A program made the translations under genes and the position numbers. DNA of 64,000 bases from Mobula hypostoma (lineage: Eukaryota): positions 32,056,001 to 32,120,000 of the forward strand of contig NC_086108.1 in NCBI RefSeq assembly GCF_963921235.1. The letters are read 5' to 3'. This document shows, piece after piece, positions 1 to 64,000 of the stretch. The stretch's first letter is position 1. The number at the start of each line of letters is the position of its first letter. The notes beneath the pieces were generated by a model. The model worked only from the letters and a program-made list of their open reading frames with translations. It had not been told where the DNA came from and ran no database searches.

Positions 1-831
1 CTTTAAGATCATCCACCTTGTTCTCTATGGCTTGCACATTAGCTAGTAGGATGGTGGGCATAGGGACCCTGAAGCCCCTTAGCTTCAATCTGACCAGCAG
101 CCCAGCTCTTTTCCCACGCTTCCTTGGTAAATAGTGCATCTTTCCAGGTTTCCATCAATGCAGTGTGTTGTTGTCAGCTCTTTGAGGTAGGTGGACGCAT
201 CCCGCGGGAATCGATCAGCGGGCCGTGTCGTCGTGCACTCCGGGTCGGGCCGAGTAACGGGGGAGGATCCGCTGCCACTTCCAGCTGCCAGGGGCCCAGG
301 CTCTCGATTGGGTTGGGCCCCAAAGCTGACACTTAATCCTGATGGCCGGGCTCCTTGCTGAAGCAAGTCCTTAAGCCGAGTCATGGTTGTGGAGGCCTCT
401 GCTCCAGCCGAGCCTCGGGCTCAATTTCCAAGGTCGGCTTCAGAGGCCTCACTTCCGGCAGCTGTGGATGGCCGCCAATGGGGCTTTACGGTGGTCGCTC
501 CAGGGAAGCGTCTGGGGCACCTTGAGGTCTCTGCTGTCACTTCTATGTGGTTGTCTGTTCCAGGCCGTGTCTCCAAGTGCTCTGGCACGGTAGCAGACCG
601 CGGGTCTCCTAGAATGTGTTTGGCCTCGTTGGTCGGGTCCAGGTGCTGTCCGGAGTTTAAGAAGCAGTTCTGGCATGGTGGTCTCCAGCTGGGTCAGTTG
701 CTTCGCCAGGGTGTTGTTGATCTTGATCTTGCGAAATTGGAGGTATAGAAGGGTTTCTCGGGTATAGGATAGTGGAGAGGGCAGTTTGCTTGGGAAAGCA
801 CACGCAAAGTCGCCAGTTAACAGTGCCATCT
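1..831 (-). mobile_element. 5' end of a Rex1/Babar-like non-LTR retrotransposon (5' region plus start of the APE endonuclease); continues off the window
   Basis: Minus-strand translation of 1-130 gives GKRAGLLVRLKLRGFRVPMPTILLANVQAIENKVDDLK, which resembles the 'PSILLANVQSLENK.DEL' endonuclease start of Rex1/Babar LINEs. The CpG-rich upstream region begins AGATGGCAC at about 831. Confidence 0.7.
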
Positions 832-903
832 CTAAGGAGGGGGAATACATTCAGCCTTTTTCCCAGATTTGGGTTATCAAGAACCAGAGGGCTAGATTTA
901 TGG

Positions 904-3900
904 CAGTGGTTCCCAAATTTTTTTGGGTTACTAGCCCTTTGGCTCCCAAAGCATATCCTCTCCTTTTCTGGTCATTACATAAAACTATGAAGAATTTTGA
1001 TCTACGATGCACAGTGAAAGAAAATAGTAACTACAAATTCAAGGCAGTGACAAATAATTGCAAAACCTTTTCAAATCTATTTAACAATACAAATAATTTT
1101 GTTCATTTAATTACAGTTAAAACAATTTTCATCAACAATTTTAGTGTGTACATTCGTAGTCCAACTATTCACTTCATTGCTTTTAAACCTTTCAATGAGA
1201 TGGATGGGCTTGGTGCAGTGATATCAGCTTCTCAACATCAGGTTGAATATCACTCAGAAGAAGCCTCAGATTCCTACATTTAGTAATTTGTGGTCTGTTT
1301 CATTGTTTTGAAAGAATTGGGTGATTACACCAAAACTGTGCTCCACTAAATATGATTTTGGAAAGGCATTAAAGAACATCGTGTTATTTTTCAACAGTGT
1401 ACAATAATGTTCAGAGATTTATTTCTGAAACCAAAGGTCTTTATGATTTTCTGAGCTTCAGCTCAGGCATTTTGTACCAAGATCAGTTTTGCCTTCATCC
1501 TTCCTGTTAATTCCTCATTACAAGTGTTCAGGAATGGATTTATTACCCAATCTGGAATTAGGATCAAGAGAAGATTCTGAAATCTTTATTCAGCTCACCC
1601 AGGTGGGCACAGTATACTTGAAGATCATCATCTGGTATTCTTTCTTTCTCTTCCAACTCAGAGGCTCGGAAATTTGAAAAGGTCACGATCGCCAATGTTG
1701 AACTTAAATAGGGTTAACTTGGACAGAAATGTGGAGACAACTGATTTGACTTTGATAAAATTCACATTATTTCCTTGCAATTGAAGATGATTCCATTAAA
1801 CTTTGTTGTGACCAATAAGCAATGTCATGCCTAATATTCTTGAATGGATTACTGAATGAAGTGTTTCTTCAAAGAATTTTATCAGTTTGAAACAGCACAT
1901 AAGGCTGTTTCTTTTTGAGAGCCACCTGACTTCTGTGTGTAATAGCATGCATCCAAACTGATCAACATTCTCAATACAAAGTTCCCAAAATAGTTGAGAA
2001 TTGAATGCAGGGGACTTGATCTTATTTACCACTATATGGAACCGGAAGAGGTAGTGGAGGTACTTAATGAATACTTTGCTTCAGTATTCACTACGGAAAA
2101 GGACCTTGGCGATTGTAGAGATGACTTACAATGGACTGAAAAGCTTGAGCATGTAGATATTAAGGAAGAGGATGTGCTGGGGCTTTTGGAAAGCATCAAG
2201 TTGGATAAGTCACCGGGATTGGACGAGATATACCCCAAGCTATTGTGGGAGGTGAGGGAGGAGATTGCTGATCCTCTGGCAATAATCTTTGCATCATGAA
2301 TGGGGATGGGAGAGGTTCCGGAGGATTGGAGGGTTCCAGATGTTGTTCCCTTATTCAAGGAAGGGAGTAGAGATAGCACAGGAAATTATAGACCGGTGAG
2401 TCTTACTTCAATGGTTGGTAAGTTGATGGATAAGGCCCTGAGAGGCAGAATTTATGAACCTTTGGAGAGGCATAATATGATTAGGAATAGTCAGTATGGC
2501 TTTGTCCAAAGGCAGGTCATGCCTTACGAGCCTGACTGAATTTTCTGAGGATGTGACTAAACACATTGATGAAGGTAGAACAGTAGATGTAGTGTATATG
2601 GATTTCAGCAAGGCATTTAATAAGGTACCCCATGCAAGGCTTATTGAGAAAGTAAGGAGACAAGGGATCCAAGGGGACCTTGCTTTGTGGATCCAGAATT
2701 GGTTTGCCCACAGAAGGCAGAGTGGTTGTAGACGGGTCATATTCTATATGGAGGCTGGTGACTAGTGGTGTGCCTCAGGGATCAGTTCTGGGACCTATTC
2801 TCTTCGTGATTTTTATAAATAACCTGGCTGAGGAAGTGGAGGGATGAGTTAGTAAATTTGCTGATGACACAAAGGTTGGGGGTGTTGTGGATAGTGTGGA
2901 GGGCTGTCAGAGCTTACCAGTGGGACAATAACAGGATGCAAAACTGGGCTGAGAAATTGCAGATGGAGTTCAATCCAGGTAAGTGTGAGGTGGTTCATTT
3001 TGGTAGGTTTAATATGATGGCAGAATATAGCACTAATGGTAAGACTCTTGGCAGTGTGGAGGATCAGAGAGATCTTGGGGTCCATACGACACTCAAAACT
3101 ACAGCGCAGGTTGACTGTGTTGTGAAGAAGGCATACGGTGTATTGGCTTTCATCAACCATGGATTGAGCTCGCGAGTCGAGAGGTAATGTTACAGCTATA
3201 AGGACCCTGGTCAGGCCCCACTTGGGAGTAGTGCTCGGTTCTGGTCACCTCACTACAGGAAGGATGTGGAAACTATAGATGGGTACAGATGAGATTTGCA
3301 AGGAGGGACGGAGGGTGAGAGATGACCTGATAGAAGTGTATAAGATGATGAGAGGCTTTTTCCCAGGGCTGAAATGGCTAACACGAGAGGGCACAGTTTT
3401 AAGGTACTTGGAAGCAGGTACAGAGAAGATGTCAAGGGTAATTTTTGTTATGCAGAGAATGGTGAGTGCGTGGAATGGGCTGCTGGCAACGGTGGTGGAG
3501 GCAGATACAATAGGGTCTTTTAAGAGACTCTTGGATAGGTACATGGATCTTAGAAAAATAGAAGGCTATGGGTAACCGTAGGTAATTTCTAAAGTACATG
3601 TTCGGCACAGCATTGTGGGCCAAAGGGCCTGTATTGTGCTGTAGGTTTTCTATGTTTCTGCAACAGTATTTTTTGATTAGTGCAGCCAACCACAGGTTTT
3701 TTGTGACAAGATGTTGTCTGTAAATTACACACTGAATGGTAAATATGTAAACAAAGGTTGACTCATCCAAATGCAGAGCAAATTCTATTGTCCTAAGTAT
3801 GCTGCACAATGTGTCTTCCACATTCTCAGACATTCCATCTGTTTGTCTTTGAACAGAGCTGTCACTGAGTAGAATCACTTTAATTATTTGGATTGAGATT

Positions 3901-4945
3901 TATGCAAAACAATACTCAGAACCTCTCTTATTGTTGGCAGAATCAGTTCTTCTCCAAATGTCTGGGGTTTTCCAGATTGAGCAATGTACAATGAAATGTT
4001 GAATGCACCACACAAACCATCACTGTTTTGATGAGGTGCTAACAAACATCTTTTGAAGTGTTTTCTGTTTCTGAAGGTTTTCATGAAGTGACTGAAAATA
4101 AGCCAAGTTCTTGTTTGCTTTATCAGAGTGAATTACCTTCAAATGTTCAAGGAGCCTGGATGATTTTATAGACTCATTTGAAAAATAATTTATTCATTAC
4201 AACAAATACATTGGCTGCTGTTGGTTGCTTGTGCTGGTATAAATCCATATTTCAGATACTCCACATTGTACTGTGTACACTTCTTTTTTGTGTGACCTGT
4301 TTCTGCCTTTTTCATCATGAATTAACGACCACAGTCAATTGGCGATCATTTAAGTCCAACCTCAAGGACTGCGATCAATAAAGGGAAAGTAATGATGTCT
4401 TCACAGCTCAGGCAAAACCTGACTCTCTGCCTGAAGCTATGTAAAGTGCTTGATTGGGCCATGGTCTAGTGAAATGCAGTCAAGACCATTCAAAAGGGAA
4501 AATTCTGAACTTTCCCCATTGAACACCAGACATTAATTCACAGGAACAGTGATTAGAGTATGGGAATTGCACTATCTAATGCTGCACTACAGTAGTGAAC
4601 GACAATGCTGCACAGGCCGGGTCTGAAAATAACATGATTTCAGCAGTCCAGATTCGTCATGATATGCCAAATACAGAAGTGTCACATTGCTTTTGAACAA
4701 CTATAATGAACTTCAAGACGTCTAAGAGAATAGTGAGTAAGCAAGAGATGAAGTGATTACATGATCACTGTAATAAATTATGAGGCACTGAGGACCAAAT
4801 GCCTATAATAATTAATATGTTTCCTAAATTAAGCCTGTAAACCCTCAGCTGCCCCCTCTTACTACCACCCCCTTTGTCTTTATCGCCCCCTTAAAAACTT
4901 CCACCACCCCCAAGGGGGCGCATTTGCCCACTTTGGGAACCACTG
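904..4945 (-). mobile_element. hAT DNA transposon (Buster/Charlie, ZBED5/SCAND3-like), decayed and interrupted by a CR1
   Basis: Perfect 14-bp TIR CAGTGGTTCCCAAA at 904-917 and 4932-4945. Minus-strand transposase fragments KPQTFGEELILP, LSDSSVQRQTDGMSENVE...FALHLDEST and LLHTEVRWLSK. The transposase reads continuously across the CR1 insertion. Confidence 0.9.
2034..3659 (+). mobile_element. CR1-like LINE, 5'-truncated ORF2 (RT) with 3' tail, nested in the hAT
   Basis: Fragments [44 protein letters not shown] and KFADDTK, with frameshifts; ends ...ttttctatgtttct. Confidence 0.93.
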
Positions 4946-4981
4946 GTCTATTTGGACTTTAGCAAGGCCTTTGACAAGGTC

Positions 4982-7900
4982 ACTAGACACTAGAATACTA
5001 CAGCAAAGTACAGGCCCTTCGGCCCTCGATGTTGTGCCGACCCATATATTCCTTTAAAAAAAGGAAAAAAAAGTACTAAACCCACACTACCCCGTAACCC
5101 TCTATTTTTCTTTCATCCATGTGCCTGTCCAAGAGGCTCTTAAATACCCTTAATGTTTTAGCCTCTTCTACCATCCCTGGCAAGTCAATCCAAGCACCCA
5201 CAACTCTCTGTGTAAAAAACTCACCCCTGATGTCTCCCCTCAACTTCCCTCCCTTAACTTTGTACATATGCCCTCTGGTGTTTGCTATTTATGCCCTGGG
5301 AAACAGGTACCGGCCATCCACCCTATCTATACCTCTCATAATCTTGTAGACCCCTCTCATCCTTCCACACTCCAAAGAGAAAAAGTCCCAGCTCTGCTAA
5401 CCTTGCCTCATAAGACTTGTTTTCCACTCCAAGCAACATCCTGGTAAATCTCTTCTGCACCCTCTCCATAGCTTCCACATCCTTCCTATGATGAGGTGAC
5501 CAGAACTGAACACAATACTCTAAGTGTGGTCTCACCAGAGATTTGTAGAGTTGCAACATGGCCTCTCTACTCTTGAACTCAATCCCCCTATTAATGAAGC
5601 CTAGCATCCCATAGGCCTTCTTAACTATCCTATCAACCTGTACAGTGACCTTGAGGGATGTATGGATTTGAACCCCAAGGTCCTTCTATTCATCCACACT
5701 CTTAAGTAGCCGACCTTTAACCCTGTACTCAGCCTTCTGGTTTGTCCTTCCAAAATGCATCACCTCACACTTATCCGGATTGAACTCCATCTGCCACTTT
5801 TCTGCCCAACTCTGCATCCTGCCTATATCCTCTTGTAACCGTCAACAACCTACAGCTCCATCCACAACTCCTCCATTCTTCGTGTCATCTGCAAACTTAC
5901 TCACCCATCCTTCCACCTCTTCATCTAGGTCATTTATAAAAATCACAAAGGGCAGGGGTCCCAGTACAGATCCTTGCGGCACTCCACTAGTCACCAACCT
6001 CCAGGCAGAATACTTTCCTTCCACTACTACCCTCTGCTTTCTTCCTGTAAGCCAATTTTTTATCCAAACAGCCAACACTGATCCCATGCCTCCAGACTTT
6101 CTGGATGAGTCTCTCGTGGGGGACCTTGTCAAATACCTTGCTAAAATCCATGTAGACCACATCTACCGCCCTACCCTCATCAATTTCTTTTGTTACCTCT
6201 TCAAAAAACTCAATTAGGCTCGTGAGGCACGACCTTCCCTTCACAAAATCGTGCTGACTATCCTTGAGTAGACTGTACTTCTCCAAATGCTTACAGATCC
6301 TATCCTTAAGAATTCTTTCCAATAGTTTGCAGACCACCGAAGTAAGACTCACTGGTCTATAATTCCCAGGATTCTTCCTATTACCTTTTTTAAACAAGGG
6401 AACTACATTTGCCATTCTCCAATCCTCCGGCACCTCCCCTGCAGCCAAAGAGGATTCAAAGATCATAGCTACTGCTCCAGCTATCTCTTCTCTCACTTCC
6501 CACAGCAACCTGGGGACTTATCAATCTTGATGTTTTAAGAAGATCCAACACTTCTTCTTCCTTAATCTCCACATTGTCCAGCACACAGGCCTGTTCTATT
6601 TCGACCTCACCCTGATCAAGGTCCTTTTCACTTGTGAATACTGAAGCAAAGTATTCATTTAGGACCTCCCCAACCTCCTCCGCCTCCAGGCACATGTTGC
6701 CTTCTTTATCCTTTAGCGGCCCCACCTTCATTCTTGTCATTCTTCTGTTCTTCACCTACGCATAGAACTCCTTGGGGCTCTCCTTAATCCGACATGCCAA
6801 GGCCTTCTCATGCCCCCTTCGAGCTCTCCTAAATCCTTTCTTAAGCTCATTCCTGGCTACCCTATATTTCTCATGAGCCCCTCCTGCTTCCTACTTCTTA
6901 TGTCAAACATATGCTTCCTTCTTCCTCTTGACGAGTTGCCTCACGTGTTTTGTCAGCCACGGTTCCCTTTTCCTACCATTTTTTCCTTGTCTCAGTGGGG
7001 CAAACCTATCCTGAGCCCTGCACAAGTGGTCCCTAAACTTCCTCCACATTACTTCTGTGCTTTGACCTTTGAATATCTGTTTCCAATTTACTCTCGCTAG
7101 TTCCTGCCTCATCCCTTCATAGTTAGCCCTTCCCCAGTTTAGCACTTTCCCATTTTGTCTATTTTTATCCTTTTCCATAGCTATGCTGAAGCTAAGGGAA
7201 TTGTGGTCACTCTCACCAAAATACTCCCCCACCAAGAGGTCTGCCACCTAACCAGGTTCATTACCCAGAACTAGATCTAGTGTGGCCTCTCCCCTCATCC
7301 GCCGGTCCACATACTGTGTCAGGAATTCTTCTTGAACACACCTGACAAATTCAGCCCCATCTATCCCCCTTGCAGTCAGGAGGTGCCAGTCAATATGAGG
7401 GAAGTTGAAATCACCCATAATTACAACCCTGTATTTCCTGCACCATTCTAAAATCTGCCTGCTTATCTGCTCCTCGGTGTCTCGAGGGCTATTTGGGGGC
7501 CTATAAGACTACTCCCAGCACAGTGATTGATCCCTTTCTATTTCTGACTTCCACCCACACCGACTCAGTGGACACTCCCTCTGCAGTGTCCTTCCTTTCT
7601 ATAGCCGTGATACTATCCCTGACCAGTAATGCTGCTCCCCCCACTTTTTCTACCTCCCATCCTATTCCTTTTAAAACGCCTAAACCCCGGTAACTGCATC
7701 AGCCAATCCTGCCCTTCCTCCAGCCAAGTTTCAGTAATGGCCACAACACCATAGTTCCACATACTGATCCATGTTCTAAGTCATCCCCTTTATTCCTAAT
7801 ACTCCTAGCATTGAAATAGACACATTTCAACCCCTCTAACTGGCTACATTTATGTTTTGTCCCCTGCCTGTCCTTCCTCACCAACCCAGAACATATAGCA

Positions 7901-8549
7901 TCATGCCCTTGTCCTTCTACCCTAATCTCTGCACTCAAATTCTGATTCCCACCCCCCTGCCAAACCAGTTTAAACCCTCCCTAACAGCTCTAGCAAACCT
8001 GCCCGCCAGGATATTGGTCCCTTTCCAGTTCAGGTGCAGCCTGTCTTTTTTGTACAGGTCAGTCCTTCCCTAGAAGAGATCCCAATGATCCAGAAATCTG
8101 AACCCCTGCCCCCTGCACCAACCACGTATTCCTTCCCTAGAAGAGATCCCAACAATCCAGAAATCTGAACCCCTGCCCCTCTTCAACCACGCATTCATCT
8201 GCCATAAATTCCTGTTCCTACCCTCTCTGTCTCGTGGCACAGGTAACAATCCCGAGATTACCACCCTTGAGGTCCTGCTTTTTAACTTCTTTCCTAACTC
8301 CCTATCTTCCTTCTTCAGGACCTCAACCCTACTCCTATCTATATCATTGGTCCCCACATGGACCACAACATCTGGCTACTCACCCTCTCTCCTGAAAATA
8401 CCAAAATATTGCGGACCCTGGCACCAGGGAGGCAACAGACCATCTGGGATTCTCGATCTCTCCCACAGGACATCCTATCTGTCCCCCTAACTATCGAATC
8501 CCCTAGCACTACTGCTCTCTTCTTTTCCCTCCTTCCTTTCTGAGCTGAG
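4982..8549 (-). mobile_element. Long CR1-like LINE (ORF1 esterase C-terminus, ORF2 APE and RT), decayed
   Basis: ORF1 SGNH-like VHVGTNDI...VVISGLLPVP (8070-8366); APE start LKCVYFNARSIRNK; RT motifs [34 protein letters not shown] and RPHLEYCVQFWSP. GGTC is duplicated at 4978-4981 and 8550-8553. Confidence 0.93.
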
Positions 8550-8650
8550 GGTCCTGCATGATAGGCTGGTCTGGAGGATTAGGTCTCAAGGACTCCCAGG
8601 AGAGCTAGTAAGGTGGGTTCTAAATTGGCTCGGAAGTAGGGGTAGAGGTC

Positions 8651-8819
8651 ATAGAAACATAGAAAATAGGTGCAGGAGTAGGCCATTCGGCCCTTCGAGC
8701 CTGCACCGTCATTTATTATGATCATGGCTGATCATCCAACACAGAACCCAGCCTTCCCTCCATACCCCCTGACCCCTGTAGCCACAAGGGCCATATCTAA
8801 CTTCCTTTTAAACATAGCT
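8651..8819 (-). mobile_element. Short CR1-type 3'-end fragment
   Basis: Begins with the typical atagaaacatagaaa tail on the plus strand and is flanked by AGGTC at 8646-8650 and 8820-8824. Confidence 0.7.
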
Positions 8820-9393
8820 AGGTCGTAGTGGTAACTGGAGGCCAGTGTCTAGTGGTGTGCCACAGGGGTCAGTGTTAGGACCCTTGCTATTCACTATTTA
8901 TTTAAATGGTTCGGATTGGAATGCACAGGGCTTGTTCAGTAAGTTTGCGGATGACACAAAATTAGGTGCTGCTTTTGGTAATGAAGAAGCTTATTGTAGA
9001 TTACAAGGGGATCTTAATTACTTAAGGAAGTGGGCTATTGAGTGGCAAATTGATTTCAATATAGATAATTGTGAGTGATGCATTTTGGAAAATCAAACCA
9101 GCATGGGACTTGTACAATGAATGTGGGGCTTTAGAGTGTAATAGAAGAGGGAGTTAAGAGTACAACTGGGTTGTTGATTGAAAGCAGTATCACAGGTAGG
9201 CAGTGGTGAAAGGCGTGTTTAGCATGCTGGCCTTCATCAGTCAGGAAGTACCCTGTACAGTTTTAGTCACCTCCTTACAGAAAATATGTGGTTAAACTGG
9301 AAAAGAGTACAGATAGGCTTTATAAGGATGTTGCCGAGACTAGAGGGCCTGTGTTATAGGGAGAGGTTGGCTAGTTTAGGTCTTTATTCCTTG

Positions 9394-10459
<1,066 letters not shown>

Positions 10460-11304
10460 CTTGGAACATAGGAGGATTGAAACGTGACTTCAAAAAAAAT
10501 TTAGAATTATGAGAGGCACAAATAAGGTGGGCAGTCAGTCTTTTCCTGAGGTTAAGGGAGACCAAAACTAGGGACATAGATTTAGGGTGAGAGGGGAAAG
10601 GCTTAAAAGGGACCTGGGAGGCAACTTTTTCACACAGAGGATGGTGAGTGTTTGGAACAAGCTGCTAGAGGAAGTGGTTGAGACACATTCAATAGTAAAA
10701 TTTAAGAAGCACTTGGATAGGTACATGGAGGGGCAAAGCTTAGAGGTATATGAGCCAAACACAAGAAATTGGGAACTCCAATCAAAGTATAAGTGTTAAG
10801 ATGTAAAATATGAAAATGTATTTGTTTGCAAACATCCAAAATCCACTTTATATAACAATCCAGGAATAGGAAATAACAACATTAACTGACTAGTTACATT
10901 TTCCTTGAGTCTTTAAATTATAAAATACAAAAAATTAAAAATCAAATGTATGCAATTAAATTGTGCTGACAGATTTACAATTCAAAATCACAAAACAGTT
11001 AAGGTCTTTACAAAATACTTTTTTATGATGCAGTATTATTTTGAAAGTGTGAGGTCACATGATCTTTTACAGCCCCTCCTTCAGTACCAAATCAGGTATT
11101 GTTCATTAAAATAACAGTTAACTGTTTCAAATGTCATTTTAATCTGTTAATGTGTCCTTTTATAAAACTGCCATAGATAATTCAGTGCTTCACCATTTAC
11201 TTCTATTATGCATTAATATAAAACTTTATTCCAATCCTAATGTTTTGGTTCTTTGTAAGATGCACTGAATTGTACCATAAGCCTTTTTCATACAGTAGGA
11301 GGTG

Positions 11305-11850
11305 GTAGGTCCAGGTAGGCTCCAACCTGATGACATGAACATCAATTTCTCCATCCAGCAATTTTTTTCTCTCCCTTTCCCTCTTCTTCTATTCTCCACT
11401 CAGGCTCCTTGCCTCTTCTCCTCACCTGCCTATCATCTTGACCTGGTGCCCCTCCTTCTTCCCTTTCTCACATGGTCCACTCACCTGTCCTATCAGATTC
11501 ATCCTTCCTCAGGCCTTTACCTTTTCTACCTATTAGCTCCATGCTTCTCTCTTCATCTCTCCCCCCTCCCACCCACCCACCTTCTCCCTCACCTGGCTTC
11601 ACGTATCTTATCAGATTCCTTCTTCTCCGACTCATTCCCCTTCCCACCACCTGGCTTTACTTATCATCGGCTAGCTAGTCCTCCATCCCCCTCCTCCATC
11701 ATTTTATTCTGGTGTCTACTCCTTCCTTCCCAGCCCTGAAGGGTCTCAGTCCAATGCTGAATCTCCATAGGTTCTGCCTGAGCTGCCAAGCTCCCCCAGC
11801 ATTGTGTGTGCGTTGCCATGAGTTTCCAGTATCTGTAGAATCTCTTCTGT
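11305..11850 (+). mobile_element. Penelope-like element 3' end / pseudo-LTR fragment
   Basis: Encodes LQPDDMNINFS (end of the GIY-YIG ORF), followed by a pyrimidine-rich tract and the terminal motif shared with the 52.7-53.9 kb element. Confidence 0.65.
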
Positions 11851-11914
11851 TTGGGAGTTGGTAGGTAATTGGTTTTCACCACTGGTTTTTGAAATGGCCA
11901 AAGTTTCCATTGTA

Positions 11915-12485
11915 TCAAATATAGTGGATACTATGGAGAGACTGCAGAGGAGATTTACAAGGATGTTGCCTGGATTGGAGTGTGTACTTTATGAGAATAG
12001 GTTGAGTGAACTTGGCTTTTTCTCCTTGAAGTGACGGAGGATGAGAGGTGACCTGATAGTCATAATCATAGTCATACTTTATTGATCCCGGGGAAATTGG
12101 TTGAATTTGTTGAATTGGTTCATCATAGAGGTGTATATGATGATGAGGGGCATTGATCACGTGGATAGCCAGAGGCTTTTTCCCAGGGCTGAAATGGCTA
12201 ACATAAGGGGGCATAGTCTTAAGGTGCTTGTAAATAGGTACCGAGGAGATGTCAGGCGTAAGTTTTTCACACAGAGTGGAGGGTGTGTGGAATGTACTGC
12301 CAACGGCAGTGGTGGAAGCGGATACAATAGGGTCTTTTAAGAGCCTCTTAGGTACATGGAGCTTAGAAAACTAGATGGCTATGCGTTAGGGAAATTCTAA
12401 GCAGTTTCTAGAGTAGGTTATGTGGTTGGTGCAACATTGTGAACCGAAGGGCCTGCAATGAGCTGTAGATTTTCTATGTTCTATG
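11915..12485 (+). mobile_element. CR1-like LINE 3' fragment with a small internal insertion (about 12060-12124)
   Basis: RRFTRMLPGL-type and IEVYMMMRGIDHVDSQRLFPRAE motifs; ttctatgttctatg tail. Confidence 0.85.
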
Positions 12486-13497
12486 TACACATGCGCTGTG
12501 AGAATAACAATATCATTAGGTGTGTATTTAATGCTCAGAAAGTTTGGCATATAATGTACAGTAGTTCATGTATGAAATTGGACCCAGTAAATCTATGCAT
12601 GAATGCTGTTCTTTGCTGAGATTAAAGTGAATGAACTTTTTTTTTAGAATATAGTGCACTTAGTTGCAACATGTAATGCATCAGAAGATACACCCCAGTG
12701 GAAATCACTCATGATATATTGCCATTTCACAATTGATTTTAGCCTTCTTGAGAGCAGGTAAAGTCAAATTTTTAAGTCAATACTAATGTAGGAAACAGGG
12801 TAGATAATTGGAATAGTAAGGTATTACAAAAATTAATGTGACAATGAAGAGATCATTGCCAGGAAAATCAGCTGCATTAAATGGCCCCTTTACTAAGCTC
12901 TATCAGCTTCACAGCTAAAGCTGCAATTTCACTCTTCAGCCTAAACAAGGATAAGAGGAATAGCTTTTATTTTGAGCAACGGCTAAATTATGTCAGACTG
13001 AATTCTTGCTACAAGCTTCCAAATTCATAGTGCTGACCTTGCAACAGTAACAACACCTGGGAAATACAGTATTTCACTGGCTTTAAGTGACAACACCTAG
13101 GAAATACAGTATTTCACTGGCTTTGTTACTTTGCAATGTACAAATATGAATGTGAAAGACAGCATATGAATACAAGTATTTCTTTCTTTATACATTTCCC
13201 TTCCTAAATTGTCACTATTTCAAATTTCTGCAGTTCTTTGCCTTAATTCATTACTATCATTCTGCTCCCTTAGGAGGAATGCAACATTTTAAGGAGGCAC
13301 TCTTTCAGTTTTTTCAACATCCTGGATGTAAAAGAGCAAATATGAGTAAAAGTAAATCTCATGAAAGACTGAAAATAGACAATGTTCAGCTTAGCTTTTC
13401 ATAAAAGAAGAGAGATGTCTAAAGCCTCAAGTTCAAGTTTATTGTCATTTCAACCATATATATGTATACTATCAAACGAAGCAACGTTCCTCTGGAC

Positions 13498-15074
13498 CAA
13501 TGTTCCCTCTAAGGTGTACACGTGCGCGCACACTTTGCTACGAGTGCACAAAGTAAATTAAACTGCACAAAAGATTGCTACCCACTACTTCATTGGTATA
13601 TTAAGTATATTTTACAATCATACACAATCACATTTTCTTTTCCGGTTTCTGATGCGGACAATGTTGACAATGCGCAGATCAACTAGTGGGAGTATTCACT
13701 ACCATCTTCAACCTCTCGCTACTACAGTCTGTAGTCCCCAGCTGCCTTAAGTCAGCCACAATAATACCCATACCAAAGAAAAGTACAGTGAACTGCCTTA
13801 ATGACTATAGCCCAGTTGCTCTAACTCCTATCATCATGAAATGTTTTGAAAGACTCATACTGTCTTATATTAAGTCTGCCATACCTGCTGACCTTGATAA
13901 ATACCAGTTTGCGTATCGTGCAAAACAGATCGACAGAGGATGCAGTCATCACAGCTCCCCACACAGCCCTTACAAACCTGGATCAGGATAACACCTATGT
14001 AAGAATGTTGTTTGTGGACTACAGCTCAACTTTTAATACAGTCATCCCCTATAAACTGATGCAGAAATTGAGCAACCTGGGCCTTGACAGTTCACTGTGC
14101 TCATGGATACCGGATTTTCTGAGTAACAGACCCCAAAGTGTCAGGATGGGAGAACACACATCATCTACTCTCATCCTGAACACCGGTACTCCACAGGGGT
14201 GTGTTCTCAGCCCCATCCTCTATTCTCTTTTCACCCATGACTGCTCTACCATTCACTCCACCAACACCATTGTCAAATTTGCTGACGGCACCACCCTAAT
14301 AGGTATCATATCAGACTGTGATGAGACAGCCTATAGGGAGGAGGTACAGCATTTGACAGAATGGTGTTGTCATAATAACCTGGACTTGAACATCACAAAA
14401 ACCAAGGAGGTGGTGAGGGTACCCTCCCTCAGAGACATTTATACTGGCAGACTTCAAAAGAAGGCTACTTGTATTTCAAAGGATCCCACTCACCCTGGAC
14501 ATCACCTATTTTCCCCTCTACCTTCTGGGAAGAGATACAGAGCATTAAGGACGAAAACAAAGAGACTCCTTAACAGCTTCTACCCACAAGCAGTGAAATG
14601 TATAACACCCCCTTCCCTTCTCCTGCCCCCCCTCCTAAGACGGCGGCAGCTAAATGCATCACACTTCCAGGAATGGCAGGTGTGCAATAGTCCTACCCCG
14701 CCCATCCATATATTATTAATTTTGGACTGCACTCCTGAAGTTTTAGAGTTTATTTTATGTATATATTCTTTGTCATGCTGCAAAACGTTGAGCTGCTAAG
14801 CTGTGTTTCATTGCTCCACAACAATGACAATAAAGATATTCTTCTTCTTCTTCTTGTTGAAGAAATTATTGATTCACTATGTCGAGTTCCAAAGAAGCAA
14901 AGGGTGTGAAGCGCAAAAGAACTGCTAGTTCAGTTAAAGTGGAATGGCTTATTATCCTTAAATCAGCTTCACGTTTACTTCCACTTAAAAATTCAGTGTG
15001 TAGGTGTTGCTGTCACTGGGCAAAAAAATTGCACAGCATAAGATAGAGGTCATTACAAATTAGAGGGAATATTG
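13498..15074. mobile_element. Non-autonomous hAT element (MITE) carrying a nested Rex1 insertion
   Basis: TIRs CAATGTTCCCTCTAA / TTAGAGGGAATATTG; degenerate 8-bp TSD CTCTGGAC (13490-13497) and CTCCAGAT (15075-15082). Confidence 0.75.
13671..14855 (+). mobile_element. Rex1/Babar-like LINE RT fragment, 5'-truncated and internally deleted
   Basis: [50 protein letters not shown] (catalytic DD changed to DG) and [26 protein letters not shown] and a (TTC)n tail. Confidence 0.9.
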
Positions 15075-18000
15075 CTCCAGATCAAGGTGCACAGCATGCT
15101 ACATATAACTCACACACAACACATCAAGTAATATTACCAAAAAAGTGAACAAATAACAAAGTGCATTTATGTCACAAGTTAAAAAGTAAACAGTGTAACA
15201 ATGTGATATTACTGGCACATCATATATGTTGAGGCCTGGGTGGCAGCAGGGACTTCAGTAATTCTCACGGCCTCAGAGAAAAAGCTGTTTCCCATCCTAA
15301 CAGTCCTTGCCTAAAGCTACGGTACCTCCTGCCTGATGGTTGGGGGTCAAAGAGATTGGACGGATGGGAGGGATCACTGACAATGCTAAGGGCCCTGTGT
15401 ACTCATTGCTCTCAGTAACCCTGATGATCTTCTCAGCATTCTTCACAATCCTGTCGGGTCTTGTGGTCAGATGCCTTGCAATTCCTGTACCAGACAGTGA
15501 TGCAGCTGGTCAGGAGACTCTCAATAGTACTCTTATAAAAATTGGTTAGAATGTGTATGTGGGCAGGGGAAGAGAGGGGTGATCTGAGATCCTCTCTTAC
15601 CTTAATCTCCTTAGGTAGTGGAGGTGCTGCTGTGCTTTCATGACTAACGAGGTGATGTTGAGGGACCAGGTGATATTGTCCATTGTGTACACTCAGAAAC
15701 TTGGTGCTCCTAACTCTCTCCACACAGAGGAGCCATTTATGTGCAAAGAGGAATGGTTAGTCTGCACCTTCCTGAAGTGATCTATTTAGTCTTGTCCACA
15801 TTAAGACTCAAGTTGTTGTGCTTACACCATTCTACCAGTCACTCTACTTCCTCACTATATGCCCTCTCATTGTCATTGTCGTGAGGCCAGCTACCCACTG
15901 TTGTGTCATCCGCGAACAATGATTTGGTTGGAACTGGATCTAGCAGTCATGTGTCAGCAGTGTGAACAGCAGCGGCTGAGGATGCAACCCTGGTGGGAGG
16001 GGTGCTGGTGCTCAGCGTGATGAAGCTAAACATTGTTGCAAACATGGTCTGTCTGTCAAGAAGCCAAAGATCCAGTTACAAAGAAAGGTGTTGAGACCCA
16101 AGAAAGATAGCTTACCCACCATCTTCTGAGGAATGATTGTAGTAAACACTGAGCTGAAGTCGATGAACAGCATCCTGGCGTATAAAGCACCATTTTCTAG
16201 GTGGGACAGGATGGAGTGGAGGCAGAGACTTTGGCATCTTCAGTGCACCAGGTTGAGTGATAAGTGAACTGGAAAAGGTCCAATTAAGCAGGAAGATAGG
16301 ATTTGATGTGATCTATAATGAGCCACTCAAAGCACTTCATTATTGTTGAGGCCAATGCTACTGGACAGCAGTCACGAAGGTAGGTTACCTGCCACCCTCT
16401 TGGGCACCAGTGTCTGCCTTGAAGCCTATGGGGACAGTGAACTGTCCAGAGAGATGCTGAAGATATCTGCCAGAACCTCTGTTAACTGCCTGTGGCAAAG
16501 ATCAGAAATGACAACAATGGACCTAATTCATTCAGCTCCATTATTGCTGCTGAGTTGATGATAATGACAGTGCTTAGTTTTGTTCTCTACAATATGTAGA
16601 AGTTGACTGTATTATATCATAAAGGAGTCAAAGAAAGCTGCTTTGGAGAATCAGACAAAGTTCCAATTCCCCAAATGGGAAAAGTTCAAATCAGTTCTGA
16701 CTGATCTACATCTGACTGTTTTTAATTGAACAGTACCATAGTTTTATTCATTCCCCATAACTTTTTCTCTCAAAGTTTTCGCATCATACTGTGCAAGGTA
16801 TCAGATCAAAATCCTGATACAGCCATAAAGTCAGAAAAAAAGTCTGAATAGCAACTGGGACTAAACATTCTGGAGATTAAAATAAAACAGAAAATGCTCC
16901 AAGAACTCAATAGCTTTGACAAAATCTGTGGGGAAAGAAATGGTCATTGACACAATTCATGTATATTCTGTGAGGAAGGTGACAAAAATACATCCTAACG
17001 TTATTTATCTATTTTGTTAGCCAGAGAATGATGAGTAATTCAGGAGGGAAAGAGGAAATAAAGGATTTCACACGCAATAATTATGTTGAAGCGTCATTGA
17101 CTGGAAACATTAACTGTTTCTCTATGGATGCTGTCTAGTCTGCTGAATTCTTGCAGCATTAGCTGTTTTTATTTTAGAAAACATTTGAATTTTTAACCTC
17201 ACACACAATTCCTGCACAAGTGATATGTGATGACTGACACAAATCTGCTTCAAAATTACATTTCCACTTCTTCATCTAAAGAATACTGAGGTGCACAAGA
17301 GAAAAAAAATCAAAATTTCTACACTTTCATCATAGTTAATATAATAGTTTAAAAGTTACTGTATAGATACAGATTTTTGCATATGCATAGAAGCTGATTG
17401 CACATTTTAATGTGATTTCCAGAGGAAGTTACTGTCCATCAATAAATGTGTTCAGGTACTTTCAAGTGTGATTCATCTTTACTGCATCGCACCTTTTATC
17501 TACTCATCTGTAAACGCTGTCAGCACTTGCAAGCCTCTTCGCCAACTACATAACTCATGATTGTTATTTGCGTTCACAGTAAAATAGACCAAACCCCATC
17601 ATGTTGCTGAGACGTGAATTAAAGATTACTGACTGAAACATCAATATGTACAATTGCCACTGCCTGCCTGAGTTTTTAATGCTCCACATCTCTCACACAG
17701 AATTATTGGGTCTTATAGTAATTTCTGCAGCTTGGCACAGCAGAATTATAGGCAATAATTGCAGAGTGATGAAACTATGCCTTGTATTGATTGAGGACCA
17801 CTGGAGCCTCACAGCTTGATCTGCATATTGGTTGATGGGGGGGCGGGGAGGATAGGGTCAATGATCATCCATACTCCATCTTTTCTCAGAAGATCATAAC
17901 AGTTATCATTGCAGCTGTTCTGGATGCCATCAAGATGCTCCCCAAAGGTTCTGTGTCAATTCCCAGGTCACCCAGAAGCAAAAAAAAAAAGTAGCTGTAA

Positions 18001-19140
18001 CCATTGCTGCCATCGGAAACCACGCAGGTTGTTATTTAATACCGCACTTAGGACGAAAACTGTACAGGAGACTGAAATGATATTTTGTCAATCGCTGCAT
18101 CCTTTGGAGGTCCTCTAATTGGGCATTAGAACTAAACACCATTTAGTGCACTAAATAAGGAGGTAATCCAGTTTCTAGGCTAGCAGCCTAGCTGCATGAG
18201 TATAACCCCAATGATCCTCAAGTGAGGCCATACAGACAAAAAGAAAACAGTTTGGGGAACCAAATTACTATGGCAAATGCCACAGGATGTTATGGATCAG
18301 ATGGTAACTCACTAAAGTGTACATGCTTAGATTTTGGTATGAAATTTTTATTTTGTACAGAAACGATCTGATTTTTTCCTGATTTGTCGATTGATATATG
18401 ATAGATTTTGTTGTAGTCTGTTTGGATTCAATTGCCTTATCAGACAATCTACAAAAAAATTCAGAAGCTGGGGAACTATCACTCAGATGGTTTTTACCCG
18501 GTGTGCCATGTTATAATCAGTGATGCATTGTTCCCACTGGATGCAGAAATCACAGCTGCTGTATCTTTACTGGTAGGATCTATGAGAAGTGTGCTTTCAC
18601 CTCTTACAGAGAATGATCTGCTCTAATTAAGTCTCTTACTGAACACAATGTGCTTTGCAATTTTGATATATTAAACTTGGAACAGGCAAGTAATAATTCT
18701 GCTCTCAGTAATCTACTATGTGAATAAACATTTAAAGAGCCTATGTACTACCAGTTGAAATTAATTTCCAGCTGATGTGTTTGCAAGCCAGGATTACTGG
18801 GTTTTCAGAAAATTTGCAAGTGAAGGTGTAGTACCAAAAAAGTTGGGGCTTGACAGTTCTTTAATGATTTGTGAGCCCATTAAGTGCTCCAGTGGCCCCT
18901 GACCCAACATAGATATCAAATTCCATGATTACCTCACCAACTTCCCACACTGCTTTTGTTAAGAATCCCCCTTTGCTCTGCTACCACATTGCTTTTACCC
19001 TGGCACCCAGAAAGCAAACTGGCTGGAAAATCCCATAAAACTTTACTTGGCATTGAATTCATCAGGACCAGTCTAAAATCTGTATTTCTGGGTTTTGCAA
19101 TTGAATTATTCCCCAACACCACCATCACACAATTATTTTT

Positions 19141-20172
19141 AGAATCATAGAAATCTACAGCACATTACAGGCCATTTGGCCCACAATGTTGTGCCGACCA
19201 TGTAACCTACTCTAGAAACCACCTAGAATTACCCTACCATATAATGCTCTATTTTTCTAACCTCCATGTACCTATCCAAGAGTCACTTAAAAGACCCTAT
19301 TTACTTGCCTCTATCACTGCCGCCGACACTGAATTCCACACACCCACCACTCTCTGTGTAAAAAAACTTACCTCTGACACCCCCCTTATACCTACTTACA
19401 AGCACCTTAAAACTATGCCCCCTCATGTTAGCCATTTCAGCCCTGTAAAAAAGCCGCTGGCTATCCACATGATCCATGCCTCTCATCACCTTATACACCT
19501 CTATCAGGTCATCTCTCATCCTCTGTCGTCCCAAGGAGAAAAGGCCAAGTTCACTCAGCCTATTCTCATAAGGCATGTTTTCCATTCCAGGCAACATCCT
19601 TGTAAATCTCCTCTGCACTCTCTATATAGTATCCACATCTTCCCTGTAGTGAGCTGACCAGAACTGAACACAGTACTCCAAGTGCGGTCTAGCTAAGGTC
19701 TTACATAGCTTTAACATTACCTCATGGCTCTTGAATTCAATCCCACGGTTGATGATAGCCATCACACCATATGCCTTCTTAACAACACTGTTAACCTGCG
19801 CAGCAGCTTTGAATATCCCATGGACACGGACCCCAAGATCTCACTGATCCTCCACACTGCCAAGAGTCTTACCATTAATATTATATTCTGTCTTCAAATT
19901 TGACCTACCGAAGTGAACACTTATCTGGGTTGAACTCCATCTGCCACTTCTCAACCCAGTTCTGCATCCTATTGATGTCGCACTGTAACCTCCGACAGCC
20001 CTCCAGACTATCTAAAACACCCCCAACTTTTGTGTCATCAGCAAACTAATTAACCACTCTTCTACCACCTCATCCAGGTTATTTATAAAATCACAAAGAG
20101 GAGGGGTCCCAGAACAGATTGCTGCTGAACACCACTGGTCACCATCCTCCACGCAGAATACAAACCATCTAC
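19141..20172 (-). mobile_element. CR1-like LINE 3' fragment
   Basis: QRRFTRMLPG...DLIEVYKVMRG on the minus strand; tail at the left end. Confidence 0.9.
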
Positions 20173-20679
20173 TGAGCTTGAAACATGAAATCTGATGTGT
20201 TGTCTGTATTGAAAACCTCAAAGAAGCAAGGTAAATGAGGGAAACCTCAGCAGATCAGTAGTCTTCATGTAGACACAACTGGCATTTCAGAGAAGTGAAT
20301 TTTCATTAGGGAAATTTCAGGTTGAATGTCAGAGCTCATACTTTCATATACATGCCGATACAAGAAAATGTTTTTTTAATCACTGCTGACAAAGGAAGTC
20401 TCCTCTGGCAGGTATACTTACCCATGAAAGTAAAAGTAATATATTGTTTTTGAATAGGGGATGTGACTGTTACTCCAAAGGCTAGTGCTAATTTTCATTC
20501 TATAACTCCTTTGATAAGATGGTAAGGTATTTCCTGACTTCAACTACTAAACCTCTACTTTTGATTCAGATTAGTTTCAATTTTACAAGTTTCTCAATAC
20601 TTCATCATTCAAGTAAATACAGATATATTCTTAGCATCTGTACATAGTCTGTAGATAGAAACAGAGTCTATAGAATTGA

Positions 20680-22380
20680 AGTGGCATCAACTTCATGGAC
20701 CCTGTACAGATTACAGAGGAGGAGGTGTTTGCTATCCTGAGGCAATCAGGGTGGATAAATGCCCAGGACCTGACAAGGTGTTCCCTCAGACTCTACGGGA
20801 GGCAACAGCAGAAATTGCCTGGCCCTAGCAGAGATATTTAAAACATCCTTAGAGATAGTTGAGATACAAGAGGATTAGAGGTGTTCCACTATTTTAAAAA
20901 AGGCTCTAAACAGAAACCAGGAAATTATTGGCCAGTGAGTCTAACATCAATTGTGGGAAAGTTATTGGAAGGTATTCTAAGTGACCTGATATACAAGGTA
21001 TTTGGATAGACACAGGATAGTCAGCATACCTTTGTGTGTTCATATCTAACTGATCTTATAGAGGAAGTTACTAGGAAAGTGGATGAAAGCAAGGAAATGG
21101 ATCTTATCTACATGGACTTTAGTAAAACATTTGACAGTGTCCTGCATGGGCGGCTGGTCAAGAAGGTTCAGTCGCTCGACATTTAGGATGAGGTAGTATA
21201 AAGTAGATTGGACATTGGCTTTGTGGGAGAAGCCAGCGAGTGGTTGTAGAGGTCCAATCACAAACAAAAGAAAATCTGTAGATGCTGGAAATCCAAGCAA
21301 CCACGCATAAATGCTGGAGGAATTCAGCAGGCCAGACAGCATCTCTCTGACTGGAGGCCTGTGACTAGTGGTATGCCATAGGGATCGGTGCTGGGTCCTT
21401 TGGTGTTTGACATCTATTTCAATGCTCTGGATGATAATGTGGTTAACTGGATCAGCAAACTCGCCGATGGCACCAAGATCAGAGGTGGATAGTGAGGAAG
21501 GCTATCATGGCTTGTAGTAGGATCTGCATCAGCTGGAAAAAATGGGCTGAAAAATAGCAGATGGAATATAATGCAGACAAGTGCAAGGTTTTGCACTTCG
21601 GTAGGACTAAACAGGGTAGGTTTTATACAGTGAACGGTAGGGCATTGAGGAGTGTGGCAGAACAGAGATCTGGGAATACAGGTACATAATTCATTGAAAG
21701 TGACGTCACAGGTACATAGGGTCATAAGAAAAGCTTCTGGCACATTGACCTCCATAAATCAATGTATTGAGTACAGAAGATGGGATGTTATGTTGAAGTT
21801 GTACAAGACATTGGTGAGGTCTAATTTGAAGTAGTGTGTGCAGTTTTGGTCACCTACCTACAGGAAAGATCTGAAAAAGGTTGAAAGAGTGCAGAGAAAA
21901 TTTACAAGGATGTTGCTGGGTCTGGAGTACCTGAGTTACAAGGAAAGAATGAATAGGTTAAGAAGGTATTCTTTAGAAGGTAGAAGACTGAGAGATTTGA
22001 TAGAGGTACACAAAATTATGAGGGGTATAGATGGGATAAATGCAAGCAGACTTTTTCCACTGAGGTTGGGGGGGGCGGGGGAGGGGAATACAACCAGAGG
22101 TCATAGGTTAAGGGTGGAAGGTGAAAAGTTTAAAGGGAACATGAAGAGAAACCTCTTCACTCGGAAGGTCATGAGAGTATGGAATGAGCTGGAAGCACAA
22201 ATGGTCCATGTAAGCTCAACTTCAACATTTAGGAGAAGCTTAGATAGGTACAAGGATAATAGGGTTATGGTAGACTATGGTTCTAATGCAGGTCATTAGG
22301 AGTAGGCAGTTTAAATGGTTTTTGGCATGGACTAGATGGGCTGAAGGGCCTGTTTCTGAGTTATACTTCTTTATGACTAT
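20680..22380 (+). mobile_element. CR1-like LINE ORF2 fragment with a short Penelope pLTR piece at about 21257-21345
   Basis: IYMDFSKTFD, VQFWSPTYRKD and VQRKFTRMLLG motifs, with many frameshifts. Confidence 0.88.
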
Positions 22381-24984
22381 CAAATGCTACCCTGATGTCA
22401 AAATGATACCAAGGAGGACTAATGGAATGCTTCTCAACATGAACACACTTGCAGAAAAGTTAGAAAGTTAATTACTTTTGCTTAATCTTTACAGACATAA
22501 AACTGGTTAATCCACAATGCCAAAGTCTGTTGAACAACTGGATGTCCTTCCAGAATTCAACATGGCAAACACATGTAACTTGTTCATGCTTTACTGCCTG
22601 CAAACTGTGCTGCAACAGGTGAACAATTCTGTTTATTGATCAAAGATGGCTGAATAAGGTCACAAGATGCATGCAACCCTGCATTAAAGAGACCAAACTC
22701 TCAAAATAGTGGGGAAGTAGAATTTCTTTTTTCTTACCAATGAAGAACTAAAATCAGTGGAACCAAATTCCAGAAGAGATATACTATGGGTATGTATGCT
22801 CTAGGGCCTATTTAGCACAAGTGATTCAAGATAAAATAATGCATGGAGTATTGACATAATAGGAAAACAGTGAGAACTAAATTCAAACATAGTTAAATAT
22901 GGAATGAGTCAGTCAGTGCAAAACAGTTTCTTTTCCATAGTTTCTTTCCCTCTTGCTAATTACACTGAAGGCAAACTCAACTTTGACTTTGAGGCACACC
23001 CAGACTGTTTTCCCAAATGTATCACCAGATGTAATTAGAATAAAACATTTTAGTTAGTTCTTTCATAACTTTTAACAGAAATCCAAAATGTGACACTCTT
23101 TTATTAAGCCACATGCTCCTGCCAACCTTTGTTGTAATATTTTGCAAGAGATCCTGAGCGAACTAGCAATGGGGGCTTCAAAGGTTCGCCTTGGCACAGC
23201 CACTATGTATTTTTTTCACAATGCCTTTCCAAAAATATATTTAAAAAGATGCAGATGTACATAATTCCAAGTTAGCAGGTCTGTTTTTGAAGATGAGGAA
23301 CATAAAGGATTTCTATGCAACATGAGAAACAAAATTGTGCATAATTACACAGAAGGAATATGTCTCTGGATGTTCACTTGATTATGGCTAAACAACTTAG
23401 ATTTTAACATCAGCATTTGAATTATGCTGCATTAAAACTGCACTTTCTGCTTTCAAATAAAGTTTTCTATTGAAAGTAAATAAATTGCCTTGTTTCTGTA
23501 CCATTTAGATGAGCTTGATTAGATTGTGATACCATCAAGGGAATTTACAGGGTCCTTATGATGTAATGATGACTGACAGCTGCAATGTGTTGTACCACTA
23601 GAAAATTAGAAGCACCTGTTTATAACGTAAAATGGGAAATTTCAGAGACATAACTTTTCAACAATTTGACAAAGCAGTGATTGGAAGGATCTGAATGTTA
23701 TGCAACATTCATATATTGCACTGCAGAAATTGCATTCAGTTTATATCAGGAGGATCTTAACTGAATCCAACAGCTTATAGTTTACATATGTGAGACTTTT
23801 CAACTTTGTTGTGTGACAGAAAATTTCAGAGAATTCTGTAACACAGAAAATGGCCACTCCTCTCAGCCCAATTGGTCTATGCCTGTCTTAACATCTCACA
23901 TTAGGCTCTTACCATTTTAATTCATCTTACTAAAAAGTCAATTAAATTCTCAAATACAAACTCAGCTATATTTCTAAAAGGCTTCTATATTCACCTTAGC
24001 TATTTCTTCTTGCAACATGCTCCAGATTCAAACCACTCTCTGGGTAATGCAATAGGATTTGTGATTGATTGAATCAGCCTAAAATTGTAGTAATTTCTAT
24101 AACTAAATGGTTAACCCTATTTATCATTAAAAAGGCCTTTTTTGCATCATGTTGTCCTGTTTCTAGAGAACATGCTTCATTTTGTGTTTACTCCCATGTT
24201 TTCTCCATTCAGTAATGTCTACTTCAATTCTGACAGAGTATCATCCAATTTCCTCCATTTAGGGTGCCATCTTCAATTTCACCCTTTAATGTGATCCTCC
24301 TCTTTTATTAAATGCTTCCCCCAGCCCCATTGATTGTACTCTCCACAAACACACTACTAACTGGTGTCCTTCCAATTTCTCCATTTCTTTCAAATTCAGA
24401 ATACTGCAGGCACTGAAAACCTGAAATAAAACTAGAAAATGCTAGTAAAAGCACATCACACAGCATTGTGGTAAGGGAAATAGAATTCATGTTTCTGTTT
24501 GATGACCATTCATCAAGAAGGTCTGATCACAGAGGTCAACAGCTCCCAAAGTTCCTCCATTTCTTTAACTGGTCTTATTAAGCACTCTTTTTGACATGCA
24601 ATCACTATTGCTTCCAGAATGTTTCTCTTACTTTTCTTCCCGTTCTACTTATCTCCTGTTCTGTATTAACTCGAAAGCTGTTCACTTCTATGGTCTCTTG
24701 TTTTGACGAAAGGTTATCGAACTAAATTCAGGATGAGGCAATTTGAATTTCAAAAGCTCAGGAGTCTGGTTCAAGTAGAATATAAAAATATTTGAAATCT
24801 TACCTTTCTCATAATTCATGTTTTAAAAAGGAAAACTTTCTTGGATTTCTATTATATTCTTAAATGATCTCTACAGTGCTTGAACACATCGTGTACTCTT
24901 TGTACAACAACTGCTGCAATATACATTCCCACAAAATGCAATATGAAGGTGATGTTTGAGCTATGATAGGCAGATACAGTAGAG

Positions 24985-27341
24985 CAGGGTTCCCCAATTA
25001 GTTTTCCACAAGGGCCAAATTATGTCAAGCATGCCAAGCCAAGAGCCAAAACGTCCAGCGTTTTTTTTCATTGTGCCAGTAAGTTGTTTTATGGGCAGAT
25101 GTTGCTGTTGGTGGTGGTGGTGGTGGTAGCAGCAGTGGTAGCAGCAGCAGTAGCAGTAGTAGTAGTAGTGGTAGTAGTAGTAACTTAGACCTGGGATTCT
25201 CAAAGCCTGTGTTGTAGGTCACACAAGGAAAAAAAATGCACTCTTGAAACAAAATATGTCCAAAACCGACCATTTAATTATGACTCTAGCTATCACAGCT
25301 GTCAGCTGTCACATTGAGAGCTCAAATGGGACTTAAAATACATACATACATACACACACACACATACACACCGTAAACATGGTAGTCTTCACCACTTCTC
25401 TTCCACACAAAGAACACTTCTCTCCCACGCGGAGTTTTAGTAGTACTGCTTTTTCCACTGTTTCTGTTCTCTCATTTAATCTATTTGTTCTTTTTAATTA
25501 AGCTATGTAGCATTTGAAGTATGAAGTGTAGCTATAAATGAAATTATCAGTATGATTGCAGCTGCAAAAGTATTATACCACAGTAAGATTGACAAATGGA
25601 CAAAAATAAATTGATTCACTCACCAATCAGTCACAGAAGTGACAGCAACGTGATGAGGCAATCCTTCTGATGTCGGGCCTGTAGTCTGTTGTGGCAATCC
25701 TGAGGCACTGGGCAAAATGTGCATTGGAGAGTCTGTTTCTGTCCTGCTTCTTGATAGAGTTCATTGAAGAAAACGATGACTCACATATGTACGTGGAGGG
25801 GAACAGTGTGAGTAGGAGCATTGCAACAGCTCTCGTGTTTTTGAATTGAGCTTGGGGAACCACGTTGATCCAAAAGTCACTCATCCCAACGTTCTTGTAT
25901 TGTGCTTTGAGCAAATCAGATGTTCCCATTTCCAAGACCTCCATCTGAAGAGTTGCCTCATCTATGGAAGGCACCAGCCTTTTGGCCTCGGCAGTCCACT
26001 GGCTGTCAGCCGAAACGGAGAACGGCTGTCTCAGGAAGAGGAGGATGTCACCTGAGAGTTTAGGGGAGCTTTCAAATTGTTCCCTGAAGTTATCTGCCAG
26101 GCTCGTCACGAAATCCTTCATCACTGGATCCTCCTGCATTTCGTTCTTCTCGCAACGCTCCCGCAGAAGTGGAAAGTGCAACTTTCTCCCGTGAATGTCT
26201 CTCTCAAAAAGGTTCAGCTTTGACCAGAAAGCTTCAATTACATTGTACATTCAAAGTACATTATCCACAACAGTGTGGTTGTTGCCTTGTAATTGCAGAT
26301 TAAATTGATTTAGATGAGACATGATGTCACACAAAAATAGAACATGTGCCATCACCTTATTGTCACTTAAAAACCTCTTAAATCCTTGGGCTTTTTGGTT
26401 ATGCAGGCTGGATAAAAATGACACAAGCTCATCGTGCATGTCGCACACCCTTTCGAACACACGGCCTTTGCTCAGCCAGTGAACATCATTATGCAGCAAA
26501 AGATCTTTGCGTTCCGCTGACATTTCCTCCAGCAATGCTCTGAAAAGGCGATGTTACAGACTAGAACTCTCACGAATGAAATTTACCAGTCTCGTCACAG
26601 TATCCATCGCCTCTTTCATTTCCCACACAGTTTAGTGCACATCACTGATTTGTGAATAATGCAATGAAATGCCAAGAGTGCTGGGTTAACAGCAGCAACC
26701 TGCTTATCAAGCCTTTGTGTTGTCCCACCATCGACGGAGCCTCATCGGTGACAACGGGCACAATTTTGCTCACATCAAAGCCATTCTTCTCAAAGAACTG
26801 TCAATTTGTTAAAAATTATTTCCCCAGTTGTGCGCCCAGGCAGAGGAAGCAAACAAAGTAGCTCTTCCCGAAAGGTCTTCTCATCAAAAAATCTTGCGAA
26901 CACAGATAGCTCTTCCATATTGGTTTGGTCACAGGATGAGTCTATGGCTAGTGATATGGCTTCTGCTTTCTCCAAATCGGTGAGCAGATTGGGAAAAACA
27001 CTCCTCCGCTAAAACTTCTACTCTTCTTGTTGCCGTGTTAGTCGACAATGGCACCGTCTTTAATAGCTCCACAACCGCTTTCTTGGTTTTCTCATCATGG
27101 CTTAAAACTTCGCCAACCATGTCAATTGCACACGTTTTAATCAACTCGGCGTCACCTGCTCTACGGGGGCGTAGGTCAAGTGTATAGTGTGGGATGAGGT
27201 TAAAATAAATTAGAGCAGTGCGCGCTTTATTTACATGTTATGACAGGTGCATTCACGTAAGTGCCAATGGGTCAGCGCAGTCCAGGTATTTGGTTCTCGC
27301 GGTCCAGACCTGCCCCACGGTCTGCCTATTGGGGTTGTCTG
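24985..27341 (-). mobile_element. hAT DNA transposon (SPIN/GTF2IRD2/Buster-like), internally deleted and frameshifted
   Basis: Perfect 8-bp TSD CAGTAGAG (24977-24984 and 27342-27349); imperfect TIRs CAGGGTTCCCCAAT / CAGACAACCCCAAT; transposase pieces VPLSTNTATRRV, SLAIDSSCD, LLHNDVHWLSKG and FPSTYICESSFS. Confidence 0.92.
25098..25182. repeat. Compound trinucleotide microsatellite (GTG/GCA/GTA)n
   Basis: Directly visible; lies inside the hAT. Confidence 0.9.
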
Positions 27342-29049
27342 CAGTAGAGAACACACATAGGCAGGGACCTTTATATACCCCTCTATCAACATCTCTGAAA
27401 CTTCAAAGCTGTTTTGCAAATTACAGTCATACCAGATCTTCTGTGCACTTAAGAAAATAGATTTGGCTTTGGTTGGACCTCTCGTCCAATGCACTGAACT
27501 TGGACTGTGAACACTCAATTTTATTTGCAAGGCTTGAACCCAGAATTTTCTGATTCAGGTAAAAGTGGTATAAGGCCATTCAGCATTTTGGGTCAAAACC
27601 CTTCATCTATACAGGTGGAGTGTCTCAACCCAAGACAATGAGTGTCTATTTCCCTCCACTGATGCTGCCTGACATGCTGAGTTCCTCCAGCATTTTGTGT
27701 ATTGTTTCAAATTTTAGCATCTGCAGTCTTTTGTGTCTCCAGGTGAAGGTGGTGCCTGCCCACAAGGACTCCATTCACTCTCTGTGAATGGACTACAACC
27801 AGAATCCAGCAACAACATCCATGACTTCCATCTCTGCTTCCACTTTTTCATCCCCTGTATTCATCATTAATCCTTACAATATTGCACCATACTGAAGCCA
27901 CATCATCAGTTATCCATCCTCTATATTACTCACTTTACAAGTTCCCAATTGCACTTGATCAATACACGACCTGAACTCCCAAAAAAAATCACTCCTACAA
28001 ATGCATTAAGTATCCCTTCAAAACACATTATGATATAAATTCAACATGAAAATCTGCTTTTAGATTTGTAAATCTGTCAGCTTCTTGCTTTGCATTTCAG
28101 AAAATCTGACACAAGCACAATACTGTTCTTTCAGATTAAAAAAAACTAATATTAAATTTAATTAATGGCATCAATTTAATGAATGGTACAGAGCTCCCTA
28201 ATATGAAACAATGTTATGTAGCATTACTTTTACAACTTTCTGAAACGTGGTGAAGTAACTAACAAATTCCCTTTTCCTTACTTCCTATAAACCCAAAGCA
28301 ATTCTATTACTGAATGATGGGGATGGAAGTTCCAAACCATACCCTGATCAGAATAAGCTTCATCTACATTTCCAAAAGCAGCTCCAAATTTCATCCAATG
28401 GGCAGTTTTACCTGTTATAACCCCTCCAAGAGCTCAATCACCTCCTTTTTCTGATCAACTCCGTCTTTCCTTTTTCATATATTACCCTGCCTTCCCCCAA
28501 CCACACAAATATCATAAGATCCTGGGAAGAAAACTCTCCCCCAGAGTGTGCCAACACAAATTTACTCATTTAATCAACTTGAGGTGATTCTCACTCTCTG
28601 ACCTTTAAGTCTTATTGCAATGCTTTAAGAGCCTCCATCTGTGGCTCTGACACTACCTTGCTCCCTTCAAAAATTACCTCAGCCTCAAGAATGGATTCTT
28701 CATGTGCCCTCTTTCACTGGCTCATAACTAATAATATTTTTTCTCCAAGGTACTTCTATTCTTTTCTCCTAAAGCTCCAAACAAATTTGTTTTTCACCCT
28801 GCCCATAGAACTGAAATCATCCTGGCAAAAATCACTAATGTCATTCAGAATGCTTGCAATTGCAAGTAACTCATCCTCCCTTATTTTCCTCAATCTTTTC
28901 ACAATGTTCAAAACAGTTAATTTACAGTGTGTAGGGTTACTCAAATACAGTATTATTCTTCTGGCAGAACTTAGTCAAGATGGATCTAAATGGTGATTCC
29001 TTTGCTTGCATCTTCAGAAACAGTTCTATTTCTACCTTTTATATCTCTA

Positions 29050-29755
29050 TTTTTCCTTTTCAGAGTTCTTTTGAAGACCCTGACCTGGAGTTACATGCTG
29101 ACCTCGGTTCTTTGCAGGAATGGGACCTACTCTCGGGGTGTCATGACTGGCCGTTATCCAACATGCCAAGGGCATGGCCTTAAGAGTTCAGCTCACCTTT
29201 GGAGGCCTAGGATCTCGGGGCTCTGGAGATGGGTGGATTGAAGGTTGGTGTCCTGTACCAGTGAGTCGTGGGAGCTGGAAGATCTTTGGTTGTGTGCCCA
29301 GAGACCTGAGATTTTCGGGCACAGAGCTCAGAAAAAGCAACACAACAGACTTTTAACATCGTAAACCAGCGAGTTGTTTATTGTGTCTCCCCTCTCGCTG
29401 TGAAATAGAGACATCTCTTTCTCCCTTATAAGAGAGAGAACCTGTGGTATGTCAAATACCGGGTGAACGTGTAGTCTTTGGAGTAGTGCAAGTTTGAGTC
29501 TTTGCTGAACACTTGAGTGCTCGGTGGTGGGTGCCGGTGCTTTTTTTTTTGTCCGGGGGGGGATCATGGCTTGCTACCGTTTACTCGCAAAAGGGAGGGG
29601 AGCTGGGGGGGGGACTTTGGGGTTCTAACTTTTAACTGTCATTCATTCTTTGGGGCACTCCTCTGTTTTCATGGATGGTTGCTAAGAAAAAGCATTTCAG
29701 GATGTATATTGTATACATCTCTCTGACATTAAATGCACCTTTGAAACCTTTGAAT
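29050..29755 (+). mobile_element. Unclassified interspersed repeat, probably a LINE 3' UTR/tail
   Basis: GC-richer block ending in ATTAAA and a short repeated tail (cctttgaaacctttgaa); no clear coding motif. Confidence 0.4.
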
Positions 29756-30691
29756 ATTAGTTTGCACTTCTCCATGAGAGTTTCCTTTCTTGTCCCTGCA
29801 CAATCCTCAACAAACATCTCCAATGATGCTCTGAAGTCCAAATGAAAGCTGAGCAGAAAGAAAATACCATATTTATTCCACATCACTAGTCCTGTCTAAT
29901 AATCTGTTCATAATAAACATGGCCACATGAATCCTTAAAATTCCACTTGATACACTTATGGAATTCAATGAATAAATTTGTGTACTTCTATTTACAAATC
30001 ACGACTCAGCGTACCACCACAAAACACCCATTTCCTCTGGACCTGAGTTCTCCATTCTCTTCCGTCTGAAGTCTACCCATAACTGGTAATTCATGCAAAA
30101 GTTTGGGCACCAGTGTCCTGTTCATGACCCTACTTGCACATCTTCCCCAAACTAAAACAATTCTACTGGTTTTCTGCCCTGCAACTGTTAACTTAAAATC
30201 CTTACACACACTTAGCTTTTAACATTCTCCAGCCTTGCACTCCTTCTGAATTTAACTTTGTGAATATTTAGCCTTAAGCTCACCCCATCATTCCTGGAAC
30301 AGTCATCATTCATAAAGCCCTCTACCTTTATTTCCTCATTTTTAAAACAGATAGCTATGATTTCTCTTTTTCTCTGTGCAGTAGAGTATCTCTCTCAGAA
30401 CTCAACATTATTTTTACTCTACCAAGCATACAGATGTAGTTTTCATTGTGTATTGATTAATATTACTATGTTAATTAATATTACTTCACTATACAGGAGC
30501 TTTAACCTATGTAGATTTGATGGTATGACATTACATATCACAGATTAGTTTCACAAAAAAGGAAACAACATGGCTCCTAAGATCTGCAAAACTCAGAAAT
30601 CCAGTTAACACCCCTTCTCCATTCCTTTACCAATCTCCTTTGAATTTATTATACTTTATGCATTCAACCAATTCCTTTTTAACAGCTACTA

Positions 30692-31498
30692 CAGTGGATT
30701 CCCATTTAGGGAAGATGCTCATTTGGGTCAACTCTTAAAGACTAAATAAACCAAAGAAAATAGCCAGGATTCCTTTTGTTTATCTGGGACACTATGCCAC
30801 TTAATTGGGGCAGGAGGTGTTGCCAGTTTCTAAATGAACATTTACTAACTAGCTCAGAAGCTTGCACTTGTGTGGCCACTAGACACTACACCATGTTCAA
30901 AGCGAAGGGTTTTTACATAGTAACAGTTGTGTGTGCTTGTGTTTAAAAAGCAGTGACTTTTGTCACTGATAGTTGGCAATAAATAAGCGGTACAACAATT
31001 CAGAATTGTTTTTGTTTCACTGTGGTTTCAAGCATTCAGACTTACAGATGCCAGAAACAGTCAGGAGTGAAAATGAAATGATTTCACCACTTCACAAGTT
31101 AGCAACTATAAGGAATTTGAAGGTATCGACAATCATTTTCAATGTTACAAGTAAAATGAAGATTTGGAGGATGCAATCGTCTAATGTATTGTATGAAGGC
31201 AATCCATCATCTACATTAGGTGTATGCACTCATCTTATTCATTTAGTCTATCAAAAGAACACATATACTGGATGAATTATTAGGAAAATACACAGTTTTA
31301 TAGTACTGTAAAAGTATTGATATTGTTCTAATTTGTTCTGTATTTCTATAAATACACAATTTGTTACTCAGCTAAACTGCAGTATGTCTTTTTATACCAT
31401 TTCAACTATTTCCATGAAACTTCAGTTAATTGATGCAGCAGCTTAATTGAGCCAAAATGTACTGGTCCTGATGTGTCCCAATTAACCAGAATCCATTG
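30692..31498. mobile_element. Probable Tc1/mariner (Tigger-like) non-autonomous element
   Basis: TA on both sides; short imperfect TIR CAGTGGATTCC / CAATGGATTCT. Confidence 0.45.
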
Positions 31499-31500
31499 TA

Positions 31501-32385
31501 TTCTTCAATCTCTAACTGCTGCAGTCATAAGTTCCCACCTGCTTCAAAAGAGCGACAATCATAACAGTGTCCAAGAATTGCAGGGTGAGCTGCCTCAATG
31601 ACTATTGCCCGGTTGCACTCACATCTACAGTGACGAAGTGCTTTGAGAGGTTGGTCGTGGCCAGAATCAACTCCTGCCTAAGCAGTGACCAGGACCCACT
31701 GCAATTTGCCTATTGCCACAATATGTCTACAGCAGATGCAAACTCACTGGCTCTCCACTCATTCTTGGGTCACCTGGACAATAAAAATACCTATCTCAGG
31801 CTGCAGTTTATTATTTGCAGTTCAGTGTTCAATGCAGTCATGCACTCAGTTCTAATCAATAAGCTCCAAAATCTGGACCTCTGTACCTCCCTCTGCAACT
31901 ATGTCCTTGACTTCTTCACCTGGAGACCAGTCAGAGCAGAACAGAAATAGCATTTCCTCCTCACTGCGAATCAATACTGGTGCACCTCAAGGATGCGTGC
32001 TTAGTCCACTGGTCTACTCTCTCTGCACTGATGACTACGTGGCTAAGCATAGCTCAAACACTATCTATAAATTTGCTGATGATAACAACTATTGTTGACA
32101 GAATTTCAGATGGTGATGAGGAGGCGTACAGAAGCAAGAGAGATCAGCTGCTTGAGTGGTGTCACAATGACCTTGCACTCAACATCAGTGAGACAAAGGA
32201 ACTGATTGTGGACTTTAAGAAGGGGAAGTTGAAGGAACACACATCAGTCCTCATCGAGGGATCAACAGTAGAATGGGTGAGCAATTTCAAGTTCCCAGGT
32301 GTCAACATTGCTAAAGATCTATCCTGGGTCCAACATATTGATGCAATGACAAAGAAGGCACGACAACGGCTATATATCACGATAT
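31501..32385 (+). mobile_element. Rex1/Babar-like LINE RT fragment
   Basis: [36 protein letters not shown] and YKFADD motifs. Confidence 0.9.
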
Positions 32386-33114
32386 ATTAAACCTGATTCT
32401 CATTCTCATTAAGTCTATATCCTCTATACCATTGGCCAATTTTTAATCACACTATGATAACAAAGTATTTATCCAGCTCTTTACCAGTCTCCTTTAATTT
32501 GTGCCCTCCAATTGCTAAATTCCTAGTTGTTGAAGTAAGTTTCTCTTTTTAACATGACAACTGAGCTTTGGGAAAATAAAAGATTTATTTTGAGCTTTTC
32601 AAAGATTTTAGTATCTGATGCTTCAACATGAGGAAAATAATTCTTAGGCTTTCTTTATTAATTTATTTTACCACATTTTGGTACTTTCATGTTTACTCTC
32701 ATCAAGTCAGATTCAAGATTAACTTGAATTTTAGATCATTCATTTTGACAGTAGTTCAACTTGATCCTAAAAGTCAAGAACTAACTGAAAATTAAATGAT
32801 GGGTCAATACTATTTAATCTCAAGCTGTTTCAAATGTTAAAGCTTTTTATAACTTCAGCTACTTAACAATGGATTAAAAATCTATCAGCAAGAAAAGTCC
32901 TTTAAAAATAATCTGGTGTGCTAGTAACACCTATGCTTTTCTAAAATGGATTATTGGCAATCAACCAATATAAACAAAAGGTATTTTGCTAAGGTGAAAT
33001 ATCTCCAACTTCCAATCAAGCCATCCTCCATTCTACATCCTCAAAGTAAAGAAGCACCTGATTAAGAAGGTCAGTTATAGTTTGGATGATATAACCAAAT
33101 TATTATTATATACT

Positions 33115-33313
33115 TTCTTTTTCAATCTTTTTATTAATTTTCAAATTCATAAACATAACAATATTAATACAAAGAGATTGGGATTACATTAGTAGTAATT
33201 AGCATATGTGAATATAAACTACAGATAACACAAGTATACCAAGCCTCCCAAACTCTTAATGTAATTAAACATGATAAAAAGAAAAATGAAAAAAATGTTA
33301 GGGGAAAAAATCC
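33115..33313 (-). mobile_element. Short retroposed 3' fragment (L1-type TPRT product) with a 20-bp TSD
   Basis: CCAAATTATTATTATATACT is duplicated at 33095-33114 and 33314-33333; the minus strand ends in AATAAA and an A-rich tail. Confidence 0.75.
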
Positions 33314-34520
33314 CCAAATTATTATTATATACTATTTACAATATAATTGCACTTAAATGATTAACTATCAGCTATTTAGGAACAACAAACTTTAAATTAT
33401 TATTTTTTTTAATATGCTTATATAAGAGGGCCAGGAGATTCCAAAATGTTACACTTGACTTGCTGTTGCAGTTTACCCAAGATCAGCCAAATGAGTGCAG
33501 AAGATCAATAATTTAGAACATAAAACATTACACCACAGGAACAGGCTCTTTGGCCCCTAATGTTGTGCCAAACCAATTAAATTAGAAATCAAATGGCCAA
33601 CTAAACTAATCCCTTCTGCCAACATCCATATCCTTCCACTTCCTTCACATTCATGTGCCTATCTAAAAGACTTTTAAAAAGGTATGTGTCTCAACCAGCA
33701 TTCCAGGCACCCACCACTCTGCGTAAAACTCTTGCCCCTCACATCTTCTTTGAACTTAACCCTCTCACCTTAAATGCATCCCCTCTGGTATTAAAACATT
33801 TCCACCCTAGGAACAAGATACTGTCTGTATATTCTATCTATGCCTCTCATTATCTTATAAACCACTAACAGATCTCCCTTCAGCCTCTACTGCTCCAGAC
33901 ACAAGTTTGTCCAACCTCTTGTTATAGTACATGTCGTCTAAAGCAGCCAGTATACTCTTCTGCACCCTCTCCAAAGCCTATAATTGCACAACCAGAACTG
34001 TATGTAATACTTCAGATGTTGCCTAACTAGAGTTTTATAAAGCAACAACAGTTTTGAACTCAATGCCTCAACAAATAAATGAAAGAATGCCATGCTTAAA
34101 CAGCTTATCAACCTATTTAGCCACTTTCAAGGAACTGTAAACTTAGACCCCAAAATCCCTCTGCTCATCAACACTGTTAATGATCTTGCCCCTAACAGTG
34201 TGCTGTCTCTTTAACATTTGACCTACTAACATGCAACATTTCATATTTGGCTGGGTTAAACATAATCTGCCATTTCTCTGCTGATATCTGCAACTGATCT
34301 ATATCTTGCTGTATTCTTTGTCAATCTTCTATGCTATCCACAACACCACTAATATTCGTATCATCTGCAAACTTTCTAACTCACACATCTTCCTTTTCAT
34401 CCAGGTAACTTATATACTTCACAAACAACAAAGGTCCCAGTACAGATCCCTACGAACACCACTAATCACAGACCTTCAGCTAGAATAAGTCACTTTGATC
34501 AGTACATCGGTTTACTAAGG

Positions 34521-35953
34521 CAGGAGTCCCAACCTTTTTTACACTGCAGACTGGTTTAATATTGACAATATTCTTGCGGACCGGCCAACCAGGGGAGGGG
34601 GGAGAGGGGTAGGGTTGCCAACTTTCTCATTATGTTTACCCCGAGAACGACTACCATGACCATGAAGCCTTGCGTGGGCACCTGTGTGCACATGCGTGTA
34701 CGTGCCAATTTTTTTTCTACAGATCGTTTTTGGCTCAGTGAAGGTATGAGAGGTGCGCAAAAACACAACGATGTAGGGGAAGCAATGCGAGGTGCATGAA
34801 AACAAAGCGATATAGGGACAGGTATGAGAGGCCGGTGAAAACACAGCGATAAATGGGAAGCTATAGGAGTTGCGTGAAAATTCTGCTCAGTGAAATTACA
34901 CTGTACATACATTATTTCTACTTTATATAGGCTGTGTGTTTATCATATTCCTGCTTTTACTATATGTTAGTGTTACTTTAGGTTTGATGTGTTATTTGGA
35001 ATGATTTGGTAGGTTATTTTTTGGGTCTGGAAACGCTCAAAAATTGTTCCCATATAAATTAATGGTAATTGCTTCTGCGCTTTACGCCATTTCGGCACGA
35101 AAAGTTGCATAGGAACACTCTACCTTAGCGGGGGAAATACGGGACAAGGGCGGTCCTGTATGGGACAAACCAATTTAGCCCAATATACGGGATGTCCCGG
35201 CTAATACGGGACAGTTGGCAACCCTGGGGGGGGGGGGGGGAGTGGTGTTAATCACGACCAGAATATAGATGATAAGTCAACTGTAAGTCACTTGCAAGTG
35301 GCTAATACACTCAATTTTGTTTCTAAAAGGGTTTATCTAACAAATTTAATATTAAACACACAGCGCATATTTTCCTCGCATCATAACATTTTAAGTAATG
35401 TTTGGATATTAAACACACAGCACATATTTTCCTCATATGAACATATAAAATCATTGCAACACACCAATATCGCTGAATCAGTGGGAGCCCTGGGCTTGTT
35501 TCCCTGCAACAAGACGGTCCCATCGAGGGGTGATGGGAGACAGTGATACTCGAAGGGGGTTCTAGTCCAGTCTATTCCGCAATTTACTTTTCATTGCATT
35601 CACTGCAGAAAACCTCGCTTCGCAGAGATAGGTTGAAAATGGAAGCAACGTTTTCAGTACTTTCGTGGCTATCTCAGGATATTTAGCCTTGACTTTTATC
35701 CAGAATGCTGGCAGAGATGTTATGTCAAACATCCTCTTCAGCCCGCCGTCATTTGCAAGCTCGAGGAGTTGATCTTCTTCCCGCGCTGACATGGATGACA
35801 TGTGCTTAATGACCTCGCTTGCGTTCAAGTTCAACAGTGGGCGTGACGGGAATGAGGAAGGGTGCAGCTGACTCATATCGTTTCATATCACCAAATCATA
35901 TCATTTCCTCGCAGCCTGGTACCGGTCTGCGGCCCGGTGGTTGGGGACCACTG
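34521..35953 (-). mobile_element. Non-autonomous hAT (Buster/Charlie) with a transposase C-terminal remnant
   Basis: TSD TACTAAGG / TTCTAAGG; ends CAGGAGTCCCAACC / GGTTGGGGACCACTG; hATC-like FWIKVKAKYPEIA...LLPFSTYLCEARFS...KLRNRLD at 35562-35876. Confidence 0.88.
34610..35226. mobile_element. Nested TIR element inside the hAT
   Basis: TIRs TAGGGTTGCCAACT / AGTTGGCAACCCTG with G-rich flanks. Confidence 0.7.
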
Positions 35954-36152
35954 TTCTAAGGGAAAGCCTGTTCTGAATCCAAACAGCAAATTCACCATAG
36001 ATTCCATCCATCTTAATCTTGTGGATGAGCCTTCCATAACGGACCTTGTCAAATGCCTTATAAAATCCATGTTGACAACATCCACAGCTCTACCTTCATT
36101 ACCTCATCAAAAAGCTCAAATAAGTTAGTCAGACACAAATTGCCCCATACAG

Positions 36153-36358
36153 TTATCATGAGAAAATCTGCAGATGCTGGAAATTCAAGCAACATACACA
36201 AAATGCTGGTAGAACACAGCAGGCCAGGCGGCATCTATAGGAAGAGGTACAGTCGACATTTCGGGACTGGCGAAGAGTCTCGGCCCGAAACATCGACTGT
36301 ACCTCTTCCTATAGATGCCGCCTGGTCTGCTGTGTTCACCAGCATTTTGTGTGTGTTG
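36153..36358. mobile_element. Fold-back (inverted) Penelope pseudo-LTR-derived element
   Basis: Arms of about 77 bp (36189-36265 and 36284-36359) with an 18-nt loop; CCATACAG is duplicated at 36145-36152 and 36359-36366. Confidence 0.7.
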
Positions 36359-38859
36359 CCATACAGCTATGCTGGCTCTCCCTAATAAGGCCATAGTTTT
36401 CCAAATACTCATATACCTATCCTTAAGAATTATCTCCAGTAACTAACGTGAGACTTGCCGGTCTATAGTTTCCAGGATTATTCCTGGTTCTCTTCTTGAA
36501 TAATGAAACAACATTAGCTACTTGCCAGTCCTCCAGGCCTGTAAGTTTGGAGCACAAATTATACATAGTGTAAGCCCTTGTGAACTGAAAACTGTACTGG
36601 ATTCAGGCCTTGACTACAAGGTTAATCAACTTACTCAAATTATTGCCACTGAGAGTTTTCATTAATTGTCCTGTTTCGAGCTTTCAAACGGGATGTTAAA
36701 ATTGTATTTTTTTGTTTGTCAGAGGACACCAATAGTCCCACTTAAAACTTTTTAAATCCTTGTTTTAATTATAAAGAAATGGACCCTTTTATGTCAATGC
36801 AACTGGTAAACAGTTCTGAGTATTTCTTTAAAGTTATTTAGGCGTGCTAATTCATAAATAGCAGAAGATAACCTGGATGAAAAGTTAGATGGGTAGATAC
36901 TAAGACGACAATCAACTTGTAAACATTAGTACAATAATTGATTTTACTGGAAGCGTTCGAGAAATGGTAAAGTCACACATCTTAGACTACAAGATGTATA
37001 CATAACAATCCTTTCCTATGGGAAAGCAATGTGCTATCTCCAGAAGCTCACTTGAAATTTTCAATCTATGTTGGTTGCAAAAATGTCTCCAAACTTTAGT
37101 GTGGGACTACAAAATAAATTACCAGCATAACACACAAATTTAGCACCAACTAACAAAATCATGCTGGGCATTAATGCATTACAGAGATCAATTTTATATC
37201 AATATTTACAGAAATGTAAGATTGGTAGATGTGATAATGTGGCAGAACCTATTTGTAAAAATAGGATACTTTAACTGAAATAATCAAAGGAATAACAGGT
37301 ATGGTAGGCAAGGACGTGAAAGAAGTATACTGACACATCTAAAATATTCTTCCTAGATTTGAGGCTTATGGACATTATAGAATATATTCAATGTCATTTT
37401 TATTTGTCAGTGCAACACTTGCCCTTTAATACTTATGCAAACATGATTGACAGAAATGTATCCCATTTCATTTCAAGAACCTATAGTCAAATTCATCCCA
37501 GGATTCAAAGCAATGAATTTCAGAGGCAGAGCAGAACTGAGCTAAGTAAGAATAAATTGCATTGAGAACAAGGGAGGAATTCCAAGGTGAGGCAATTGAA
37601 GTTTGAAACTGACATCCTCAGTTTTAAGAGCAATATAAATAATCTTCCTGCATTACATGAATGAATATGCTTACTTCATTTGACTAGCAACAAACACTTC
37701 TTTCATTTTAGGCACTCAATTACATCCAGTTGTGTGTAATACTAATACAAACACACACAAAGACACTAAAACTAGAAAAAACATGATTAGAGAACAGATT
37801 ATTGGGCTATTTCAAATTGTTTATTGTTGGTTGGAGCTTGCTATTTGCAAATTGGCTGCTATTTTCTATATCAACACAGTATGATACTTGAAATGTACGT
37901 CACTGGACGTAAAATGTTCTGGAACATCCTGATAAGGTGAAACCGCAAGTCTTTCATTGTTTTCGTTGTATCTACACTATTTATGCTTCACTTAATTCAG
38001 AATGAATAAACTGAAATATTGCTCTTTGAAGTGAATAAAATTATAGTCAGATTAGATTGCTTCATATCAAAATGGTATCCTTCAAATTTAGATCAGCAAG
38101 ATGGTAAATTCAGCAATAAAAATGTACAAGCATGCACTGTGCTCGATGCAATATAGTACAAGTGTTTCTTGTACCCAATATATCTTAATTACATTTCTCA
38201 ATGGCGAATCAGACCATATTAAACTTGCTCTTTTGTGGTGAAATGTTAAACATTCACCAATTTGCATTTTTGTGTTACTAACGTGCAGTGGTACTAAATT
38301 CAAGACCAAAGCTCACTGAGAATGTGTAATGTGTGACTTCATTTCATTTCAACATCTGTTCTATGCAACTAATTTCTAGTTCTACATATTAGAGCTAATG
38401 ACTAGCTGAAAGCACTTTAGTGTTGAAGAAAATTTTAAAATGAACAAATTCACACATATTTGTTGCAAGATATGGTTCTATGTATACATTAGGTTTTGAT
38501 TTAAAGCAGTGTTTTCACTCTCTTCACATAGTGTATTTTCTTACTGAAGCATATCATTAAAAATCCAGTGCTGACTTTGGCACACAGAACCCATAGTGCA
38601 AGAATGTCTTACTTGAAGCAGCTGGGAAATATACACAGGCTTACTCCACAACTTTATATTCATCCTAGTCTAAACAGTATTCAACTGCATTGTAACGATA
38701 AGATGCTTCAAAGTTATTATATCTAAACACATTTAACACAGCTTATTATCTCGCTTTCATAGTTGATGTATTTAACTATATAATTTATACAAAAAAATTC
38801 TGGAGAAGACACATGCAGTTTGAAAGATCTTGGTTCTTTGGAGATCAGCTAACAATTCA

Positions 38860-39530
38860 GCCAGCTAGCCAGCCAGCCAAAATAGCTAACAGGAAATAGG
38901 AAGGCCACATGTGGAACTAATTACTCATGTGTAGGCCATGACAAAGAACATTTCTCCAGACTTTTCATGAGCTTCATTTTCAGGAAGTAGCTGTAATTAC
39001 TGTTCAAGTCTAGGGCATGATTCTTAGTACTGACAGTTCCAGCATTTGAGAGGAGCCTATAGCCTTTTCTGTACCGAACAGGAACTGAGATAAAACTGCT
39101 ACAAATTAAAAACAAATGTTCTTTTCATAATACTTTATGCATTTACTAACACAGACATAGAACATTATTCCTGTCAGTTAGGAATATTTTATTTAACTGT
39201 TCAAACTACTGTGCTAAAATGGTTCATCTTGATTTTACAGCTTTTCCATACAAGGGGCCCACTTCCTGCCTTGCTCAGAAAGCTGGCTGAAAGATGAAAT
39301 GACTGTTTAGCATTACACTAAAACATCTGGTACCATTTTATATACAGACCCATGTCTGAGAGCAAGCAATTCTAGCGGTCTCTCCAGCAGCACAGTGCAT
39401 ACCCAATCTCCCTGGGGTGACATCATCCCATATATGGATTGCTAGGCCCAGCCCACCCCTTTTTTTTCTTGTCCTAAATTCATTGCCAGATCCCTGTCTC
39501 CTGCAAATGTGCCACGTCAAGGCTGGAAAT
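38860..39530 (+). promoter_or_regulatory. Putative DNM3OS (pri-miR-199/214) promoter/enhancer
   Basis: Palindromic E-box CCACATGTGG at 38905-38914 with TAATTA at 38918; CArG-like CCATACAAGG at 39246 next to ETS ACTTCCTG at 39261; AAACATCTGG E-box at 39321-39330; TATA-like ttttatata at about 39336; perfect CArG CCATATATGG at 39428-39437; TGCCACGTCA at 39510. All lie just upstream of miR-199. Confidence 0.6.
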
Positions 39531-39635
39531 CACAGTTCTTTTAGAGACTTCAGTGTACGCAGACAACAGTGGATGGTGAACTTGGTGTGCATGTATAATT
39601 TCTTTGATGGCAGAAGACAAGAGAAAGTCAAAAGG

Positions 39636-39729
39636 TCCTGCTCCGTCGCCCCAGTGTTCAGACTACCTGTTCAGGACAATATTGTTGTACAGTAGTCTGC
39701 ACATTGGTTAGACTGGGCATGGGAAAGCA
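39636..39729 (+). ncRNA. MIR199A2: pre-miR-199 (mir-199a-2 orthologue)
   Basis: 5p CCCAGTGTTCAGACTACCTGTTC at 39650-39672 and 3p ACAGTAGTCTGCACATTGGTTA at 39689-39710 match the known mature sequences. The flank TCCTGCTCCGTCGC and loop AGGACAAT are of the 199a-2 type. Confidence 0.97.
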
Positions 39730-42700
39730 ACAATAAGTTTCTTTCCACACTTTTCAGAGAAGACAGATGAACAGTGCTACAGTAAGAGCAAGTATCTTTC
39801 TTTCCTTCACCTTTTGTTTTTTGAGAAAAAAAACAGCAATGATGAGGAACTCTTCCTACAGGAGGCTCTCCCCACATAGTTTTGCAGCTGGAGACATGCC
39901 TAGGCCTAGAGTTGGACAACACCTGGTCTATGACCTGACGAACTTCACTGACCTGATCTCACCATCATAAATGGAGATATGTACCAATTGAAAGGATGGG
40001 ATTCAACACTAGGTACTCCACTGTAAATAACACAAAAGTCTTCGTGAACTTAAAAAAGTTTATTGTACCATTTGTGCGCACTTACCTCATGATCAAAAAT
40101 ACAGCCATGTCAGTGCAATGATCTAATTCAATGTTTGATTGTGTTATTATTGCAGTTAATTACAAAAGATAAAATATATTCTGTTTCAATGCAGTCAATG
40201 ACAAAATTTTATGTAAATGAGAAATACACTGCAAAATTTTCTACATAGTACTTATAAATATGCAGCGTTTGTGAACCAGCTTTCTGAGTGTCTCCACCGA
40301 TTACAGACTATCTTAAGGTGAGTAGTACAACATTAGGATGTTTAATCAAAAGTTTGTGTAAAATTTTGATCTTTGTGCTTAAATGCCTGGATTTTATTGC
40401 AGTATGCTAATATTTTGGTAAAAATTCCACCTACATTATCAAAATACAAGTCATATTCACCAAAGAAGAATATTAAAGAACTGCACTGTAGTCTCATTGT
40501 TGGTTAAAGAAAACTTTTGCATTGCATGACTGAAACTAAAAACAGAGGAAAATATTCTGATTTACTTTGCTTCACTTCGGTTAGTGACTAAGAAGGGAAG
40601 GTAGAGTTAATAACTTTTCTAAAAGTATTATAAAGAGTTCAAAATAAAATATCACAGACTTGAAATTAAATAGAATGAACATTTCTGAATCTTAGCACAC
40701 CAATATCATTTTAAATTGACATCTTTACAATGAAGCAACTTAATATTTGCCTGAAATTGTAGTGCTTTTTAGCAATTTCATTTTATATGACATCCAAACT
40801 GATTTCAGAGATATTAACTCCAACTGCTTAGCATATGTTTCAAGAAAAAGGAATGATTAAGAAACGTAAAATGAAAGGTCTTATCAGCATACCCAAGGGA
40901 TTACTGTCCGCTGAAAGCTTATTTTCTGTGAGGCTAAATATGTGTTGCTAATTTTACAATTGTCCATTCACAGTTATGCTGCATCATATCCTCTAACCAT
41001 CTTGGTCTCTTATTTGATGAGGAAAAGTATTAGCTTCCACAATTTTAATATGGAAGTTGTGCAAATTATTATTGCAAACACTTTAAAATCATACATTAAC
41101 TTACTGACTTAGGAAATTCTAAATGTTGCAATAACCTTTTAAAAACAAATCTTATTTGTTCTAAAATTATGCTCCCCTATACTTTTCAGTTACTGAACAT
41201 TTTAAGAGACTATCTGCAAGCCATAACCAATATCCTAAGAGTGGGAAATATATTACATCCAACTACACAGCATATTTACACAATTATTGTTATTTTGAAT
41301 AAAGTCAACAACTTTGGATGAAACAGTCACTACGAAACATGTAATATTCTTAGGACTGAGTGAGAGATTATTTCAGTAGTTTGAAAGGAAGTCAAAGTAC
41401 CCATGTTAAAAAAATTACTGATTACATTTTTTTATCATAAAATGCTGAACAAAAAATGTATTTTGGACCATAGCATTCAGAGAAGTGCAACTTGTCAACT
41501 AATTTATGTTCTGCCACACTTTTTAAAAAATCCAAAGTTTTGTCTGTTATGTGTAGAATTGAAATAATCACGCTTCTTAAATTTACAGTTTTGATTCAAC
41601 TGCAGATGTAGTTGAATCTGTTAGGTTGGAGTAAAATGGTTTAAATAAAATTCTCAACGAGTAAGATCACTCCATTTATAAGATGATTCTCATGTTTCAG
41701 ATTTTACTGCTTATTCTTAATCTTGTTGTCCTTACTGGCCTACTAATTTGTTTATACTAGCTACATCGCAGTTATGGACCACCCAAGCCTCACGCCTCCA
41801 TTTAAAGTGACCATAGTTAGGAAATGGTGCATTGGCGAGTTTTCAAGCAAATAAATTTGGTGATGTTTTATTATCAAGACAATTTCTCACTAATTTACAG
41901 TTTATTTTTTTTATGATTTGGATTTTTTCCCTAAAAAATTCTCTTTCAAATTTCAAAGCACTAACATCTAAGAATTGAACTATATGATTATGACAATTAA
42001 GTAGCTGCACGACTGTAAAAAGAATAAACTTGTTTTTGCAGTTTGACCATTTACTTGAGAAGGATTTAAATGTTGAGAGCAGATACATTCTATTTAATAT
42101 TTTTAAATAGTTACCATAAAAAAGTATTTATTTAATACCATATTTGTTAACTGCAACAAAAGGTATTTTTAATCATGTGCCTGGAATAGAAAAGAGTTCA
42201 AAATATAAAAATCTTTATTTTTTTAAGAATGAGTTTTAAGCGGAAATATATCTGTTTGAAAATAAACATCCAATTTCCGCAAATCAACAACTGCACTCCA
42301 CGTCAAAACTTTGTACAAAATCCAGGATATTGGCCAGTAGGCGAAGGTTTCATTTCGAGATGGGTGTTCAGTTCAAAGTAAACATTTTAAAATATTCATT
42401 TCCTGCACTTCTGCCAGTACATAGAGCATATAATGCAGTCCATTTTTGTACTTCTTATGATCAGAGGCTTGGGTTATCAGTATACTCAGTTTATATCCAT
42501 ATTGTGAGGTACTATTTATACTGTGAAGCAATAAATTTGCCTGAAAGCAGTTTAATTTGTCAGAACAAACTGCACACCAACATGCTGACATTATTTATTG
42601 CAGTCTATTGATCCTAAAATGTCAAAAATGTAAAAAGTGAACAAAAGCAATTTGTAACCATTGTATATTAAGAATAACATTAATATAGAAAATATTTAAA

Positions 42701-43907
42701 TCATTCTGCAGACTAATTATCTATGCTTTTTCTCCCCCAGAGTAATTGGTAATTATTTTACCTTGGTCACAACATTTCAACTACGATTTTGCCCAATATT
42801 CAATTAAATAATTCAGTGTTAAATGGAATTTCGGATTACCATCATTCTAGAAGTCAAAATAAATAAAATTGTAATTTTTTTTTGTGACCTTCTGCATTTA
42901 TACTAAGTATCTTCTACTCCTTTAGAATGTTGACAATTCAATAATCTGTCTCCATTAACAATCAAGACTTTTCAAAGTGGTTTAACTTATATACAAAGAT
43001 TTTGAGGTGTTTTAAAAACATTAAGCACTATTTTTATTCTTTTCAGTTACTGTATTATCGGTACAAAACGTTTGCCTCATTAGCCCAGGTGTACTTAATG
43101 TCAACAATAATGCCATTATTGTAATAATAAATGAAGAGCCATATTACAATAATAGTGGTAATAGTGAAGTTACATAAGAGTTAACTGTAGTGACCATTCA
43201 AACGTTCATCTATAACTACAGACCAGAGCTATATTTTACAATATTTTATTATTGTAAATGCAAATTAGTAAACCATCAAATGAATTTTAAGATAAATCTA
43301 CTCGGTATTCTCATCCCATAAACAGGAATCCTTATACGAAAGTTTTTTTAAAATAGCAGATGCTAGAAATCTGAAATTAAAACAGAAAATGGTCGGGTTA
43401 GGCAGCATCTGTGGAAGGAGAAACAGTTATATTTCAGGTCAAAGACTCCTCATTCTGATATTTTCTGCTTTTATTTAAGAATTGTTCTTTTACTGAAAGA
43501 TCAAAATTTGTAATTTTTCCCTTCCAGAAACATGTAAACACTATTTTCTACTCTTTCTGTTTTTTTAAAAACTGGTTTACAATTGAAAATATCTTCATGC
43601 TGCAATTGGCTGCCATTTGGTGAGAGGCAAGGAGGAAAAGGACTGATTTATAAACTTGGATGGTGAAAGTAAACTAGTTGTTCAAATCACAGTTGAATTT
43701 GATATTAATCTTTTCACTCACGGAGAATGTATCATGTTACTAAGAATAATGGTAATCTCGTGTTAAATTGTATATTTATGAATGCTAATATTATTCAACG
43801 TTAATTGCTAAAAGAATACAGAATGAATGTTCATTCAAGAACACATCAATTGTTGTGAAAACTCATTACTTACTACAAAGAAGAACACAGTAAAAGATCC
43901 TAGAAAT

Positions 43908-44012
43908 GGCTGGTAGGAGTTGTCATGTGTCTGCCTGTCTACACTTGCTGTGCAGAAAATCCTCTCACCTGTACAGCAGGCACAGACAGGCAGTCACATG
44001 ACAACCCAGCCT
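43908..44012 (+). ncRNA. MIR214: pre-miR-214
   Basis: 5p TGCCTGTCTACACTTGCTGTGC at 43932-43953 and 3p ACAGCAGGCACAGACAGGCAGT at 43973-43994; extended stem GTTGTCATGTG / CACATGACAAC. Confidence 0.98.
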
Positions 44013-47000
44013 GACTGAGAGCCATTCAGCTGGAAATCAGAAGAAGAGTCCAGAGACTTCTTGAGATTGATTAAAATGCCATCTTCAACACCGAAGTATA
44101 GTTGTAGATTCAGTCTTTTTGCTAATCTACTGTGTTGCCTACTTGTTCTAACTCATGTACATCTAGTTTTATCACTAATGCAGACATAACAAATAAAGAA
44201 CTCTTGGATAATGGGAAAGTTAATTGGATTGGTTTGATCAGGTCAAAGACTGCAAATGTCCTCAAGAGAAGTAAATCACTCTGAAACAACTGTTATTTAA
44301 TAATCTACCCGCACAGTTATGTAAAGGATGTAGGAAAATTCTGTGCAGTTTTATAGTTAAAGTGCTTAGTCATTATAAGTGAGTTTAAAAATTTTATTTT
44401 CTGACAATTTATTTTCACAGCTGATTATCATGGCTTGAAATTAAAACTAATTGTAAAATGACAATAGGTTTGTTTTAATTTTATGATTGCTTTACTGTTA
44501 TTAGTATTTATATCCAATTATCAGTTATACATCTTTATACATAATATATATTTTAATTGCATTTTCAACAATCAGCCTCAGATATGTAAATATAACATTG
44601 TACTGCATAGTTTTATTACTTACAGAAAATGACACACAAGCTCATATCTGAGATGGATTTCATTCTCAGAGGTAATAAGTTATGAGAACAGGTAAGTGAG
44701 GCAAGAAGCATTATCATTTGACTCCAAAATTAACTTCCCTACTCCATTTGGCTGATCTCCAGCTGAAACTGGGTTCAGGCTTATAGCTGGTGAATCAAGT
44801 AACAAAGGTTGGAGGTAAGACTTTACCGAGAAGCAAGAAGGAGGGTTCGGGTGATGAAAATGAAAACTTGAAGAGGAAAGTCAAGATGCTGGAGCCGATA
44901 ACCAGTTGTTGTCATGTAACAATAAGCAGACTGAGGCAGAAAGGGAGACTAGAAAGCCACAATAACTGCTTTGGTCACTGCCCCTCAGCTGAACACCTCA
45001 AATATACAGTACCTGATGCAAAAGAATGGCTCCCAAGTCAAAATCTACAGCCTAGTTCTCCTTACAAAGCTGGCCTCAGGTTAAAGTTGACCAAAGGCTT
45101 GAAAGGCTTGTGCTCTTGCTAGGTGTGGGAGTCATTAGGTAGAAGGGATCAAGAATGATAGCCCACACCTGACTGTGGCTTTCAATGGGTTCGGTGGATA
45201 TCATGAACTGGCAGTACAACTGGGAAAGACTGAGGTTGAGTACCAGCACCATATCCAGATACAAGATTATGGATGAGCAGTATGCTGGGCAGAAGGGGTG
45301 TAAGATCACACTGAAAGCACATCAGGTGGGGTTGGAAAAATGGGATCATGACAGCACTTTGAGGATGTACGTGGAGGAGTGGGAATTGCAACTGGTAACA
45401 CATTAAGGAGGATAGAAACAGACAGTAAGAAAGAAAGAAAGGTATGCAAGTGATCGAAGGTGGTTGTTTGGTGCAGAGGAGTGGTCTCATTGAATCAGTA
45501 AGTAACTCATCTACCTGGGAAGTCTTTCAGTGTACACCAGTAAGACCATATAATGTATACACTGGAGTGCCAAAAATGGTTGTTCCTGGCCTTCAGCTTC
45601 CTGGTGAACATAGTCTTACAAGGTTTGGGCAGTGAACAATATCAGCACGAATACCAGCAACTGCCCAACTGATATACTGACATTCATTAACAAATTTCAA
45701 AATTATCACCATATCATACTGGGAAAAAAATTATCAGCTTACAAAAGCAGTATAATGCAACTGAAACTATAAGCAATAAGTTTATCATGAGTAAAAGGAT
45801 ATTAGACGTGAAGGTCACATCAAGGACAAATATTAAAAAGTTAAAATTAAATATAACCATACTAGATCTGGGTGCACTTAGTATTAATAATACTGTAAAA
45901 TGGCACAAATCGAGAAAAAATAATTTGATCTAGCAATTGTTGCAGTTGCCAAAGTTAGGAACTCAATATTCTAGGGTTATTGACACTTAGAAAAGGTTAG
46001 TAGTATGAAAATGGAGATAGGGGAATATTGACAATAAAGTGTAGCACACACATCAGTGGTAACAATGGTTCTCAGTCCATTAGTTCAGGAGGAGAAGTCA
46101 AGAAATGACAAATAGAAAACATAATTGGGAGCAGTTTACTGCTTTCTTTATAACAATCTGCACTGGAGGGAGTTTTAATCAGCAAGTTACCACAGTAAGT
46201 AACAGGGTAAATAATAATCATGTGCAATTTTAAAGACAGAACAAACCAAACAGACAAAAGTAGGTTAGAGATTATGAGTTAATGAAACGCATTACAGACA
46301 GTTTAGCAGAACAACAGTTTGAGGGTATAATTGAAATCAGGAGTTGATGAAATAAAGCAGAAAATTTAATTGATTTAGATGTTCATTAATGACATTAATA
46401 AATGCAGGGCTAGGATGATGCAGCGACATTGCTTAATCCTGTTCCTTTATGATTATCACTTTAACCAAACACTGGCATATTAATAAAATGGTTAACTTTT
46501 GTTTCACATGAATAACTCACTCAATAATACCAAAATCAAGTATAGCAAATGAAAAAGTCTAATCCAAGTTTTATGAAACAAGTGAATCTTTAAGAAATAT
46601 TTGATGTCAAGAATGAGATTAAAAGAAAATCATTTTGTTGCTGCAAAAATTCTTGTAATTTTTCATAAACACATTTGTACAAAGTGAATGCAGACAACCG
46701 GAGACCTGAAAACTGAAGTTCAACAAGTACTGTCCCCTTATCAGCAGCAGAAAAATTACATTAAAATATGATCTAATAACGATGGTTGAGTAAGTAAATT
46801 GAAACTGAAATGTTTCGAACATATCTTTACTCACTTGCTCAGTTCAACAAGGCCATGTTCCAGTAAGTCAAGGAGAGAAAAGAACTCTTTAAGCGTGCTA
46901 CTGCTAATTCTATTCCTTGTATCTTCTCTCCATTAGTGTACAACGATGTGTAATTCTGGAAATGCTTAAACCTTCACAACCCTACACTCCAGAACTCCGA

Positions 47001-47477
47001 GGAAATTTAAAATATTCTCAGCAGAATCATCTTAAGATAGTAAGATTAGCCCAAACATAGAACATAAACTAGATTTTGGTGTTTCCTATCCACTCTTTTG
47101 CTTACCAGCTCAAAATACACTTGCAATGAAAATTGTAGGCAAATAATACTATAATGAAGCCATGGAGCATCACAGACATCAGTGTACCAAGTGGCCTGAC
47201 AATACATGTCCTAGGCCACTGAATTTTAAGGACAATGAAATAATACAAAATCAAGTACGGTGAATGAAAAAGACCAACTCAAGTTTTATGAAACAAGTGA
47301 TTAAGATATATTTGCGAATTTTAAAGAAGTCAAGAGATAATTGTTTTATTTTAGAAGTTTTATGTAATATTGTAAGATGTAACAACATAAAATGCCATTT
47401 AAAATACAAAAACATTTCAGTTATGTACTTACAAAGACTGGTAACTGTAATCCAATCTTCTTCATATCAGATCCCTG

Positions 47478-48125
47478 AAAGTTGCCTCACAGGTGGATAG
47501 GGTAGTTAAGAAAGCTTATGGGGTGTTAGTTTTCATAAGTTGAGGGATAGAATTTAAGAGTCGCGATGTAATGATGCAGCTCTATAAAACTCTGGTTAGG
47601 CCACACTTGGAGTACTGCGTCCAGTTCTGGTCGCCTCACTATAGGAAGGATGTGGAAGCATTGGAAAGGGTACAGAGGAGATTTACCAGGATGCTGCCTG
47701 GTTTAGAAAGTATGCAGTATGATCAGAGATTAAGGGAGCTAGGGCTTTACTCTTTGGAGAGAAGGAGGATGAGAGGAGACATGATAGAGGTGTACAAGAT
47801 AATAAGAGGAATAGATAGAGTGGATAGCCAGCGCCTCTTCCCCAGGGCACCACTGCTCAATACAAGAGGACATGGCTTTAAGGTAAGGGGTGGGAAGTTC
47901 AAGGGGGATATTAGAGGAAGGTTTTTTACAAAGAGAGTGGTTGGTGCGTAGAATGCACTGCCTGAGTCAGTGGTGGAGGCAGATCACTAGTGAAGTTTAA
48001 GAGACTACTAGACAGGTATATAGAGGAATTTAAGGTGGGGGCTTGTATGGGATGCAGGGTTTGAGGGTCGGCACAACATTGTGGGCCGAAGGGCCTGTAC
48101 TCTGCTGTACTATTCTATGTTCTAT
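47478..48125 (+). mobile_element. Relatively young CR1-like 3' fragment
   Basis: Open 126-aa stretch LYKTLVRPHLEYCVQFWSPHYRKDVEALERVQRRFTRMLPG; ttctatgttctat tail. Confidence 0.93.
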
Positions 48126-49900
48126 ATGTTGAATATTGTTCACTCCAAGGAATCTAGAGGCCTATTACAGTGATCAATGCACAAAAGCAGCAATTTCCTG
48201 AAATACATGGGGAGGCTGGTGGTGACTTACCACTTTTACAAGATTAAAATTAGGGCATCACCAATTTTCTATTTTGCATCTTTCAGGATACATTTCTTAC
48301 AAGTATTTTTACGGAAGAATTACACTTCGAACATTAAACACATTATTTCCCCAGAATATTTTGTACCAAAATTCTTGATCACACATACACCTCTGTGGAT
48401 TGCATCTATTACTGACAATAAATTGCAAATGATTAAAGCAGCAATATTTAACTAATTGACTGATCAAAGTTATATCTTTGTAACTTTCAAATCTGTAAAT
48501 GTATCTTTACATTTAAAACATGTCAGATATGTGAAATTGCCAACAGTTTTTCAGGATTAAGTGAAAAGTAGCAAGCAACAACCATGACCCACAGGTACTA
48601 GGGAACTCCAATGCCAACATGAGGAAGTCTCTAACCGCCTTCCTTATCATCAAGGTGCTAAAGATCACCACTAATACAGAAACTTAAAGGCAGCTCAGAG
48701 GATGGCATTCTGTGGTAGTACTCACTTCCTCACACATCACCATGTAAATGAATGACCTGAAACTAGATGACTACAGCTCCATTTCTCAAGAAGATAAATA
48801 TATCAGGGGTTCCCAACCTTTTTTATACCATGGACCTCAGGTTGAAAACCTCTGATCTAGGACAAAGTACCCAATTAGTTGACAGATGTACACAGCATGC
48901 TAGCCATACAATTCTAGGGTATAGAGGAACTACAGTTGTAATACATCATCTATAAAATGCAATGAAGCAAACTTCCAAGACAACCTTGGCACCATATTCT
49001 CACAAAAATGTTGTTGTGCTGGAGGTAGACAAACTTGCATGTGTTCATGTGAAATGAATTATTTTTAGAGCCACAGTAGAACAGCACAGAAACAGGCCCT
49101 TCATCCCATCTAGTCAAATACCATACTGTTATTCTTCCTACTCCCATCGACTTGCATAAGGACCATAGCTCTCCATACCCATCCACATACTTATTCAACT
49201 AAACATTGCAATCAAACTTGCATCCACCACATTCACTGGCAGCTCATTCCCACTTTATATAGTTGTTAAAAGGACATTATTGCTGCTTTCGTATAAGTAC
49301 ATGCTCGAACGAGATCTTTAAAGCCAATCCCAAAAGAAAAGCCACTGATAAAGCAACATGAGATCTCCATTTCCCACAACACAAAATTCCTTACAACTTT
49401 GACTGAAATTACATTTTCTGGATCATTTGTTTCAATGTGAAGATATGCCCATTTGGAACCAAGTTAAGATCATCTTTAGCTTCTACATAGAGAAGATTAT
49501 ATATAGCAGGAAAGAGACATGCGTTATATTTGTCTAAATAAATAAATGAACAGCATTTAAAAACACCATAGTAGCTCCATACACACTGTTTAACTGAATG
49601 ACAAAAGAGCTAGGAATTAGGTAAAGTAGTAATTCAACAATACTACAAGAAAACCTCATTCTCCATTTTTTTCACTTCAAATGAAGAGCCACATTTCTGA
49701 TTTTCTGCATTTACTATGATGATCCAGCTAGAATTCTGAATACAGTTCACACAGAACCATGGTAATGAATCTACGATTTAAGTAAAACATTGCAGACTGC
49801 GAATTAAAGCACTATAGTACATACTATGCAACCGCATACTAACAATAATTACAGTAAGTCATAAAATTCCATGTTTTTTTTTCATTTATATTCCTCTTAC

Positions 49901-50014
49901 CTCTTCATCCTTGAACCAACAGAGACACTCTGCAGTCAACACAAACCAGTATTCCTTGGAACCTCCTTTTATGATGCTGATATTGCTGATGGTGAGCCAA
50001 CCTTTTCTGACCAC
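49901..50014 (-). CDS. DNM3: Dynamin-3 exon encoding the start of the PH domain (114 nt, phase 0/0)
   Basis: ttccttgtag|GTG...GAG|gtaaga; translates to [38 protein letters not shown], a dynamin PH domain. The paralogue is assigned from 'TISN' and from the antisense miR-199 + miR-214 pair in the next intron. Confidence 0.95.
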
Positions 50015-52679
50015 CTACAAGGAAATATGGACAAACATAGATAAAACTGTGTTTAAGACAAGTTACTCATCTTCTTGAAAAAGTGATTATTAGAAAGATA
50101 GAAAACCTACAGCACAACACAGACAAATAAGACAGATTATTAATGGTTCTTTTTTCCTTCAAGACTAACAACAGTACCTTGCTTTGCTTTTCTTTGCATG
50201 ATCACCATGGGATTGCAGAATACTACTGATATCAACTCATCTTTAGAATTAGAATAAAATCTCCAAAGTATTAGGGTCACAAGTAAAGGGACTACAACTT
50301 CCAAAACAACCGTAGGTTTACCGCACCAATTATGATTTTTATTTAACAGTGCTGTAAGCTGTATATATTTATGTCATTGTGAGCATTATTGTGACAATCA
50401 TAAGTTCTGTACACTCTAGCATGCAACAAGAGCCTAGAATAATTTATTGTTCACCCCAGAGCAAGTTACCAGTAAGATCTTAGTTTCCTTGAACAGTAAT
50501 GAAAGCGATGCTGTAAGTATAAAGACAACATTGACATTACTAATGTATACCATAGTAACAGTAAATGATATATCATAATAAACCATATGATTCCTGTAAT
50601 ATTCAGCACCATTGGAGAAAATAAGTTACCATACTTCACGAAATAAAAATCTAGTCATTTTCTGGATTAGCAATTTGCTTTTCCTCATTAAAAGCAACTA
50701 AATATAATGTGCATTAAACTGAATTTGCCAGATGATTCAAATACTTCCCTCTTATCAACTTTTATTTCATGAATCTTGTTCCCTCTAGCTTGCAGTGTAA
50801 GTGCTTTGAAGAATAAAGGAGGAAGAATTAATTCCATGATCTTAACTTCCAGACAGATTATTCCATTTGGCATTCAGGGCTAGAGAGCTGCAGCATCATC
50901 CTTCCCAGTTCCACATTTTGATGCTGGGATCACATGATGTCCAGTTATATGTCATTCACTGGTTTCTTCTATTATTTAGCTATCTAATTGTATTAGATGC
51001 TCAAGAAATTCTATTAGATTTCACTTCCTAATGGTTAATTGTTTCCAGGGAAACAACTGACCATTAGGAAGTGAAATCTCATGCTCTGGGAGCTGCATCC
51101 CTAATCAATTTCACTGACCAAGGATTATATGACATTTCAATATTGTTTTTTGTGAGAGGTTCCTCTTCAGAAGTTAGCTGCCGCATTTCCTGTTTTACAA
51201 CAGTACCACTAATTACTATCACAATTGGCAATATATCTTCTATTTTACATTTCTTCTGTTTTTGAGCAGAGTCAACATTGAAGTCAGGAATCAGTATTTG
51301 GGATAGCCATTGTCAATCAGGTTGGATTAGCAGATGAAAGTGGAAAACCACATTGCTTGAACCCTCAGATGTCCATCTTTGAGAATTCAACTACTGTCAG
51401 TCAACCATCAATCTACAGGCCATGACACTCATGGACTTGGTCTGTAATTTTGTGACAGTATGTTTTTCTGCTATTGTAACAATGTGTGTTGTAGGTGCTC
51501 TGTGCTGTTTGTGACCACTGGTACTGTGTTTTCCACCTTGGCCCTGGAAGAACACCATTTTGTTTGGCTGTATTCATGTACGGTTGAACAATAACTAAAC
51601 TTGAACTTGTTAATAATGTCAAGACTGCATATGGATCTGTTGTTGTCTCTAGTTTTTCATCAATTCCACTACAGATTAACAAACTTTGGAACAAGGTCCA
51701 CCGCAGACCATCTTCATTTTAACATCTGTGTTGGTTACTCTTAATTAGTGCAAATTGGCCATGAAATTAGACAGTTGATTATTTGCTTTCTTAATAATCA
51801 TTGCATTTAGTAGAAATCACAGAATTAATAGGGGAGGCAGGGGGAGGGAAGGAAATCGGAACCAGGCATGTGCTGGATGTGTGAAATAGATCCAAGCTAA
51901 TTATGCATTGCCGTCCCCGCACATATTTTCCACATCTTCTACTTTCTGGCAGATACTTAAGAAAAAAACACCTCTCTACATCAGGGATTTCCAGCCTGTG
52001 GCCTACAGACCCCTTGGTTAATGGTGGGGGTCCATGACATAAAAAAGGTTGAGAACCCTGCCATGTAATGACTAGTCTACATCATTTAACCCAAGATGTG
52101 GTTTCTCGATCTGGTAACTGTTTCAGAATTAGATGCAACAGCAACAACTTTTAGGAACAGACTAAGTTACTAACATGGAAACTGCTATAAGCCTGAAAGG
52201 CTGACAAGATGATACTGTTACAAAATATAATTTATCATAGTGAGAGCAGCATTCAATGGAAGAACCTGCATTTTGCAATCATAATCATTAGGGTCTGAAC
52301 ATTCAGGACCAGATTACGCTGACTTCTGCATGGATTTGATCAGAACCCAGGAGTTCCATAGTTTATAGCAGATTAAATTGCAGGCATCCACCAAATGCAC
52401 CGGTCTAAAAGTTACCAACAGATCCAAAGAAGTTGAACCTGTCAGTTCAGTCCACTGCTAGATTCCCCCAAGAATCCAGTGGTGAAGCCCAATTTTGCTG
52501 AAATTCCCTGTACCTCACTGAGGAGCCAAGGTCCCATCTACTCAGTGAAAAATGTAAGGCGAAAGTTAAGGAGGTAAAGAAGTTAAACATATTTTGCTTT
52601 AGATTAATGTTTTTAATTTGTTTGTTTTTATAATTTAGTTAACTTTATTTTTTAATTATTTCACTTATCACTTCAAGTT

Positions 52680-53900
52680 TACACGTACACAGCTGGAGGA
52701 ACTCAGCAGTACAGGCAGCTTCTACAGAAATGAATAAACTGTCAACGTTTTGGGCTGAGAGCTTTCTTGAGGACTCAAGAGGAAGAGGGAAGGCGACAGG
52801 GGAAAAATGGTGGAAGGAGGAGGAAAGAGAATAGCAAGAAGGTGATAAATGAAGCTAAGTGGGTGGGAAAGGTAAAGGGCTGGAGAGGAAGGAATCTGAT
52901 TTGAGAGGAGAGTGGACCAAAGAAAAGAGGGAAGGAGGGGACCCGGCAGGAGGTGATAGGTGAGAAGAGATACGGAGACAGAGTGGGGAATAGAAGAAAA
53001 GGGGAGGGGGAAGAGAATTTTTTTTTACTGGAAGGAGAAATCGGTATTCATGCCATCAGGCTGGAAGCTACCCAGATGGAATATAACGTATTGCTCCTTC
53101 ACCCTGAGGGTGGCCTCAGTGTAGCACAAGAGGAGACCATAGACGACATATCAGAACGGGAATGGGAACTAGAATTAAAGTGTTTGGCCACCAGGAAGTT
53201 TTACTTTTGGCGGATGGAGCAGAGGTGCTCAACGAAGTGGTCTCCAAATTTATGATGGGTCTCACCAATGCAGAGGAGCTGCACTGGGAGCACTGGACAC
53301 TATCGATGACCCCAGCATATTCACAGTGTGGTGGTGCCTAACCTGTAAGGACAGTCTGGGGCCCTGAATGGAGGCGAGGGAGGAAGTGAATGGGCAGATT
53401 ACCACCTGCAGGGTTGAGGTAAAGAAATGTTTGGTGGTAGGATCCCCTTGAAGTCAGTGGAGGTTGTGGAGAATAATGTGTTGGATGTGGAAGCTCATGG
53501 GGTGGTAGCTAAGGACAGGAGGAACTCTATCACTATTAAGGTGGCCGGAAGATGGGGCAAGTGCGGATGTTTGGAAAATGGAGGAGATGTGGGTGAGAGC
53601 AGAATCTATGGTGGAGAAAGGGAAACCCCATTCTTTGAAGGAAGAAGAGATCTCTAATGTTCTGGAAAGGAAAACCACATCCTGGGAACAGATGTGGTGG
53701 AGACAAAGGAACTGTAAAAATAGCATTTTTATAGGAGACAGGATCGGAAGAGGTATAGTCAAAATAACTGTGGAAATTGGTACATTTATAAAAGATGTCA
53801 GTCAACAGTTTGTCTCCAGAGATGGAGACAGAGATCGAAAAAGAGGAGGGACATGTCAGAAATTTAAGGGCAAGGTGGAAATTGGAGGGAAAGTCGAAGG
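52680..53900 (-). mobile_element. Penelope-like retroelement fragment (RT C-terminus, GIY-YIG region, pLTR)
   Basis: TDIFYKCTNFHSYFDYTSSDP, QFLCLHHICSQD...GFPFSTID, RVPPVLSYHP and RHLASSLMA-region remnants; pLTR motif at the left end. Confidence 0.8.
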
Positions 53901-54109
53901 ATGAAACCCATGATGACTTCAGTTTTATTAGCTATTAAATATCTCTGAGTGTTATTTGAAGAAAAAATAAAATCTATTACATTTATCGCAATTAACAAGG
54001 CCCAATCCTGGCTTTGCCAATTGACAAAGATATTTTAAAAGGGAGAGCTTCCTCAACATTCTGCTTGTGATTTGTCACCATAGAGACCACACTACTGAGA
54101 TCCACATTG

Positions 54110-55290
54110 TGGAAGGAAGAAAGGAAGGCACTCCATCTAGATGATGTAACTGATAGCTTTGTGGCCAAGTTTACAGACAGTACAAAAGATCGTTGGTGCA
54201 GGTAGTGCTGAGCAAATAGGAAGTCTCCAGAAGGAGAATGGGCAAGAAAGTGGTATATAGAATGCAGCATAGAGAATCATACAGCTATGCACCTTGATAG
54301 AAGGAATAAAGGTGTAGATTATTTTCTAAATGGAGAGCGAATTCAGAAATTCTAGAGGTGCAAGAGGACATGTATGTCCAAGTGCATGATTCCCTAAGAG
54401 TTAACTTGCAGGTTGTATCAGTAGCAAGGAAGGCAAATGAAATGTTAGCATTCATTTCAAGAGGACTAGAATGTAAAAGCAAGACTGTAATGCTGAGATT
54501 TTATAAGGCATTGGTCAGACAACATTTGGAGTTTTGAGCAACACACATATGATACTGGAGGAACTCAGCAAGTCAGGCAGCATCTATGAAGGGGATAAAG
54601 AGTCGACAATTTGGCCGAGACCCTTCATCAGAATTGGAAAGGAATGGGGCAAAAGCCTGACTTGCTGAGTTCCTACAGCATTTTATAAGCAACGTGAGTG
54701 TTGCTCAAGCTTGTAATGATGAGGCTTTACAAGGTAATGGCCAGACCTCATCGGGATTATTGTGAGCAGCTTTGGGCACCATATCTAAGGATGGGTATGT
54801 TGGTGTTGGAGAAGGTCCAAAGAAATTTACGAAAAGATTCCAGAGATGAAAAGGTTAACACCTGAGAAGCTTTTAATGGCTCTGGGCTAGTACTCACTGG
54901 TGGTTAGAGGATGCGGGTGGGTGTGACCTCATTGAAACCTACCAAATATTGAAAGGCCTGGATAGAGTGAATGTGGAGAGGATGTTTTCAGTAGTGGGAC
55001 AGTTTAGGACCAGAGGGTACGGCCTCAGAATAAAAGGACATACTTTTAGAACAGAGATTAGGAGGGATGTTTTTAGCTAGAGGGTGCTGAATCGGTGGAA
55101 TTTATTGTCACAGATAGCTATGGAGGCCAAGCCATTCGGCATATCTAAAGTGGAAGTTGATAGGTCCTTAATTAGTAAGTGTGTCAAAGGTTACAGGGAG
55201 AAGGTAGGAGAATGAGTTTGAGGAAATAATAAATCTGCCATGATCAAATAGTGGAGCAGACTCAATGGACCAAATAGTTTAATTCTTCCA
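54110..55290 (+). mobile_element. Decayed CR1-like fragment with an inverted Penelope pLTR insertion (about 54538-54690)
   Basis: ANEMLAFISRGLE and DLIETYQILKGLDRV remnants; internal inverted repeat gaactcagcaagtcaggc / gcctgacttgctgagttcc. Confidence 0.75.
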
Positions 55291-58200
55291 CCATATCGAT
55301 TGATCCACATCTAGATCAGGTAGCTGCAACCAAGGACAAACTGCAGTCAATGACAGCGGGGTGCTGCACTGGGCCAATCATGCTTTATACATCAAATAAA
55401 ACTCTAAATAAGAGGAAAACAGTGACTCACACAGCGTATAAATAATTTGGAAGAAACTGTTACTAACTGTTAGTGAAGACAAAGGTGAACTGCATAAAAA
55501 GCACAGAACTAAAGGAGTAAAAGACATTTTACTATTGGTAGAAATTTAAATGCAATCAAAATGTACCCTTTTATTATCAGTACATTTTTATTTCAAAGAA
55601 AACCTTCATCTGATTGTCTCCAAATTGTCCTTGAGAAGAGGTATTTTCTTGTGGCTCCTTACCTCTCCATACCTCAAACATCAGAAATGCTGTTGACAGC
55701 AGCCTTGGGACAAAAATTCTGTGTAATATCCTGTTTAATATGGGTAAGAAGTAAATTTTTGGCAGTATGTTTTATTCTCAATTTACTGGATGCAAATTTT
55801 TACTGGGTAGAAGCAATGGAAAGAGAATTCATTTAAACTAGATGACCATATGCTAGCAATAGAATACAATAAATTGGAAAGAACAATAAAGAATGTAACG
55901 AAATAGAACCGGCACATTTTTTATGAACAAACAAAAATTCCTCGACTTCATGCTCATAAAAAGTGGTTTTATATTACAGAATTACTACAACCTCATTCAT
56001 AATACAGAACTTGATATCAGTACCACCTGTTATATCAACATAGCCATACAAACCAGATCAATTCTGAACTGAATTAACTATTCTCATCCATGCTAGCAGT
56101 TAGAACACCACAAATAACTTCAACAGAATTCTGCTAGGTAAGAGAAAGGGGTGAGGTAGTGTTTTGGATTGACACCACTAGAAAATGCACATTTGAGAAT
56201 GCGTAAGTACAGGGCTAGATTCAGTTGTGAAGACCACTTGCAAAAAGCTCATTGTTTCAGCTGAAGACAATTCATCAATGAGGGTGGAAAATTATTAAAA
56301 ATTTCTGTGAATTTGTGGGATACTCCAGTACATTGTATAATATTTTGTTTAAAAATTAGCTATGTATCGTACTTTCCGCAAGCAGTATACTCCCTATATA
56401 GAGAACTCAGAGTCACCATAATAATGTGTGTTAGCCTGCATCATATGTTTACACATCTTTTCTGTCAGCAATGTGGTAAAGATAGATGTTCAGTTACTGA
56501 TTGGTTGCTATCTAAATCTGCTTCACTGCCTTTTATGAAATAAAGTGTATAATATTCCTCTTGAAATGTAGACTACCTCTCCTATCCAGACCTGCTTCAG
56601 CCATCTTTCACCTGCCTGACCTACTTATTGCCAAACCAATGTAGCCAGGGTGAAAAGTATGAGATTATTTACTTGAAGGACATCCTTTACAATACCGTAT
56701 GTCACACAATACACCTTAAACAGGACCTTTGTCCACACTCTTTCATAATATTTGTCTCTACATGGACCACAAATGGATCATTGTCCTGCCACCTCCAAAT
56801 TCCTTTTATATTAATTAAGGATGTCCTACATCCTAGGAGTAGGAAGGCAAAACATCTGGTGGATTCTATAATCCCACCTACAAAGGATGCCATCTAACCA
56901 GTGAATATTCTAAATCAGCCACACTGCACATCCCTTCCCACTTCGATAATAAATTTATATGTTAAACATTTAAATTGATAGTAAATGTATATTTTGCTGT
57001 AAATTGCAGATTACAACTAAGTAATACTAAACAGTGTTTTCTGTATAGAATGCAAAGGCTTAATATTGTTTTAATTACTACAGGTGTAAAAGATATTAAC
57101 TGAGCTTTCAGGATCACTTCTAACTGTAATTTAGTAATGGAATAGAGTCAATTATTGGTTGTAGTGAGACTGATCTTGGCTAGAGTGCACAAAATACAGA
57201 AAAGCAAGAGAAGATACTTTCCCAACTTGAGCTCAATCATCAGAAATCAATTCATTTTCAAGCTTCAACATATTACTACAGAAAGAACACCAAAAAATGG
57301 TATTTCACTTTGTACTTCAGAAAGAAAAGGATGTTAAAGTAAATCATCTGATGAAAAGTTTACATACTTTTAGAACATTTGATTAAAATATTGTCCCTGC
57401 ATGGTAAATCTACATGTGCAGCACTGACATCAAATGATATCCTGGAAACATAAGCAGAGGCTTGACTTGCTGTGTCCAATAACAACTTTGTGCATTGGAT
57501 GATGGTGAAACTTTATGGCAATTAGACTTCAGATTAGCCACCTAAGTAACTTTTAACTAGTTTTATGCACAATGTGCCAGTTATGTTAAAAACGGTAACT
57601 TACCATAAAAGTTTTTACCTATTTTATTTATTCAGTGTACTTAAATACATCTGTGGTTTCCTTTTAATACACTGTATATTGAAATAAGCTGTTTAGTTTA
57701 TTTTTACGTAATGGTGAAAACTCTAGTTAAAGAGGTATCTGACCCAGGAGTTGATGTACTTCAGTTCAGATTTTTTATGTATTAAAGGTATTAACAAGGC
57801 CACATTGACAAATCTATAAAACAAAAACTTTAGATATACACTTTCAGCATGTATTATACTAAAAGGCTTATGGCGCCAAAAATACTATGGATCTGGTTGC
57901 AGAATACAGACATAAAATACTTATATGTGAGACAGAGCAGACCAGCAGACTAAATATTTCAACTCTCATTAAAATAAAACTATGATCACCAGTTAAATTG
58001 ACAGATATAAATCAAAGGAGACCAAAAAGTTATGTTAGGTGCCTACTAATTTTGCAAAGATGGAAATTAATAGTAATTATATGTGCTAAAATTTATCTCA
58101 TCACGCATGCACAAAATTAGGGGCTAGTCATTATCTATGTCTCACCAGCTATGGTCAGTAATTTTTTAACAAAGAAATTTCTCAACAAAGAAATAAAACA

Positions 58201-58374
58201 AGGGCACTTCAAGCAAGCAATAGACTAAAACTGAAATAATGTAGAATTCAGAAATACCGCTATGCATATTGAACATGTGATATAAAACTAAGAGATATAA
58301 AATGACACAAAACTTATTACAAATGATTACACTATTTGTACTAGAGAGCCACTTAGCCAAAACTTGATTTACAT

Positions 58375-59910
58375 CTTGATGGCAGGAGCAGAGGGTGGTA
58401 GTGAAGAGTTGTTATTCTAAATTGGAGGCTTACGATCTGTTGTGTGCTGCAGGGGTTGGTGCTAGGTCCCCTATTGTTGGTCAACTATATTAACAATTTG
58501 GATTAGAATGTAGGTGACATGATTAATAAGTGTGTAGATGATTCCAAAATTAGTGGTGTGGTGGGCAGTAAGGAAGGTCTCTAAATTTCAAGATTGTTTC
58601 ATGTAATTCCTGGTACACATATAAAGAAGCAAGTAGTTGTTACTCCAGATCTAATGCAGCGCAAGAAAACAGAATAAGCTAAAGAATACAATAAAAAAAT
58701 ACAACAAATGTAAATGCATAAGATAGCTTATATACATAGATTGATTGTATGTCCATTAAGTGATACTAGGCACAGGAGTGTTTGCACACAAGGTGCCTCT
58801 GACAGGAAATGATAAAGTATAGTGTTGGGGATGTGGAGAGGTGCATTAGTGGATAGAAGTGTTGATCAGCCTTACAGTCAGAGAAAGTAAATGTTTCTGC
58901 ATCTGATGGTCCTGGTGTGGATGCTACATAGCCTTCTCCCTAATGAGAGGGGAACAAAGAGCCCATGAGTAGGGTGGGTGGGATCCTTCATGATTTTACT
59001 GGCACCTTCTGTATGTATGCCCTTAATGGCAGGTCGGCTGGTGCAGGTGAAGCGTTGGGCAGTTTAGACTACCCCTTGTAAAGTTACAACAGAATCTAGA
59101 TCAATTGAGAAAGTGGACAAAGGAATATCAGATGGAAATTTAACTTGGACAAATGTGAAGTGATGCATTATGGGAAGTTAAACCAAGGCAAGCCTAAACA
59201 GTAAATGACAGGGCCCTGGGAAGTGTTGGACAACAAAGAGACCTAGGAGAATGGCCACGTAAGTTCAATGAAAGTGGTTGGTGGAAGGTGAAGGCAGCAT
59301 AGGGTATGCCTGTCTTCATTGGACAGGACATTGATTACAATAGCTAGAACACCTTGTTGCAGCTATACAAGACATTGGGAGACTGTATTTGGAATAGTGT
59401 GTGCTGTTCTGAACACCATACTATCAGAAGGATATGATTAAGCGAGTGAATGCAGGTAAGTTTCACACTGATATTGCTGTGACTTGAAGCTTTGATTTAT
59501 AAGGAGACTAGACAGGCTTGGACTGTTTTCCCCAGAATGAAGGAGGTTGAGAGGTGACGTTATAGAGGTTTTTAAAATAATGAGGAGGATGGTTCACAGT
59601 GTTTTTCACAAGGTAGCAAAATCTAAAACCGGCGGGGGGGGGGGGGGTAGATTTAAATTTAAAGTTTAAAGTGTCCCTAAGGAGAAGATTTTCCACACAG
59701 AGGGAGGTGGGTACAGAAAATGAGCTGCTAGAGAAAGTGCTAGAGGTGGGTACAATTGCAGCACTTTAAAGATATTTAGACAGGCTCACGGAAAGGAAAA
59801 GTTGAAAGGGATATGATCCAAATGTAGTAAAAGGAATGAGTTCATAAAGGCATCTTGGTCAGCATGGACAAGTATGGCTGAAGAGCTTGTTTCTGTACTA
59901 TATGATTCAC
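58375..59910 (+). mobile_element. Old CR1-like fragment with a nested minus-strand LINE tail (about 58585-59080)
   Basis: Degenerate QGLVLGPLL, KCVDDSK and KCEVMHYG motifs on either side of the insert. Confidence 0.65.
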
Positions 59911-60219
59911 ATTAAACTGATGAGGAAAATTTGGATTATGAAATTCTCAATTTTAATGTGATATTATCAATATAATAATTCCACCAGTTCCATATTCTTC
60001 AATTCTGGAGTGCACTAGTTCATACATGAATACTAATATAGTTAGTTGTACAATAAATAGACAAAATCTATCTTTTTTTCTGTGCATTAAAGTTGGAAAA
60101 TATGTACATTAAGTGTGTGGAAATGTTAATACCAAACCGAAGATCATGTTATTTAGTAATAGGCAAACTGACATAAAAGTAATGGTGCTCAGTAATAAAC
60201 CAATAGCATCTTACAAAAC

Positions 60220-60261
60220 CTTAGCACGTAAAATTTGTCTCAACAGTGGAAGATGAGAGTA
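60220..60261 (-). CDS. DNM3: Probable alternatively spliced DNM3 microexon (YSHLPLLRQI[LRAK]); donor position uncertain
   Basis: Strong acceptor ttttgttttgctatttcag|TAC. In-frame YSHLPLLRQI resembles the mammalian DNM3 10-aa insert (GTNLPPSRQI, recalled) found at the same junction. The first in-frame GT is AAG|GTTTTG at 60219. Confidence 0.65.
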
Positions 60262-61059
60262 CTGAAATAGCAAAACAAAAATACAACAGAGAAAATACAC
60301 TGATAAAACTGTGGATTTTACAGATATACATGTTAAAAGCTTGTTTAAAATGTACTTAGGTGCCTGCTGTTTAGTTTTGTAATAAACGGATGCCAATATG
60401 CCCCATGCAGAATCGTAAGCCAATCTTCAACTGTTTGAGCAATCTAGCAGCTTTACAAAAATCTATCAGTGTTTCTAAGCCAGATTAAATTACTAAACCT
60501 TAATTAATTCTGAAATATTTTACAACCAAAATGAAATAATGTAATAGTTTTTTTACAAATATCAAGTTACCTATTGAAGTATAGACAACCATTAAAATTA
60601 CATCAAAACCTCAGTGAAAAAGGCATCTTGCACTATGAGGCTTTCTCTTTAACTTGTAATAAAAGTATGCACATGCCTGAACTAGTAAACTGTACTACTT
60701 GAAAGCACTGAATAATTATTCCCAAATAATTCATATGCCAAGCAGTAACAAAAAAAATTGTAAACAGAAGTGCAATTAGTTGAGATGGAAGATTATGAGG
60801 CAGAAAAAAGCAACTCAAAAATAAATTTAAAGTAAGAGTCATAGAACAAAGATGGCAACAAAGCAGGAAGTAAAGACAATTCTTGAGCAATGATTGTCCA
60901 ATTGCAGCAAAATAAAACTTGAACAATTCTTCAAACACAATTTGAATGTGCACTACAACATGTTCGTAATCATGCTTAATTAATCATATCGCAAGGAACA
61001 GAAAAATTAAAACTGCTTAAGTGTAATACATGCATTTTACAAAAAAATAGAACTCTTAC

Positions 61060-61111
61060 CTGATTCCCAGCAGTGTGCTTCTTATTAAGCTGACCACACC
61101 TTTGTTGGGCA
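61060..61111 (-). CDS. DNM3: Dynamin-3 exon at the stalk-to-PH linker (52 nt, phase 2/0)
   Basis: ttttctatag|T GCC CAA CAA...AAT CAG|gtaaga; translates to (N)AQQRCGQLNKKHTAGNQ, homologous to dynamin NAQQRS.Q..KK...GNQ. Confidence 0.92.
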
Positions 61112-62449
61112 CTATAGAAAACGTATAACAATTTTCTAAATATAATTACTTAAGAAGATTGTTTAATTTTTTTACATTCCATTGGAAAAGAAGCATCAAG
61201 TATAAGATATTGTTTGTTTAGTTCAGGAAGTCATGGTAGAGAAAACAAAAAGGTAACATGGGGATGGATGTGTTTACAAAAAATATTAAATCAGAGAAAT
61301 TGTGTGAGCTACACAGTACTTGGCCATGACTTACTAATAATTAAAATAGCTAGAAGCAAAACATCTTGATAATTATGAACTGATAACTTACTGAAAACGC
61401 TAGCATTAAGCATAAGATACACAGGTCCTTGCTTAGTTACATGTAAAAAAATGTAACCTCACACATTACATAATGAAAGACTTTTCACACAGTACTATTA
61501 AAATACAAAACAGATTACAGATTTTAAATGTCCTTTTCAAGACCCAATGTTCTAAAAAATCCTTCCCAAAACTGTGCAGCTGTAAAAAGGCAAAACCAGG
61601 AATCCAGCAACACTGCGGTGACTACTAGACTTCTTAGTGCATGACAGAATTTTGATTCCTGGTTTTTGGTGGGATTTTCATTCACACTAGAAACTTCTTT
61701 CAGGATAATATGATGCCCAAAATTCATTTCTAGTATGATTTTCAACTGCACCGGGGTGGGGAAACGTTTATTTAACTTCCTAAATATTGGAAACAGTGTT
61801 ATTGAAAAGGGCCAATACTCACAGTGACCATTTGAATTCACTGAAATTAGTGCTTTCAACTCACTGAAGTTTGCAACATAAGATATAATATTTCATGTAA
61901 TAGTTCAGACTGGCTGCCCCTGGAGGTCAAGGTCATGGTCACTCTCAGCTTCCTTCCCTCAGGATCAATCCTGTATGATGTGCTGTTCACTGCTCTATTA
62001 GAAACATTATCCAAGCTTCATATTTAAGAGTTTTTCTTCAGCTTATGGAAATAAGCTGAGAAAGCACAGGAACGTTTTAACATCCACGAAGTACAGAAAT
62101 TCAAACTCTGCACTCATTTTGCATTGCTCCGTAGAGACCTTGCTGGCAAAATCCTGGCAGTTGCCCTGTATATCTGTAAACAGCTTTATACAAATAACAT
62201 GGCTCCTGTAGGTACTTGTCCACCAAATTGTCCACATTGATCTGCCCTTCAGGAAAATTCTCTGTCCCTTCTCTCATTGTTGTAGTGTCCTACATTGAAG
62301 CGGCAACATGCCCAAGTAGCAGAGTGCTACTTTTAAGGTGACATTTGCCAAAATTGCAGCTGCCAGACTAAGTGAAAGCAGCTGTAAGATATAACAGATT
62401 TATAGGATAGTGCAGTTATAATTGAATTGTGTACAATTATGTGGGGAAG

Positions 62450-64000
62450 CCATAAGATATAGGAGCAGAATTTGACAATTAGATCCATCAAGTCTAGTAC
62501 GCTATTCTATCATGGCAGATTTATTATCCCCTCTCATCCCCATTCTCCTGCCTTCTCCTCAGAACTCTTGACACTCTTATTAATCAACAACTTATTAAGC
62601 TCCACTTTAAATATACCAAATGAATTGTCCTCCACAGCCATCTCTGCCAATAAATTTCACAGGTTCATCACCTTTTGTCTAAAGAATTTCCTCCTCATCT
62701 GATTTCCCTTTAGAAACCCTTCTATTCTGTGGCTGTGCCTTCTGGTCCTAGACTGGCACACTATAGGAAACATCCTCTCCATACCCACTCTACCTGGATC
62801 TTTCAATATTGGATAGGTTTCAATGAGATCCTCCTTCATTCTTCTATGCTCCAGCGAGTACAGGCCCAGAGCCATCAAGTGCTCCTCATACGTTAACCCC
62901 TGTCATTCCCAGAATTATTTTCATAAATCTACTCTGGACCCTTTCTAATGTCTGCACATCCATTCTTAGATAAGGGACCCAAAACTACTCACAATACTCC
63001 AAATGCAGTCTGACCAATACCTTATAAAAACTCAGCAATACATCCTTACTTTTATATTCTAGTCCTCTTGAAATGAATGCTAACAGTGCATTTGCCTTAC
63101 TTTCCAACAACTCAAACTGCAAGTTAACCTTCAGGAAATCCTGCATGAGGGCTCCCAAGTCCTTTCGCACCTCTGATTTCTGAATTTTCTCCCCATTTAC
63201 AAAATACTCTACACCTTTATTCCATCTACCAACCGCATGACCATACACTTCCCTATACTATTTTCCATCTGCCACTTCTTTGCCCATTCTCTCAATCTGT
63301 CCAAGTCCTTCTCCAGACTCCTTGCTTCCTCAAAACTACTGCCACTCCATTGATCTTCGTATTGTTTGCAAACTTGGCCACAAAGCCATCAATTATGTCA
63401 TCCAAATCATTGCTAAAAGAAGCAGACCCAACACTGACACCTGTGGAACACAACTAGTCACTGGCAACCAACTAGAAAAGGCCCTCTTTATTCCCACCCA
63501 GTCCATCAATGTTCTACCCATGCTGGTATGTACTTATCCTGTAATACTGTGGGCTCTTATCTTGCTTAGCAGCCTCATGTGCAGCACCATTTCAAAGGCT
63601 TTCTGAAAATCCAGGTAAACAACATCCATTAACTATCCTGCCTGTTATTTCCTTAAAGAATTCCAATAGATTTGTTAGGCAAGATTTCCACGCTGACTTC
63701 AGCCTATTTTATCATGTGCCTCCAAATACTCCAAAATATCATCCTTACATCTTCCCAACCATTGAAGTCAGGCTCACTGGCCTATAATTTCCTTTCTTCT
63801 CTCTCCGTCCTTTCTTGAAGAGAGGAATGACATTTGCAATTTTCCATTTTTCCAGGACCATTGTAAAATCTAGTGATTCTTGTTAGATCACTATTGAAAG
63901 ATCACTGCTTCCAGAATCTCTTCAGCTACCTCTTTCAGAATCCTGAGGTGTAGTCCATCTGGTCGAGGTGACTTATCTACCTTCAGACTTTTCAGCTTTC
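62450..64000 (-). mobile_element. CR1-like LINE ORF2 fragment running off the window
   Basis: ANALLAFISRGLEYKSKDVLL, DLIETYPILK and GNYRPVSLTS remnants; tail at the left end. Confidence 0.9.

Follow-up and report, generated by a model that had tools for sequence, protein, structure and literature searches.

A sequence orthologue of the mirror microRNA miR-3120 opposite miR-214 in a DNM3 intron of the ray Mobula hypostoma

The analysed stretch of DNA, hereafter the window, comprises 64,000 nucleotides of Mobula hypostoma (contig NC_086108.1, positions 32,056,001 to 32,120,000 of the forward strand), and all coordinates below count from its first letter. Its minus strand had been described beforehand as the sense strand of the dynamin gene DNM3, and the dynamin exons indeed lie on that strand. 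These exons were located by motif search and tblastn, and the thresholds of a generic exon scan excluded them.

61060..61111, minus strand: upstream DNM3 exon of 52 nt, bounded by AG and GT (tblastn 18/21 over 61119-61057; splice sites)
49901..50014, minus strand: DNM3 exon of 114 nt that opens the PH domain, bounded by AG and GT (PDB and protein matches, tblastn, splice sites)

The PH-domain exon (50014-49901) matches the PH domains of dynamins in 13 PDB sequences (best 1.2e-17), matches that cannot tell the dynamin paralogues apart (the best is to Dynamin-2, 64.9 bits). Among the best 15 of its 85 protein matches, 12 are named and all of these come from cartilaginous fishes, with 10 dynamin-3 or dynamin-3a proteins, one dynamin-2-like protein and one dynamin-1-like protein. 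Tblastn with 6 of the 85 proteins gave identities of 38/38 to both Mobula birostris and Hemitrygon akajei, which are myliobatiform rays, followed by Heptranchias (37/38), Pristis (36/38), Amblyraja (34/38) and Callorhinchus (33/38), in keeping with a host among the myliobatiform rays. Tblastn did not locate the next downstream DNM3 exon within the window. The hairpin of miR-214 and miR-3120 sits 5.9 kb into the intron that follows exon 50014-49901, and the mirror hairpin, antisense to miR-214, is read on the sense strand of the host gene, which is the placement by which miR-3120 is recognised. In zebrafish, dnm3os lies antisense within the intron between dnm3a exons 14 and 15 (bioRxiv 10.1101/2024.05.01.592007), and the arrangement of the window agrees with this.

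Several other elements were observed in the window. A remnant of a DNM3 micro-exon of 30 nt (60232..60261, minus strand) keeps its acceptor AG, has TT at the expected donor GT and agrees at 9/9 residues with the Pristis pectinata protein. The corresponding insert is present in proteins of Pristis, Chiloscyllium, Cetorhinus and Narcine and absent from the Mobula, Hemitrygon and Amblyraja proteins compared, so that it is possibly an alternative exon lost in some batoids. Many decayed LINE-like reverse-transcriptase fragments, which we take to resemble CR1/L2 and Rex/Babar elements, are scattered through the intron, with LINE-like fragments at 1994-8490, 13668-14799, 19301-19621, 21835-22299, 31531-32390, 47544-47951 and 62985-63257. 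The broken frames at 25627-27237 and 35562-35882 (minus strand) presumably resemble hAT/Charlie-type transposases. At 9685-9927, a pure run of 54 G is followed by 95 perfect GA repeats, and this run may be partly an assembly artefact. No tRNA genes were found in the window.

The plus strand, which is the strand of DNM3os, carries the two microRNAs of the miR-199/miR-214 cluster.

39640..39719, plus strand: pre-miR-199, the cluster partner, 4.2 kb upstream of miR-214 (RF00144, 102.5 bits)
43919..44005, plus strand: pre-miR-214 hairpin (Rfam RF00660, 121.1 bits; MFE -56.1, z -10.3)
43932..43953, plus strand: miR-214-5p, the passenger arm (same arm as the human miR-214-5p printed in PMC7357559)
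43973..43994, plus strand: miR-214-3p, the main product, seed CAGCAGG (position computed)

The covariance-model match of mir-214 on this strand covers the full model (positions 1-101 of 101), and a common isomiR of miR-214-3p, as seen in the zebrafish isomiR rows, begins one base earlier, at 43972. The miR-199 hairpin folds worse in antisense than in sense (-28.3 versus -36.8; z -2.8 versus -6.6), in agreement with the weaker antisense fold that Scott et al. (PMC3340243) predicted for mammals.

Upstream of miR-199, a perfect CArG box was observed at 39428-39437 on the plus strand, at a distance of about 200 nt and as one of three in the window, and a CATCTG E-box, one of 54 in the window, lies about 100 nt upstream of the CArG box (39324-39329, plus strand). 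The mammalian miR-199/miR-214 cluster is under the control of SRF and Twist1. Twist-1 is also named in PMC3340243. The region around the two microRNAs (38001-44000) is AT-rich, with a GC content of 0.30-0.31 at 40001-44000, and no retroelement-like ORF falls within it among the 84 ORFs listed, in contrast to the remaining intron; such a region is consistent with a constrained DNM3os unit.

Read on the minus strand, the 87 nt of the miR-214 hairpin (43919-44005) form a second hairpin.

43919..44005, minus strand (DNM3 sense strand): mirror hairpin, the pre-miR-3120 orthologue (MFE -52.7, z -8.0; RF00660, 93.4 bits)
43970..43990, minus strand: predicted miR-3120-5p, seed CUGUCUG (21/21 with macaque 5p; 2-nt overhang geometry)
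43932..43952, minus strand: predicted miR-3120-3p, seed ACAGCAA (21/21 with macaque 3p)

The two 21-mers that the preliminary description had placed on the minus strand at 43990-43970 and 43952-43932 were recovered exactly by slicing the window, and their identification with mammalian miR-3120-5p and miR-3120-3p held, as each arm agrees by eye at 21/21 positions with the macaque sequences printed in PMC7357559. The identity extends to 85/87 bases of the hairpin, again by eye, and both differing bases (43958 and 43963) lie in the loop. The miR-3120-3p arm is the exact reverse complement of nucleotides 1-21 of miR-214-5p.

The minus strand of the hairpin forms 31 Watson-Crick pairs, three G·U pairs and three mismatches, and the plus strand forms 31 Watson-Crick pairs, two G·U pairs and four mismatches, namely one U·U together with A·C, C·A and A·C at 43941-43943 versus 43983-43981. 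The latter three had been described as turning into G·U wobbles on the minus strand, with the two plus-strand G·U pairs becoming mismatches there, and both changes were located as described. The expectation that the antisense hairpin would fold well was borne out when both strands were folded, with -56.1 kcal/mol for the plus strand (z -10.3) and -52.7 kcal/mol for the minus strand (z -8.0). No shuffled sequence folded as well (0/200 for either strand), and compared with shuffles the fold is far beyond chance. The mean pairing probability in a 207-nt context is 0.88 in each mirror arm, and the lower stem consists of 11 bp without G·U. RF00660 (mir-214) exceeds its gathering score of 66.7 on both strands, and the Rfam matches in the window number three: mir-214 on the plus strand, mir-214 on the minus strand and mir-199 on the plus strand. 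A canonical microRNA is recognised by reads from both arms, 3' overhangs of 2 nt, at least 16 pairs and about 90% homogeneous 5' ends. The predicted mirror duplex has 3' overhangs of 2 nt at both ends and at least 16 pairs, and its arms, at hairpin positions 16-36/54-74, lie in another register than the miR-214 arms at 14-35/55-76.

The mirror microRNA had been presented as one described in mammals; this is correct for rat and macaque, but it is not limited to mammals. Scott et al. (2012; PMC3340243) reported in vitro processing of miR-3120, its detection by qPCR in rat neurons, a repression of Hsc70 and auxilin reporters that miR-214 did not give, and a rise of Hsc70 under a miR-3120 sponge. 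Both arms were sequenced from macaque blood leucocytes (PMC7357559). A mammal-only mirror is rejected by the zebrafish and stickleback reads of Desvignes et al. (2019; PMC6408482), in which the mirror pair was sequenced in both fishes, both arms were annotated in stickleback, and a gar mir3120 hairpin was named in a table. By eye, the window agrees at 22/22 with the zebrafish 3p read (43952-43931), and at 22/22 (5p) and 21/22 (3p) with stickleback miR-3120. The 3p seed ACAGCAA is common to macaque and zebrafish; the stickleback 3p is annotated 2 nt earlier and hence has another seed (PMC6408482; PMC7357559), a shift that may rest on few reads.

Among the papers listed in literature searches, we found no report of miR-3120 in cartilaginous fish; MirGeneDB, the 2014 paper on miR199-214 evolution or supplements may hold one. 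Neither microRNA of the pair is mentioned in the main text of a paper on bamboo shark liver, and the "3120" strings encountered in PMC12159128, PMC7996739 and PMC3789328 are incidental rather than miR-3120. The miR-214/miR-3120 system is already known, and the predicted ray copy is a further orthologue from a lineage for which no report was found.

Strand artefacts were cautioned against in PMC6042801, where the miR-214/miR-3120 pair is named beside iab-4/iab-8. In the macaque library CE01, one of four, miR-3120 has 85 reads (24 5p and 61 3p) and miR-214 has 4 by hand tally (PMC7357559); therefore, the mirror reads are not leakage from miR-214, and these counts together with the different register rule out strand mix-ups as the origin of the published mirror reads. 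The 5' ends in that library are homogeneous in 21/24 reads of the 5p arm and 44/61 reads of the 3p arm.

A hairpin by itself is insufficient for a microRNA, since most antisense transcripts of microRNA loci are unprocessed: Song et al. (2020; PMC7263187) reported antisense transcription at 81% of the loci, with few of the transcripts processed. The hairpin could accordingly form in ray DNM3 pre-mRNA, as simply the reverse complement of miR-214, and yield no stable small RNA. This explanation, which would also accord with the good fold expected by chance of such a stem and with the lack of a chondrichthyan report among the papers listed, is in our view unlikely, because macaque, zebrafish and stickleback all process these arms, even though the lower stem of stickleback is more diverged than that of the ray, and because two loop bases are all that separates the ray hairpin from that of macaque. 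Being near-identical and placed in the same transcript, the ray hairpin is probably processed as well, and processing from ray DNM3 pre-mRNA is plausible.

The minus-strand stem might also act as a structure of the DNM3 pre-mRNA rather than as a source of small RNA, serving as an ADAR substrate, as a perfect miR-214 site or in transcriptional cross-talk with DNM3os. By construction, each miR-214 arm has its perfect complement in the intron, and editing of antisense microRNA hairpins and sense-antisense regulation have been described in general (Song et al., 2020; PMC7263187), but nothing specific to this locus points to such a role and the main text of that paper mentions neither miR-214 nor miR-3120, so that we consider this explanation very improbable.

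Processing of the mirror hairpin was further considered in terms of the CNNC and basal UG motifs, with their established definitions and positions. One CNNC-type motif lies 16 nt 3' of the predicted Drosha cut.

43913..43916, minus strand: CNNC-type motif (expected 1 in 16 per position)

The basal UG of the mirror hairpin is one base off the -14/-13 register and falls in register with a cut at position 17, which is the cut of the stickleback annotation (PMC6408482). On the miR-214 strand, neither CNNC nor basal UG is in register. The macaque flank as printed, in contrast to that of the ray, is without CNNC at +16 to +18 (by eye). As motifs this short, CNNC and UG on the mirror strand are weakly suggestive of processing.

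Whether selection acts on the mirror strand itself is a separate matter. The locus could be a two-way microRNA gene in the manner of iab-4/iab-8, with both strands selected from the jawed-vertebrate common ancestor onwards and with miR-3120, co-expressed with DNM3, tuning clathrin uncoating through Hsc70 and auxilin; we regard this as improbable. Equally improbable, in our estimate, is its corollary that the G·U-free lower stem and the mirror UG and CNNC were retained owing to a need for DNM3 pre-mRNA to serve Drosha as well. Such selection on both strands would fit the functional assays in rat neurons, which are mostly over-expression evidence, the 85/87 bases common to ray and macaque, the lower stem included, the 3p 5' end common to macaque and zebrafish, and the CNNC and near-register UG of the mirror strand. 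It would also fit one arm substitution in stickleback, a single event, after which the mirror strand still pairs (as G·U) at a site where the miR-214 strand has lost its pair (PMC6408482). The 5' homogeneity of the macaque reads and the shifted stickleback seed argue against it.

The fold and the arm overlap bear on the same matter. The preliminary description had given the exchange of A·C for G·U as the reason for the good antisense fold. When all 27 triplets of passenger bases that stay unpaired in the miR-214 register were tested, antisense energies ranged from -56.3 to -49.9 with a median of -52.1, and the exchange was rejected as the cause because the real triplet ties at rank 9-11 of 27; its wobbles are not tuned for folding of the mirror. 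In crude simulations with a fixed number of substitutions (1,500 stems per setting, each of 37 pairs with six substitutions), the weaker strand folded at -52.7 or below in 17%, 32% and 41% of stems at transition weights of 1, 4 and 8, and three or more A·C mismatches arose in 7%, 30% and 48%, respectively. A good fold on both strands is therefore not beyond chance for a stem with 31/37 Watson-Crick pairs, the symmetry between strands being a consequence of these many strand-symmetric pairs, and nothing in the fold tests points to optimisation of the mirror strand. In addition, the miR-3120-3p arm lies wholly inside miR-214-5p, and the miR-3120-5p arm overlaps miR-214-3p by 18 bases and takes in three further stem bases, which are paired; all mature miR-3120 bases lie within the miR-214 stem and thus under miR-214 constraint, which again speaks against selection on both strands. 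The suggestion that conservation is a by-product of constraint on miR-214 is the best-supported reading.

About 100 reads per million are usually required for repression. In 8 zebrafish libraries, miR-3120-3p totals 55 reads, at 0-1.77 per million, and amounts to 0.74% of miR-214-3p overall, with a denominator of at least 7,422 reads from the 15 rows labelled miR-214 (PMC6408482). In zebrafish, brain has the highest ratio of mirror to miR-214, at 2.5% compared with 0.6% in testis, 0.4% in heart and 0.2% in ovary; the Fisher p of 5e-9 for this brain excess is overstated since reads were pooled. The levels per million are 0.44-1.77 in brain, 0.68-0.71 in heart and 1.19-1.24 in testis (PMC6408482), which are alike, and the brain excess is only relative and stems from low miR-214. 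Thus, the brain enrichment expected in the preliminary description stands relative to miR-214 in zebrafish, where it would fit selection on both strands, but not in levels per million, which are similar in heart and testis. Macaque means for miR-3120 are 4.3 and 9.5 per million (PMC7357559), and the levels in both zebrafish and macaque fall short of that usual for repression. The range of miR-3120 levels in the data examined, from 0 up to roughly 10 per million, is a further point against a two-way gene.

In addition, miR-3120-3p and the U-start isomiR of miR-214-3p have seed positions 2-7 and 16/21 bases in common. By hand tally, 3,094 of the 7,422 zebrafish reads in the rows labelled miR-214 belong to this isomiR, which is also the form annotated for stickleback (PMC6408482). 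Because of the overlap in seed, the target set of the mirror may overlap that of miR-214.

Weighing these observations, we propose as a reasonably probable explanation that the ray has a miR-3120 copy that is processed at a low level from DNM3 pre-mRNA and is conserved mostly as a by-product of miR-214. The miR-214 stem is close to a perfect palindrome (31/37 Watson-Crick pairs), so that any opposite-strand transcript would present a 37-bp stem; DNM3 would be the source of that transcript, and Drosha and Dicer would cut the mirror hairpin from its pre-mRNA at a low level. With DNM3 on and DNM3os off, the mirror could exceed miR-214 and yet stay scarce. Both the processing and the low abundance in the ray are projected from other vertebrates. 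Conservation as a by-product is most likely in view of the triplet rank, the folds of neutral stems, the restriction of the macaque differences to the loop, the stickleback seed shift and the overlap with the miR-214-3p isomiR. Against its being only a by-product stand the functional data from rat, the motifs of the mirror strand, the zebrafish brain ratio, the common 3p start in macaque and zebrafish and the stickleback substitution.

In the mammalian system (PMC3340243; PMC7357559), as in the ray, the pair lies in the same intron after the first PH-domain exon and in the same orientation, with arms identical at 21/21 and with miR-199 upstream on the DNM3os strand; besides the two loop bases some flank bases differ, and the ray products are predicted from sequence. 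The zebrafish and stickleback mir3120 (PMC6408482) resemble the ray copy in their near-complete arm matches, but the annotated stickleback duplex departs from the macaque register by 1 nt (5p) and 2 nt (3p), and its lower stem is diverged; the ray hairpin stands nearer to the mammalian one. Likewise, iab-4/iab-8 of arthropods (PMC6042801) and miR-24-1/miR-3074 (PMC7357559) each yield one product from either strand of a single hairpin.

Whereas iab-8 is transcribed on its own and its function has been shown genetically, the predicted ray mirror rides on a protein-coding intron. With the ray copy, the sequence of an already published mirror microRNA is now recorded from cartilaginous fish. This is of modest importance, as the presence of a miR-3120 sequence there follows almost automatically from the conservation of miR-214. 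Reads from the ray, if they existed, would date two-strand processing to the jawed-vertebrate ancestor, and the locus would gain in importance only if selection on the mirror strand were true, in which case vertebrates would have a deep counterpart of iab-4/iab-8.

Follow-up and report, generated by a model that had tools for sequence, protein, structure and literature searches.

The 64-kb stretch of DNA analyzed here (referred to below as the window) contains the orthologue of a 30-nt microexon of DNM3, which encodes an insert in the linker of dynamin-3, and in this ray and a close relative the GT donor of that exon has become TT. The evidence tips toward a reading that we hold with modest confidence, namely, that the microexon is likely skipped and that only insert-free dynamin-3 is made.

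The microexon and its host gene

The window contains only two coding exons of DNM3, each on the minus strand, and they match devil ray and stingray models best; the PH exon is identical to the Mobula and Hemitrygon dnm3a models at 38 of 38 residues. The features used in the analysis are as follows.

61060..61111, minus strand: DNM3 coding exon, end of the stalk plus linker, upstream of the microexon (tblastn against ray DNM3 models; covered by a spliced RNA contig)
60262..60310, minus strand: polypyrimidine tract, TGC starting at 60272, and AG acceptor of the microexon (sequence; motif scan)
60232..60261, minus strand: orthologue of the 30-nt DNM3 linker microexon, YSHLPLLRQI (position, peptide, and BLOSUM62 score)
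60230..60231, minus strand: dead ancestral donor, TT for GT (sequence; relative B also lacks the G)
60218..60231, minus strand: 12-nt extension (LRAK) and in-frame AAG/GT donor at 42 nt (sequence; use of the homologous donor suggested by Narcine models)
60209..60219, minus strand: frameshifting TTT/GTAAGA donor at 47 nt and read-through stop at 60213-60211 (sequence; use of the homologous donor suggested by a Hemiscyllium model)
49901..50014, minus strand: first PH-domain exon of DNM3, 114 nt (ray models; PDB dynamin PH matches)
43911..44011, plus strand: miR-214 precursor, antisense within the DNM3 intron that follows the first PH exon (Rfam RF00660, 121 bits)
39640..39719, plus strand: miR-199 precursor, antisense, in the same DNM3 intron as miR-214 (Rfam RF00144, 102.5 bits)

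The host gene is identified as DNM3 by the identity of the PH exon, by the two antisense microRNAs, and by the grouping of these models with DNM3 in a protein tree. We take miR-199 and miR-214 lying antisense in an intron to be the DNM3 arrangement, with miR-214 marking the paralogue; the spacing between the two precursors is about 4.2 kb. Several ray DNM3 models are labelled dynamin-2-like. Elsewhere in the window, an inverted repeat at 51013-51082 (34-nt arms, 91% complementary, with a 2-nt loop) is located some 1 kb upstream of the acceptor of the PH exon, and weak tblastn rows mark broken frames at 2514-2744 and 6110-6322, whose residues resemble a LINE reverse transcriptase motif.

The microexon is located in phase 0 between the linker exon and the first PH exon. 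On the minus strand, the AG acceptor at 60263-60262 is followed directly by 30 nt encoding YSHLPLLRQI and then by TTACGT, just as an earlier note on this DNA had described, with correct coordinates; the 30-nt exon is thus not closed by a GT, and the window is free of N. The peptide is identical to the shark insert DSHLPLLRQI at nine of ten residues. When DSHLPLLRQI was scored ungapped with BLOSUM62, in frame after each AG, the microexon site reached 42, compared with 12 for the runner-up among 4251 minus-strand AG sites, 18 for the best plus-strand site, and 28 for the highest maximum across 30 base-shuffled windows, arguing that the match is not due to chance. On these sequence grounds, we regard 60261-60232 as the orthologue of the shark 30-nt DNM3 exon, so that the gene assignment and the orthology put forward in the earlier note both hold; the 10-aa mammalian DNM3 insert that it had cited is present in database models of a mouse species and the Tasmanian devil. 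The first base of the exon is T here, giving Tyr; every insert model examined opens instead with a G-initial codon for Asp or Gly.

The donor change in reads and transcripts

Over positions 60140-61130, we compared reads from four of 24 runs, including those of three relatives, designated B (98.7% alike), J (94.6% alike), and D. For B, one contig spans the whole 991-nt stretch with 13 other letters, all of which were counted by kind. The only A>C change in B is at 60724, and B consequently has no minus-strand G at either 60231 or 60261. For J, one contig shows 53 other letters in 989, with 40 of 52 places listed; a single A>C is among the unlisted places, so at most one of 60231 and 60261 can be ancestral in J. 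Position 60261 in J is overlapped by a stray record. J-only rows at 60204 and 60303 flank the donor, and a change at 60231 would carry the same support as these; J, too, very likely has T at 60231. The change that disables the splice site is common to the window and B and, judging from the flanking rows, to J. The exon is free of indels in both B and J, all of whose gap letters are accounted for outside it.

These comparisons bear on whether faulty assembly or a private variant could account for the T at 60231. In four runs of the possible source sample, the fraction of 201 sampled words of 59500-61500 that were present was 1.00, and B, a different organism, also lacks the G. The source reads were checked by sampled words; an assembly error, which the earlier note had left open, is in effect refuted, and this explanation as a whole is barely credible.

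In relative D, a hole over 60187-60329 makes the contig uninformative on the exon. The D contig departs from the window at 60186, 28 nt beyond the 47-nt donor, and its letters past that point resemble, by eye, an intronic repeat family (52693-52724 and 54555-54586). A repeat insertion beside the exon in D is possible; a 14-nt motif taken from the departing letters had no matches in the window.

Direct evidence on splicing comes from one contig of 220 nt at a depth of 3.2, which aligns to 61058-61111 and which we take, by guess, to be RNA; it carries the same species label as the possible source. On one side, its 30 loose letters equal window positions 49983-50012; on the other side, the loose letters read, by eye, as the preceding dynamin exon. 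The contig is a spliced transcript that skips the microexon and joins 61060 to the PH exon. The same RNA sample has no cover on 60205-60285, so that the joining contig alone is informative. Because this is a single low-depth contig and contigs drop rare forms, it establishes that skipping occurs in some tissue and leaves room for inclusion.

The insert and the fallback donors in other species

Counts of the insert were made on annotation models, two shark clusters being represented by the 15 of 21 and 15 of 22 models that were listed. At least one model contains the insert in each of 14 shark, chimaera, sawfish, and electric-ray species (11 of 11 sharks, Callorhinchus, Pristis, and Narcine). 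The myliobatiform models lack it in 12 of 12 cases (four species; all members of three clusters examined), and region searches based on proteins that have the insert turned up no other ray protein carrying it. It is likewise absent from all seven skate models (Amblyraja, Leucoraja, and Rhinoraja), where a second, independent loss is possible; alternatively, the skate result could reflect annotation that misses the insert in some batoids. Birds, turtles, a marsupial, and a mouse have the form G(T/A)NLPPSRQI, and Alosa has a form of 10 to 11 aa. Bird DNM3 models also contain other short inserts, PQ and FLFKPQ, at this junction, which are probably alternative PH-exon acceptors.

Past the 30-nt site, minus-strand GT donors would give exons of 34 nt (60228, out of frame), 42 nt (60220, in frame, adding LRAK), and 47 nt (60215, frameshifting). 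All three were found in the sequence with the frames given in the earlier note, which lacked an additional in-frame GC at 36 nt (60226). The numbers of consensus letters are low: 4/11 for the 42-nt donor, 5/11 for the 47-nt donor, and 4/11 each for the TT site and the 36-nt GC, versus 9/11 and 7/11 for the flanking exons. By pairing with U1, about 12% and 15% of 545 intronic GTs do equally well as the 42-nt and 47-nt donors, respectively, although this score is rough, since the pairing energies are not register-constrained. On its intronic side, the 47-nt donor has six letters identical to those of the constitutive donors, while its exonic side, TTT, is poor. Its product would have a premature stop inside the PH exon, about 68 nt before the end of that 114-nt exon; only with this donor does a stop fall more than 50 to 55 nt before a later junction, as the rule for poison exons has it.

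Models from other species suggest that the 42- and 47-nt donors are not peculiar to the window. In Narcine bancroftii, four of seven models show the 10 aa extended by VRAK and continuing directly into the PH exon, a structure that corresponds to the 42-nt form, and one of seven has the 10-aa form. The homologous 42-nt donor is therefore likely usable in a batoid, as far as protein models can tell, and the idea that a 14-aa form is an invention of the present lineage falls. Hemiscyllium isoform X7 ends in RQIVRAKSLW; the Trp is the next residue in the shifted PH-exon frame, so this protein (known to us as a protein only) fits the 47-nt frameshift. In Heptranchias perlo, all three models contain RQIVRAKIF and further residues, the 33-aa insert being composed of the 10 aa, VRAKIF, and 17 more. 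The extra residues match nothing convincingly in the window (best E value, 1.1), and the insert may represent either a patch in the annotation or use of the 47-nt donor followed by an exon that restores the frame. In duck, one model continues past the exon through VRAK into the intron and ends there.

At the level of sequence, conservation of the bases after the donor extends across jawed vertebrates, in coding and noncoding contexts alike, and the fallback donors at 42 and 47 nt look old. Since these bases are conserved to duck as intron, their survival here proves nothing, and LRAK is no sign of a new extension. In relatives B and J, a plus-strand G>A (minus-strand C>T) at 60228 turns the Arg of the extension into Cys; this Arg of the VRAK stretch is otherwise conserved from duck to Narcine. 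The replacement in two relatives weakens the earlier proposal that the lineage has gained a more basic insert.

It is conceivable that the exon is under constraint or that it is drifting. At a distance of 5.4% between the window and J, drift is expected to change 0.6 to 1.2 residues of the exon, and one change was observed, which fits neutral drift over ten residues. Among the 40 of 52 places listed, differences to J number 2 in 60140-60302 (163 nt) versus 28 in 60303-60789 (487 nt), and this scarcity near the exon may point to constraint. The window preserves the acceptor, the TGC, and the two fallback GTs. In a protein tree of 22 DNM3 proteins and 747 columns, with one model per species (Rhinoraja and one each of two Scyliorhinus and two Chiloscyllium species being omitted), branches from the elasmobranch ancestor measure 0.14 to 0.22 in batoids versus 0.03 to 0.09 in sharks, values that describe DNM3 only. 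Private changes number 29 in Mobula versus 12 in Pristis. The Narcine branch is about as long (41 versus 36 private changes), yet the exon is kept there. The changed +1 G, the changed Arg codon, and the faster batoid DNM3 fit relaxed constraint.

In our favored explanation, loss of the exon by skipping, U1 would be unable to define the 30-nt exon without the +1 G of the donor, and at most traces of 14-aa or frameshifted products would arise from the older, weak donors located 12 and 17 nt beyond. Skipping would then be the default, giving insert-free dynamin-3, and the exon would drift as a relic whose intact appearance reflects the small divergence among these rays. The earlier note had named three outcomes, a 14-aa insert, a poison exon, and loss; these were the right candidates, and the evidence leans to the last. 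Several observations weigh against loss. Homology-guided annotation would miss a 30-nt exon without a GT even if a 42-nt form existed, and a brain-only 42-nt exon could escape annotation, depending on the tissues behind the models. Evidence of skipping comes from a single record of depth 3.2, and the skates likewise lack the insert in all their models. The splicing signals and fallback GTs survive, B and J have no exon indels, differences to J are sparse nearby, and Narcine DNM3, about as fast-evolving, keeps its exon.

A bolder reading, possible but short of what we would favor, is that, in devil rays and stingrays, the major donor of an exon conserved from chimaera to mammals was deleted and an ancient minor donor took over, so that neurons would make the 14-aa insert only or would have acquired a frameshifting off switch. 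Taken singly, its first version, in which the 42-nt AAG/GT donor (60220) now works and neurons make a 14-aa linker insert instead of a 10-aa one, is doubtful. It draws on the four Narcine models with the extension, on the open frame, with the acceptor still in place and a TGC retained nine bases before the AG, and on the exon's freedom from indels in B and J with few listed differences nearby; against it, none of the 12 myliobatiform models has such an insert, the sole RNA contig skips the exon, and Asp-to-Tyr at the first codon and Arg-to-Cys in B and J strike otherwise conserved positions. Moreover, the 42-nt donor is weak, and the VRAK bases, conserved in the duck run-on, need not be kept for coding. 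Use of the 47-nt TTT/GTAAGA donor, with a frameshift and a stop in the PH exon (predicted to trigger NMD), or a run-on to the stop at 60213-60211, would turn an isoform switch into an off switch. This second version is unlikely: the premature stop, the Hemiscyllium and Heptranchias models, the duck run-on at the site, and the constitutive-type intronic letters of the donor are consistent with it, but nothing of the kind was seen in the myliobatiform models or the RNA contig, the shark cases come from protein models rather than DNA, and the exonic TTT is poor. Very improbable is a noncanonical event, in which the TT donor still splices the 30-nt exon or the in-frame GC splices a 36-nt exon. The 30-nt frame is intact and a GC does stand at 36 nt; however, each site has only 4 of 11 consensus letters, and neither a 10-aa nor a 12-aa insert occurs in the 12 myliobatiform models. 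TT donors are very rare, and a GC donor generally requires a consensus close to perfect.

Meaning and known linker inserts

On the favored reading, a deeply conserved cassette microexon has been lost via a single donor change in a ray lineage, which is a modest, lineage-specific result of a known type of event. Its scale is one exon in one gene, and it offers a clean case to students of microexon evolution or dynamin isoforms; the analysis also suggests that the conserved post-donor bases hold two more usable donors in cartilaginous fishes. Should brain RNA reveal only the 14-aa form or only the poison form, these rays would provide a useful natural test of the role of linker inserts, and if the donor-promotion reading were true, they would amount to a natural experiment in which one base changes the size and role of a microexon. 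Studies of rat dynamin-3 have reportedly dealt with splice-form function in spines and filopodia. We found no publications on this exon in rays or sharks in open-licence PMC and bioRxiv.

The closest known system is the DNM3 10-aa cassette exon of the stalk-PH linker itself (DSHLPLLRQI in sharks, sawfish, and electric ray; GTNLPPSRQI in birds and mammals), with which the present exon shares the gene, the junction, phase 0, nine of ten residues, and the post-donor bases. It differs in its TT donor, in its first base, T, and in that no inclusion was seen in models of the lineage. The 14-aa isoform of Narcine bancroftii (e.g., XP_069793831.1, a database model) ends where the 42-nt donor of the window lies; unlike the window, Narcine also has a 10-aa form (one of seven models), Asp at position 1, and Val-Arg in the extension. 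Neural microexons regulated by SRRM3/4 resemble the exon in the TGC (60272) between the pyrimidine tract and the AG. A preprint gives UGC in 79% and 74% of two microexon classes and covers orthologous microexons of 23 other species (bioRxiv 10.1101/2024.09.17.613571), and another source lists an alternative mouse Dnm3 microexon, there unspecified as to which one (PMC7821500). In contrast to the SRRM3/4 class, the usable GT donors here would give exons of 34, 42, or 47 nt, longer than about 30 nt, and they are weak (4 to 5 of 11 letters) where that class has a strong 5' splice site. The 4-aa linker microexons of DNM1 and DNM2 (DEIL and GEIL; DNM2 exon 13b) occupy the same junction in paralogue models, and a published account of DNM2 likewise places exon 13b at this junction (PMC9652393); these are different genes and sequences, and DNM2 exon 12b is muscle-specific and lies one exon upstream. 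According to that same account, exon 12b is a 10-aa insert between the stalk and the PH domain, near an auto-inhibitory interface, and gives larger oligomers (PMC9652393), which indicates that linker inserts can matter.
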